From assembly GCA_032718475.1 (NCBI GenBank), contig JAUCBJ010005397.1:1-60457 (forward strand): a stretch of 60,457 nucleotides of DNA, given 5' to 3'. This DNA comes from Nemertoderma westbladi. Taxonomy: Eukaryota > Animalia > Xenacoelomorpha. This document shows, piece after piece, positions 1 to 60,457 of the stretch. The translations under genes and the position numbers were made by a program. The notes under the pieces were generated by a model that saw nothing but the letters and a program-made list of their open reading frames with translations, was not told where the DNA came from and did not search any database. Positions within the stretch are counted from its first letter, which is position 1. Each line of letters begins with the position of its first letter.

Positions 1-436
1 CCGCTTTTCGTTCTGCTTCCGCCACTGCTGCCGCTTTTGCCGCTGCCGCTGCCGCTTTTGCCTCTGCCGCTGCCGCTTTTGCCTCTGCCGCTGCCGCTTT
101 TCTTTCTGCCTCTGCCACTGCTGCTATCTTTCTGTCTTCTATACGTTTTTTCCTTACTTGTTCTTCCTTTTCTCTAGCGATGCGGAGTTGTTCATCGAAT
201 TTAGCTTGGTTCGCCGCTAACCTATCCACATCAATCGCATCTAACACAAGTTTGGCTCCTTCGCTATTAGGGCTAAGTCCCTCTAGCCTTCTCCTCAACT
301 CTTCATCTCCTAAAAAACGTTGATAGTCTGACAGATAGATGTCAATGGCATCCCTCTTATGCGGTTTCTCTGCTGTCACTTCGCTCTCGGTTGTATCTAG
401 TAGACTGTCTGACAGATTCTGCTTTGCGTCAGACAT
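1..436 (-). CDS. gag: Gag N-terminal coiled-coil region of BEL-A (partial)
   Basis: ATG at 436-434 reads MSDAKQNLSDSLLDTTESEVTAEKPHKRDAIDIYLSDYQRFLGDEELRRRL...AAAAEAK, open to the window edge; near-identical to BEL-C ORF 38674. Confidence 0.85.
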   Translation of the reverse strand, partial: MSDAKQNLSDSLLDTTESEVTAEKPHKRDAIDIYLSDYQRFLGDEELRRRLEGLSPNSEGAKLVLDAIDVDRLAANQAKFDEQLRIAREKEEQVRKKRIEDRKIAAVAEAERKAAAAEAKAAAAEAKAAAAAAKAAAVAEAERKA

Positions 437-1789
437 GCTTATGTGTACAGTTGAATGTCTACTGCTGTATTACAGTCTGAGCAAGTCTAGTAACTCAGTA
501 TTAACTGCTAGCCTAGTAATTAATTACCGGTACTGCTACTCAGTGTAGCGTGATATATATAATATATTAGAATACCGGTATGCTTATAGTATATATAACT
601 ATTATTACAGACTAGGTTTATCACAGAATACCGGTATAATTTTAGCACAAATATATATAAAAATATAATAGGCCTATCGGAATACCGGTATACAGCTTAC
701 AGTTTGTAGTATATATAATTCTGAAATAGAATTAATTACACGTACCGGTATAATTTCAGCCTAGATTTATAGAAATAAAGATAATAGGCCTATCGTAAAT
801 ACCGGTATATCAATTATTTTAAAATAACTGAATTTCTGAACTTTAGGGTTACTTGGTTACTTTAACTTACTTTATTACCGTTATTTAAGCAGTAATCCAA
901 CTGATATTGAGACCTAATGGTTGTATGGTAGGCCTACTATTTATAAATCGTTAGATTTGATTTATAATATATATATACCCGTTTTAATGGGTTTTGTCTA
1001 TGTTTGAAATAAATGTTATTATTTCTGGGGAGTAATCACTACACAAAGCGGTGCGCTTTCAGTGAAGTGTTACGTATAGGACACTAAAACAAATAATTCT
1101 AATTTACCTAAGTTACTTAATACTACAAATTACGTACAATTCGGGTTGAGATTACAATCTCTAAATAAACACAAAAATTTACAAAACACAAATACGAATT
1201 TTTAGGGTATTTTTACAAGAAGTCTACAAACACCAGCCTAACAAAGGGTTAGAAAACCGGTTATTACAACGGACAGGGTACTACGGTATTTGAAATAATA
1301 AGTAGTAGTAAATACACTGCGTTGTCTAGATAGGAAAATACCACCGCCTGACGACCTATAGCCGTATCGCTATAGGTTCTACGTTATGTATCACGGAGTG
1401 TTCCTACCTAGAAGTTAATAGAGCTAATCGAATGTGCCTATCAACCACTTTACAACACAGATATAGTGTCTACAATAATTACTTCGGAAAGTACTGTACA
1501 CTAAACCCTAAATTAGGTACGAGTACTTGTATAACAGATAATCAGTAGTTAAATATACTTGAACAGCTAAAAGAACCACGGCATCTGCTGGAGTGACCGA
1601 TGCACAAAATCACCAGTCTTTACCTACGCCGAGCAGCCCGTGTAGTACCGGGGTTAATTTAACTATAGCGGTATGTATAACAAACACAATTACTGTAGGA
1701 ACAAACTTGGGGAATGAATGTTGCGGATAATCGCATAAACTCTGAATAATAAATATTACGCTACGCGTACAAACCACTCAAACAAAATA

Positions 1790-2330
1790 CAGACCGAACA
1801 CTGACAGACTACTATCAAGCCTAAACAAACTACGGTATATGCAGACTCCGAAATGATTAGGGAGTATGCGCTCTAACCCAGTAGTGCGACTTATTCTTTA
1901 GTTGGGGGTTTACCTTACAGCGTTCGCTGCCCCTACTGCCTAACCGTACTTAATCGGACAGATGATCTACACACACGGCAATCCGTTCAGACCTAATAAC
2001 AGCCAGACAACTATCCAGCCTACAAATTATCTAAGTAAAATTATACGCTACCCGTACAGACTTACACAAACAAAGTACAGACTAAACGATGGCAGACTAC
2101 TCTCAAGCCTAAATAAACTACAGGACATGCAGACTCCGAAATGATTAGGGAGTATGCGCTCTAACCCAGTAGTGCGACTTATTCTTTAGTTGGGGGTTTA
2201 CCTTACAGCGTTCGCTGCCCCTACTGCCTAATCGTACTTAATCGGACAGGTGATCTACACACACTGCAATTCGTTCGGACTTAACAGCAATCAGACAACA
2301 GCTCAGCCTACAAATCGTCTGTACAATCTG
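1790..2330. repeat. Tandem duplication (~288-bp period) in BEL-A 5' leader
   Basis: gcagactccgaaatgattagggagtatgcgctctaacccag...cccctactgcctaa at 1841 and 2129. Confidence 0.85.
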
Positions 2331-2644
2331 ATCAGGCTTACACGCCTTCTGTTCAATACTGGCCTACAAATAAATAAAACTTGACAGAAATAAGTAAAAT
2401 CTCAATAAAAAATCAGGGCGGCCGTTCCCTGATTAAGTACTAAGACCTACCGGTATACAACAATCAAATCGAATAATACTAGTGTACTTATACGGAAGTA
2501 CCGGTTAGGACAGCTAGGCCTACGGAATACAGAAGTACCGGTTCTAGCGGTTGGGCCTACTGACTACTGACCTACAGATGTACCGGTTCAGGTTTACCGG
2601 TTGACCGGTACTTTCAACTTTATTGCTTACTGCAACAAAGAAGC

Positions 2645-2656
2645 TATATCCTTTAA
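2645..2656 (-). promoter_or_regulatory. Non-tRNA PBS-position 12-mer of BEL-A (TTAAAGGATATA)
   Basis: Abuts the LTR 3' end, has no TGG, and is the exact complement of LTR-internal 3404-3415. Confidence 0.75.
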
Positions 2657-3856
2657 TGTTCGCGCTTTCAGACCTTTGGCAGTTTAACCCGCCAAATTAA
2701 GATGTCTTCTAGATATTAAATCGCTTTTTAGCCTATGACAAGTATTTGATTCACTACACTAGTCGAAACCAATCTGTGCGCGACCATTCACCCGCTGGAT
2801 ATTCCCGGGAGATTGGGTTCGACGGTTTAATTTTGTTGCTATGTAAGCCTAATGTATTATTCGACTGACAGTATTATATAATCTCTGACAATATTATTCA
2901 CCTTCGGGAATATTAACAGTTCCTTTAGGACGTGGCGCTTTATCTATAGAAACAGAGTTATGACTTAAACTACTCACAACGATATGGCTTAATTATAATT
3001 CACATATATGGCGCATTCTTTAGGAATTGCTTCTTTAACAGACTCGCTCATACGCAATGCTGCACAATACTGCACACTAATCTGCCAATCTTCACTGATT
3101 TTAATCACATATAAAAGGAACACAGACTGACTCATGTAGGGTCTACCAAATAACATTAGATTCACTTCAAACCACTTTAACATAAGTCACAATCGTTATT
3201 GGTAACCTTTCTCTCTTACCTTCGGTATATCAAGAATATTGGGTTTTTGGGGTTATTTCTCGTTATTCCAAATATAATAATTCATCAACCATATTATGAA
3301 GAACTGACAGTAAATAGCAGTATAACAATATAAAAGTATGCACAGTGTTACACAGTATGCAGTGTATGCAGTACCGCAGTATGCAGTGATTACGAAATTG
3401 CAGTTAAAGGATATATGTCCTTATAATTAAACCTACTAGTGTTGAGCTAAAAAGCAGAAAGCACAAAACACTAAAAAGCCGTTCTTTCGTGGCTTTGAAA
3501 AACTCGTGACTACTGCTCTGTACGAGGATACCAACTCCCTTATTCCACAAAGCTCCCGTTCAACACAGAGAAAGAGCAGTGAGATAGGAAATTTTCAGTT
3601 CAGCAGCTCTGTGATAGGTCAAAATCAAGGCTAACTCAAATTCTATTGGGAGATACAAAAACAAGGCTATGACGCAACCTCCCTAGGCTTGTTGGCCGAT
3701 TAAACAGAGCCCAGATGCCTGCGTACAGCAAATCAGCCAATAAGCTGGTAACTTGCACTATTTTTAGCTGTAGATCACTTTGAGAGTATTCTTAGCGACT
3801 GGGGGGGAACTGGCCAACAAGGCAAACGAATCAGTTATCCCACAAAAGCTTTTACA
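2657..3856 (-). repeat. 5' LTR of BEL-A (1200 bp, TG...CA)
   Basis: Minus strand starts TGTAAAAGCTTTTG and ends AAGCGCGAACA, matching the BEL-C LTR termini. Confidence 0.9.
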
Positions 3857-4145
3857 CAAAGCCAGCTGGTTTATAGGAATATAATAAACACAGTACTCGT
3901 TTTCATTATAAGCCTCGTTGCGTTCGTCCTGTTTTGTATTTAAATATATTTCTTAAACGCAGGCTAGGACGATCTTTATAATAATAATAACTAGGGATGC
4001 GATCAATATGTGAAGCCAGGTGGTTTATATAATAATTTAGTCAACGCAGTACTCGTCTTCATTATATGCCTCGTTGCGCTCGTCGCTTGTCCTGTTTTGT
4101 CATAAAATATTTTTCCTAAACGCAGACTGACGATCTTTATACAGT
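3857..4145. repeat. Dispersed repeat of ~150-bp subunits (same family as 5370-5650, 10100-10270, 51040-51160)
   Basis: Recurrent cagtactcgtcttcattataagcctcgttg...cctgttttgtatttaaatat...gacgatctttata blocks. Confidence 0.75.
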
Positions 4146-4917
4146 ATAACTATGCGAAGTTTCGAAACTGTGCGAGTAACTGTTGATACATCTATGTGGA
4201 GATGTGTGATATGTGGAGATGTGTGATACAACGCCAACGCATCGTATGCCGATGTAGTAATATGGGTATTGAAATAATATTAAATCAATGTACACTCTTA
4301 AAGCTGCAGCGAAAAAATGTAGCTAATTTCCTAGGTTACATATAAAATAATAATATTATTTTTAAGAACATTAATTTTACTACTTTGCAAAAATTCAATT
4401 AAAAAATAACCAGACATATATATACATTGTGGAATAAACTATTTCAGAAGCCTACAACAGCCATGCCATGGATAGTATTTATGTTATTATATCTGTCATT
4501 TACCTGAGATAGCAATACAACATTTATAGTAGAGTCAATAGGAATTGGAATACAGGAAGGATGTTGGGATGTTGGATTTAAAGAATGGTGTCTGGGCTGG
4601 AATAGCAATACTGGTTGCCTAATACTATTCCTCTCTGGTTAGTCTTAGCAACAACTCCCAGCCAGCTAGCTCCACACCAGCAGAGACTTGACCAATAATG
4701 GGAAGGATTAAATTTGTACTCAATAATTGTGCCGTTTAATTACGTTTAGATCAATTAAAGACACATTTATTAAAGCAAATCACTTGAACTAATTAAAAAC
4801 TATAATAGAATTGCGTATGTGGATTACATCTATATAATTTTTAAGTATAATTATTTAAATCATATAACTGTAAAACAATTAATTTCCTTTCAAAGGCAGG
4901 TTGAAAATGGTGTTTTT

Positions 4918-5853
4918 ACCGTAATCAACGTAATTAACTGCTATTATCTTAGCTTCTCGAAGGCCACACGGAAATTCAACTTGGAAAATTTCTAAACTTT
5001 TGCCAAACAACATGTGTACCAAGTTTGGATAGATTTCATCGAAGATTGGCCGAGTTATTAACGTTTAAAATTGAACAAGAACGACAGAAGAACGACACGT
5101 TCGTGGGGCCTTCGCGCAGCACGAGGCCCAGTTATGAGATACAAATTAAAATTGAGCGACTGTATCACAAAATCAGTATTTGAGAAATTTAACCACACCG
5201 CCAATCAATCACAGAAAGGGGGACAGTACGTGTTCAGCCCTTTTAATCTGCCCCCCCCCCCCCCCCCCCTTCCCACCAACCAATACATAACCGCGACATC
5301 TACCACCCACGGGCTGACGAGGCGGAAGGGTAGCACAAACTTATTTCCAATCGCACATTCAATATGCGAAGCCATGTGGTTTATAGGAATATAATAAACG
5401 CAGTACTCGTCTTCATTATAAGCCTCGTTGAGTTCGTCCTGTTTTGTATTTAAATATATTTCTTAAACGCAGGCTGACGATATTTATAATAATAATAACA
5501 AGGGATGCGTTCAATATGTGAAGCCAGGTGGTTTATATAATAATAATAGTCAACGCAGTACTCGTCTTCATTATAAGTCTCGTTGTGCTCGTCCTGTTTT
5601 GTATTTAAATATCTTTCCTAAACGAAGACTGACGATCTTTATAATGCGTTCAATAGGCGAAGCCAGGTATGGTTTTGGTTTATAGGAATATAGTCTATGG
5701 AGCACTCATTCCTCATGAGCCCGAGTTATAGTGTGGCAATGTAGATGCAGTAGTTGCACCCGACCAGCCGGGAAACTCGGAGCAATAGGCCTACTCCTTG
5801 TACAATGCGTGTCAATTTCAACACCGCCGGGCACTGGGTGATGGCAGAGTGAG
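4918..5853 (+). repeat. Interspersed non-coding repeat, copy 1 (possibly Helentron/DINE-like non-autonomous element)
   Basis: Near-identical to 9645-10446 and partly inverted at 49805-50110 and 51040-51411; contains a GGGCCT...AGGCCC hairpin (5106-5129) and a tgtaccaagttt motif. Family assignment is inference. Confidence 0.7.
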
Positions 5854-6732
5854 ATTAAAAAACCGGATTATTTCATCCTTGGTTACGGTTAGTCCAGTTC
5901 AGCAGTTTGCCCGTAGCGGCAGCGATACCGAAAGTCGAGCTCAACAGACAGAGGCTGCCTTGGTGGTGAGTTGTTTGATTTCAATTCCAACACTTTTCTG
6001 GGCAGCTGGGTAGACTCTGGTAGTGGGTACCTGATCTTAGAATGCCGGTCAGCTGGTTAGTCCGCATAACTTCCATTGTTGCAGTTGCCGAGTCAATGGA
6101 TGGTTGGTAGGGGTAGGCCTATTGCTATTGTTGTATTGGCAGATTGGTATGTACATCTACATCTGATTATACCAGTTGCCGTTGCCGTCGGTCGTACCAA
6201 TACATAGTCTTTAATTAATATATTTAACCGTTAACAAGAGTAGAAACCGCAAACGAAGAAATTCATTTTCTGCCGTAGTTCAGTACCGGTACCGTACCGG
6301 TAGTTCTGTAGTTGGCAGTTGCTACCAGTCCGGTTCTACAGTCTGACACTGACAGTAGTAGGGCGGTACGGCGCCAACGGACCCTCTAATCTAATTCAGG
6401 ACCGCAGTCCAGCACTCCGCCGGATTCCGCACTGCAGTGCATAGCATGGCAGCATGGCTAATTAGGGCCTACAGAATTAGGCCACAAGTCCCTAAAAGGT
6501 GCCACCCTGCTCCATAGCGCGGGAAATTCAAATGATTGAAAGACATGTAATTTGTACTGGAAAGGGTGGCAGATCAGATCTGCCACCTATATTTTGGCGG
6601 TAAATTCAAATCTGTTTTAACATTGAATATATGAATAGAGTAAGACTAATGTACGGTAATTCATTGAATCAGAATCAATTATTTCTTATCGGTTTAACTC
6701 ACTCATCCGTTATTGTTGTTGTTTTATCTATT

Positions 6733-7050
6733 CTGGGACTTCCAGCAGCACGTGAATAAATAAACCAGCACGTTAACTAATCTGGGGCTTCGAGCAGCAC
6801 GTGACCAACTAAGCTGACTGGTTAACTAGTCTGGGACTTCGAGCACCACGTGAACAACTAAGCTGACTGGTTAACTAGTCTGGGGGTTCGAGCACCACGT
6901 GAACAACTAAGCTGACTGGTTAACTAGTCCGGGACTTCGAGCAGCACGTGAACAACTAAGCTGACTGGTTAACTAGTCTGGGGGTTCGAGCAGCACGTGA
7001 ACAACTAAGCTGACTGGTTAAGTTAACTAAACTTGGACTTCGAGCAGCAC
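6733..7050. repeat. 49-bp minisatellite, ~6 copies, most with CACGTG
   Basis: Unit ctgggacttcgagcaccacgtgaacaactaagctgactggttaactagt at 6782, 6831, 6880, 6929, 6978 plus degenerate edge copies. Confidence 0.9.
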
Positions 7051-7253
7051 GAGACCCAGTGAATTGATATATTTTTGGCGGTTAAATGCTAATTACAGAA
7101 TTATAATATATTAATTACCATTACAAACTGTACACAGTGTGTGCTGCAGTATGTACGTGGGTACGTACTATAAGGTCAAGGAGCTAGAGCAGTAGACTTC
7201 ATACTGTAAATTTCTTACTATAATGGGGTAGTAGCTACTGCTACTGCATGTGC

Positions 7254-8397
7254 TGTTTGCGCTTTTAAGACCTTTGACAGTTTAACCTGCCAAATTAGGA
7301 TGTCTTTTAGATGATATATATTCTTTAGCTTATGACGAGTATTTGATACACTACATTAGCCGAAGCCAGTCTATGCGCAATCATTCACCCGTTGGATATA
7401 CCCGGGAGACTGAGTTCGGAGCTTAATGATTGATGGTGTAAGCCTACTGTATTATTCGACTGATCGTAATATATAATCTCTGACAAATATTATTCACTTT
7501 CGGGAAATATTAACAGTTCCTTTAGGACGTGGCGCTCTAAATATGTAAACAGAGTTATGACTTAAACTAGACACAACGAAAAGGCTATAGATTTACGTAT
7601 ATGGCACATTCTTTAGGAGATGCTTTGTTATCAATTACAATCATACACAATGCTGCACAATACTGCACACTAATCTGCCGACCTTCACTAAATTTGGTCA
7701 CGTATAAAGAGAGCAACATACAATTTATGTCGGGCATATGAAATAGCATTAGATTCACTTCAAACCACTTAACATAGGTCGCAATCGTTTATCTGTAACC
7801 GGTCTCTCTAACCTTTAGTATATCAAGAAGGTGGGGTATCTGACTATTGATCAGTATTCCGATATAATATTTCATCAACCAATATAATGAATAACCGACA
7901 GTAAAAGCAGTAAAGTTAAGGTATGATTCGGTTTGTTGAGTAAGTAAGTAGATAACAGATATACGTTCTATAATTAAGCCTACTAATGTAAAGCTAAAGA
8001 ATGCGGATATACGGAGGTGCCAAAAGCCGATGTTCTTAGGCTCTGGGCAAAAACATAACACTGAACTACTGAGTTTCTGTATCCAACTCCAACACAGAGT
8101 CAAAAAACGCTCTGATTGGTCAACCGAACAACGAGAGAACAAAGAAACAAAGAAATGTCGACGTGGCAATATCAGCTGTTAGCCGTCGTCATGGTAGCGA
8201 CACTGTTTTCAAGAGTATCTAGCTTATCGCGTCACGAGATTGCGGATTATGTCCTCTAAAGTACAAATACAGAAGAAATGACTTTTATGTCCTCTAAAAC
8301 ACCAGTACAGTAAGGACACGGCCTTTTTATGCCTGGTAAACCAACTACAGAGTACTTTAAGGGAAAATAACCGGTTAATTACGCAAAAGCTTTTACA
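7254..8397 (-). mobile_element. Solo LTR of the BEL-C/BEL-A family
   Basis: Minus strand TGTAAAAGCTTTTGCG...GCGCAAACA, collinear with 30900-32071; 5-bp TSD tgtgc at 7249-7253 and 8398-8402. Confidence 0.92.
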
Positions 8398-9644
8398 TGT
8401 GCAGTAGGCCTACAGACATTTTATCTTATTTAGGTCCACTAAGAAATATTGCGTAGTGTAATTCATAAGAAATATATACAGCTGTACAGCAGAGAATTGA
8501 TAGTAAAATATATCGCAGGTAGGCCTACTGTAATAACAATAGGCGTATAATGCCTCTGCCTATACTGCTATATTTTGTCTATGACATATAATATGATAAA
8601 ATATTATTATGAATGAACATTCTTATTCTTAGTAACTCGTGACAAAATACAATGCGCTTCAGAAACTGTAATCCTAAATGCGGAACTTAAACCGAAACAG
8701 GGAATAGTCTGATAGTAGAATGTGGACTTTGTAGTGACACATTTGGCAGTCAGTGCGATATAATTTCTCATGTACAAGCAAATCACGGTATTGCATGTTC
8801 AGTACAAACGGTAATTCGGTTATTCAACAATTAACAAACGGTTATTCAACATCCATTTTTAGTTATTAGCGTGACGGTAATACAAATTACGCAAAGTGAA
8901 CCTATACTACATTCACAATTTTCTATTCATTCACTAAATATAACAAAAATTGAACGTTCATTTAATCCATGGTACGTTCAGTGAACTATATTTGCTACCT
9001 GGGTTACTCTATTCATTCATATATTCAATGTTAAAACAGATTTGAATTTACCGCCAAAATATAGGTGGCAGATCTGATCTGCCACCCTTTCCAGTACAAA
9101 TTGCATGTCTTTCAATAATTTGAATTTCCCGCGCTATGGAGCAGGGTGGCACCTTTTAGGGACTTGTGAATTAGGCCTGTCCTGTCAGCCTGTAGGCTAC
9201 CAGTATACGTGATCTATAATCACTGCACAGGTACCGCGGTACCAGTCAGCCAGTACCGTAAAACACCGAATACAGTATGGTATTGCAGTATTGCTGTATT
9301 GTCTAATTGCAGGATTCCTAATTCAGGGATTGACATTGAGTATAGTACCGCTACAGGCAGACAGGCCACAATTGTATTACTGCAGTACTGTAATTTCGTA
9401 ATTTGCTAGAAACCCAGCTGATTTAGTCTCCTAGCAACCTGCTGATGTCAAGCGTTATAATTTTGGATAAATAATTTATTATAACTGTAAGACAGTTACA
9501 CTGGTGCTGCACGAAGGCCCCAAGCAAATTCAACTTGGAAAATTTCTAAACTTTTGACAGACTATTTGTGTACCAAGTTTGGTTACATTTCATCGAGGAT
9601 TGATCGAGTTATTAACGTTCAAATTTGAACACCGCAAAAAAATA

Positions 9645-10446
9645 CCGTAATCAACTTAATTAACTAATTAACTGCTATTATCTTAGCTTCTCGAAGGCCA
9701 CACGGAAATTCAACTTGGAAAATTTCTAAACTTTTGCCAAACAACATGTGTACCAAGTTTGGATAGATTTCATCGAAGATTGGCCGAGTTATTAACGTTT
9801 AAAATTGAACAAGAACGACAGAACGACACGTTCGTGGGGCCTTCGCGCAGCACGAGGCCCAGTTATGAGATACAAATTAAAATTGAGCGACTGTATCACA
9901 AAATCAGTATTTGAGAAATTTAACCACACCGCCAATCAATCAAAGAAAGGGGGACAGTACGTGTCCAGCCCTTTTAATCTGCCCCCCCCCCCCCCCCTTC
10001 CCACCAACCAATACATATCCGCGACATCTACCACCCACGGGCTGACGGGGCGGAAGGGTAGCACAAACTTATTTCCAATCGCACATTCAATATGCGAAGC
10101 CATGTGGTTTATAGGAATATAATAAACGCGACGAACTCGAAAAGGACGAACTCAACGAGGCTTATAATGAAGACGAGTTCTTCATTATAAGCCTCGTTGA
10201 GTTCGTCCTGTTTTGTATTTAAAAATCTTTCCTAAACGAAGACTGACGATCTTTATAATGCGTTCAATAGGCGAAGCCAGGTATGGTTTTGGTTTGTAGG
10301 AATATAGTCTACGCAGCATTCATTCCTCATGAGCCCGAGTTATAGTGTGGCAATGTAGATGCAGTAGTTGCACCCGACCAGCCGGAAACTCGGAGCAATA
10401 GGCCTACTGCTTGTACAATGCCGGGCACTGGGTGATGGCAGAGTGA
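9645..10446 (+). repeat. Interspersed non-coding repeat, copy 2
   Basis: Near-identical to 4918-5853; the 105-aa and 107-aa ORFs are the same repeat sequence. Confidence 0.8.
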
Positions 10447-11394
10447 ACACCGCAAAAAAAGCGACAGAACGACAGGTTGATTAATGGTACCCCTACGCTA
10501 AGGCTCACTCACTTCGTGGCTCGCCCCACAGACACACCGATTGAGTTAGTGGTACCTGTATGCTAAGCTCGCTTACTTTCGTCGCTCGCCCCACAGGGAT
10601 TTAGGACAATTAATATATCGTTTTAATTACTTTAATCTTTCCTTTTGGTGGATTTTGCAAATTCAATTGGACTTAAATACTTACTTAATTACGAAATATC
10701 GCCTCTATCCTTTCAATTCTACTGTTATTTTCCGAGTTTATTTTTTGCATGGTCTCGTTTATGACTATTTTCTAGTTTTGCTTCTAATTTCAGTGCTATT
10801 TCGTTGGCGGGATTTTTAAACATTTGCAGCACTTATAATCTGTTGTTCTGTTGTGTACTTAAATTAAAGCCTGACGACGGTCTACCAAAAAGTGTCCGAA
10901 ATATAGCAAAACCTATTTTTCTCCCCATACATTGTTCCGTTTAAACACTTACGAAAATAAAATCAACCATGGATGTTAGACCTTTTAAATCTCTATGGTT
11001 AGTATAATAATAAATCTTCTAGAATACTATGAATAATAATTATAACTAAACCTACAAGACAGGGTAGATTATCGCCAACTGAACAAATAGTGGCGCAGAT
11101 TGACAGCAATTGAAATAAGTGATCTCCAGCAAAATTTGGTCGCAAAAAATTACAGAATCACTAGAGGGAGCCTCGCGGCTCCGCAGCCCATTAGAACAGG
11201 CCATACAGTAATGTTGATAGTTAACGTCTGTTTACAGTGTCAATTAAAATGCACATCGCACACATCTCCAACCAGCAACCGGACACTATATACTACTACT
11301 CGGCATGCTGCATTGCAGCTGCATTATATATATATTACATAAATTAAGAGTGCTGTGTTGACTTGACGACAAAATTGCTCCGCCACAACTCCCT

Positions 11395-11561
11395 ATCACC
11401 CATGCATTTGTCCTTGACCAGTGTCCTTTAAGATGCGTCTCAAGAAAGTCATGGGCTGTCCACCTTGCTTATTCGCTTATTCGCTCCATGAGGGCGCCAA
11501 AGCGCAAGATTATGCACTGGCTGATCCTCACGGCGAAAGCAATGTCCTGCAAAGCGGAAGC
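11395..11561 (-). pseudogene. RTE-like LINE ORF2 3' fragment (left half of the BEL-B target site)
   Basis: Reads RFAGHCFRREDQPVHNLALW; joins in frame to 26552+ (…TLERDRFRFAGH) when BEL-B and one TSD are removed, matching the paralogue at 27096 (TLERSRIRFAGH). Confidence 0.75.
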
Positions 11562-13475
11562 TAAATTGGAGAGATACGCCTATTCCTACTATCGGAAGAG
11601 ACGGTAACAATACCTGCAATATCCTACTGTAAAGTTTGTAAATCAAATCATAAATCCGACCTTCTCACCAAAACAGTAAACCCTAAGTAAGCGAATATAT
11701 TGCAGTATCGATCTCTTTTAACCGGTGAGGCAGAAAACAGTCTACGAGCAGACAAACTTCGATAAAACAAAAATCCCGCGCAGCGAATCCTAAAATCAGG
11801 CTGACTCACTGACGGACTAAGGGGCTCGTATACTTTGCCGCGGTGTGATTTATATGGTTGGGCGAAGGGACGCTAGCTAGGTACAGAGCAGATGTTTGGA
11901 GATGTCTAACTAGCGGGCAAAGTGCAGTAAGGACGAAAGTTAATTTTATATATTTCGAGGTGTAAATAATTTCTAACGCGCGTGTGTTAATTCTGAACGG
12001 TCAAAACAGTTTTGCTCCTTCACATATATAATTACTGGGTACGGTGTGCATTTTACGAATATTCTAATTTTATAACTTGTAGGTCCAATACTTACGAATG
12101 ATAAGGTTCCTTCCCCTCTTGCGTATTTCCAGGACTCAAATTCAGGCATAAGGTTAATACTACGCCCAGAATTCGGCAATTTTAGGTACCAGGTCCCTGA
12201 TACTAAGAAGAGATGTGTTAGTTTACTACTGTAGGCGTACGGGTACTAATAGCTATCCTGGCTCCTATCTAGAATTTTAGTCACCCAGGTAGTCCGGGTA
12301 ACTTCCTATTAGGGCGTTGGCGGGGACACGGTAGATGTTAGTATATCCCTGATAGCCTCAATTTATTTGCGCCTAGTGTAAACTGCCCTACCGCCTGAAC
12401 GGTACAATCCCAATTCAGGTGAAAACACAGCAACCCCCCTAGCCTACAAGTTCTGATGTAATGGACACCGTTGTACGGCAAATAGTCGCACACACACCTG
12501 TACTTAGCAAGAGTTAAGCGTACAGTTTGCTGCACCCTAACCAATGTGTATGCCTTGTACCGGTGTGCCTACGTCCTATCTGCGTACTAGTATCTGCTCT
12601 CTCTCCCTCCCCCCCGTAGGAATATGAAGGTCTACTGCGGTTTTCCCTGAATCAAGACAGTACAGTCCCTATGATGTAATTTTGGGCTTGCAGCGTGTCA
12701 CTACGTCTACCTGTTGATCTTTTGGTCTTACACTTAGGTAGCAAGGATCGAACGCTGTCTAACCTTTCAGGCGATGGGCGAATAACTCTAAGATGGTATT
12801 GCGGGTTGTCTCTCGTCTACATTCCCGTGATGTTCCCGTTCATTGCTGCGGCCCGATCTCTAGCCGGCCATCCTGTCCCTGAGTTTGTTCACCGTAGTGA
12901 AACCATAGTAAAACAGATAGAAAGCTGAGATGTGACTAGTATTTCTGACTTTATTACAAAAGATATAATAACTATTATACAATAAACAATGTAATCTGAA
13001 ATAAGACAGAAAGGATTGAGAGTGAATGATAGAAGTGAACTAATGAACAAATCGCACCTTTATATACTAAATTTGTGCCGCAATCAATCGAGAAAATTCT
13101 CGATTGTTCTATGGGTTCTAACGGGGTTTTAAAGATAGCTATTGGTCCAGCTAATATATAACTTGCACGACATTGGTTACAATCAAATAACTACAGCCTT
13201 ATTGGTACAGACAAATGCAATTAATTTGTAGCGGTTAATTTAAATGAGTTGAAATTCTGCACAAAAAATAATTCGCACTTACTAGGATTCGAACTCGATA
13301 CCTACTACACATATAATTTCCAACGCTCTACCAACTGAGCTACTGAACCACTTGACCGATAGATGCATAATAGATAGAACCAATACTAATGAGAACTCAA
13401 AGCAATCTTTACAAAGTTAATTCGAATAAAATAAAATTTTGAAAATCCACGGCATTTAGGGAATATAATTCTATA
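11562..13475 (-). repeat. 3' LTR of BEL-B (1914 bp; TA...TA termini)
   Basis: Direct repeat of 24633-26546; ORF-track peptides at 11973, 12338, 12695 recur identically at 25044, 25409, 25766. Confidence 0.95.
13263..13349 (-). ncRNA. tRNA-derived Pol III cassette in 3' LTR (A box, B box, T6); not a canonical tRNA
   Basis: Minus strand TAGCTCAGTTGGTAGAGC (13342-13325), GTTCGAATCC (13294-13285), TTTTTT (13268-13263); D-stem pairs, acceptor/anticodon/T stems do not. Confidence 0.6.
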
Positions 13476-13490
13476 CCGCTCCATGAAAAC
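13476..13490 (-). promoter_or_regulatory. PPT-position motif of BEL-B (GTTTTCATGGAGCGG)
   Basis: Directly precedes the 3' LTR; homologous to ATTTTCTGGGAGCGG before the BEL-C 3' LTR. Confidence 0.7.
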
Positions 13491-13699
13491 AGGATATTAT
13501 CGTGCATAAAATATACGGTTTTCACCAATAATCAATCAAACTATAGAATACTTAGGGCGTACTTACATATTTACAATTAAGTTTCAAACAATACTTCCTT
13601 TCTACGTAATGATTCGATACAAAATTAATTACAAATTCAAACTTTACGTATTTAAGGCTTTACTAAGTAAGTACAATATAAATCTAAATTAAATTCACC

Positions 13700-14300
13700 A
13701 ATATAAATCTATTGCATCTCAATATTGCATAAATTCAAACAATTACAAATACAAATAAATGAAAACAATAAGAAAGGCTCGCAAGTCTTCCATCTACTAT
13801 TGCATCCCAAATATTGCATAAATTCAAGTAATTACAAATACTTTCGTACCTAAATGTAGATTGCATAGGTTTGGAATAATTACAAATATGAGTCTTTCTG
13901 AGCACAAAATTTTCTGTCTATAAAACTTTCTCTTTAGGTACAAATACTGCTTATAAAATATAAATTGCATAATATTCGGAACAATACAAATTGCATAAGT
14001 TTGGAATAATATAAATTGCATAAGTTCGGAATAATTACAAATATAAATATAAATTCTTACAAATATAAACTCTCTTTTGGGTAGTCTTACTAAATATAGA
14101 TATAAACTGCATAAGTTTAGAATAATATAAACCTTTGCATCTCAAATATGAAACATAAATCTTTCAAATATAAGTTCCTTCTAAACTTTCTAAATTTCAT
14201 AAATTCGGAACAATACAAATTGCATAAGTTTGGACTTTCAGAATACAAAACTTTCTAAATATAAAACATATAATTCAAATAAATCACAAATCATAAGAAA
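13700..14300. repeat. Degenerate AT-rich short tandem repeats in BEL-B 3' UTR
   Basis: Repeated attgcataagtttggaataattacaaatata-like units. Confidence 0.7.
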
Positions 14301-14336
14301 GGCCCACGAGTCTTCCGTCCACCCTTGCCCTCCCTT

Positions 14337-15095
14337 TTATCGTTTAGTTGATCGAGCCCTGCCGCGTCCTCGAAAACTGCGCACAGGTGACTTTGCTCGC
14401 GATATGGGACTAATGGGGCGAGTCACTGGTTTACTTGGGACGTTGAGAGACGGTGCGACTATTTCCTCGCAAATTCGTCTGTTTGGCATCCCAAAACCTC
14501 GACCAATTCCTCGTGACCGATCAGTCGTCACTACAGTTGGTAGAACGTCTGGGAACGCGTGAGAGGCGGACGACGCAGACCCAAGAGTAGCTTGCGCCCC
14601 TTGTTGATCAGCTGGTGTATGTCCCGATCCTCCTACCGGTTCTCTTGGAAGTGATACCGTATCCCGAGTAACTCGAATAGTCGGCTCAACTCCCTTGCGT
14701 TCTTCTACATTAATAATTTTCTTCAATTGTTGGCCCACTTTCTGGACCCGTATGATCCTACCCTGCCCGTCCTCCCGAGGGTGACGTGCAGACGGCGCAG
14801 CCGGAGTGGCTGGTATATTCGTCGCCTCTAGGACCTCTTCTTCCTCGAATACGCTCGCTCGTATACGTTTATGGTAAAACGCGGCTCGGTACGCCCATGC
14901 GACGGTTAACCAAGCTCCTTTATTCCGCTTTTCGGTTCGGAAACGATCAAATTCACCATACGTGATACGATTTACGACTTTCTGAAAATTCCACGTGTTT
15001 TTTGTTATCTGGGTGAATCTGTAACAGATACTCGCGCACCACTCGGAATCCGCTGTCGTGGGGCAAAATATCGACAACCTCGATAAGTTCGTCAT
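14337..15095 (-). CDS. BEL-B accessory protein, C-terminal segment (disordered, basic RG-rich tail); probably frameshifted continuation of 14953-15822
   Basis: Overlaps the upstream ORF; VVNRITYGEF resembles BEL-C FIRQDPEYGDL; ends RSFRGRGRARSTKR. Confidence 0.55.
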   Translation of the reverse strand: MTNLSRLSIFCPTTADSEWCASICYRFTQITKNTWNFQKVVNRITYGEFDRFRTEKRNKGAWLTVAWAYRAAFYHKRIRASVFEEEEVLEATNIPATPAAPSARHPREDGQGRIIRVQKVGQQLKKIINVEERKGVEPTIRVTRDTVSLPREPVGGSGHTPADQQGAQATLGSASSASHAFPDVLPTVVTTDRSRGIGRGFGMPNRRICEEIVAPSLNVPSKPVTRPISPISRAKSPVRSFRGRGRARSTKR

Positions 15096-15822
15096 ATTGG
15101 GGCATAGCGGAGATGTATCCTTCCGACATCATCGTCTGGGGATTTACCGCCCAAAATCCGAGATGCGCTCTCATCGGAAACCGTCTTCTCTGTGCCGATA
15201 CATGTTCGTCGGCTAAATCTTCCCACTCATCAAATAACTTCCTCACGAGTTTTACAGATTCATGTTCATAAGGTATGTCTCTTAGTTGGCATTCAGATGC
15301 TCGATGTCCCTTTATATTGCAGTAAGTACATTGAGCCATAAATCTCCAGCAAGTATAAAAGGTATGAGACCCTTGATCCCCACACCATCCACAGATTAGC
15401 TGAGTCGTAGTAATGTGCTTTCCACTGCACTTTGCCATATGATGTCCAGCGACGCCACATTTACTACACATCGTATTAGCAGGGTACCACACTCGTTCGT
15501 ATATAAGATCTCCAATCGGTCGAGCGCTTCCTCCCATACTATAATCGTAATCATCTGGGTCTATGGGTTGGTAGGTTTCTGAAGGTTGTATACAAACTAT
15601 AGCATCTGTTGCTTCAAGTTGTCGAATCTCCGTCTGAGATTTCTTCGGGAGGTTCCTTTCTATCTCAAGAAGTTCCTCTAAAGGATCGTCGGCGATCGTA
15701 GTAGTTACGTTGAAATCATCACCGAGGTGACCGATAGGCGCGCGCGTCTGCCGTGATTCATCCGTAATTTCCACAATACGTTCTCCTTCATAAGGTAACA
15801 TAGTTGTTGATGGTTCGAACAC
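14953..15822 (-). CDS. BEL-B accessory protein, triple CCHC zinc-knuckle segment
   Basis: CSKCGVAGHHMAKC, CGWCGDQGSHTFYTC, CTYCNIKGHRASEC; homologous to BEL-C 46481-48529. Confidence 0.75.
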   Translation of the reverse strand: MFEPSTTMLPYEGERIVEITDESRQTRAPIGHLGDDFNVTTTIADDPLEELLEIERNLPKKSQTEIRQLEATDAIVCIQPSETYQPIDPDDYDYSMGGSARPIGDLIYERVWYPANTMCSKCGVAGHHMAKCSGKHITTTQLICGWCGDQGSHTFYTCWRFMAQCTYCNIKGHRASECQLRDIPYEHESVKLVRKLFDEWEDLADEHVSAQRRRFPMRAHLGFWAVNPQTMMSEGYISAMPQYDELIEVVDILPHDSGFRVVREYLLQIHPDNKKHVEFSESRKSYHVW

Positions 15823-16454
15823 CTCGCCAATATCGGTTCGGGATTTTCCTTATTCAAACGCATCGGAATCGCATTTCGTTGTTCGCGCATACAAGAACCG
15901 CATTGATAATAAAGTTTATAAACTGAAAATGCTTCCTTGGTTTCTCTATCGTCCCCTCGAGTTCGTCTGTAAAGATGCATTCCATCGAATTCATCTCTTA
16001 CCGCGGGCATAGGTTCATGCGCCTTTAGGTATTGCATGGTATGATACAAACGACTAATTTCAGTATCGGGGTCTTCGCTAATGTCTCCCGTATCACACAA
16101 AGCATCGTACGGGTAAAGTTCGTTGAAGGTTTGGCGCAAACTTTCGATTCTTTCGTTCAATGCGTTTTGTCTTCTCTTTAATACATTCGAGTCATATTTA
16201 GTTCTCGCGAGTTTCGCTGTACTTTCCGATAATTCTTTTATACCAAATATAGTATAATCCTTGGCTCCAAATCTTTCGAATGGCGCTGCTGTCTCCTCTT
16301 GGATATCATATCCCCATCTCGGCTCTCCTTGTATCCCTTTCTCCATAATTAGAGGTGTAGTTACATAATCATTACTACTAGAGGGAATACAACAGAGTTT
16401 GTGGTTAGTTGTGAGGAGACGTGAGAGTTTCGTCTGCCTTTTGGGCTTCGACAA
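15705..16454 (-). CDS. BEL-B accessory protein, N-terminal segment (first ATG at 16346)
   Basis: DPDTEISRLYHTMQYLKAHEPMPAVRDEF...YYQCGSC...RCSNH aligns with BEL-C DPMIELKRLYFTMMYLTADRPLPVVPDSF...YYCDEC...RCAKH. Confidence 0.75.
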   Translation of the reverse strand: MSKPKRQTKLSRLLTTNHKLCCIPSSSNDYVTTPLIMEKGIQGEPRWGYDIQEETAAPFERFGAKDYTIFGIKELSESTAKLARTKYDSNVLKRRQNALNERIESLRQTFNELYPYDALCDTGDISEDPDTEISRLYHTMQYLKAHEPMPAVRDEFDGMHLYRRTRGDDRETKEAFSVYKLYYQCGSCMREQRNAIPMRLNKENPEPILARCSNHQQLCYLMKENVLWKLRMNHGRRARLSVTSVMIST

Positions 16455-17009
16455 CGCTCTAACCTCCTACCCATAGCCTAAGATCTAGGGTTTCTTTAAT
16501 GACACGCTGCTTCTTATCTAAAATTTTTTGCCGAAATAAAAACGAATTTGGGCTAAACTGGCTGTGAGTCTAAAATACTCACTTTTTGATCCCAAACTAT
16601 TATCAGAAAATAAGCAGTCAAGAATTAGTAATAAATATAGGGGAGTCTATTTATTTGCGTAACTTATTGAAACAAGACCGTGTAAAATTTAATTAAAAAT
16701 TTTAAGAAAGGCTCGCAAGTCTTCCTCTCTTGTTTCTCTAATTTTAAGTTCCACCCGACTGTACCCTGAAATCTATTCACTGGAGAAAATTTTAAAAATT
16801 TTTCAAATCCAAATGGATTGTCTAAAATTTCGAAAATGTCTCAATATTGTGAGTTCCAAGTAGAATTCCATTTCTTATACCTACAAATCCCGCTCCTATG
16901 TGACACATAAGGGTACTACCCTCAATGTTCACATATAAAGACAATGGAATTCTACCGCTGCCCTTACTACGGTGTACAGGTACGTGGAAATCTATTTGTA
17001 AACTCCTAA

Positions 17010-20000
17010 TTATTTACTAGTATTAGGTGGAGATTTGTAATCTCCAGACTCGTTACGAGTCTCTTCAAGAAGTACGAGACGTTGAGTCGGTCTGTCTACT
17101 GTACGACCGTCAATTGTCCGTACTGTCACAGTTCTTGTCACTCCATCCATAGATGGATGTGTGGCTAAAATGACACCTGTTATCCAGAAGCGTCTTTTTA
17201 GATTCACTTCTGCCAACAGCACGTGATCTCCCGGCTTTAATGCGCGGGTGTTATTGTACCATGTTGTTCTGGCAGAAATAGAGGGCAAATAATGGTTTTG
17301 CCATATTTCCCAGAATTTGTTAGCCAGTAGTTGCGTGATTTTCCACGCTTTTCTACCGTAACTGTCGCTTTCTATTGGAATAGAAATAGGTGTCAAAGTT
17401 GTCGGTGCCTGCATAAGCAGGTGTGCTGGTGTTAAAGCGAACTGAGATTGTTTGTCATCGGGTACTAATACTATTGGTCTAGTATTTAGTATTGCCTCGA
17501 TTTCAACAAACAATGTTGTCAGTTGGTCGTCTGTTAATATGTGGTTTACTGGAATGACCTTTGCCATGGCCGTTTTGATAGATCTAATCAATCTCTCCCA
17601 GACTCCGCCTCTCCAAGGACTATCTGGAGGATTAAACTTCCAAACAATCTTGTGAGGTTGCAGTTCGTTCGAGATTTGATCATGATCTAATCTCTTAAAG
17701 GCTCTAGCAATCTCATTCCGAGCACCGACAAAGTTTGTCCCTTGGTCTGAGTACAAGCATTTTACTAGTCCGCGTCTAGCGATAAATCGCCGTAGTGCTA
17801 GTATAAACGCGTTGGTGGAAAGATCCATCACACGTTCAATGTGAACTGCCCTACTGGACATACATGTGAAAATCAGTCCCCAGCGTTTTACTAGTATACG
17901 TCCACGTTTAGTATGTATGGGACCAAAGCAATCAATTCCAGTCTCTGTAAAAGGTGGTCTGAATGCTTGAAGTCGTGCTTGTGGTAGTTCACTCATTTCT
18001 TGGGTACCTATTCTAGAATGTACCTTTTTACAAATAATACACGTACGTGTCACTGAACTTAATGCTTTACTGGGTCTAATTAATACAAATCTAGTACGTA
18101 AGTAGGAAAGACAGTGGTGTCTTCCAGCGTGTTTCAGATGTAGATGTGCGTCCAGTATCATTGCACGTTGTAGTTCGTGATGTTGCGGTATTATTATTGG
18201 GTACCTAAAGTTTGTGTTAAAGTCAATGTTTTGAAGCCGAGATTTATGACAAATCAAGCCATTATAAATAATCGGACTCCAACTCAGTATCGGTGACGAC
18301 TTGATTGGTTGACCTTGATGTATAGATGTGAATTCGCGCGCGAAATATCGCAGTTGGTAATGGCGAATTAATTTAATCTCACACCTGTCAATCTCAGCCA
18401 ATGTAAGTCGACGTGTAAAGTCACGTTTGCCTTTAACGTATTGTACAAAACGTACAATCCACGCTAATTTTCGGCAAGCGTTTGACCAAGAATCTGTTAG
18501 GTTTACAATACGGTCGACATGAGTATTTGTGACGTCATCAGGTAAGTCAATGGAGAATTTGGAAGGTTTTGAATTACTAGAAGGGCCCACGGGTCCGCCG
18601 GTAAGTATTCCCTTGTTGACTGTTGATCCGTCCGGGTCTACAAGTAATTTGTCCTTCTTTGTCTTCTTACCTTGATTGTCGGTACTTTGTAAGTCGATCG
18701 TTAATGGTAGTTTGAACTCTATGGGGTCAGCAGGTTTCGGTAAACTTATTTTTCTGCCGACATTAATCCCAGGTCTCAACGTAGGTTGCAGGTTCGGTAT
18801 GTCTCTTGAGCGCAAAGTAACACCTGTATTTACATTAGCGTAGGTACTACCCACATCTGTAATACATGAGGTTTCACCGTGCTTATGGTTGCTCAAGTGT
18901 GTCAAAATTGGTAGTTTGTCAATACAAGGCCGCTCCAATAGGGAAACTGCGGCTTTATTGTTAGTCAATACATTACTAGTGTCTAGTCGACTGTCTAGTA
19001 GTGTGTCTGGCGATACGTCTGGTAACGTATCTGGTTGTTTGTCAATAGAAGGCCGCTCCAATAGGGAAACTGCGGCTTTACTGTTTGTCAGTGCGTTACT
19101 AACGTCTGGTGGAACATTTTGTGATATGTCTGGCAAAATGTCTGGTTGACTGTCTAGTAACGTGTCTGGTTGACCGTCTGGCGATATGTCTGGTTGACCG
19201 TCTGGCGATATGTCTGGTGTAGAAAGGCTCGCAAGTCTTCCTCTCTTGACCTTTGAAGTTATATCTTTCCATTTCGCCTTCGGTTTCTTCTTGAGTTTAG
19301 TTGCCGTCGTCCTTTTCTTTGTATCGACGGGCATTGTTGGTGTCGTTGGGGTAGGTAGACTCGCAAGCCTATCATCTGTCGTCGATGGAATCTCTAGCTG
19401 ACTCGTCTTCTCCCCAAGTTCTAAACTCACCTTGTGGATTAGCTGCTCCTTGTGACTTATCATACTAGTTACACGTCTGTTATGTTTTGTATGTAAGGTA
19501 GTATGGTCCACGTCGTGTGAAAAGGAATGAATTGAATTTATAGTTAATAAACTACATGTACTCTGTACATCGTCTTCCTCGTCACTTACGTCTAGTGTGC
19601 GCACAGGCGCTCGAGTATACCACCCTATCGGCGTTCTGCAGGCGTATGCGTTTCCTGCTACAACTGCCGATGGTCTGGTTTCCCACACCTGGTGTAGGTT
19701 GAATTGGTCCGTCCCGATCAGCATTGCTACCGATCTATAATTGACAGGACATTCGGGTACACCAAGGTGTCTGAAATACTTACGGTCCTCCAGAGATTGT
19801 TCCGGCACTGGACCTAGTAGGTTACTAAAGTCCTTCGTGGCCGCAAAGGTTAGATCTCTAAAGGGCAACAAAGACCTCTCCCTCTCGCTGTGTTGCGATT
19901 TTGGAAGAAGAGAGTCTAAGTCCAACTTAACTCGTGTCACTGGTATTGCACGCTGTCCGTGCATACTACTTACTGTATAACTGACGTGCTTACCTTGTCT

Positions 20001-22511
20001 AAGATCTGTTACGACGTCAGCTATCTTTTCATCCACGTAACTGTGAGATGAGGCTGAGTCTAGAATCGCGTAAATCCTCTTACTCCCTTTTGTGCCAGTA
20101 ACTTTAATCGGGATTACACTGAATCCCTTCAGTTGGTCAGTGGTCAGGAGCGCGATTGACGGTTGTTCGTCTCCATTAGAATATTCGTCGTCGTCTGATT
20201 CTTCGTCCGACGATCCGGATTGTTCTGAAAAGCAATCCTCTATATGGGTCACGAAAGTCGGAGTTGTTTTCGATTCCCGTTTTCGGTAAGCCGCATCACA
20301 TCTCGCTGCTGCTTCCGGGTGTTCCCTGGCGAAGCGTTTCGTCGGCGTGTGGCTGTCTGTGTGGAGCAGACCGTCATGGTTGCGTCCACAGGATGGACAA
20401 GTGTCGGTATTTGGGCAATCCTTACGGACGTGTCCGTGTCGCGTACACCGCCAACAAGAGTCCAGTGGCCGTATCTGCAGCCGTCGTTCTTCTGAGTTCA
20501 ACTCGCGAAATTGTCGACAACCTCGTAACTTGTGACCAATATACCGCTTACCTAAATGTTCGCAGTATTGGCAGCCGTTGAAGTCGGCGCTGAGTTGCTG
20601 TCTCGTCTGTTTTGTCCCAATGGGCGCAGATACTCTATTACCGTCTGAGAATTGTCGTGATTCCGTCGGTGTGGCGTAAGTGGCCGTCTTTGTGGATGTT
20701 GTCTGGGGTTTTTGTCGGTTGGAGGATGGCAGTGTGATCCCTTCTGCCACGATGTGCTGGTCGGTATAGTTAGATCGAGTTTCTACTACCGCCTCCCTGG
20801 ATATTAAAAGGTACACATCTTCTAATTTCAGGAATCCTCCTCGCTCCTCTCGCTGGTATTCGACCTTCCTCCACTCCCGACGAAGTCGATGGTGGAGTCG
20901 TCCTATTATCTTTAATAGGACTGTAGGGGTATTCCCGTAATCAAGTTGTCCAATTGATCTTAAGGTAGTGATAGCGTTCTTGATTTCGTCAGCTAGTTTT
21001 AGTAAGTCGACGGGTTTAGTGATAGCCCCTCCCTTACAGAGTTCTTCTATTACTGACCTGGCCATACTCACTGTACCTCCGTATATCGAAGTCAAACGAT
21101 CGTACGCTAGTTCGAAAGCGTCTGGTACACCGACGAAAGTCTCCGCCAAACGTTTAGGTTCTCCTGACAACGTTTGGAGCAAGTAATTGAACTTCTCTCG
21201 TGATGTAAAGGCGCACACGGCGATCTGGGATTCAATATAGTCTACGAAGGTATGCCAGTGTTTTGAGCTACCGGAGAACTTCGGTGGTTGTTGTACCGGC
21301 AATCCCTGTCTGGCTGCGAATTTCGCTATCTCCTCTGCAACGTTCAGAGTTTCGCGTCCTTGGTTGGTAACCTGGTTGATGTTCTCCCTTCTTGGCGCTT
21401 TTCCCTGATACGATGTGGGGTTTGAAGGTACCGGTCTTTGTGGTCCCTTCGGGTGTCTATTGTGTTCGAATTCGGTGTTCCTCGAACTATCGGTTTGAAC
21501 TTCCTCCAGACGCTCCTCGATCTGAGCCAACTTGTTGACAACTGGTCGCAGAATGTCGGCGAACTGTTGTGTACTAATTGCGTCCGTTGGTTGTAACGCC
21601 TTCTGTGTTGGTGTATTCTGTGGAGGATTGTCTGCAAAGGAGTTGTCTGAACGCTCGCGTTTATATTCATCGGCCGCCCCTGTTCTAAATACCTCGCGTT
21701 TCGGGTAATCCGATTCGCTCGAAGTACTACTATCATCTGGATATGGTGGTCGACGTGCTCGCGTCCGTTGCGTCGTACGAATTCTAACGGCTCGTTTCGG
21801 AACATCGTCCACTGATCTCCGTTGTTCGGTAGGCTCACAAGTCTTCCTCGAAGTCGTAGATTGCGATGTAAACTGAACCGGTCGCGTATCCACTGTTCTC
21901 CGTTGTTCGGTAGGCTCACAAGTCTTCCTCGAAGTCGTAGATTGCGATGTAAACTGAACCGGTCGCGTATCCACTGTTCTCCGTTGTTCGGTAGGCTCAC
22001 AAGTCTTCCGCGAAGTCGTAGATTGCGATGTAAACTGAACCGGTGGGCGAATGACAGCATTTGAAACAACTGGCCTTGTAGGTCGAAACGTCATTGGGTA
22101 AGCGTAATGTGTAACGGGTTTAGGTGTCAAAGGTGGACTCACCTGTTTTGTCGTCAGTAGCGCAGGTCCGGTCAATAAACTACTACAATCCGTAATCGGT
22201 GGGTTACTTACCTTGACTTTCGGAATGGGCGACGACGTTGCTCTTGGCGGTGTAAACTCGTCCGGAATAACAAACCTGTGCTCCGTCGCACCATGGATAG
22301 GAGAAATGTTACTACTACCCGCAATCGAAACAGGTTCCTTAGTCGTAACCGGTGCAAACATATGAGTTACCTGTGGGAATCGTTGACACACGTCTTTTAC
22401 TAATTGTCGTTCCCGTCCGGGTGCTCCTACGCTTCCTTCCTTCTTTCGTTCCTGAATTTGGCGATGTCTTACCTCTAACTGGTCCAAGTCATGTCCGTCT
22501 CGAGATCTCAT
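17010..22511 (-). CDS. BEL/Pao Gag-protease-integrase polyprotein (1833 aa) without RT/RNase H
   Basis: BEL gag (PKFSG...KFNYLLQTLSGEPK), Cys/His knuckles (CWRCTRHGHVRKDC, CPSCGRNHDGLLH), protease AILDSAS (~20060), integrase HLHLKH...CIICKK, GIDCFGP, SDQGTNF, GGVWERL; no YxDD or RNase H motif. Confidence 0.92.
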   Translation of the reverse strand: MRSRDGHDLDQLEVRHRQIQERKKEGSVGAPGRERQLVKDVCQRFPQVTHMFAPVTTKEPVSIAGSSNISPIHGATEHRFVIPDEFTPPRATSSPIPKVKVSNPPITDCSSLLTGPALLTTKQVSPPLTPKPVTHYAYPMTFRPTRPVVSNAVIRPPVQFTSQSTTSRKTCEPTEQRRTVDTRPVQFTSQSTTSRKTCEPTEQRRTVDTRPVQFTSQSTTSRKTCEPTEQRRSVDDVPKRAVRIRTTQRTRARRPPYPDDSSTSSESDYPKREVFRTGAADEYKRERSDNSFADNPPQNTPTQKALQPTDAISTQQFADILRPVVNKLAQIEERLEEVQTDSSRNTEFEHNRHPKGPQRPVPSNPTSYQGKAPRRENINQVTNQGRETLNVAEEIAKFAARQGLPVQQPPKFSGSSKHWHTFVDYIESQIAVCAFTSREKFNYLLQTLSGEPKRLAETFVGVPDAFELAYDRLTSIYGGTVSMARSVIEELCKGGAITKPVDLLKLADEIKNAITTLRSIGQLDYGNTPTVLLKIIGRLHHRLRREWRKVEYQREERGGFLKLEDVYLLISREAVVETRSNYTDQHIVAEGITLPSSNRQKPQTTSTKTATYATPTESRQFSDGNRVSAPIGTKQTRQQLSADFNGCQYCEHLGKRYIGHKLRGCRQFRELNSEERRLQIRPLDSCWRCTRHGHVRKDCPNTDTCPSCGRNHDGLLHTDSHTPTKRFAREHPEAAARCDAAYRKRESKTTPTFVTHIEDCFSEQSGSSDEESDDDEYSNGDEQPSIALLTTDQLKGFSVIPIKVTGTKGSKRIYAILDSASSHSYVDEKIADVVTDLRQGKHVSYTVSSMHGQRAIPVTRVKLDLDSLLPKSQHSERERSLLPFRDLTFAATKDFSNLLGPVPEQSLEDRKYFRHLGVPECPVNYRSVAMLIGTDQFNLHQVWETRPSAVVAGNAYACRTPIGWYTRAPVRTLDVSDEEDDVQSTCSLLTINSIHSFSHDVDHTTLHTKHNRRVTSMISHKEQLIHKVSLELGEKTSQLEIPSTTDDRLASLPTPTTPTMPVDTKKRTTATKLKKKPKAKWKDITSKVKRGRLASLSTPDISPDGQPDISPDGQPDTLLDSQPDILPDISQNVPPDVSNALTNSKAAVSLLERPSIDKQPDTLPDVSPDTLLDSRLDTSNVLTNNKAAVSLLERPCIDKLPILTHLSNHKHGETSCITDVGSTYANVNTGVTLRSRDIPNLQPTLRPGINVGRKISLPKPADPIEFKLPLTIDLQSTDNQGKKTKKDKLLVDPDGSTVNKGILTGGPVGPSSNSKPSKFSIDLPDDVTNTHVDRIVNLTDSWSNACRKLAWIVRFVQYVKGKRDFTRRLTLAEIDRCEIKLIRHYQLRYFAREFTSIHQGQPIKSSPILSWSPIIYNGLICHKSRLQNIDFNTNFRYPIIIPQHHELQRAMILDAHLHLKHAGRHHCLSYLRTRFVLIRPSKALSSVTRTCIICKKVHSRIGTQEMSELPQARLQAFRPPFTETGIDCFGPIHTKRGRILVKRWGLIFTCMSSRAVHIERVMDLSTNAFILALRRFIARRGLVKCLYSDQGTNFVGARNEIARAFKRLDHDQISNELQPHKIVWKFNPPDSPWRGGVWERLIRSIKTAMAKVIPVNHILTDDQLTTLFVEIEAILNTRPIVLVPDDKQSQFALTPAHLLMQAPTTLTPISIPIESDSYGRKAWKITQLLANKFWEIWQNHYLPSISARTTWYNNTRALKPGDHVLLAEVNLKRRFWITGVILATHPSMDGVTRTVTVRTIDGRTVDRPTQRLVLLEETRNESGDYKSPPNTSK
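21812..22043. repeat. 81-bp coding tandem repeat x3 (PVQFTSQSTTSRKTCEPTEQRRTVDTR)
   Basis: Three near-perfect copies in DNA and protein. Confidence 0.95.
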
Positions 22512-22555
22512 CGATCGATCGCGGGCTTGTAGATCCAGATCTTCCTTGGCGTTGG

Positions 22556-23665
22556 CTAATTCTCTCGCCTTCCTCCCGAGTTCGAAATGAAGTTTAACTT
22601 CCTTCTCGCGTTGTCCGTCTGTCGTTGTTGCGCCTCGAACTCTGCTTGTCGTATAGCTGACTGAGCCTTTATTTGCCGTGTTTTCATCTCGGCTCTCGCT
22701 TCTGATACTAACCTCTGTCGCTCTAACTCGGCCGCAGCTGTTCGTTGCGCTAACTCGGCCGCTGCCGCTTGTTGTGCAATGTCCAACTCTAACCTTTCCA
22801 TCTCAGCCGCTTCCAACTCGGCTTGTTCTTGCAGATGAGAGATTCTTGCAACATCCGCAACGCGTAGTTTTTCTTCTTCTACCGCCGCTTGTGCCGTCAA
22901 CAATTGAGCTTGTTCCTCCGCTTCCCGTTGTTGTCTATCCACTTGTTGTTGCTGTCTGGAAATTTCTGACGTCACGATACTTATCTCGCCAATTTCGCTG
23001 CGAATACTCACTAACGATTGGTCCAGTATTCCCGGTGCCGATTCGATTCGTACGGGTGAAGTTTCCCTCGTATATTCCGGCACGGTTTCCAAATCGCCGA
23101 CGTCTTCGCCGCACATACGTAAGTGGTCCGTCAGATGTTTCAATTGTCCATCCAGTCGGTACAGTTCCTGTTCTTCCTCGGGCTGCAATAATTCGTCCGA
23201 AACTGACTCACCTAACAACTGGTCCGCTTGTTCCTGTTGTATCTGTCTAATCGTCGACTTAAACTGAATCAGTTTCTCTCTAGCGATCATTAGTTTCCCG
23301 AGGATTCTAAGTTGAGTATCCATGTCCTGTCTCTGTCTGGCTAGATCTTGTAGGCCAACTAGATTATCTACGGACTTATATACTTTACTCTGTACTCTAA
23401 CCTGGAGGGTGTAGAACTCGAATCGAGACATCGGAGCGGTCAACCCGTCTAATATGCGTTGGCCTTCTCCAATACTCCTGGTAATATGCGCCATATAACC
23501 TCCGACGCTCCTAACTACACTTTCTGTGCTTCCTGCTGAACTTACCATTTCCGTTTCCCTATATCTAGGTTGCGGAACAGTTAGAAAGTCCTCGGTCAGT
23601 CGGTCCTGCCGTCGCCTCGTACTACGGCATCCGGTACTCCCGTTGGATGTACTGGTGACGCACAC
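22556..23665 (-). CDS. gag: BEL-B Gag N-terminal coiled-coil ORF (out of frame with the main polyprotein)
   Basis: Q/E/A/R-rich heptads; VRVQSKV...LARQRQD resembles BEL-C VRERI...ASKRRQD; upstream 62-aa ORF (23784) starts MSDKQ like BEL-A/C gag. Confidence 0.7.
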   Translation of the reverse strand: MCVTSTSNGSTGCRSTRRRQDRLTEDFLTVPQPRYRETEMVSSAGSTESVVRSVGGYMAHITRSIGEGQRILDGLTAPMSRFEFYTLQVRVQSKVYKSVDNLVGLQDLARQRQDMDTQLRILGKLMIAREKLIQFKSTIRQIQQEQADQLLGESVSDELLQPEEEQELYRLDGQLKHLTDHLRMCGEDVGDLETVPEYTRETSPVRIESAPGILDQSLVSIRSEIGEISIVTSEISRQQQQVDRQQREAEEQAQLLTAQAAVEEEKLRVADVARISHLQEQAELEAAEMERLELDIAQQAAAAELAQRTAAAELERQRLVSEARAEMKTRQIKAQSAIRQAEFEAQQRQTDNARRKLNFISNSGGRREN

Positions 23666-24620
23666 GGTGTAGGTTCGGTAGGCTCGCGAGTCTTCCCCTG
23701 TTGTTCTTCCGCTGCTGACTTATCTCCGTCACACGAGTCATAGTCGGTTTGTGTATTCTTCGTATAGTCTTGTTTGTCACTCATTTCGGTAGTTGTAAGT
23801 CAAGTAAAGTGAGTGTCAAAGTATCGAGTTTACCGTATTTACATCTAAACGGTACTAATTACAGTCATATAAAATTAGCCTACCGGCCGATTTTATAGCA
23901 GATGGATAAAATTAGCCTAAACGGCCAATTTTACAGCAAATAAATGTCACGGAATAAGTATATAATAAAATTAGCCTAGCGGCCAATTTTATAACAAATA
24001 AATCGGATAACGATATGCGTTATCAAAAGGTAAATTAAATACAATAATACGGACTAATTCAGCAATGAACAAAGAAATCATACGGAATGCATAAATACTT
24101 GAGACAGTGGAACCCACAATAATTTTTGCTAATACGGTAATGCCTAACTTATTTATGCAACTTTTCGAACTCACCCACTCCAATAATTCTCCAGAAAAAC
24201 AGATTCCCAGATACAAACCGAACGTGAACCTTTCCGTTTTTAACGTTGCGGACGAAACGCGATTTTCCCAACCAAAGTTGTTGAGTTATCTATCTCCCAA
24301 ACTTGCTAAACACGGTCTTGCTCCCGTTACAGTCTAGAAATGAGTTCTGAATCCTGAAAAAACAAAAGAGTTAGGTTTTACTTTTACGAAAAATTTTGTA
24401 CCGGTACAATATGGTATTTAAACCCTTTTAAACACCGGTATTCAATTCCAAAAATATTTTACACGCGGTTCAAATCAAATTTTATTTCAAAAAATTAGCA
24501 CTTAGCTAATCAAATACAAATTTTTACCTCAAAATACAAAATTTTCAAATAACTTTAGTCCTACCGAACCGTAGTTCAGTAAAACATATTCCTACTAAAT
24601 TGGGAAATATGTTAAAATAA

Positions 24621-24632
24621 TCATATTCCTAC
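24621..24632 (-). promoter_or_regulatory. Non-tRNA PBS-position 12-mer of BEL-B (GTAGGAATATGA)
   Basis: Abuts the 5' LTR; exact complement of LTR-internal 25687-25698 (and 12616-12627). Confidence 0.72.
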
Positions 24633-26099
24633 TAAATTGGAGAGATACGCCTATTCCTACTATCGGAAGAGACGGTAACAATACCTGCAATATCCTACTG
24701 TAAAGTTTGTAAATCAAATCATAAATCCGACCTTCTCACCAAAACAGTAAACCCTAAGTAAGCGAATATATTGCAGTATCGATCTCTTTTAACCGGTGAG
24801 GCAGAAAACAGTCTACGAGCAGACAAACTTCGATAAAACAAAAATCCCGCGCAGCGAATCCTAAAATCAGGCTGACTCACTGACGGACTAAGGGGCTCGT
24901 ATACTTTGCCGCGGTGTGATTTATATGGTTGGGCGAAGGGACGCTAGCTAGGTACAGAGCAGATGTTTGGAGATGTCTAACTAGCGGGCAAAGTGCAGTA
25001 AGGACGAAAGTTAATTTTATATATTTCGAGGTGTAAATAATTTCTAACGCGCGTGTGTTAATTCTGAACGGTCAAAACAGTTTTGCTCCTTCACATATAT
25101 AATTACTGGGTACGGTGTGCATTTTACGAATATTCTAATTTTATAACTTGTAGGTCCAATACTTACGAATGATAAGGTTCCTTCCCCTCTTGCGTATTTC
25201 CAGGACTCAAATTCAGGCATAAGGTTAATACTACGCCCAGAATTCGGCAATTTTAGGTACCAGGTCCCTGATACTAAGAAGAGATGTGTTAGTTTACTAC
25301 TGTAGGCGTACGGGTACTAATAGCTATCCTGGCTCCTATCTAGAATTTTAGTCACCCAGGTAGTCCGGGTAACTTCCTATTAGGGCGTTGGCGGGGACAC
25401 GGTAGATGTTAGTATATCCCTGATAGCCTCAATTTATTTGCGCCTAGTGTAAACTGCCCTACCGCCTGAACGGTACAATCCCAATTCAGGTGAAAACACA
25501 GCAACCCCCCTAGCCTACAAGTTCTGATGTAATGGACACCGTTGTACGGCAAATAGTCGCACACACACCTGTACTTAGCAAGAGTTAAGCGTACAGTTTG
25601 CTGCACCCTAACCAATGTGTATGCCTTGTACCGGTGTGCCTACGTCCTATCTGCGTACTAGTATCTGCTCTCTCTCCCTCCCCCCCGTAGGAATATGAAG
25701 GTCTACTGCGGTTTTCCCTGAATCAAGACAGTACAGTCCCTATGATGTAATTTTGGGCTTGCAGCGTGTCACTACGTCTACCTGTTGATCTTTTGGTCTT
25801 ACACTTAGGTAGCAAGGATCGAACGCTGTCTAACCTTTCAGGCGATGGGCGAATAACTCTAAGATGGTATTGCGGGTTGTCTCTCGTCTACATTCCCGTG
25901 ATGTTCCCGTTCATTGCTGCGGCCCGATCTCTAGCCGGCCATCCTGTCCCTGAGTTTGTTCACCGTAGTGAAACCATAGTAAAACAGATAGAAAGCTGAG
26001 ATGTGACTAGTATTTCTGACTTTATTACAAAAGATATAATAACTATTATACAATAAACAATGTAATCTGAAATAAGACAGAAAGGATTGAGAGTGAATG

Positions 26100-26280
26100 A
26101 TAGAAGTGAACTAATGAACAAATCGCACCTTTATATACTAAATTTGTGCCGCAATCAATCGAGAAAATTCTCGATTGTTCTATGGGTTCTAACGGGGTTT
26201 TAAAGATAGCTATTGGTCCAGCTAATATATAACTTGCACGACATTGGTTACAATCAAATAACTACAGCCTTATTGGTACA
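26100..26280 (-). promoter_or_regulatory. Putative Pol II promoter in BEL-B LTR (3x CCAAT + TATATAAA)
   Basis: Minus-strand CCAAT near 26272, 26243, 26212; TATATAAA at 26137-26130; Inr-like TCACTT ~30 nt downstream. Confidence 0.55.
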
Positions 26281-26333
26281 GACAAATGCAATTAATTTGT
26301 AGCGGTTAATTTAAATGAGTTGAAATTCTGCAC

Positions 26334-26420
26334 AAAAAATAATTCGCACTTACTAGGATTCGAACTCGATACCTACTACACATATAATTTCCAACGCTCT
26401 ACCAACTGAGCTACTGAACC
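26334..26420 (-). ncRNA. tRNA-derived Pol III cassette in 5' LTR
   Basis: Copy of 13263-13349: A box 26413-26396, B box 26365-26356, T6 26339-26334. Confidence 0.6.
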
Positions 26421-26551
26421 ACTTGACCGATAGATGCATAATAGATAGAACCAATACTAATGAGAACTCAAAGCAATCTTTACAAAGTTAATTCGAATAA
26501 AATAAAATTTTGAAAATCCACGGCATTTAGGGAATATAATTCTATAGAAGC

Positions 26552-26850
26552 GGTCCCGTTCAAGTGTCAAGCTAGGGGAGACTAATGGAATACCTCCAAT
26601 GTTGTATATAGAATCTGATTGGAGATGTGTTCATTGTACTTGACACAATGAACCCGGCGCAGCATTCAGAGATTTGGTATCCTCTGCAGTTAAAGTCCAG
26701 CATGGGCACCCATATAAGAGTACTGGTACTACTACAGTACAGCCACAAATAATCGAAACTTAAGGTTCCGTTTTATTCTATGGGACTTCCAAATCCTGGA
26801 CAGACTATTTAATGCTGCCATGCCTTCCCCTTACACATCCAAAGGTCTTC
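26552..26850 (-). pseudogene. RTE-like LINE ORF2 fragment (right half of the BEL-B target site)
   Basis: Degenerate KRNLKFRLF...VLLYG...WTLT and GIPLVSPSLTLERDR on minus strand. Confidence 0.6.
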
Positions 26851-27084
26851 ACCTGACTTTCGGATCATGATCCAAAGTAACATAAGTCATCCACGTGCTC
26901 AAGCAAGCCGTCCCTATAGCATTATTTGCCCTTACGATCAGACATTTCTTGATGGCTGTCTAGGGTCACTGTCATGCTGTTGGACTTCTTGGAGTTTACA
27001 AAAAGACCAACACTAGAAGCAAACAGCTCCAATGACCAGAGGAGCATTTTGGCTCCCTCTAGTGATTCAGATTATATAAAAATG

Positions 27085-27350
27085 AAGGTTTCCCATTGGT
27101 TCTTCCAAGCGTGACACTTGAAAGAAGCCGCATCCGCTTCGCAGGACATTGCTTTCGCCGTGAGGAAACAATCTTGTGCCTGGGCACAATCTTGTGCTTT
27201 GGCGGCCTTATGGATAAATTAAACATGGTGTCAGTCTATGAATTTCTTGAGACGTCTCTTAAAGGTCACTTGCCTTGAAGTTGCGGATGATATACTGTAC
27301 TGTATGTATAGCAAATGTCATGGGTAATGGCATACCCGACAAGCCAGCAT
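27085..27350 (+). pseudogene. RTE-like LINE 3' fragment
   Basis: VTLERSRIRFAGHCFRRE; paralogue of 11395-11561. Confidence 0.6.
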
Positions 27351-28159
27351 TGATTTAAGTATAGTATATTATTTGTATGTATATATTATATATATTGTAT
27401 ATTATATGTTTAAATTTGTACCTTACAATTTGATTTAATTTAATTTAACGTACAATTTGTTTAATTTAATAAATAGTGTTATGTTTACCAACTTAAAAGA
27501 TTAATTCAATATTACATCGTTATCTGTTATTATTATTAAGGTTATCTCTACTACAGCGACTTTCATCGTCTGACAATACTAGACATAATACAACACTGAC
27601 AAAGTACCGTAATATAAAACCAAAAAACAAGCGAACCGTAACAACAGGTAGGCCTCTTCAACCGTCAGACATGACACACTCAACACATCACCAGAGTCAT
27701 TAAAATTATCTTTATGAGACCAAAGGTCGGGTACAATGTATCATGTACTAATTTAGCATATTAATTTACTCAATATGTAGAGTAGAGCAATATGTGAATT
27801 TTTTAATTAACAATAATTAATTAATTGTAATATCCTTACAGGATGGTGAAGGGCGTTGCATACATCTTATACAGTAGGCCTGGCCTACCAACTGTTTGCA
27901 TATACAAACAGCAGGCATAGAGTTGCCTTTGTATTGTACATTTGGGGTTTGTGGAATACGTACAATTCAATTCTGTTATTAAAAATATTGTATCCCATTA
28001 CAAATCATGTGTATTAATTTCTTCACACTACAAGATTACATTATCACACTACAAAAACATAGAAGCAGCAGATATCCCGTTCATATGTATGTATTTATTG
28101 ACATAAATGAGTTTATACAAATCAAATCGAAACACATCAAACAAAAATATGAAGTCGTC

Positions 28160-28640
28160 ACCAACTTTGTGGATGATTTTGACCTCTTTCTAATAGGCTA
28201 GTAGATGCACAACTTCTACTGAACAAAGTGGAAAGGGCTGCTAAGGTAATTGACATTGCTTATAAATGCTATCAAATAAGAATTCATGACTTTTAATGTC
28301 AATGCAAAGGAAGCCTGATCACCGTAATAATAATTTAGTAAACCCTTGGACGACTTCCAGTTCCTTGGCTCAAGGATAGAGAACAGTAAAAAATACATAG
28401 AAGTTAGGAAAGCAAAGGAATGGGTAGCTCTATCAAAAATGGGTACCATCTGGAAATCAGATCTCTCCACAGCTCCAGGCACCTGAAGACTAAGTTATTT
28501 CGAGCCACAGTGGAAAGTGTACTTTTATACGGGGGTGAGACCTGGACACTGACGAAGTCACTTGAACAACGAATTCAGGGTTGCTTCACAAGACTTAAGG
28601 GCAGCCCTAAACATCAGATGGATATAAAGGATTACATAGA
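28160..28640 (+). pseudogene. RTE-like LINE RT C-terminal fragment
   Basis: KTKLFRATVESVLLYGGETWTLTKSLEQRIQGC; upstream frameshifted FVDD/DDFQFLGS remnants. Confidence 0.7.
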
Positions 28641-29402
28641 GATAGAATAACTAACCAGATGGTTAATATTAAATACAGATGAGATGCATATAATGTAATT
28701 CAACCATACTTCTCCAATATGGCATCAATCAATGGAATGTCAATGTATTGCTGCTGTATATAAATATAACATAATGCAGTTATTTAGAGAGGCAACTGAT
28801 AATGTTTGCTCTTTCAACCTGTATACCCATAGGCCTACAGGTCAACTGTATTGTAGAAGGTGGTATAAGCTGCCAGCTAGAGCTAATAATAATAGAACCC
28901 CAGGATGGGAAAAGATTTACAATAGCTCTGCATACAGTGGGAGCTTACCGCTTCATTTCCTTCATAAAAGTTGGGGTATGATCATAAATTACTTCATATA
29001 TAGTCATCCTCGCCTGGGCGTAACTCCAGTGAATGCATTCCTTCTCAGTCAGTAATATTTAGAAAGAAATTATATTTAAAATAATAATGATATTTATGTA
29101 AATATCGGAGGTAATTTTTCACTATTTGTATTATGCAAATATCTAGAGTAAGCTTTTATAAAAATAAGTTCTACTTTATTTCTTACCTAATGGATAATAA
29201 TTATTTTAGTGAATTTTAATAAGTTATGCGGTATTTTCTTAGGATCTAGATGTTCAAGATGAACAACATTCTGCAGTTAAAATATTAATATTATTTATGT
29301 TAATAATTTGAATATCGGTGTATGCAGACGTATCACTTCATTGTGCGATATGCGCCACCTTGCATTAGGCCTACTACTTGCTGTATTACCGTACTATTCT
29401 AA

Positions 29403-30397
29403 TAGGCGAGTCAATCTAGCCGAAAAAGGGTGTCAACCCATAACAAATTCGCAATTCATCCAAACCAATTTTTTTTTATTCTACATTACCTTGTTAATAC
29501 CCCCACAAAAAGTCTATAAAAATATATTATGCGGATCACCTTCAATTTCCTGTTTCTTTCCTTAGCAACATGGATTTTACATAGCAACAAGGGGTCTATT
29601 AGTAGGATTTTCTCCAAATTTGGTACAGACAAACTTTACTCTAATCACTATCAATTGACAGAAGTATGCACTTCTATATGGTTACCAATTTAGTTTCCAG
29701 AGCAACGGAAATTGGTCTAATAATTTAACCATTTTTAATACCAATTTTGCTGGTACAATATAAGGACCTTATTTACACAACTTCTCTACTAAACGGGTGG
29801 ATGTAACCTCGCCCATCGGATTTATAGACCTCAAAAACCCTTATCCCCAAAAAAATTATTTGTTATATGATAAACTATTGTAGTTTTCAAACTAAAACAA
29901 ATAAATAAATTACACCTAAAATCAATAGAGCAATAACAATTTAATTATGTGAAAAATCTTCACTAACATTAATGGAAATTATGAAATTTCCTTGCAGTGG
30001 AATTGTATAATTTTTTTACAACAGTTACCTTAATATATCGTGAAGTTTTTGATATATTTAAAAATTTGATGCGACTTCTAGTTTCCGAGATATAGCAATT
30101 AATGTGTAACACGCCAGTGTAAATATTACTAATATCCCATTGAATCACAGCTTATTGTGAATTTAATTAAATTATTCTGGAACATCACCAATTTGCTACT
30201 TACTTTTCCCTACTGTTCCTTTTGTTTGGCTTGTGTTATGCACATTTACGCAGAATTTCCATGAATAAACATATGATCCGCAAACTAAAATTTTATAGAC
30301 TTTTTTTGGTCATTAATAAGGTAATATAGAATCCAAAATATGTGGTTCGGATTGATTGCGAAATACTTATGGGTTTTTTGCTAGATTTACTCGACTA
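29403..30397. mobile_element. Degenerate MITE-like element with ~130-bp imperfect TIRs
   Basis: taggcgagtcaatctagc...aaaaagtctataaaa...tgcggatca mirrored by tgatccgca...ttttatagactttt...gctagatttactcgacta. Confidence 0.6.
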
Positions 30398-30899
30398 TAA
30401 TGGCATTATTGAAAATTACTGAAATAAAAGTAATTTTTATAACATTATGCGTGATTGCTTCTATCTATATATTCATAAATGCTGCGAAGAAAAATTTGGA
30501 GAATAATTACCAAGCGAATTTAGTTCACGAGACAAATGCAGAAATGCGAGCAAATACATGGTATGTTAGTTAGTGAATGTCCAAGGACTACTGAAGTAGT
30601 CCTTGTGAATGCCTTATAATTAAATAATTATTTCTTTATATTGAATTACTTTATTCTTTTGGAAACGGTTTTCAACACTATACATATACCCCAAAGTTTT
30701 GCTAGCCCTGAAATGGCCAGGAGAGTGCGACACACTTGCACCATTCTTATTCGTAATTGTGGTTGATTATGTTCTACACATGTCCTTAGATCATCATAAA
30801 AATGATGGAGGTGATGGTAACACCCCCTACTGGCACAAGAAGTAGAGGAAATCTATATTGAAAAAGTCCCCACAGGCGTCAGGCAAGGCAAACTGTGTT

Positions 30900-32071
30900 T
30901 GTAAAATCTTTTGCGGAATTAGCCGGTTATTTTCCCCGTAAAGTACTCTGTAGTTGGTTTAACAGGCATAAAAAGCCGTATCCTTACTGTACTGGTGTTT
31001 TGGGGGACATGGGAAGCCATTTCTTCTGTATGTGTACTTTAGCGGACATAATTAGCAATTCTATGACGCAATGCGCTAGATCCTCTTGAAACAGTGTAGT
31101 TACTATGACGACAGCTAACAGCTGAGCTGTACACGTGTAGCTTTTTCCTTGTTCTCTGGTGTTTCTTTGTTCGGTCAACCAATCAGAGCGATTCTCCTGC
31201 TTTTTGTACAGAAACCTCCGGGAAATCGCGCAATGCATTATGGGTCAATGTTTACATTTTGTCCTGAGCCCAGAAGACCGGCTTCGGAATCTCTGTGTTT
31301 TCAGTCTTTAGCCCAACATTAGTAGGCTTAATTATAGAACGTATATCTGTTATCTTACTCACTCACCTAATCATATTGTCAACTACAAACACCGCATTTT
31401 TACTGCTATTTACTGTTGGTTATTCATTATATCATTTGATGGAATATTATTATATTGGATAATATCCATAAATTAATCCTAAAACCCTCAATCTTCTTGA
31501 TATACTGAAGGTAAGAGAGACCGGTTACATATAACGATTGCGACTTACATTAAAGTGGTTCTGAAGTGAATCTAATGCTATTTCATAGGCACTACATGTA
31601 TTGGTTGTTGTTCTCTTTATATGTGACTAAAATTAGTGAAGGTTGGCAGATCGGTGTGCAGCATTGTGCAGTATTGTATATGATTGTGACTGATAACAAA
31701 GCATCTCCTAAAGAATGCGCCATATACGTGAATCTATAGCCATCCCGTTGTGTCTAGTTTAAGTCATAAGTCTGTTTACATATTTAGAGCGCCACGTCCT
31801 AAAGGAACTGTTAATATTTCCCGAAAGTGAATAATATTTGTCAGAGATTATATATTACGATCAGTCGAATAATACAGTAGGCCTACACCGCAATACGGTT
31901 AGGCTTCCGAATCCAGTCTCCCGGGTATATCCAGCGGGTGAATGGTCGCGCATAGACTGGCTTCGGCTAATGTAGTGTATCAAATACTCGTCATAGGCTA
32001 AAGACGATTTATTATCTAGAAGACATCCCAATTTGGCAGGTTAAACTGCTAAAGGTCTAAAAGCGCGAACA
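30900..32071 (+). repeat. 5' LTR of BEL-C
   Basis: TGTAAAA...GCGCGAACA; direct repeat of 48556-49727. Confidence 0.95.
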
Positions 32072-32083
32072 ATAACAGATATA
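32072..32083 (+). promoter_or_regulatory. Non-tRNA PBS-position 12-mer of BEL-C (ATAACAGATATA)
   Basis: Abuts the LTR CA; exact complement of TATATCTGTTAT at 31342-31353. Confidence 0.75.
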
Positions 32084-32349
32084 GCTTCTGTATTGCAGTA
32101 GGCAATAACGCTGAAGTACCGGACAACCGGTACCTAGTAGGCCTGACTACCTAACCACCCGGACCGGTACCTACAGCAGTACAGGTACAGCAGTATTATT
32201 CGATTTGATAATTATATACCGGTAGGCCTTAATATTGAATCAGGGAGGGCCCGCCCTGGCTTTTTATTGAGATTTTACTTATTTCTGTCAGGTTTTATTT
32301 ATTTGTAGGCCAATATTGAGCAGAAGGCGTGTAAGCCTGCTCAGATTGT

Positions 32350-32920
32350 ACAGATAATTTGTAGGCTGGACTGTTGTCTGACTGTTGTTAAGTCTGAAGG
32401 GACTGTAGTGTGTGTAGAGCGTATGTCCAAAAAAGTACTAGTTAGGAAAGTAGGGGCTTCCAGTGCTGTGAGGTAAACCCCCTCGAAAGAATAAGTCGTA
32501 CTACTCGGTTAGAACGCATACTAACTAACCATTTCGGAGTCTGCATATACTGTAGTTTATTTAGGCTTGATAGTAGTCTGCCAGCGTTTGGTCTGTACTT
32601 TGTTTGTGTAGTCTGTACGGGTAGCGTAATATTTCTTATTTAGATAATTTGTAGGCTGGATTTTGCCTGGCTGTTGTTAGGTCTGAAGAGATTTCGGTGT
32701 GTGTAGAGTGTATGTCCGATAAAGTGCCAGTTGGGAACGTAGGGGCTTCCAGTGCTGTGAGGTAAACCCCCTCGAAAGAATAAGTCATACTACTCGGTTA
32801 GAACGCATACTAACTAACCATTTCGGAGTCTGCATATACCGTAGTTTGTTTAGGCTTGATAGTAGTCTGTCAGTATTTGGTCTGCATTTTGTTTGAGTAG
32901 ACTGTACGCGTAGCGTAATA
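32350..32920. repeat. Tandem duplication (~289-bp period) in BEL-C leader
   Basis: gtaggggcttccagtgctgtgaggtaaaccccctcgaaagaataagtc at ~32450 and ~32739. Confidence 0.85.
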
Positions 32921-33869
32921 TTTATTATTCAGAGTTTATGCAATTATTCGCAACATTCATATCCCCAAGTTAATTCCTACAGTAATTGTGCTTGTTATAT
33001 ATACCGTTATAGTTAAACTAACCCCGGTACTACATCAGGGCTGCTTGGCGTAGGTAAAGACTGGTGATTTTGTGCCCCGGACACTCCAGCAGATACCGTG
33101 GTTCTTTTAGCTGTTCAAGTATTTTTAACTACTGATTATTTGTTGTATAAGTACTTGTACCTAATTTAGGGTTTAGTGTACAGTGCTTTCCGAAGGTGAT
33201 TAGTGTGTGGGCAGTATATTTGTGTTGTAAAGTGGTTAATAGGCACGTTGGTTCTGGTAGACCGCGGTAATTAACTTCTACGTAGGAACACTCCGTGATA
33301 CATAACGTAGTACTTATAGCGATACGGCTATAAGTCGTCAGACGGTGGTATTTTTCCTATCTGGACAACGCAGTATATTTACTACTACTTATTATTTTCA
33401 AATACCGTAGTACCTTGTTCGTTTGTAATAACCAGATATTCTAACCCTTTGTTAGGCTGGTTTGTAGACTTCTTGTAAAATTACCCTAAAAATTCGTACT
33501 TGTAAATTTTTTGTGTTTATTTAGAGATTGTAATCTCACCCAGAATTGTACGTAATTTGTAGTATTAAGTAACTTAGGTAAATTAGAATTATTTGTTTTA
33601 GTGTCCAACAAGTAGCACTTCACTGAGAGTGCACAGCTTCTGTGTAGTGACTCCCCCCAGAAATAATAACATTTATTTCAAATATTGACAAAAACCCATT
33701 TTAACGGGTATATATATTATAAATCAACTCAAACGATTTATAAATAGTAGGCCTGCCATACAACAAATAGGTCTTAATATCAGTTGGACTATTGCTTAAA
33801 TAACGGTAATAAAGTAAGTTAAAGTAACCAAGTAACCCCTAAAATTCAGAAATTCAATTATTCTAAAAT

Positions 33870-34370
33870 AATTGACATACCGGTATTTACTATAGGCTTA
33901 TTATATTTATTTCTATAAATTTAAGCTGAAATCATACTGGTATTCTGTAATCAATTCTAGTCTGTAATTATACTTATATATATACTATAAGTGTAAGCTG
34001 TGTACCGGTATTCACGATAGGCCTATTATATATTTATAAATTTAGGCTGAAATTATACCGGTATTCTGTAATTAATTCTAGTTCATAATTATACTTATAT
34101 ATATACTATAAGTGTAAGCTGTGTACCGGTATTCACGATAGGCCTATTATATATTTATAAATTTAGGCTGAAATTATACCGGTATTCTGTAATTAATTCT
34201 AGTTCATAATTATACTTATATATACTATAAGTATAAGCTGTATACCGGTATTCACGATAGGCCTATTATATATTTATATATATTTGTGCTGAAATTACAT
34301 ACCGGTATTCTGTGACAAACCTAGTCTGTAATAATACTTATATATACTATAAGCATACCGGTATTCTAAT
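33870..34370. repeat. ~120-bp tandem repeats with TACCGGTA cores in BEL-C leader
   Basis: taccggtattcacgataggcctattatatatttata at ~34003, 34124, 34243. Confidence 0.85.
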
Positions 34371-34501
34371 ATATTATTTATATATCAAGTTACATTCAGT
34401 GACGATATCGGTAATTAATTACTAGTCTATCAGTTGATACTGAATTACTAGATTTGCTTTAACTGTAACATAGCAGTAGGCATTCAACTGTACAAACAAA
34501 C

Positions 34502-35312
34502 ATGTCTGACACCAAGCAAAACCTGTCAGACAGTCTCCTAGATACAACAATCTGTGACCCAGACAGGAGTGTGGAACGTGTGAGACCGAAGTTCAACTCA
34601 CCTCCTACTGTAAGAAAGATCATTCCCCCAGTAGTAATATCAGACCCTAGGCTGGTCCAACACCGTAGGTCTATCATAGGCACTCGAGCTCAGGTCAAGC
34701 GGGACCAAGAAGCAGCGGAACAGCAACAACCCGCGAGCCGAGAACTTATTTCTCAGCGGCCCGACAGCTCCAGTAGTGCGGATACTGTAGAGCTGACACC
34801 CGAGCACGGAGCAAAGATGACAGATGCGGTTTATTCGGATCCCCTTCTCATCCTTCCTGCAGCCGTACTCACTAGGTTATTGATTGCGGTGGAGGAACAC
34901 CAGATTGATTGGGCGAGAAGTAAGCGATCAACTAAGGATAGTTATGCGGGATACACAAGGGAAGAACTGAAGTCTATTGTCGAGTCGCAATGGAACTTCC
35001 CCGGACCCGGACTCCCGTTTGACTTATCGGAAGCTGCCTGGGAAGACATACACAGGATGGGAGTAACCAAGGAAACCATCGATCCAGCTGTGTGGAAGAG
35101 GTCCGCAGCCGGATACGTACAGGGATTCTTCAGCTCCATGGAGCGATTAGAAGAACAATTGTTTAGACAACCACAAGGACCTCAAGAGCAGGGAGAGCTG
35201 CTTTATCAAGTTCGAGAAAGAATTCTAAGAATCAGACTAATCCTATCGGCCTTTGAGGAGGCTTCGAAAAGAAGACAAGACACGTCGTTGCAAGTTGCCG
35301 TAAAGACTTGGT
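34502..35312 (+). pseudogene. gag: BEL-C gag N-terminus, interrupted by the Gypsy insertion
   Basis: MSDTKQNLSDSLLDTT start matches BEL-A; the rest of the 324-aa ORF runs into antisense Gypsy sequence. Confidence 0.75.
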
Positions 35313-38254
35313 CGATGGTCTTTCCCCTTCCTCCAGGTGGTAGTAAACTGGTAGCCGGCCAGTTTGCTTTTAAGCCGCTGGAGGCGTGTGTTGTCAGTTG
35401 CGTCGATGGTATATTTGTCGAGGATGGTCACCAACGGTTTATGGTCCACGATCAGTTCGAAGTGTGGGAGGCCTAGCAGAAAGAGGCGACATTTCTGGAC
35501 CGCCCACGCGACGGCTAGCAGCTCCATCTCCACCATCGCGTACCTGGACTCCGCGTCCGTGGTGAAGCGCGATCCGCACTCCACCAGTCTCCAGGTCTTT
35601 CCGTGGAGCTGGAGTAGTGCATATCCCAGTCCCTTGAGTCGCGAGGCGTCAGTGACCAGCTGAGTGGCCAGGGCTGGGTCGAATGGTGCGAGGACGGGCG
35701 GGGTGGTGAGTGCCCGCTTTGTCGCCTGGAAAGCTCGCTCGTGGTCGCTTGTCCAGATGAATGTCGACTTAGTGCTGAGTAGTGTACGGAGTGGGGACAT
35801 GGCCGAGGCAATCTCGCCGGAAAATGGAGCCAGCTGTTCCACGAGCCCCACGAAACTCCGGAGATCCGTGATGTTCCCCGGACGAGGGAAGGAAGCGATG
35901 GCACTGAGCTTGGCTGGATCGGCGTGTATGCCATCCGAGCCAATTAGGTACCCGGCGAATTTCACCTCGCTCTGAGCGAACTGGATTTTATCCGGGTGTA
36001 GAGTGATCCCCTGGGCCCGGCACCTCTCTAGGAACCGCCGTACGTCGGACATGTGCTCCTCCATAGTGTCGCTATAGATGAGCACATCGTCCACAACCTT
36101 GACGAGGTTGGGCAGTCCCTGAAGGGCGTCATCTCCGCGGCGGTTGTATTCGTCGCCAGACGAAATTAACCCCATCACGCTGCGGAGGTGGCGATAGCGG
36201 CCCCAGGGGGTCGCGAATGTGGTGAGGAGTTGCGACTCCACGTCGAGTGGGACTTGCCAGTATCCACTGGCGGCGTCAAAGACGGAGAAAATTCGAGCCA
36301 TTGTTGAAACTCCGGCAACCGCCACCCGTGGGTTCGGGGTGGGGTAGTACGGGCGTCGCACCTGCGAGTTGAGATGTCGCAGATCGACGCACAACCGGAG
36401 TTTCCCGCTCGGTTTTCTCGCGACCGTTAGCGGGTGGGCCCAGTCCGTGGGTTCCTCGACCTGTGCGATGACCTCCCGCCGCTCCAAGTCATCCAGGAGT
36501 TCTTTGACCTCGTCCCGCAATGCGAAGGGGATAGGTTGAGCACCGTTTACATGGAACGGGGTAGCATTCTCCTTGAGCTCGATGTGCATGGGTGGACCCT
36601 GCATGGTCGGTAACGGGGCCGAAGGGTCGTCCAGTACATCCGCAAACTCGAGGAGGAACTCCGCCCTGGTTTCGGGAACCGAGAAGGGGTTGTTGTCCCG
36701 CACGGACGCCGTGTTGCAACTGAGGGGAGTTGGGAAGTTGGCGGGGAGGATCCGTAAGTCCTGGATCACGGCCTTCGAGAGGATCAGGCCTTCGACCTCT
36801 GGAGAGATGAGGAGATCAGTCGTGGCCGACGCTCCCTCATACTCGATCCGCGCTGGGAATCGTCCCAGAGTTTCTAGGGGAAGTCCGTCGGCGGCAACGA
36901 GGTTTACTCTGTTTGACGGGAGTAGGTCCACGCGCTTTCCCCCGAGTCGGAGGAATTCCTTCTCATTGAGGAGCGTGGCCGCCGCGCCGCTGTCTGGAAG
37001 GGCGTTCCGAACTCGCCCCAGAGTGGCTCCGTCCCGGGAATCGCTGAGTTTGACTGTGACATAGGAGAGGTCGCATGTCGCTGGGTCGGAGGTGATGCGG
37101 TTTATGTCGTATCGACGTATAACCGTGTTGAGTTTCTTTGGCGCGGTTGTCTTGTCTTTGGAGCGACAGACCGACTCGAAGTGGCCCGTCTTCCCGCAGT
37201 TGTGACAGACCACGCCCTTGGCGGGGCACTCCTTGCCCTTATCGTGTGTCTTGTGGCTGCAGTTTCCGCAGTTGTGCTCCTGATTGCGTCCTCGTGGAGG
37301 GTTGGATGAGCGAGTATGGGAGGCGGATCGCTCGCGTTTGTACGTTGACAATTTGGCGACGGGTTTGCCGCTCGCAAGAATCGTCTCGTTACGCCCACTC
37401 GCCTCGACGCCCTGGGCGATGCGGACGCAGTCCTCCAGTGACGGCTGTGGGAGGACCTTTAGGAGCTCTGTGCGTGTCTCGGAGCACCGGATTCCCACGA
37501 GAATTTGGGTTACAATCTGCCGGTCACGGCAATGTCCGCACAGATCGGCGTTGTCGGCGAGCTCCTCAAGGGCGACCCGGAAGGAATCGAACACCTCATT
37601 GGGGCCCTGACGCCGCTCGTGGAATTTTATCGCGTCGATGGCGATACTCCGTTTGGTGCGGAGGTGTCCCTGTATAGCGTCGAGAATCAGCGCCGGGGTT
37701 GTGTCCGTGCTGTCGATGTCGACATGTAGGGTGACTCGCAGCGTCTCTTGAAGGGCGCTCCCCAGCGCAGCGGCGAGCGCATAGACCTGTTCGCCCATTG
37801 GGAAGTCGGCGACCTGCTGGCGCTGGGCGTGAACACCCCACGCGCGTCGCCATCGTCGGAACGTGGCGTAGTCGACGCTGGTGTCGATGCGTTCCAACGT
37901 GGCAATGTCGATGACGCGGCGACGCGGAGGAGCGGGGTTCGCCGCAGCCTGAGCGAACGTCGGTGGCCCATGTTGGGCCGCAATAGGAGCGGTAGCGACG
38001 GGCTGCAGCGCTGCGAGGAGTTGCGCCAGGCATGCGTCCGTGGCTGCCTGGGCGGCGTGGTTGTCCGCCTGCTGCTGCGCGAGGCGAGCGTCAGTGGCTG
38101 CCTGCTGCTGGGCAAGGAGCTGAGCCATGGCCGCCTGGTTATCCGCCTGTTGTTTTGTGAGTAGCATCGCAAAGTCATTGAGTTTAAACGGGGGGTTGCC
38201 CTCCTCATCGTCTGATGCGGTGGGGCTTTATTTCTTCTTGAGCTTGGGCGGCAT
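35243..38254 (-). pseudogene. pol: Gypsy gag-pol, truncated after RNase H
   Basis: CHNCGKTGHFESVC, LPDSGA, LRLCVDLRHLN, DAASGYWQV, VDDVLI, TDAS...EMELLAV...VDHKPL; homology ends at WRKGKDH. Likely ATG at 38254 (MPPKLKKK) with in-frame TAA at codon 9. Confidence 0.9.
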
Positions 38255-38339
38255 GTTCAATGTCGATGCCCCAAGTTTTCGCGAAGACGTGTTGTCGATA
38301 CAGCGATATGATTTCCAGCGTTGGTTCGAACGTTAAAAA

Positions 38340-38349
38340 CACTGCACCA
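38340..38349 (-). promoter_or_regulatory. Canonical tRNA-type PBS of nested Gypsy (TGGTGCAGTG)
   Basis: Begins with TGG immediately after the LTR CA. Confidence 0.75.
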
Positions 38350-38552
38350 TGTTGTGAACTATGATATAAGGTTCAGGGGAAGAGCAGAATAACTATGACT
38401 AAATATTATTCTCTATATACTCATACATGCCGGTACTGCGCCTAAGCAATACCGGTACTGCACCTAAGCAATACTAAATACTGACTGTATAAATAACCCG
38501 TAGGCCTACCAGCTGCCACCGAAGTAATGGTTGCCATGCAACGCACTCAACA
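38350..38552 (-). repeat. 5' LTR of nested Gypsy (203 bp)
   Basis: Terminal inverted TGTTG/CAACA, adjacent PBS. Confidence 0.8.
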
Positions 38553-38673
38553 ATATCCCTAATACCAAGTAGTAGTATTCCCACAGTCTCCAAGTTCAAA
38601 GAACTGCCAGTGGAAATCTCAGTTAGCTGAGCGCTCAACCCATGGAGAATCCACAGACGCTACATTTTCCCAA

Positions 38674-40181
38674 GTGGAAAGTGAAGCGACGGTAGAGAAA
38701 CCGCATAAGAGGGATGCTATTGACATCTATCTGTCGGACTATCAACGTTTTGTAGGAGATGAAGAGTTGAGGAGAAGGCTAGATGGACTTAGCCCTAACA
38801 GTGAAGGAGCCAAGCTTGTGTTGGACGCAATCGATGCGGATATGAGAGCTACGAACCAAGCTAAATTTGATGAACGCCTCCGCATCACTAGAGTCCAAGA
38901 AGAACAAGTAAAGAAAAAACGTATAGAAGACAGAAAGATAGCAGCAGCGGCAGCAGCAGAGGCAGAAGCAGAAAGAAAAGCGGCAGAAGTGGTTAGAAAA
39001 GCGGCAGAGGCAGCGGCAGAGGCAAAAGTGGCAGCGGCAGAGGCAAAAGCGGCAGCGGCAGAATCAGAAAGAAAAGCGGCAGCGGCAGCAGTAGAAGCGG
39101 AAAGAAAGCGAGCAGTGGCAGAAGCAGAAAGAAGGGCATCTGAAGAGACCACCCAACTAGAGTTGGAAAATATTCAAGAGAATCAAGACTGCATAAATAA
39201 ACAGTTAACAGCTAGTCAAATGCAGATGATGAGTCGATCTACTCCCAAAAGACAGGGATATACATCATCTGAGGAGGGCGATACCACCGATACTGAAGGT
39301 GGAGGAAATAGATCTCGTCTCAGCAGACGTAGAAGAATGTCCCACCGTCAGAAATTGCCTGATTTGCCCCCAGCTGTTCGAAAACAACTAACTAGTACAG
39401 ACTTAGGTAGTACAGAACCCATAGACCAAATTATTAAAATAGACAGACTCCCTACTATAGTAGATGAGCCTGAAATAATTAGGCCTGTTCCCGAAGCCAC
39501 CCCTTCGGTGATAGAGACACCTGTACTCCCAGAACCTACCTCTAAATTATCTTTGCATAGCACTAAGCTACCTGTGCCCAGCAGAACAGCCCATGAGACA
39601 GTTTATGTCTTAGACTCCAAGCGAAATATTAATGATTTGTCGCCCGTTGTCCCTCGTCCGCCCGCTACAACGTTGGCGGATCCCGCTTCGGCGGTCGAGT
39701 GGGTGGATGAGAGACAGCGGGGGATGGATCTCCTGCTCGAGCAGATGCAGGAGACTGTTAAGCAGTTCAAGGGCACAGTAAGGGAAAGTAGGTTAGAGTT
39801 GCAAGAAGTGCAGCAAAGTATCGCGTTAGAACGCGATAAATTAGTAAATACACAAAAGGGTATACCACCACCCCCGGTAACAATGTGTCAACCTGTTAGG
39901 TCTGAAGTATCTCATGCGCAAGGTGTGGAGCCTACACGCATCTATACTGCTAGTGAAGTAGAAACTCCTATAGTGAACCCTATTAAGGGTAATTATAAAC
40001 CTGTTGACAATGATATTCCCTATAGACTTGATCATAATCCGAGAAATTTATATACCGATAACTCGATATTAAATAACACGATGGCCCAAGAAAGTTTTAC
40101 GCGTCAAATGGCTAGAACCGAAGCCCGTCAAGCGGTAAAGGTGGGAGAGATCGTCAAATTCAATGGAGATGAGATGAAATG
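38674..40181 (+). pseudogene. gag: BEL-C gag coiled-coil/linker, truncated at the start of the capsid-like domain
   Basis: Matches BEL-A gag; homology stops at IVKFNGDEMKW (cf. BEL-B PPKFSGSSKHW) then jumps to RNase H. Confidence 0.8.
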
Positions 40182-42589
40182 GTTACTTTGGTTATTTTGG
40201 TCATGTTCTCCCTACGTATTCCTATCAACTCCATGTGTTTGGAGACGCCAGCGATATGGTAATAGGTATAGTAGCCTACCTAAGAGTGGAAACTCCGGAT
40301 GGAATCAAAGTCGCCTTGGTTACCTCTAAGGCATTGATAAACAACAAGTTGAAAGTTCCTCGAGCTGAGTTAAAAGCGGCTCTATACGCTACAGCCATCG
40401 ACCGGAATGTAACAGAACAGATCGACTATCCACTGGAGAAAACTGTCTATTGGACCGATGCTTTACTCGTGTTGGAGTATATAACCAATGAAGTCTGTCA
40501 GTTCAGTGTCTTTGTTACCAACAGAGTAGCCATTATACTTAGTCGCACGAAGATGGATCAATGGAGACATTGCCCCGGAACGATCAATCCAGCAGACATC
40601 GCCTCCAGGGGAGCTACTCCACAAGAACTGGTAGATACTCCAGACTGGTTAGGTGGACCCGACTTCCTCTACAAAGAAGAAGAAAAATGGCCTCCTCATC
40701 TTACTACGGCAGAGATCAGACAGGCCAAGGGAGCGGAGAAAGTCAAACCTAAAACTCGGGCGAGTAAATCGAAGTTATTTAAACCTATGGTAGATCTGTC
40801 TGTACTACATGTTTCCGGAGACGACGCTTTGGATCAGAAACCCACAGCCATAAATAAGTCTGTTGTGGAAATCCGTGAGAAGGATTGGAAATCTGGAATA
40901 CCAGACGTCTCGCAAGGACTCTCACCTCTCCTGCAGAGAGCGATACATCACTACAGTTCCTGGAATCGGCTCTGTAAAGCCGTTACATATTTAAAAAGAT
41001 GTTTTCATCATCACTACTCCGGGACGAAGACCAAAAGTGATACCGCTCCGCTGACATCGGTGCAGGTCCATGTTGTTAAAGATCTTCCCAAATATAAGAT
41101 ATCCGACAGGTTTCTGAAGGAGAAGATCAGTTATCAGGTGCATGAAGAAACCAACAAGCAGATGCTGAGACTCCTGCAATGCTATGAGGATTCCGATAAG
41201 TATTTCCTGTTGTTGAGAAATCCACAGATGCGCTTAAGGGATCGTTTCTCTAGCACAATGATAGATGGGTTGATACGTGTTGGAGGAAGATTAACGAATG
41301 CTCCATTATCCTTTGACACTAAATTTCCCATACTCATTAGAAATCTTGAGATACAAGTCAAGATGATTGTAGATGTTCACAGCAAACTTTATCATGCTGG
41401 TAGAGAATGAGTTCTTAGCGAAATTCGAACTCGCTATTATTTCTATAAACCCCGTAGAGCTCTGAACCAAGTTCTTAGGAACTGCATACCCTGTAGGAAA
41501 GCATTCAGTAGGCCTTTAACACAGCGAGAGGCAGAATTACCTAGGGAATGAGTAAGCTTCTATGAACCACCCTTTACTAATACCGGTGTAGATTTATTTG
41601 GCCCTATTGAAGTATATCGTGCTAGGACTATAGTCAAGAGATGGTGTGTCATCTTTGTTTGTATGACTTGTAGAGCTATCCATCTCGATATGGTGAACGA
41701 TTTATCTACCAACAGCTTCCTATTAAGCTTACGACGACAGATCGCTCGCTTTGGAACTAGTAACACGATGAGATCTGATAAGGGAACAAACTTCATTGGT
41801 GCCAACAATGAAATCAAAGCTTATGTCAAAGATTGGAACCAAAGACAGGTGGACGATCAGCTACGGGTAACAGCGTCTAGCTGGACCTTCAACGCCGCCA
41901 ACGCCCCTTGGTGGGGAGGAAGTTGGGAGAGATTAATAAGGAGTGTGAAGACCGCATTTCACTTTATAGTGCCGTGCCGCGCGTATCTCACCGACGAACT
42001 TTTGCGGACGTTAATGGAGGAAATCGCCGCCTATCTCAACGAGAGACCGCTTATGCCAGTCTCATCGAGTCCCGATTCCCTGGAAGCACTAACACCCGCG
42101 CACTTCCTACTGAAGAAACCTGTAGTCATGCTCCCACAATCGGAAATCACAGACGGAGACGAATACTGCCGGCAAACTTGGCAACTCATGCAGTTGTTAT
42201 CCCGTCGTTTCGCTGACCATTTCGAAAAACACTATCTGCCCACGCTACAACTTCGAACGAAGTGGTTTGCGCAGCAAGAAAACGTCAGCGCTGGAGACAT
42301 GGTCCTTATTGTGGATTCAGATCTTCCACGTAAGCGGTGGCAGACAGATTGTATCATCGAGACTCACATCTCGGATGACGGTTTGGTGCGATCGGTAGAA
42401 CTCGTCGTCATGCGACGTAACTTCAAGAAACCGGGAATTGTCTTCGAGACACAGCAGCTCAATCGCCCAGTTGGTCGTTTATGTTTACTGGAAAGAGACA
42501 GAGAACTCTCCGGAAACTATGGAAGACAAGATACTCTTCCCACGACCACCTCCCTAATCCAACAAACATCTAGGGACTCCCCAGCTTAG
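40182..42589 (+). pseudogene. pol: BEL-C pol remnant: RNase H + integrase with in-frame stops; PR and RT deleted
   Basis: LHVFGDAS...AYLR...PRAELKAA...WTDA...NPADIASRG; HSKLYHAG, GVDLFGP, SDKGTNF, GGSWERL; TGA at 41408 and 41548. Confidence 0.9.
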
Positions 42590-44224
42590 CAGCGTATGGA
42601 GTGGGTGTGTGACCATATTATTTTATATTCTTATCATTTTATATTTATGTATGTATTATTATGTAATTTTATTATAATCGTTTTCTTTAATTTTATTTAG
42701 CAGAATGTTATTTTAGCGATTATTTAGTAGATTAGTGCAATATATATTCGCATTTATTATTTAATTACTTATATATTATATATTTAGTGCGACGGCGAGA
42801 AATAATTATTTTTCTCTTTCCTTACTGTCCGTATTACATTACAAATACGTAACTACAGTAAGATGAAATATCCGTACTTATTAAAGTACAATAAAGCTCC
42901 TACTATATTCAAGTATTATTGGTAAAGTAGAGTATTAGGAATGCAAAATTCAGATCCTCGTGTCTCGGCTAAACCAAGCTCTGGGTAGACCTTGGAAACG
43001 ACTTGCCTCTTCTCACTGACATTGCTTCGTGCGATATTGCTCTCATACCGTATATTAAATAATACATATAGTAGCGTGATGTCCCTTTAACAGTAGCGTA
43101 TAACGCAAAATAAATCTGTTAAATCCTTTGACCATCTGCAATTCTAGTCGATTAAGATATCGCGGCACCCACCGATATACTTAAAAGACAAAATTCTAGA
43201 ATCAGTGGTTAACGTCCCCAGACAAGTTCTGGAATAAACTGGTGCCCATCCTAAATATTAATTATTAATATTTACAAAATCTGTCAAATTTTAGATCCTT
43301 TAAATTCTAGTCTATTAAGATATCGTAGCACTTACCGATATTCTTAAAAAGACCAATTTCCTAGAATCAAGGATCCTAGTCCCCAGACATGTTCTGGAAT
43401 AAAATTGTGTCTATTTAATATTAAATAATAAAATTTACGGGAATGAATTTAAATTCATGTTTTAATGAATTTAATAAATTGTCATTTTTATACAATTTAT
43501 AATATTACCAAAATTCCTTTAATTAATAGATCATGGGAGCGGAGATTCACTCTATTAAGTGTATTAGTGTGCGAGAATCTCCAATATATAGTCAATAGCC
43601 GATAAAATTCATAAAATCATGTATAGAGAGGATATTGACCATTAAAGAATTACTATTAAATAGCATCCCAGATCTGTATGCATGAGAATTACCCTAATTC
43701 TACCGCTAGCTTTCCATAATGTCACCATGGCAACAACCACGCTAGAATTAGAAGTGAGTTAAAAGAACAATAGAAAGCTTGCCCCATGGAATAGCATAGG
43801 GAATAAATAGCGCACTGCTAGTATCCAAGGATACATAATAAATAAAGTGACATTCTGGAAGGCACTGACTAACGGACAAATGGCCCGAATGTGTACAGTT
43901 TGTGACAGTTGTGTTGAATTTGTGCGTTTATAGGTGAATGTTACTGCTAAAGTGTGTTTACAGTAGCGAGTCGCAATTGTGAAAGTAGCCCTAACTCTCC
44001 AGAAAGAACCTGAAGTACATCCAAGCCTTTGGGACGGACAGTGGAGTGACTTGTGCCGGTTATCGTTGTCGTTGTGTAGCTACATCGTTGGCGAAAGCAC
44101 AGCGACGACGGTACATCGGCGCTGAGGATCTTGCACTGTCCGGGGGCAAAAGAGGGGTAGGCAGCGACGCCCGCTAGCCTAATATATAAACTCATTATAA
44201 TATTGATAAACTCATATAGCAGAT

Positions 44225-46435
44225 ATGACTGAGTTGATAGAAGATGATCTTGGTATCAGGGAGCGATATACTCTACCTTTACAAGCGTTTGTCGATAGCT
44301 TGATACGCGGCGACGCTGGTCCAACTACTACGGAGGATGATGGTCGTTATATCGAACCGCCAATGTCCCCGGAGCAACTTACGCGTGAATTGGATTATAG
44401 AAAGTTCACCGCTCGCTATACGCATCGTAATGGTACGTATATGGACTTCTTAACTACTGGCCATCCTATCGATTTACACGATACGGACGATGTAGACACC
44501 GAAAGGGAAATGGTTTTATTTAAATATCATACCCAGCGGAGTCGGAACGATAAACCGAGAATAGAACACGAGAACTCTATTCGAAACAGACTCGAAAGGG
44601 AAGACGTTGAAGAGCCGGATAAACGCAGCGACTTCAACGATTATCTGGAATTCCTGAGAGAGACATATCTCAATATTGCCAGCCAACAAAATCTCGAAAC
44701 TCGATATCCTCAAGGTATACATCATGATCCTATGATAGAACTCAAACGACTCTATTTCACTATGATGTATCTTACCGCCGATCGACCGCTACCTGTCGTC
44801 CCAGATAGCTTCGAACAGATGGAGGAATATTGTAAAACTGGAGAACGATCACCCGCGTTTCCCCTGCAGGACGTGCGTCTTTGGTATTACTGCGACGAAT
44901 GCCCTAGACCCAATCAGCAAACGGAAAGGCATAAACATCCGCGGAGACGTTGCGCTAAACACAGTTTTACACGATATACTTATGGGAGTTTCGAGCGAAA
45001 CCTGTTCGACGTATCACCTACGGTCGCTCGGCTCAAACGATCCTTGAATAAACCAATGATCAGAGTTCCGGAATACTCGGTCAGACCTCCTCATTCCTCA
45101 GTTAGACCTCAGACTCTTGATCCTAATAGTATCACGGATCCTCCCGAACTGTACTCACTGTTCAAAGATCTAGTGTTACCCAAACAGTTGATCGGTGGCA
45201 CTCCGGTAGTGGGCTCGCTAGATATTCGCCAACCCTACCTAGCCGGATTAGGACGCGGTCATCTAATATCGCCGTTTAACCCGTACAACCGTCCCGGCTT
45301 CACCCCGATACAACCCGTTACGGAAGTCGAAGAGAGCGTCGTACGAAACGCGTTAGACGCTATTCGGCAGAAAATCGGAAAGGGAACTTACGATTGTTTG
45401 GAGAAACGTAAATTGCAGCAACAAGTCCAAGCGGTGAAGGAATTAGCTTTACCCCAGTTCGATAGAGAAATACAAAATCTCGAGGAGGACATCGAACGTG
45501 GACGAACCTACTCTTTACAAGAGTTCCTAGATGAGCGTTTACAACAACAAGCGGAGGAAAATCAGCTCGAGGAGAGACATATAGAACTAGATGAGAGAGA
45601 AGAAGCAGCTTTAGCCCAGCCAGAAGCTCAAATCCTAATAACAGATCTCTATTCTAAAACCATTATCCATCCTTCGATGGTTCCTCATTTCGGAGACAAA
45701 CTCTTCGCCACGGCACAGCCTCAACCGGTTGATATCAACCTAAGATCTCGAGATCTTATCGCTGACGCTCCCATGTTGCAACGTCCGCCCATCGAAGCCG
45801 CTCGTGTCGATGGTATACTCGTTGAACCTCCGGACAATAGAGCGGATCTTGTCCGTCGCATGGTACACGATGTTAACATACGCGCTAGACCTTTACCGGA
45901 CTCGTTTTATGGGATCAAAGATCACCCTTATTATGTCAATCTAACACAATATTACATGGTAAAACCGGAAGATCCTACACATAGTCTGAGGTTTCTACCA
46001 CTCATAAATCCTCTCGATCTTGTCGAACTCGAACAACTGCAGAAACATCTGGATCAGTTAGTTAAAATAAACTCATTTCGAAAACCATATAATGTTTCCA
46101 GAATAGAGAAAGAAACAATACCTCCGTATAATCTTGATGGATTCATCAAAACTCGATTAGTACACTGGAATCTTGACGTGTTATTCGAGGAGGAAAGAAT
46201 ACAACGATATGGAGATGTGGAAACATATACTACACAATATTTAAAGTATAGAGATCTACCTAATGCTAGCGAATGCGCTACCTTGTGGCATCCAGTGGGA
46301 ATGACCCTCGAAAACGCCACTAAAGAGTGGAACGAGACTCTTAACGTTATCGAGATGTATGGAGTTGTCACTTACGATAACGAAGGTAGCGTTCCGGTTG
46401 GAGAACTGGGAACTACGCGGATGATACACATATGA
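44225..46435 (+). CDS. BEL-C accessory protein, N-terminal part (736 aa; CxxC...CxxH motif, coiled coil)
   Basis: Long ORF between integrase and 3' LTR; homologous to BEL-B 15705-16454; same frame as 46481-48529, separated by one TGA. Confidence 0.8.
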   Translation: MTELIEDDLGIRERYTLPLQAFVDSLIRGDAGPTTTEDDGRYIEPPMSPEQLTRELDYRKFTARYTHRNGTYMDFLTTGHPIDLHDTDDVDTEREMVLFKYHTQRSRNDKPRIEHENSIRNRLEREDVEEPDKRSDFNDYLEFLRETYLNIASQQNLETRYPQGIHHDPMIELKRLYFTMMYLTADRPLPVVPDSFEQMEEYCKTGERSPAFPLQDVRLWYYCDECPRPNQQTERHKHPRRRCAKHSFTRYTYGSFERNLFDVSPTVARLKRSLNKPMIRVPEYSVRPPHSSVRPQTLDPNSITDPPELYSLFKDLVLPKQLIGGTPVVGSLDIRQPYLAGLGRGHLISPFNPYNRPGFTPIQPVTEVEESVVRNALDAIRQKIGKGTYDCLEKRKLQQQVQAVKELALPQFDREIQNLEEDIERGRTYSLQEFLDERLQQQAEENQLEERHIELDEREEAALAQPEAQILITDLYSKTIIHPSMVPHFGDKLFATAQPQPVDINLRSRDLIADAPMLQRPPIEAARVDGILVEPPDNRADLVRRMVHDVNIRARPLPDSFYGIKDHPYYVNLTQYYMVKPEDPTHSLRFLPLINPLDLVELEQLQKHLDQLVKINSFRKPYNVSRIEKETIPPYNLDGFIKTRLVHWNLDVLFEEERIQRYGDVETYTTQYLKYRDLPNASECATLWHPVGMTLENATKEWNETLNVIEMYGVVTYDNEGSVPVGELGTTRMIHI

Positions 46436-46480
46436 GGACTCGCTGGTTCTACCCACGTATTTACGCGAGCGTGTTCCGAT

Positions 46481-48529
46481 GTGATTGATTATTCTTTTGA
46501 GACTCTTACTGAGACACAAAAGAAACTCCGACATGGACAATTCGAACTCGCGCAGCGTTACGTCACCGACACCGAGCGCAAACCGGCCATGGGTATCGAT
46601 GGATCGATGTTACCCCAGCCCGTGCTCGAGATGTTGTTTAACGAAAGAATCCTTAAAATCGGCTCAGCTGTTTATGGAGATCTACAAAATGACTTTCGGA
46701 ATATGGAGAACATTCCATACCCTTTCGTTGATACTCAGCTGATTGCTCCCTGGGCAGAAGGCCGAGGTGTCTTCCGCACTATGTATGCCAATACACCCAG
46801 CGGCATTACTAAAGTACAACGAACCTCCATCGGACATCTTGCCTTTCAAGAATACGGATGGAATTTCAAGGTTGGAAATCCTATCAATCACCAACAAGTA
46901 TATGGAGATCATTATTCTCGTTTATACTTTGATGGACCATTGACCGCACCTGGCGCCGTGTATAGCTTTATGAGTGTTCCACTTCGTCCCTCCTTAGCTA
47001 TATATACGATCTTTGAAAACGCAGCACTTGCCGGTTGGCTAGCCGATGTGTGCAGTCGTACCATACGCGCCCATCCCTTAATACTTGGAACCAAACTCGC
47101 CAAGCTAGATGAACACAATAAATTCATCCACTTCGAATGTTTCAGGCGCTTTCTGACTCCGTTCCGTAACGTTGATAGTCAGTTCAAGGACCGCGCTCTG
47201 ACCAAACTCAGCCTAAGAGACTCAGCTGCGGAGAAGCTAAACAGCGCGGGATTTGCCCTTTTCCAGGACGTTTGTATACAGAACTTACATTCATCTGTTA
47301 TACAAAGACCCCGAATACCCACGGGTTATTCTGTCGTGGAAGTTCAGACAGTGGGTCCGCTTGCGGAGACAGCCGCACCTACCTCAGCTATGCAATTGGA
47401 AGACGAACCAATATGCTTAGAATCTGAGGCGATTCAGCCTACAGCGCCCCGGAGCAGCGATAACGACTACGTCTTAGAGTGGTATCAAGGTCCACAATGT
47501 CTCACCGCATACGATTATCGACACGCCAACTATGTTTCTCGAAAACGTTGTCGATTATGCGTATCGAGAGACCATTTCACCCCTATGGACTCAGACGTAC
47601 CCTGCTCCTATTTCCACGAACAACCGATGATGGAGATCTATTGTGCGTATTGCAGATTTAATAACTCACACATTTTTGCAGTCTGCCTCCAATTTATGAC
47701 TCAATGCCACCACTGTCAACTTAAAGGACATGCCAGTTATAATTGCCCCTTTAACCGCGATTTAGAAAGCGTAGATGAGATGATTACCCTGCGCTACATC
47801 CGAGCTTGGGAAGCGAACGCGGATTTACATTGTGAGTCCCGCCATCGCTATTACCCTGGACGCTCTTACGAGGGAGTTTACGCGTTCCATCTTTATTTAT
47901 TCACGTCTGTTGAACAAAAAACACGCACACCGAGTTACGAACTAATGAAGCGTGTTGGTGAGTGTATTTCCACCAAATTTGTTCGAAAATATCTCAGGAA
48001 CGTCAATCCTAACGATATTACTTCATACCATTTGATCAATTTCATCCGTCAAGACCCTGAGTATGGCGATTTATTTATCAACTCGCACCCTGAGTTACAA
48101 GAAGTATCTCGACGGCCCTACGAATATCGAGCCCGAGAACGCGAGCTGGAAAGAACCATTAAACCGAGGAAGTTTCTCACCACTCACGGTCCACCTACCG
48201 CTATTGTCCAGACGACCCGTCAAGGACCCATAGGAGCTGCTGTCCTAAGACGTGCCCTAAAGGCCGTTAGACCTCGCTCCACTGAAGTTGATATCGATCA
48301 ACCAGGTACCTCGACCGGCGGATACACCGTTCGTAATCCTAAACCTTCTGATGCAATTGTTTGCACCCTTCACCCAGGAGTTACAGCCCTCCTAGTAAAG
48401 TGGCTCGCCCCAAAGAGAAAAGGACTCTTGCTAGCCTCAAAAAACTGCGTAAACGCCGTCTGCGTAAGAAAGACTAACTGTTTAGAGTATTTTTATATTT
48501 TAGAAACTGTGATTTTTTATATTTTATAG
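46481..48529 (+). CDS. BEL-C accessory protein, C-terminal part (682 aa; triple Cys/His knuckle)
   Basis: CRLCVSRDH, CAYCRFNNSHIFAVC, CHHCQLKGHASYNC; homologous to BEL-B 14953-15822. Confidence 0.8.
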   Translation: MIDYSFETLTETQKKLRHGQFELAQRYVTDTERKPAMGIDGSMLPQPVLEMLFNERILKIGSAVYGDLQNDFRNMENIPYPFVDTQLIAPWAEGRGVFRTMYANTPSGITKVQRTSIGHLAFQEYGWNFKVGNPINHQQVYGDHYSRLYFDGPLTAPGAVYSFMSVPLRPSLAIYTIFENAALAGWLADVCSRTIRAHPLILGTKLAKLDEHNKFIHFECFRRFLTPFRNVDSQFKDRALTKLSLRDSAAEKLNSAGFALFQDVCIQNLHSSVIQRPRIPTGYSVVEVQTVGPLAETAAPTSAMQLEDEPICLESEAIQPTAPRSSDNDYVLEWYQGPQCLTAYDYRHANYVSRKRCRLCVSRDHFTPMDSDVPCSYFHEQPMMEIYCAYCRFNNSHIFAVCLQFMTQCHHCQLKGHASYNCPFNRDLESVDEMITLRYIRAWEANADLHCESRHRYYPGRSYEGVYAFHLYLFTSVEQKTRTPSYELMKRVGECISTKFVRKYLRNVNPNDITSYHLINFIRQDPEYGDLFINSHPELQEVSRRPYEYRARERELERTIKPRKFLTTHGPPTAIVQTTRQGPIGAAVLRRALKAVRPRSTEVDIDQPGTSTGGYTVRNPKPSDAIVCTLHPGVTALLVKWLAPKRKGLLLASKNCVNAVCVRKTNCLEYFYILETVIFYIL

Positions 48530-48540
48530 ACTAAAATCCC

Positions 48541-48555
48541 ATTTTCTGGGAGCGG
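48541..48555 (+). promoter_or_regulatory. PPT-position motif of BEL-C (ATTTTCTGGGAGCGG)
   Basis: Directly precedes TGT of the 3' LTR. Confidence 0.7.
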
Positions 48556-49727
48556 TGTAAAAGCTTTTGCGGAATTAGCCGGTTATTTTCCCCGTAAAGT
48601 ACTCTGTAGTTGGTTTAACAGGCATAAAAAGCCGTATCCTTACTGTACTGGTGTTTTGGGGGACATGGGAAGCCATTTCTTCTGTATGTGTACTTTTGCG
48701 GACATAATTAGCAATTCTATGACGCAATGCGCTAGATCCTCTTGAAACAGTGTAGTTACTATGACGACAGCTAACAGCTGAGCTGTACACGTGTAGCTTT
48801 TTCCTTGTTCTCTGGTGTTTCTTTGTTCGGTCAACCAATCAGAGCGATTCTCCTGCTTTTTGTACAGAAACCTCCGGGAAATCGCGCAATGCATTATGGG
48901 TCAATGTTTATATTTTGTCCTGAGCCCAGAAGACCGGCTTCGGAATCTCTGTGTTTTCAGTCTTTAGCCCAACATTAGTAGGCTTAATTATAGAACGTAT
49001 ATCTGTTATCTTACTCACTCACCTAATCATATTGTCAACTACAAACACCGCATTTTTACTGCTATTTACTGTCGGTTATTCATTATATCATTTGATGGAA
49101 TATTATTATATTGGATAATATCGATAAATTAATCCTAAAACCCTCAATCTTCTTGATATACTGAAGGTAAGAGAGACCGGTTACATATAACGATTGCGAC
49201 TTACATTAAAGTGGTTCTGAAGTGAATCTAATGCTATTTCATAGGCACTACATGTATTGGTTGTTGTTCTCTTTATATGTGACTAAAATTAGTGAAGGTC
49301 GGCAGATCAGTGTGCAGCATTGTGCAGTATTGTGTATGATTGTGACTGATAAGAAAGCATCTCCTAAAGAATGCGCCATATACGTGAATCTATAGCCATC
49401 CCGTTGTGTCTAGTTTAAGTCATAACTCTGTTTACATATTTAGAGCGCCACGTCCTAAAGGAACTGTTAATATTTCCCGAAAGTGAATAATATTTGTCAG
49501 AGATTATATATTACGATCAGTCGAATAATACAGTAGGCCTACCCCGCAATACGGTTAGGCTTCCGAATCCAGTCTCCCGGGTATATCCAACGGGTGAATG
49601 ATCGCGCATAGACTGGCTTCGGCTAATGTAGTGTATCAAATACTCGTCATAGGCTAAAGACGATTTATTATCTAGAAGACATCCCAATTTGGCAGGTTAA
49701 ACTGCTAAAGGTCTAAAAGCGCGAACA
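48556..49727 (+). repeat. 3' LTR of BEL-C
   Basis: Direct repeat of 30900-32071, followed by TSD gtgtt. Confidence 0.95.
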
Positions 49728-49804
49728 GTGTTGAAGTTGAAGTTGCATTAAAGACCAGCCCGCCAGACCAGATAGAATTCATGATGGAGACATACTCCAT
49801 CTAC

Positions 49805-50110
49805 ACCTGTGGGGCGAGCCACGAAGTGAGTGGGCCTTAGCGTAGGGGTACCATTAATCAACCTGTCATTCTGTCGCGTTTTTTTTCAGTATTTTATTTT
49901 AAACGTTAATAACTCGGCCAATCCTTGATGAAATCTATCCAAACTTGGTACACATGTTGTTTGGCAAAAGTTTGAAAATTTTCCAAGTAGAATTTGCGTG
50001 GGGCCTTCGTGCAGCATCAGTGTAACTGTTGTTGCAGTTATAATAAATTTATTTATCCAAATTTAAAATGCGTTAAATTATTATTACTGTAGGATAAATC
50101 AGCTGGGTTT
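49805..50110 (-). repeat. Inverted partial copy of the repeat at ~9410-9630 and 10455-10535
   Basis: tgtggggcgagccacgaagtgagt...aaacttggtacacatgttgtttggcaaaagttt is the reverse complement of those blocks. Confidence 0.75.
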
Positions 50111-50688
50111 CTGACAAATTTTGCAATACATTGGGGCTGTCTGCTAATCTGCATGTACCATGTGTACCGGTACTGTCAGCCTGTACTCAATCCCTGAATC
50201 GAGAATCCTGCAATCAGTCAATACTGCAATACTGGTCAGCCGGTACCATACACTGCAGACATGCCATATCATGTAATCTAATTAAACATGGCCCCGGCAA
50301 CCCTTGCGGTGATTATAGTTTAGGCCTAATTAGCCCAGTACCGGCACCGGTAATAATAATATAATAGTTTAGATAGTTACCGCTAATCATTCAGTCATTG
50401 CTGCATTGGCACGGTACACCGTATTGATGTACTGCCGTTGTAGTGCGCACCGTAGGTACCACCCTACTACCGGTACCGGCTGGCCGGTGGCAACTAGCAC
50501 TTCAGCACTTGTACAGCAACAGCACTACCGGCGATACACAGGTTTGAATTTATGTAGAGTTTGCTCAACAGTACAGATATAAAATAGTTATCTAAATTAT
50601 ATATATTACTATTGACAAGTATTGAAATATATACCGTTATTCGTGTTATCAGTATTTGCAACATCTGACATTGAAGAGGTGAGAGAAG

Positions 50689-51030
50689 ATGAATACCGGC
50701 ACTCAACAAAACCAACGCTTATCACATGTCGGTATGGTTACCTCGAAACTGGCGCGACTGTCCACTCGAATACAACTTCAAAACACAAACGCCAACAATA
50801 AACTGAAAGCGAATCGAACGTCTTCAGAAGAATCTGTCATTGGGACGAAGAAAAGGAAGCCGAAACCACGGGAATGGACCACAGCTAAGATTGAATGCTC
50901 CCCTTGTCAGAGTTCCTGGACCGAAATTGAAACACCAATTGCCGATGGGCTTGATCTCTCAAACCAAAACTTCCTCTGCGGGGTTTGCGCGGCAGTAAAG
51001 ATTGAAAGTCTGGAAGCTGGCATCCCTAGG
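50689..51030 (+). pseudogene. Possible LINE ORF1 fragment with degenerate PHD-like Cys pairs
   Basis: IECSPCQSSW...FLCGVC followed by a coiled-coil-like start; truncated by a repeat. Confidence 0.35.
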
Positions 51031-51039
51031 TATTATTAT

Positions 51040-51411
51040 TATAAAGAGCGTCAGCCTGCGTTTAATAAATATATTTTAATACAAAACAGGTCGAACGCAA
51101 AGAGGCTTATAATGAAGACGAGTACTGCATGGATTATATTCCTATAAACCACCTGGCTTTGCATATTGAACGTGCGTTTGGAAATAAGTTCGTGCTACCC
51201 TTCCGTGGGTGGTAGATGTCGCGGTTATGTAATGGTGGGAGGGGGGGGGGGGGGGGGCAGATTAAAAGGGGTGAACACGTACTGTCCCCCTTTCTTTGAT
51301 TAATTGGTGGTGTGGGTTAATCTCTCATAACCTGATTTTGTGATACAGTCGCACAATTTTAATTTGTATCTCATAACTGGGCCTCGTGCTGCGCGAAGGC
51401 CCCACGAACGT
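51040..51411 (-). repeat. Inverted copy of the repeat at 5098-5500
   Basis: aactgggcctcgtgctgcgcgaaggccccacgaacgtgt and the poly-G tract mirror copy 1. Confidence 0.8.
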
Positions 51412-52299
51412 GTTTTATACCCTGCCTCATTACCCTTCCTACCCAATAATGGCCTGCCTTTCTTTAGCAGTAGTCAGTCTGTAAATATTGAGTTGTTTCT
51501 TGAAAAAGGGAGCCTAATTGGCCACAGTAGGGGGGCGCTCTCTTCCCCTCTAATGCAGTGTGCTGTGTATTGGGATGGGGTGTGTGTGTTGGGAATGCAT
51601 TTGTTTCACCTGAGCTGACCATCCACCAGAGTTCAATATACGTAAGTAGGTAGGTAGTCAATATAGGTAGGTAGGTAGATACTCTAATGTAATATACATG
51701 ATGTAATTTTATCTGATAACGCTGGTCAACATGTTGTCTGATTGGTCAGTTTGTCTAAAAGTCATTGGATATATGTAATAACTGTTAATTCCCAATGTCC
51801 TGTCAGTCTTCATATTACACTCATTGTTATACACCAGCTACCTGATTACAGTACAGTAGTACACCATTTCCTGGAATATAGTGTGGTTATTCAGCTACAT
51901 GAATGTTCCAGAATATGGTATATTTATTAAATAGAATCTCCACCGGATTCATCAACTTTACTTCAGTATATCTAAGTGACGGTGCTTTTAATTTAATTTA
52001 TTATTTATTCACTTTATCGTGTTTTATTGTGTCACTCCCAGTCCCATGTCTTAATTCACTTTAACAATTAAATAGAATAAAATAGCCTCGTAGAGGTGCA
52101 ACACTATGCAACATTATTGAAAGCCCAAATTATTGAACATTATTGAATATCTCAGCCATTTTTCAACGAAATTCTACATATTTGGAATCCTTTTCTCCAG
52201 CTTTCCTTCACTAGGGAGAGTGAGGGAGACAGGTTAGGGTTAGTCAAAATTCCAGGTGATCTAGCATTTATGAATGGGCCCTTATTTTGGGATTTCCCG

Positions 52300-52520
52300 G
52301 GCCCCTTACTGGGTCCCACCACGCCAAAGTCTTTGGCCAGGACCAGCCAGTGCTTTGGCGGCTTCACGGAATGAATAAGCATGGTGGACAGCCCATGACT
52401 TTCTTGAGACGCCTCCTAAAGGACACTGGCCTTGAAGATGCGGAGTACCTAGAAAAGATGCGCATGATCTAGCAAATGTCTTGGGTGATGGGACTTGTCG
52501 ACAAGCCGACTCAGCATTCT
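52300..52520 (+). pseudogene. RTE-like LINE 3' end fragment
   Basis: DQPVLWRLHGMNKHGGQPMTFLRRLLKDTGL; paralogous to 11395-11561 and 27085-27350. Confidence 0.55.
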
Positions 52521-52610
52521 TAATATACTGTATATGTAATAGTAAATAGTAGTAGGCCCTGAAATTGCCACTTAAATTGATTATTTTGGAATGCAACCGT
52601 TATATTTCAG

Positions 52611-52757
52611 GATAGCAGCTACTCCTAAGTTACCAATACAGAATGTTGTGTTTCTCAAAGTTCATAAAGCTGGAAGTGAAACAATGCAATCAATATTGAT
52701 GCGGTACGCATTGAAGCATAACTTAACATTGGCTCTACCCGCTTCCGGAAACAGCAG
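52611..52757 (+). CDS. GAL3ST: Galactose-3-O-sulfotransferase family gene, internal exon with 5'-PAPS-binding motif
   Basis: tttcag|...|gtaa; NVVFLKVHKAGSETMQSILMRYALKHNL; phase-2 junction joins the next exon in frame. Confidence 0.85.
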
Positions 52758-52906
52758 GTAATATATCAATCTTTTGTTTGTAACGGGACTGTGTAGGCCT
52801 AACTCTGGTACATTCGGTACTACACGGGTACTGCAGTGTAGGCATAGAAGGTACAGACTTCTGACATTATGCCTATAGGCCTACTTGTTGATTTCTTCCC
52901 TTGCAG

Positions 52907-53465
52907 ATTTGGTTGGTTACTGGGTTGGCCTCGGCCCTTCAATCGCAATGACATTCTGGAATCTGTGAGATTTAAATCTAACATTCTGAGCCATCACATG
53001 GTATGGAATGAGACTGAAGTAGATGCTGTGATGCCGACAAATAGTTACAGAATTGCCATTTTAAGGGACACCCATACTCACTTCGAGAGTTCTATGTCCT
53101 ATTTGCACTCAAAAGGGAAATATATATGGCCTACATCTAGCAACACATCGGTTAATGATTTTATAAACAACTCAGATGATATAATGAAAATTAATTTCTC
53201 AGGAAAAGCGTTTATGCAAAATTTAGCTTGTTATGAATTTGGATTTCGAAATGTTCAATCTTTAAAGCAAATTAATCATATAATCAACTATGTCGACTCG
53301 AAGTTTGATTTTATTATGATAACTGAATATTTCGACATTAGTTTGGCGTTGTTGAGACGGGAACTGAATTGGGAGTTTAGCGATGTGATATACAATCATT
53401 TGAACGTGAGACGTGAGGTTGCACGCGAAATAATAGATGATGACCTAAAACTGAAAATCAGGAAG
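52907..53465 (+). CDS. GAL3ST: Galactose-3-O-sulfotransferase family gene, main catalytic exon
   Basis: ttgcag|...AAG|gttagt; ILSHH, IAILRD...FESSMSY, NLACYEFG, FDFIMITEYFDISLALLRRELNW. Confidence 0.88.
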
Positions 53466-54576
53466 GTTAGTATAGGTGAGCAACCAAAACATGAAGTTCT
53501 TATGGCTACTTTAGATGACTAAATGGCTTCATCATTAACATACCTTTAATCGAAAATAATACATTGTGGTTCCAAAATTTACTACTATGTTGCCTAGCTT
53601 TAGATTGCATTAACAATTAATTGCTAGCTAATTACATAGTATAAGCTCATAGTGAATTCAGCTAAATATATTGTCAAGGTTAGTGTAATTACTTGGAACT
53701 ACATTTCTGTAGTTTATGTTATTACGAGCTGCAGTAGAGCTTGTCCTGCTTTATGAAAGCCCATGTTGCCCTCCCTGTAGGGTGTAGGTCATGTTATGAT
53801 AACCACAGAAATAAAGCATAGCATTGCAGCTATCGGGCTCTTAATATAGCACTTCATGCTAAATACAAGAGGATGAAACGTAATGTTCATCAGTTCATGG
53901 CATTAAATTCAACATTCAACGATCATTTATCATCATACTTACCATAGAAAAACATTTTATTGCCATAAAGCAATGCTTCCATGCACTCTGCAGGAATGAT
54001 ATATGATTTGGTTTAATTTGATTGCCTGGCACTGCCGTCTTGGAAGAGTACAGATCTGCCGGCTGACTGGCAATGAATCCCAGTGGTGTTGCCATTTTGT
54101 GATGGCCACTTGGCCTCTCACCCACAATATATTGTTTTATTGTTGAATTTCTGGTTTACTTAACGCTCGTCTATGGACGAGCCGTAAATAATCCACCTAT
54201 TTATTTATCGCTCACGCTGTCTTAGTTACTATTAATAACAGAGTGTAATATTAACTATTTCAGTATTTCTTGTTGCAGTTACCCAAGGCGTTCTAGAACT
54301 ACAGATGTAGTTCTAGAACGCCTTGCATACAATACAATTATAACATTATAAAAATTGCTAGCTACCCATGTATATAATTTAATATTCCGATATGAATGTA
54401 ATGGCGATTTATTATTTACATCACTTATACGAATTACTATTATTACTGTTAGGATACAAATTCTCCAGAATTAAAGAGATAATTAGAACTAGCTAACGAA
54501 CATGTTATTAGTGTGGCCTAGGGCTCCATTTTTTCACTATCATCACGACAAGATCTACGGTTATACACCATGACCC

Positions 54577-55460
54577 GTAATATAGTGTCATTTTCTGATG
54601 ACACGGGTCCTCCCTCAAATTTTTCTACAAATCTTTTTCATATTGCTTGAAATTTGAAACACAACTAGTTCAACTCACCGTGGTTGTTACCATGAAGCCG
54701 GAATTTTCGATTTCGTCTTTAAATTTTTTTATAAGCCTTTTTAAAAAGTGTCTTTTGCGAAATCGCACCATCCGTATCATTGCCATTCTTCATATTACTT
54801 GTATTTTTTTCATATCAATAGAAAGCTTGTGTTGAAAGGATTCCAAATATGTAACAATATCTGAATTTCCGTGAGAAACAGCTGAGATATAGGTGTTCAA
54901 AGATTGCAAGAAGTGTTGTCCGCTGAATGCCATTTATTCTATTTAATAAATACATGATGTTCTGGAACAATTTGTTTAAGTATGAATAGCTACGCAGTAG
55001 ATATATTGGATAGGAATACCAGTGTTGCCTACCAACTCATAAAATAAATAATCCTTTCTAGAATTTTGTGTATTTATTAAATAGAATAAATGGCCTGCCG
55101 GGAACGATAATTCTAGCAATCTTTGAACGCCTATTTCTCAGCTGTTTCTCAACGAAATTCAGATATTGTTACATAATTCGAATCCTTGCAACGCAATCTT
55201 TTTAATGATATGAAAAAATTACGACTAATGTTAAGAATGTCCACGATACGGGGTGCGATTTCGCAAAAGACACTATTTTAAAACGCTTATAAAAAGAATT
55301 TAAAGGCAACATCGAAAATTCCGGCTTCATGGGGTCATCGACGGTGAGTGGAACTAGTGGTGTTTCAAATTTCAAGCAATATGATAAAGATTTGTAGAAA
55401 AATCTTGGGGGGGGGGGGGGGGGGGGGTCCGTGTCATCAGAAAATGACGGCATTACTATG
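54577..55460. mobile_element. Foldback/MITE-like element with ~380-bp inverted arms (intronic)
   Basis: gtcattttctgatgacacgg...tattgcttgaaatttgaaacac... mirrored by ...gtgtttcaaatttcaagcaata...ccgtgtcatcagaaaatgac. Confidence 0.8.
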
Positions 55461-55759
55461 TTATTATTATTGTTATTATCATACACCGGCAAGCCGGGTA
55501 CAGACTACGTATGTGATAACAGAACAAAAAGAAAAATAAATCAACTAAACAGCGTAGTACACAATACAGAAGAATAATTATAGCACAAATCGTAATAAGG
55601 ACCTATAAGAACAAAAGAAATATACAACAGATAGTTAAGGATAAACAGTTAAGTAGTAACACGAATGTCTAAGGCGAACAAATATTTACCAAAATATCAT
55701 TAAGTTCAACCGAACTAAAACCGGGAATATTTAGAAATCCATTGTTATAATCAACTAAT

Positions 55760-56335
55760 TCTCAACACAAAGGCACTATATATGATGATCTACTGTCTGG
55801 GAACCAAGTGACATTAATGCATAGCCGTTTTGAAATATTATTGAAACCAACTTGACATTTATTAATAATATGATATAAATTCGCACCAGATACTGTCCTA
55901 CAATCAAATAAACATAACGTTGCAAGAAATTTAATTGAGGGTTTATTACTATGCAATAACGACTGTGCAAAAGATAAAAACCTACTGCAAAGCATACTAT
56001 AGGGATGAGCGAAAGGTACTAATCCCTCTACAATAAAACGATGCGTATTTAGTGGTAACCCCCAAACAAGACGAATGTTAATATGCCACGATGTCACCAA
56101 TCTTGACCCACAATTGACTACCATAAAAACTCGTGCAATAAATACGTTACAAATTGGATAACGTATATGGGTGAGTAAAATAAAATTCCCTACGTAAACT
56201 AACTAATTTACCAATAAATTTACCGCGTTTTGACATTACATCAATGGTAAATCTACCACTAAAATGAAATATATTACCCAAATGGGTGGCTTGCTTAACC
56301 CAAGGAAGGGAGGAGCCATTTAATACAATAATGGG
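55760..56335 (-). pseudogene. LINE ORF2 C-terminal fragment (intronic)
   Basis: LPWVKQATHLGN...KRGKFIGK; WHINIRLVWGLPLNTHRFIVE...LCSRFLSF. Confidence 0.65.
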
Positions 56336-56945
56336 TACCCACTTTAAGACCATTTATTTGACCATGTTAATGGCTATTATCATGAGGTTTTTTGTTTTAG
56401 AACATAAATGTCATCTTCGATGTGACGTTAGCTAGTGTTTTTATTATGGTAGCTACTGTTTTTTTTTTAGGTAGCCACTGTTTTTTTAGGTAGCTACTGT
56501 TTTTAAAATTACAAAACCAAACTTTTGGTACCTAATTTTGGATCAATTTTTGACCATGTTAATGGATATTATCATGATGTTTTGTGTTCTAGAACGTAAA
56601 TTTCACCTTCTGAGTGAGGTTAGCTATTATTTTTTTTTATGGTGCTAGTGTTTTTAATGGTAGCTAGTGGTCTTTAAAATTACAAAAGAAAATTTGTAAT
56701 TCCCCTTTTATTTAGGCAATTTCCGTATCATCAATATATTCTAGAAATGACTAATAAAAAGATAAATAAATCTAGAATTTTTTTTGGATGCTCTCAAAAA
56801 GGTCAAGAAAATATTATTATTAAACACGATAAGCACAGGTAGTGTTCTGACTGAGGGCACTACTATGTTATGGGTACCCACTTTTTGACCATTTATTTGA
56901 CAATGTTAATGGCTATTATCTTGAGGATTTTTGTTTTAGGGGGAT
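56333..56945. repeat. Degenerate direct repeats
   Basis: tgggtacccacttt...ttgaccatgttaatggctattatc at ~56333, 56525, 56871. Confidence 0.65.
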
Positions 56946-57283
56946 TTTTGTTTTACGGGACATGGTGTATATACATATATGTTTTTGTATTTCTTTGTAT
57001 TTACAATGTTCTCGAACAAGTCTCCTTGATATTATACATTAAAATTAACAACAAAATATGATGCCATAAGTTTTCCAAGAATGGGGCCCCAGGCCACACT
57101 AATACCACGAACATTACTTCATGTATTATTGATATTTTATTATTTATTTTTTATTTGATATTATTGATGAAAGCAGAGAAGAAAATGCGTTTTAAGAGGT
57201 GTATTTTCAATGCACAACAATGGGAATTACACAAACAATAAAGAAATTATTTATTCGAACCACGAGCTGCATCAGCCCCATTA

Positions 57284-57633
57284 AGGCCTGTTTAGTGTTT
57301 ACACGTGGCAACTTTTAGCGCAACTTAAATTAATCGCTGTTGTGGCAACTTTACCAGCAACTTTACCTGCAACTTGGCCGGCAACTTTTATAGCAACTTG
57401 GCTAGTTTGACTGTAAAATAGTGGGTCATTTTATTTTCTAGCTAGTTTGATAATTAAATCTGATTATCCCGCTTTATTCGCCAACGCAAATTCCTTCAAG
57501 CTGCCGTAAAAGTTGAGCAACTTTTACGGCAACTTTTTTACGTGTTTACACGGAGCAACTTGATCGGCAACCTGGGTTGCTCTACAAGTTGCCGAGAAAG
57601 TTGCTCTAAAAGTTGCCACGTGTAAACAGGCCA
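57284..57633. mobile_element. PIF/Harbinger (Tourist-like) MITE
   Basis: GGCCTG...TTTACACGTGGCAACTTTTAG / CTAAAAGTTGCCACGTGTAAACAGGCC termini, TTA on both flanks, internal GCAACT repeats. Confidence 0.75.
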
Positions 57634-58267
57634 TTAGATTCCTTCCTCTACACACCATCACCATCTCGCAACATGATCGCTTCGCAGTGGTATTGGGTCG
57701 AAGGTCCGAATGAGACGAAGTGGTTCGTCCTGGAACCTCTCGCAGCAGTTTCAGTGTAGTAAAGATAATTGTAGGCCCCGTGAAATTGAAACAACTACCA
57801 AAACGTAACGTAACGCAACTTTGAAGTAATGGTATTTTACCCTACAGCAATAATAAAATGCCGAAAAGTATGATTTCTTATATCAGCTGATCGAGGTATT
57901 CTAGAATGCAGTGGGCAGGCCTGGTATTAAGATGGCCTTGATATAAGGTATTTTTTTATACTAGCTAGTATGTTCGTCAACATGTTAGCTATTATTGTTA
58001 TAATTTTATTACATATCTTAAAATAGTTCAAAATTAATATATTAGCTAGTTTTTGTTACTTTAAATTGTTGTTCTAGATATATAAAAATGTTCCAGAATT
58101 GTTTCTGTAACCTTTTTAAGAGTTCTTGAACATAGTTCTCGAAATTTAGTATATAATAGCGAAAATGTATGTGAATCGTAAACAAATCATACAAATATAA
58201 GAAATGGCCAATATTATCTATTATACCTCTTGTTAATTACTCCAGAAATTGAACAATAAAACAAAAT

Positions 58268-58406
58268 ATTATATTGTGTATAATGTACCTTTATCTCACT
58301 TCGGTCCCTCGTTTCAATATTTCACTCACTCGCTTCGCTCGTTCGTGTAGATATTAACACTCGGGACCGGCGTCAGATAAAGTGCTACATTATACACAAT
58401 ATAATA
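58268..58406. repeat. Short palindromic MITE-like element
   Basis: attatattgtgtataatgta...tttatct...cggtccc / gggaccg...agataaa...tacattatacacaatataat around a central cgcttcgctcg. Confidence 0.7.
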
Positions 58407-58439
58407 AATAGTTATTATTTTATCTCCAATTTGTTACAG

Positions 58440-58568
58440 TTTAATAATGCTGATTGGCTGTTATATAACCACTTTAACCAATCATTGTGGAGGCGGGTTG
58501 AAGAAGTGGGACATTTAAAGATACAAGAGGATGTTGATATAATACGGAGTATGAATAAATTGGTTAAG
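58440..58568 (+). CDS. GAL3ST: Galactose-3-O-sulfotransferase family gene, penultimate exon
   Basis: ttacag|FNNADWLLYNHFNQSLWRRVEE...KLVK|gtttgt; phase 0 matches the previous donor; family N..D..LY.HFN..LW motif. Confidence 0.8.
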
Positions 58569-58610
58569 GTTTGTGTTGTTCTCATGATACATAAATGTAT
58601 TAATTGGCGT

Positions 58611-58760
58611 ACGGACAATTCCGACCCGGACAAATCCGTCCCGGACAATTCCGACCCGGACAATTCCGAACCGGACAAATCCGACCCGGACAATTCCGAC
58701 CCGGACAATTCTGACCCGGACAATTCCGACCCGGACAAATCCGACCCGGACAATTCCGAC
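58611..58760. repeat. 15-bp minisatellite (cggacaattccgacc) x~10
   Basis: Directly visible. Confidence 0.95.
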
Positions 58761-59818
58761 GATGGATGGATGTTAATTTTACTAATTATACTGAAATTAC
58801 TGTAGCTATATTAAACATACATACTGTTTGTTTAACAAACTGAGGACGGACGCAAATATAATCTCGGCGAATTAATATCCCGCCTCAATGTTAAATTATC
58901 AAGTAAGGGGAAAGGAGCAGGTTACTGTAGCGCGCTATTCTAACCAAAACAATAAACTAAACACAATAGAACAGGTTACAGTTTTATTTTTGGGAGTAAT
59001 CAGCTGTTATTTGCGTCGAATTTCCCCTGGACTGGAGAGGGATGAATTGTTATTGCTTCGAAAGTCCCCCAACCCCTATCTGATTAAACAATATGGTATG
59101 TTAATTTATGAAATCATCAAATATTTTATTTAGTTGTGTGGAATTAATTTCGCACTACCACATCTTCAGGGCGACATATTTTCCAGCTTTATAACACAGT
59201 GTGACATTATTTCTCAGTATGTCCCTACTAGTTCAACAAGTTCATCTTATCTGCGCAACAAACCTTTCTAAAACGATTCAACATATCGATTATAATAAGC
59301 ATATGATAATACGCAGTGTCATGTACGGTTTCCTAGAAAAGACAAACACAAATATTATAATCGTTAATTTACATTTTCTCATTCTTTCAATACATCGATA
59401 TCAATGTCGTACACTCAACTACAGCTTTGGATACCCTTCGAAATGGGTTCTACGTAAAATTTTACATATATAGTGAAAAAATGGTGCTTTCCTCACCTTT
59501 GTCGTGATATGGCTAATTTTCCACCCTATGCCATGTGACTACACTACATACATTTTCTATGTATTTCCAGAATATCCAGTATGTCACCGCGTCATTAATA
59601 GGCTGTTCTAGAAAGTTTAAGTGCATAACTACAAATAATTCCCCACAAATAAATAAAATTAGATTCGCCATTGTTCATAATTAGCACATTAAAGCTTTTA
59701 CGGCCCTCGTTCTATTATCAAAATCACTCGTGCCGTAACGCTATAAAGTAGTCTTTTATGAACAATGACGTATATATAGTTATATCTGTGCCTTTTTGAA
59801 TTTATATTATCTTTTTAG

Positions 59819-59971
59819 GAGATTTGTGGTACCGGTACAAGAACACAGTGGAGAAGAAAGAACAGGGAGTGTAATTTGTATAATTTAAGGCCACAAACAG
59901 TAACTGAAGAGTTGACAAATTATAGTGTGAATAAATCTACAACGGGTAATTTGTATTTGAAATATTTGTAA
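59819..59971 (+). CDS. GAL3ST: Probable terminal exon of the sulfotransferase gene
   Basis: ctttttag|EICGTG...RECNLYNL...LKYL*; phase 0; two Cys as in family C-termini. Confidence 0.6.
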   Translation, partial: EICGTGTRTQWRRKNRECNLYNLRPQTVTEELTNYSVNKSTTGNLYLKYL

Positions 59972-60457
59972 AAAAAATTTTTAGTATAGGGTCAGGTTGG
60001 ACTAACAATATCGGTGCACAATTTGGTTAATTGTACGAAAATACTTATATACACCGCGCCCCGGAATATGGTGTCGTAATTCAATCACACGACATCCCAA
60101 ATTTTTATACTGTACATATATCTTAATGAAATTGTATGAAATTTGAAACAGAGATAGTTTCACCTCCCGACCACTGACTGGGTGAGCCAGAATTTTTATT
60201 TTTGCTTTCAATCTTTAGCTACAAGCGTTTAAAAAAAGTGCCTCCCGCGATATTACACCAGTTACACCGCAGTTATTCTTCTACCTTATACTGTATGTAG
60301 CTGTTTGTTGGTACCAATGGAAAGCTGGTCATGCAACTACTACTAGGATCGACATGCTGCATTGCAGCTGCCTTTTTAAGAATGCTGTGCCGGCTTATCG
60401 ACAAAATTGCACCGCCACAACTCCCTATCACCCATGACATTTGCTAGATCATCCGTC

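Follow-up and report, generated by a model that had tools for sequence, protein, structure and literature searches.

BEL/Pao retrotransposons with primer-binding sites complementary to their own LTRs: probable self-priming, often by a spliced primer

Primer-binding sites of the window elements

The ICTV profile of the Belpaoviridae describes an 18-nt primer-binding site (PBS) for host tRNA-Arg or tRNA-Gly (PMC8742986). The 60,457-nt stretch of Nemertoderma westbladi DNA analysed here (contig JAUCBJ010005397.1; the window) contains three BEL/Pao elements, BEL-A, BEL-B and BEL-C, and one solo LTR, and raises the question of what primes reverse transcription in them: no TGG occurs within the first 100 nt past the LTR end in any of the three, as the initial annotation had noted for BEL-C. 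What is found there is a site complementary to the element's own LTR, and this self-complementary PBS is real and lineage-wide.

BEL-C occupies 30900-49727 on the plus strand and is delimited by an LTR pair and the target site duplication (TSD) GTGTT at 30895-30899 and 49728-49732. Its 5' LTR (30900..32071, 1172 nt, TG..CA ends) is 98.9% identical to its 3' LTR (48556..49727, 1172 nt). The PBS ATAACAGATATA at 32072..32083, with a spacer of 0 nt, is the exact reverse complement of the predicted self-primer TATATCTGTTAT at 31342..31353, which is positions 443-454 of the 5' LTR and has a copy in the 3' LTR at 48998-49009; the match ends at 12 nt. BEL-A, a minus-strand element about 83% identical to BEL-C and cut by the window end, has its PBS at 2645..2656 and its LTR 12-mer at 3404..3415, and the three substitutions that separate it from BEL-C in the PBS and in the LTR site are all compensated. 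The solo LTR of this A/C family (7254..8397, minus strand, TSD GCACA) has the BEL-C version of the 12-mer (7963-7952). The initial annotation had reported these pairings, and every coordinate it gave was correct on rechecking. Farther 3' in the BEL-C LTR lies a splice-donor-like GTAAGA (31511-31516, plus strand), conserved in BEL-A and nearly conserved in the solo LTR.

When 12-mers were slid along the BEL-C leader, 1 of 2317 was complemented in the LTR, namely the one at offset 0. Shuffled 12-mers found an LTR complement once in 20000 trials for BEL-C, twice for BEL-A and five times for BEL-B. Three compensated changes plus nine unchanged sites, at the 17.5% divergence between A and C, have a rough chance probability of 3.5e-5.

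BEL-B belongs to a separate family, and blastn comparison of its LTRs with those of BEL-C gave no match. It runs from 26546 to 11562 on the minus strand, with TSD GCTTC, a 1914-nt 5' LTR with TA..TA ends (24633..26546) and a 3' LTR (11562..13475) of 100% identity to it. Its PBS, GTAGGAATATGA at 24621..24632, is again an exact 12-nt complement of its own LTR with a spacer of 0 nt; the predicted self-primer lies at 25687..25698 (LTR positions 849-860, copy at 12627-12616), and 1 of 900 sliding positions in the leader is complemented in the LTR. The initial annotation was right about the A/C pairing, which was the only one it described, and overlooked this one. The distance from primer to PBS is 718-1054 nt in the window elements. 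In BEL-B, a second copy of the LTR end together with 11 nt of the PBS lies 37 nt downstream (24595-24585, minus strand), a potential second priming site.

Contigs from four host sequencing runs have the block 31315..31354 (plus strand) in common among diverged family members, and depart from the window sequence behind 31354, right after the BEL-C 12-mer. One-letter variants inside 31315-31354 occur in single contigs, where they cannot be linked to a PBS. Among the matches listed from these contigs there was neither a joint or insertion inside the BEL-C 12-mer nor an intron-bearing A/C copy. An Rfam search of the window returned zero matches.

An internal control, outside the self-complementary system, is provided by a Gypsy-type fragment nested antisense in BEL-C (35246..38349, minus strand; Gag, protease, RT and RNase H; about 60% G+C). 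Its own primer site, at 38349-38340, is an ordinary TGG one, which shows that N. westbladi does have sites of the tRNA type. At 388-390 (minus strand), BEL-A has a match to 34548 joined straight to a match to 38677-39079, and is without the approximately 4 kb that BEL-C has there, the nested Gypsy piece included.

BEL-B and BEL-C have the two LTRs, TSD and purine tract of BEL/Pao elements (in BEL-C at 48542..48555, plus strand, with a GGAGCGG end that is the same in BEL-B), as well as BEL-type Gag/Pol and integrase domains by Pfam: DUF1759, Peptidase_A17, Integrase_H2C2 and DUF5641. In BEL-C these comprise a pol fragment at 40178..41407 (Peptidase_A17, E 4.5e-14) and an integrase with DUF5641 at 41552..42586 (E 5.2e-19), both on the plus strand; in BEL-B, a single frame of 1930 aa (17013..22802, minus strand) matches DUF1759, Integrase_H2C2 and DUF5641. 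Neither the reverse transcriptase nor the tRNA-type PBS of the Belpaoviridae is present in the window copies. Comparison with five full-length BEL proteins gave no RT match in BEL-B or BEL-C, and the 1930-aa frame has no RT or RNase H match. BEL-B, with identical LTRs and one open Gag-to-integrase frame, is a young non-autonomous element, and the window copies count as non-autonomous derivatives of BEL rather than complete Belpaoviridae members; lacking RT, BEL-B and BEL-C would need an autonomous partner. Neither this absence of RT nor the splice-assembled form of the primer described below had been recognised in the initial annotation.

Downstream of the integrase, BEL-C has an extra frame or frames (44210..48526, plus strand) with a single stop at 46433-46435 and cysteine/histidine knuckles. 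It matches BEL-B extra frames with E 3e-8 (16172-15885) and 3e-16 (15633-15004), at 27-33% identity in two blocks between 44210-48526 (plus) and about 14340-16466 (minus). No homologue was found among 7994 database candidates, and Pfam gave nothing env-like. Other repeats in the window are an imperfect inverted repeat of about 860 nt (54587-55448, 80%), foldback- or MITE-like, and tandem arrays at 6675-7066 (49 nt) and 58582-58790 (15 nt).

Relatives and intron-split sites

Relatives were collected from metagenome contigs searched with an integrase alignment. From the best 80 of 500 confirmed loci, 33 with the 5' part missing were left out and 47 leaders were scanned. A self-complementary site of 10-15 nt was found in 25 of the 47, a TGG tRNA-type site in 6, and no call was made for 16. 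Eight of these sixteen have no recognisable LTR end; the other eight have no TGG, their LTR being mostly absent from the contig or, in L046, unmatched. Within the 25 self-type leaders the site is contiguous in 5 and takes both forms in one (L031), while in 19 the LTR yields the partner only when the two sides of a GT-AG intron are joined. These 19 loci represent 16 distinct families, as L007, L041 and L052 repeat L010, L030 and L054. Five loci (L019, L037, L039, L044, L047) were classed additionally by means of the 3' LTR copy, and in L044 the two halves lie in different copies. A first inverted-repeat scan that ignored splicing gave many chance matches and overlooked the intron-split cases. 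Viral contigs searched for relatives yielded none.

Certain candidate sites were set aside. A TGGGG 12 nt past the LTR of L030 was dropped as a tRNA site in view of a 12-nt junction match starting at 3 nt, a contiguous 10-mer in L052/L054 was dropped in favour of a junction match of 11 nt that lies 9 nt farther along, and the matches of L009 and L051 in the leader scan were taken as chance. In L054, positions 1-6700 hold tandem BEL elements with one common LTR, a second primer site and gag following on from the 3' LTR.

That the complementarity arises by chance or from a one-off inverted duplication is virtually negligible as an explanation. A+T-rich sequence does yield chance 10-mers: contiguous matches, found in 12 of these 47 leaders, also occurred in 4 of 47 reversed-but-not-complemented controls. 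Junction matches of at least 10 nt, however, were found in 15 of the 47 leaders, L009 being one of the 15, and in none of the 47 controls, and the controls refute chance, the match being position-specific, family-specific, compensated and lineage-coherent. At least 10 nt of complementarity to the own LTR was found for 22 of 25 elements, against 8 of 600 cross-family pairs (two of the eight involving the related L027 and L030), a comparison that is circular for the 13 of 25 LTR ends picked by eye with the match known. L011 fails this test solely through its AAG acceptor, and has a 13-nt match in the leader scan. For twelve elements the LTR end was fixed independently (the three window elements, and nine loci by comparison of two LTRs), and in 10 of the 12 the match to the own LTR amounts to 10-15 nt. 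Seven of the nine relatives are among them, five split and two contiguous; the remaining two are L004, which is TGG-type, and L046, which has a fixed end, no TGG and a match of only 7 nt.

The same data bear on the idea that the pairing is a structural element, serving packaging, dimerisation or splicing control, while some other primer, for example a tRNA half, is used. Long-range pairings between LTR and leader are known in retroelements and lend this a general plausibility. Priming by half-tRNAs exists in Copia lineages, according to the available text of PMC6317226. A structural role nevertheless appears improbable, given that every match begins within 0-6 nt of the LTR end and is oriented into U5, that a match to the own LTR is seen in each of some 20 unrelated sequences, and that the TGG-type elements have no such match (0-6 nt against their own LTRs, mostly short LTR parts being compared).

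The 13 introns tabulated are 71-426 nt long, with GTAAG donors and YAG acceptors, and divide the primer into halves of 4-9 plus 4-7 nt. In the unspliced form, folding predictions give the remaining half a pairing probability of 0.00-0.03 in 13 of 13 cases. At one locus, L031, the 3' half comes immediately after TTTCAG in one LTR copy, and the second copy contains the 11-mer already joined; DNA with the joined form, at the junction that was predicted, therefore exists. The contig does not reach the donor, and the two copies, being 88% alike, may stem from different insertions.

Quick, unrooted trees built from the integrase only place these classes in relation to one another. Among 29 classed rows, one branch (SH-aLRT 99) splits 23 self-type from 6 TGG-type elements; primer type changes once on this tree, and intron presence at least four times. 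BEL-B and BEL-C are sisters on long branches (SH-aLRT 95, 92 and 99 in three trees), and their placement is unsure. In a larger tree, most self-type loci fall in a 44-row clade (support 98) that also includes proteins with names from fish, sea urchin, crinoid, copepod, anemone and clam; the primer types given for this clade are those of the scanned loci. Four TGG loci group with mosquito, moth and springtail proteins, and L037 and the BEL-B plus BEL-C pair lie outside the 44-row clade. Our guess is that this clade is the Sinbad/Sailor lineage of PMC6238403, reference elements not being part of the tree. DUF5641 is present in all 120 relatives among the matches listed.

A model of priming from the 5' LTR and its alternatives

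Taken together, all variants in which the element supplies its own primer make self-priming very likely. The initial annotation had suggested priming by the element's own RNA, and both BEL-B and the 25 of 47 leaders (from the best 80 of 500 loci) now argue for it. The particular form that we consider probable, judging from sequence, is priming in cis by RNA of the element's own 5' LTR, in the manner of Tf1 and often after splicing. The primer would be 10-15 nt of element RNA from the 5' LTR, replacing the host tRNA. The element RNA would fold back so that the LTR stretch pairs with the PBS, its 3' end toward U5; as happens in Tf1, the element's RNase H would cleave at the duplex's 3' edge; and RT would extend the primer through U5 and R before a jump to the 3' R. 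Plus-strand synthesis would then copy the primer and so remake the PBS. The Tf1 primer is reportedly not removed.

If the PBS is remade from the primer, LTR mutations would enter it and the ends of the match would be sharp, and the compensated changes between BEL-A and BEL-C may be templated and not only selected; they signal self-priming either way. Everything up to the primer end would be inherited from the 3' LTR copy, and for this reason an intron would persist if the 5' copy loses it by splicing while the 3' copy retains it. For the 19 intron-split relatives we therefore envisage that the host splices the GT-AG intron out of the 5' LTR copy, the one near the cap, assembling the primer, while the 3' copy would stay unspliced and pass the intron on. 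Were the 3' copy spliced too, intron-less LTRs like those in the window would result. Cap-dependent recognition of the first exon could favour splicing of the 5' copy.

A self-derived primer might also act in trans, a short or spliced LTR RNA priming an unspliced full-length template, with a solo LTR, a prematurely ended 5' LTR RNA or a second packaged RNA as its source. This would remove the need for differential splicing of two LTR copies in one RNA; the solo LTR of the window does keep the 12-mer, the family is very abundant in the host sequencing runs, and the in-cis fold is fragile in folding predictions. We regard it as unlikely on present evidence, however, since the Tf1 precedent acts in cis (as described in the available text of PMC7175516), folding predicts the in-cis duplex for an RNA that begins near the 12-mer, and matching confined to the own LTR is explained by cis action without further assumptions.

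The folding predictions, single folds throughout, are weak evidence for pairing. For BEL-C and BEL-A the predicted duplex probability is 0.89-0.97 when the RNA starts no more than 10 nt from the 12-mer. With longer 5' leads (20-40 nt) it falls in BEL-C to 0.32 and then to 0.02 at 40 nt, and in BEL-A to 0.01 at 20 nt; the BEL-A fold is also sensitive to the 3' cut (0.08 versus 0.95). Folding from the primer start gave 0.15 for L037, 0.29 for L039 and 0.37 for L030.

A consensus TATA lies within 250 nt of the primer in 7 of 19 relatives analysed, 31-167 nt upstream: at -31 in L037, -49 in L005 and -122 to -167 in five loci. The primer would accordingly sit inside the 5' transcript, and in those five it would be internal, unlike the Tf1 primer; the position in L037 fits a start at the primer itself. 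AATAAA or ATTAAA follows the primer in 15 of 22 LTRs. The window elements have no consensus TATA within that distance, including at -30. BEL-C, BEL-A and the solo LTR have a TATA-like word about 5-10 nt upstream of the 12-mer, and some 30 nt beyond the word come CA-rich bases resembling an initiator; in C and A, transcription could start downstream of the 12-mer.

Such a start would suit a primer taken from the 3' LTR copy, the RNA being cut in U3 so that the new 3' end primes; the initial annotation had raised this source on account of the TATA-like word. The word is indeed present in BEL-C and BEL-A, but the argument does not generalise: BEL-B has none near its 12-mer, and the consensus TATA, in those relatives that have one, lies at least 31 nt upstream of the primer. 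Strand transfer, moreover, requires the 3' R, which this cut would take away, so that a second RNA would have to stand in; we give this source little credence.

Position among known self-primed elements, and significance

In Tf1, according to the available text of PMC7175516, the RNA's initial 11 bases pair with the PBS, and RNase H cleaves between bases 11 and 12. Self-priming is known in Tf1/sushi, Tcn1 and the Copia TAR lineage (available text of PMC6317226). As in the window elements, a PBS of about 11 nt at the LTR complements the own LTR in Tf1/Tf2, Tf1/sushi and Tcn1 (available parts of PMC7175516, PMC5341516 and PMC6317226). The Tf1/sushi group consists of Ty3/gypsy chromoviruses, whereas the window elements have BEL-type domains, so that they work like Tf1 without being members of that group. 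They differ further in the 718-1054 nt between primer and PBS, in that among relatives an intron often interrupts the primer, which may lie inside the transcript, with a spacer of 0-6 nt, and in that cleavage and priming are proven for Tf1 and here inferred from sequence. The TAR lineage (Houba, Osr-1; plant Ty1/copia) resembles them in two respects: its self-priming is likewise predicted from PBS-LTR complementarity, and its superfamily, like BEL/Pao, is otherwise tRNA-primed. It is a Copia lineage of plants, however, and the available text of PMC6317226 does not mention an intron-split primer.

With the Belpaoviridae the window elements share LTRs, a 5-bp TSD, a purine tract and the domains DUF1759, Peptidase_A17, integrase and DUF5641; they differ in their length of 15-19 kb, the missing RT and the extra downstream frame, and BEL-B also in its TA..TA ends and 1.9-kb LTRs. 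The named BEL lineages (Sinbad/Sailor, Dan, Suzu and Pao) are placed by RT/RNase H phylogeny, and the window copies have no RT. What appears most novel is the splice-built primer predicted for the relatives. The literature covered, to which Repbase Reports and subscription journals do not belong, yielded no self-priming BEL element and no splice-made primer. The words PBS, primer, tRNA and priming are absent from the available portions of PMC3118150, PMC554778, PMC6238403 and PMC8556966; further background is available, in part, in PMC13524379, PMC6934838, PMC11042837 and PMC12440569.

On balance, we lean toward a still broader picture, in which a large branch of BEL/Pao in fish and marine invertebrates would use no tRNA primer. 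Most of its families would build the primer by splicing from the 5' LTR while keeping the intron in the 3' copy, host splicing would license replication, and intron-less primers would arise repeatedly through splicing of the 3' copy. A splice-made primer predicts copy-specific splicing of two identical introns within one RNA.

The ICTV profile defines Belpaoviridae replication as tRNA-primed, and a self-type PBS departs from that definition. If the reading is true, self-priming would occur in all three superfamilies of LTR retrotransposons and across a wide animal lineage, and would bear on which of self-priming and tRNA priming came first, a question raised in the available text of PMC3601003. 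Silencing by 3' tRNA fragments would not reach the elements, annotation that requires a tRNA site would overlook them, and a primer made by splicing would connect the spliceosome with reverse transcription in a new way.
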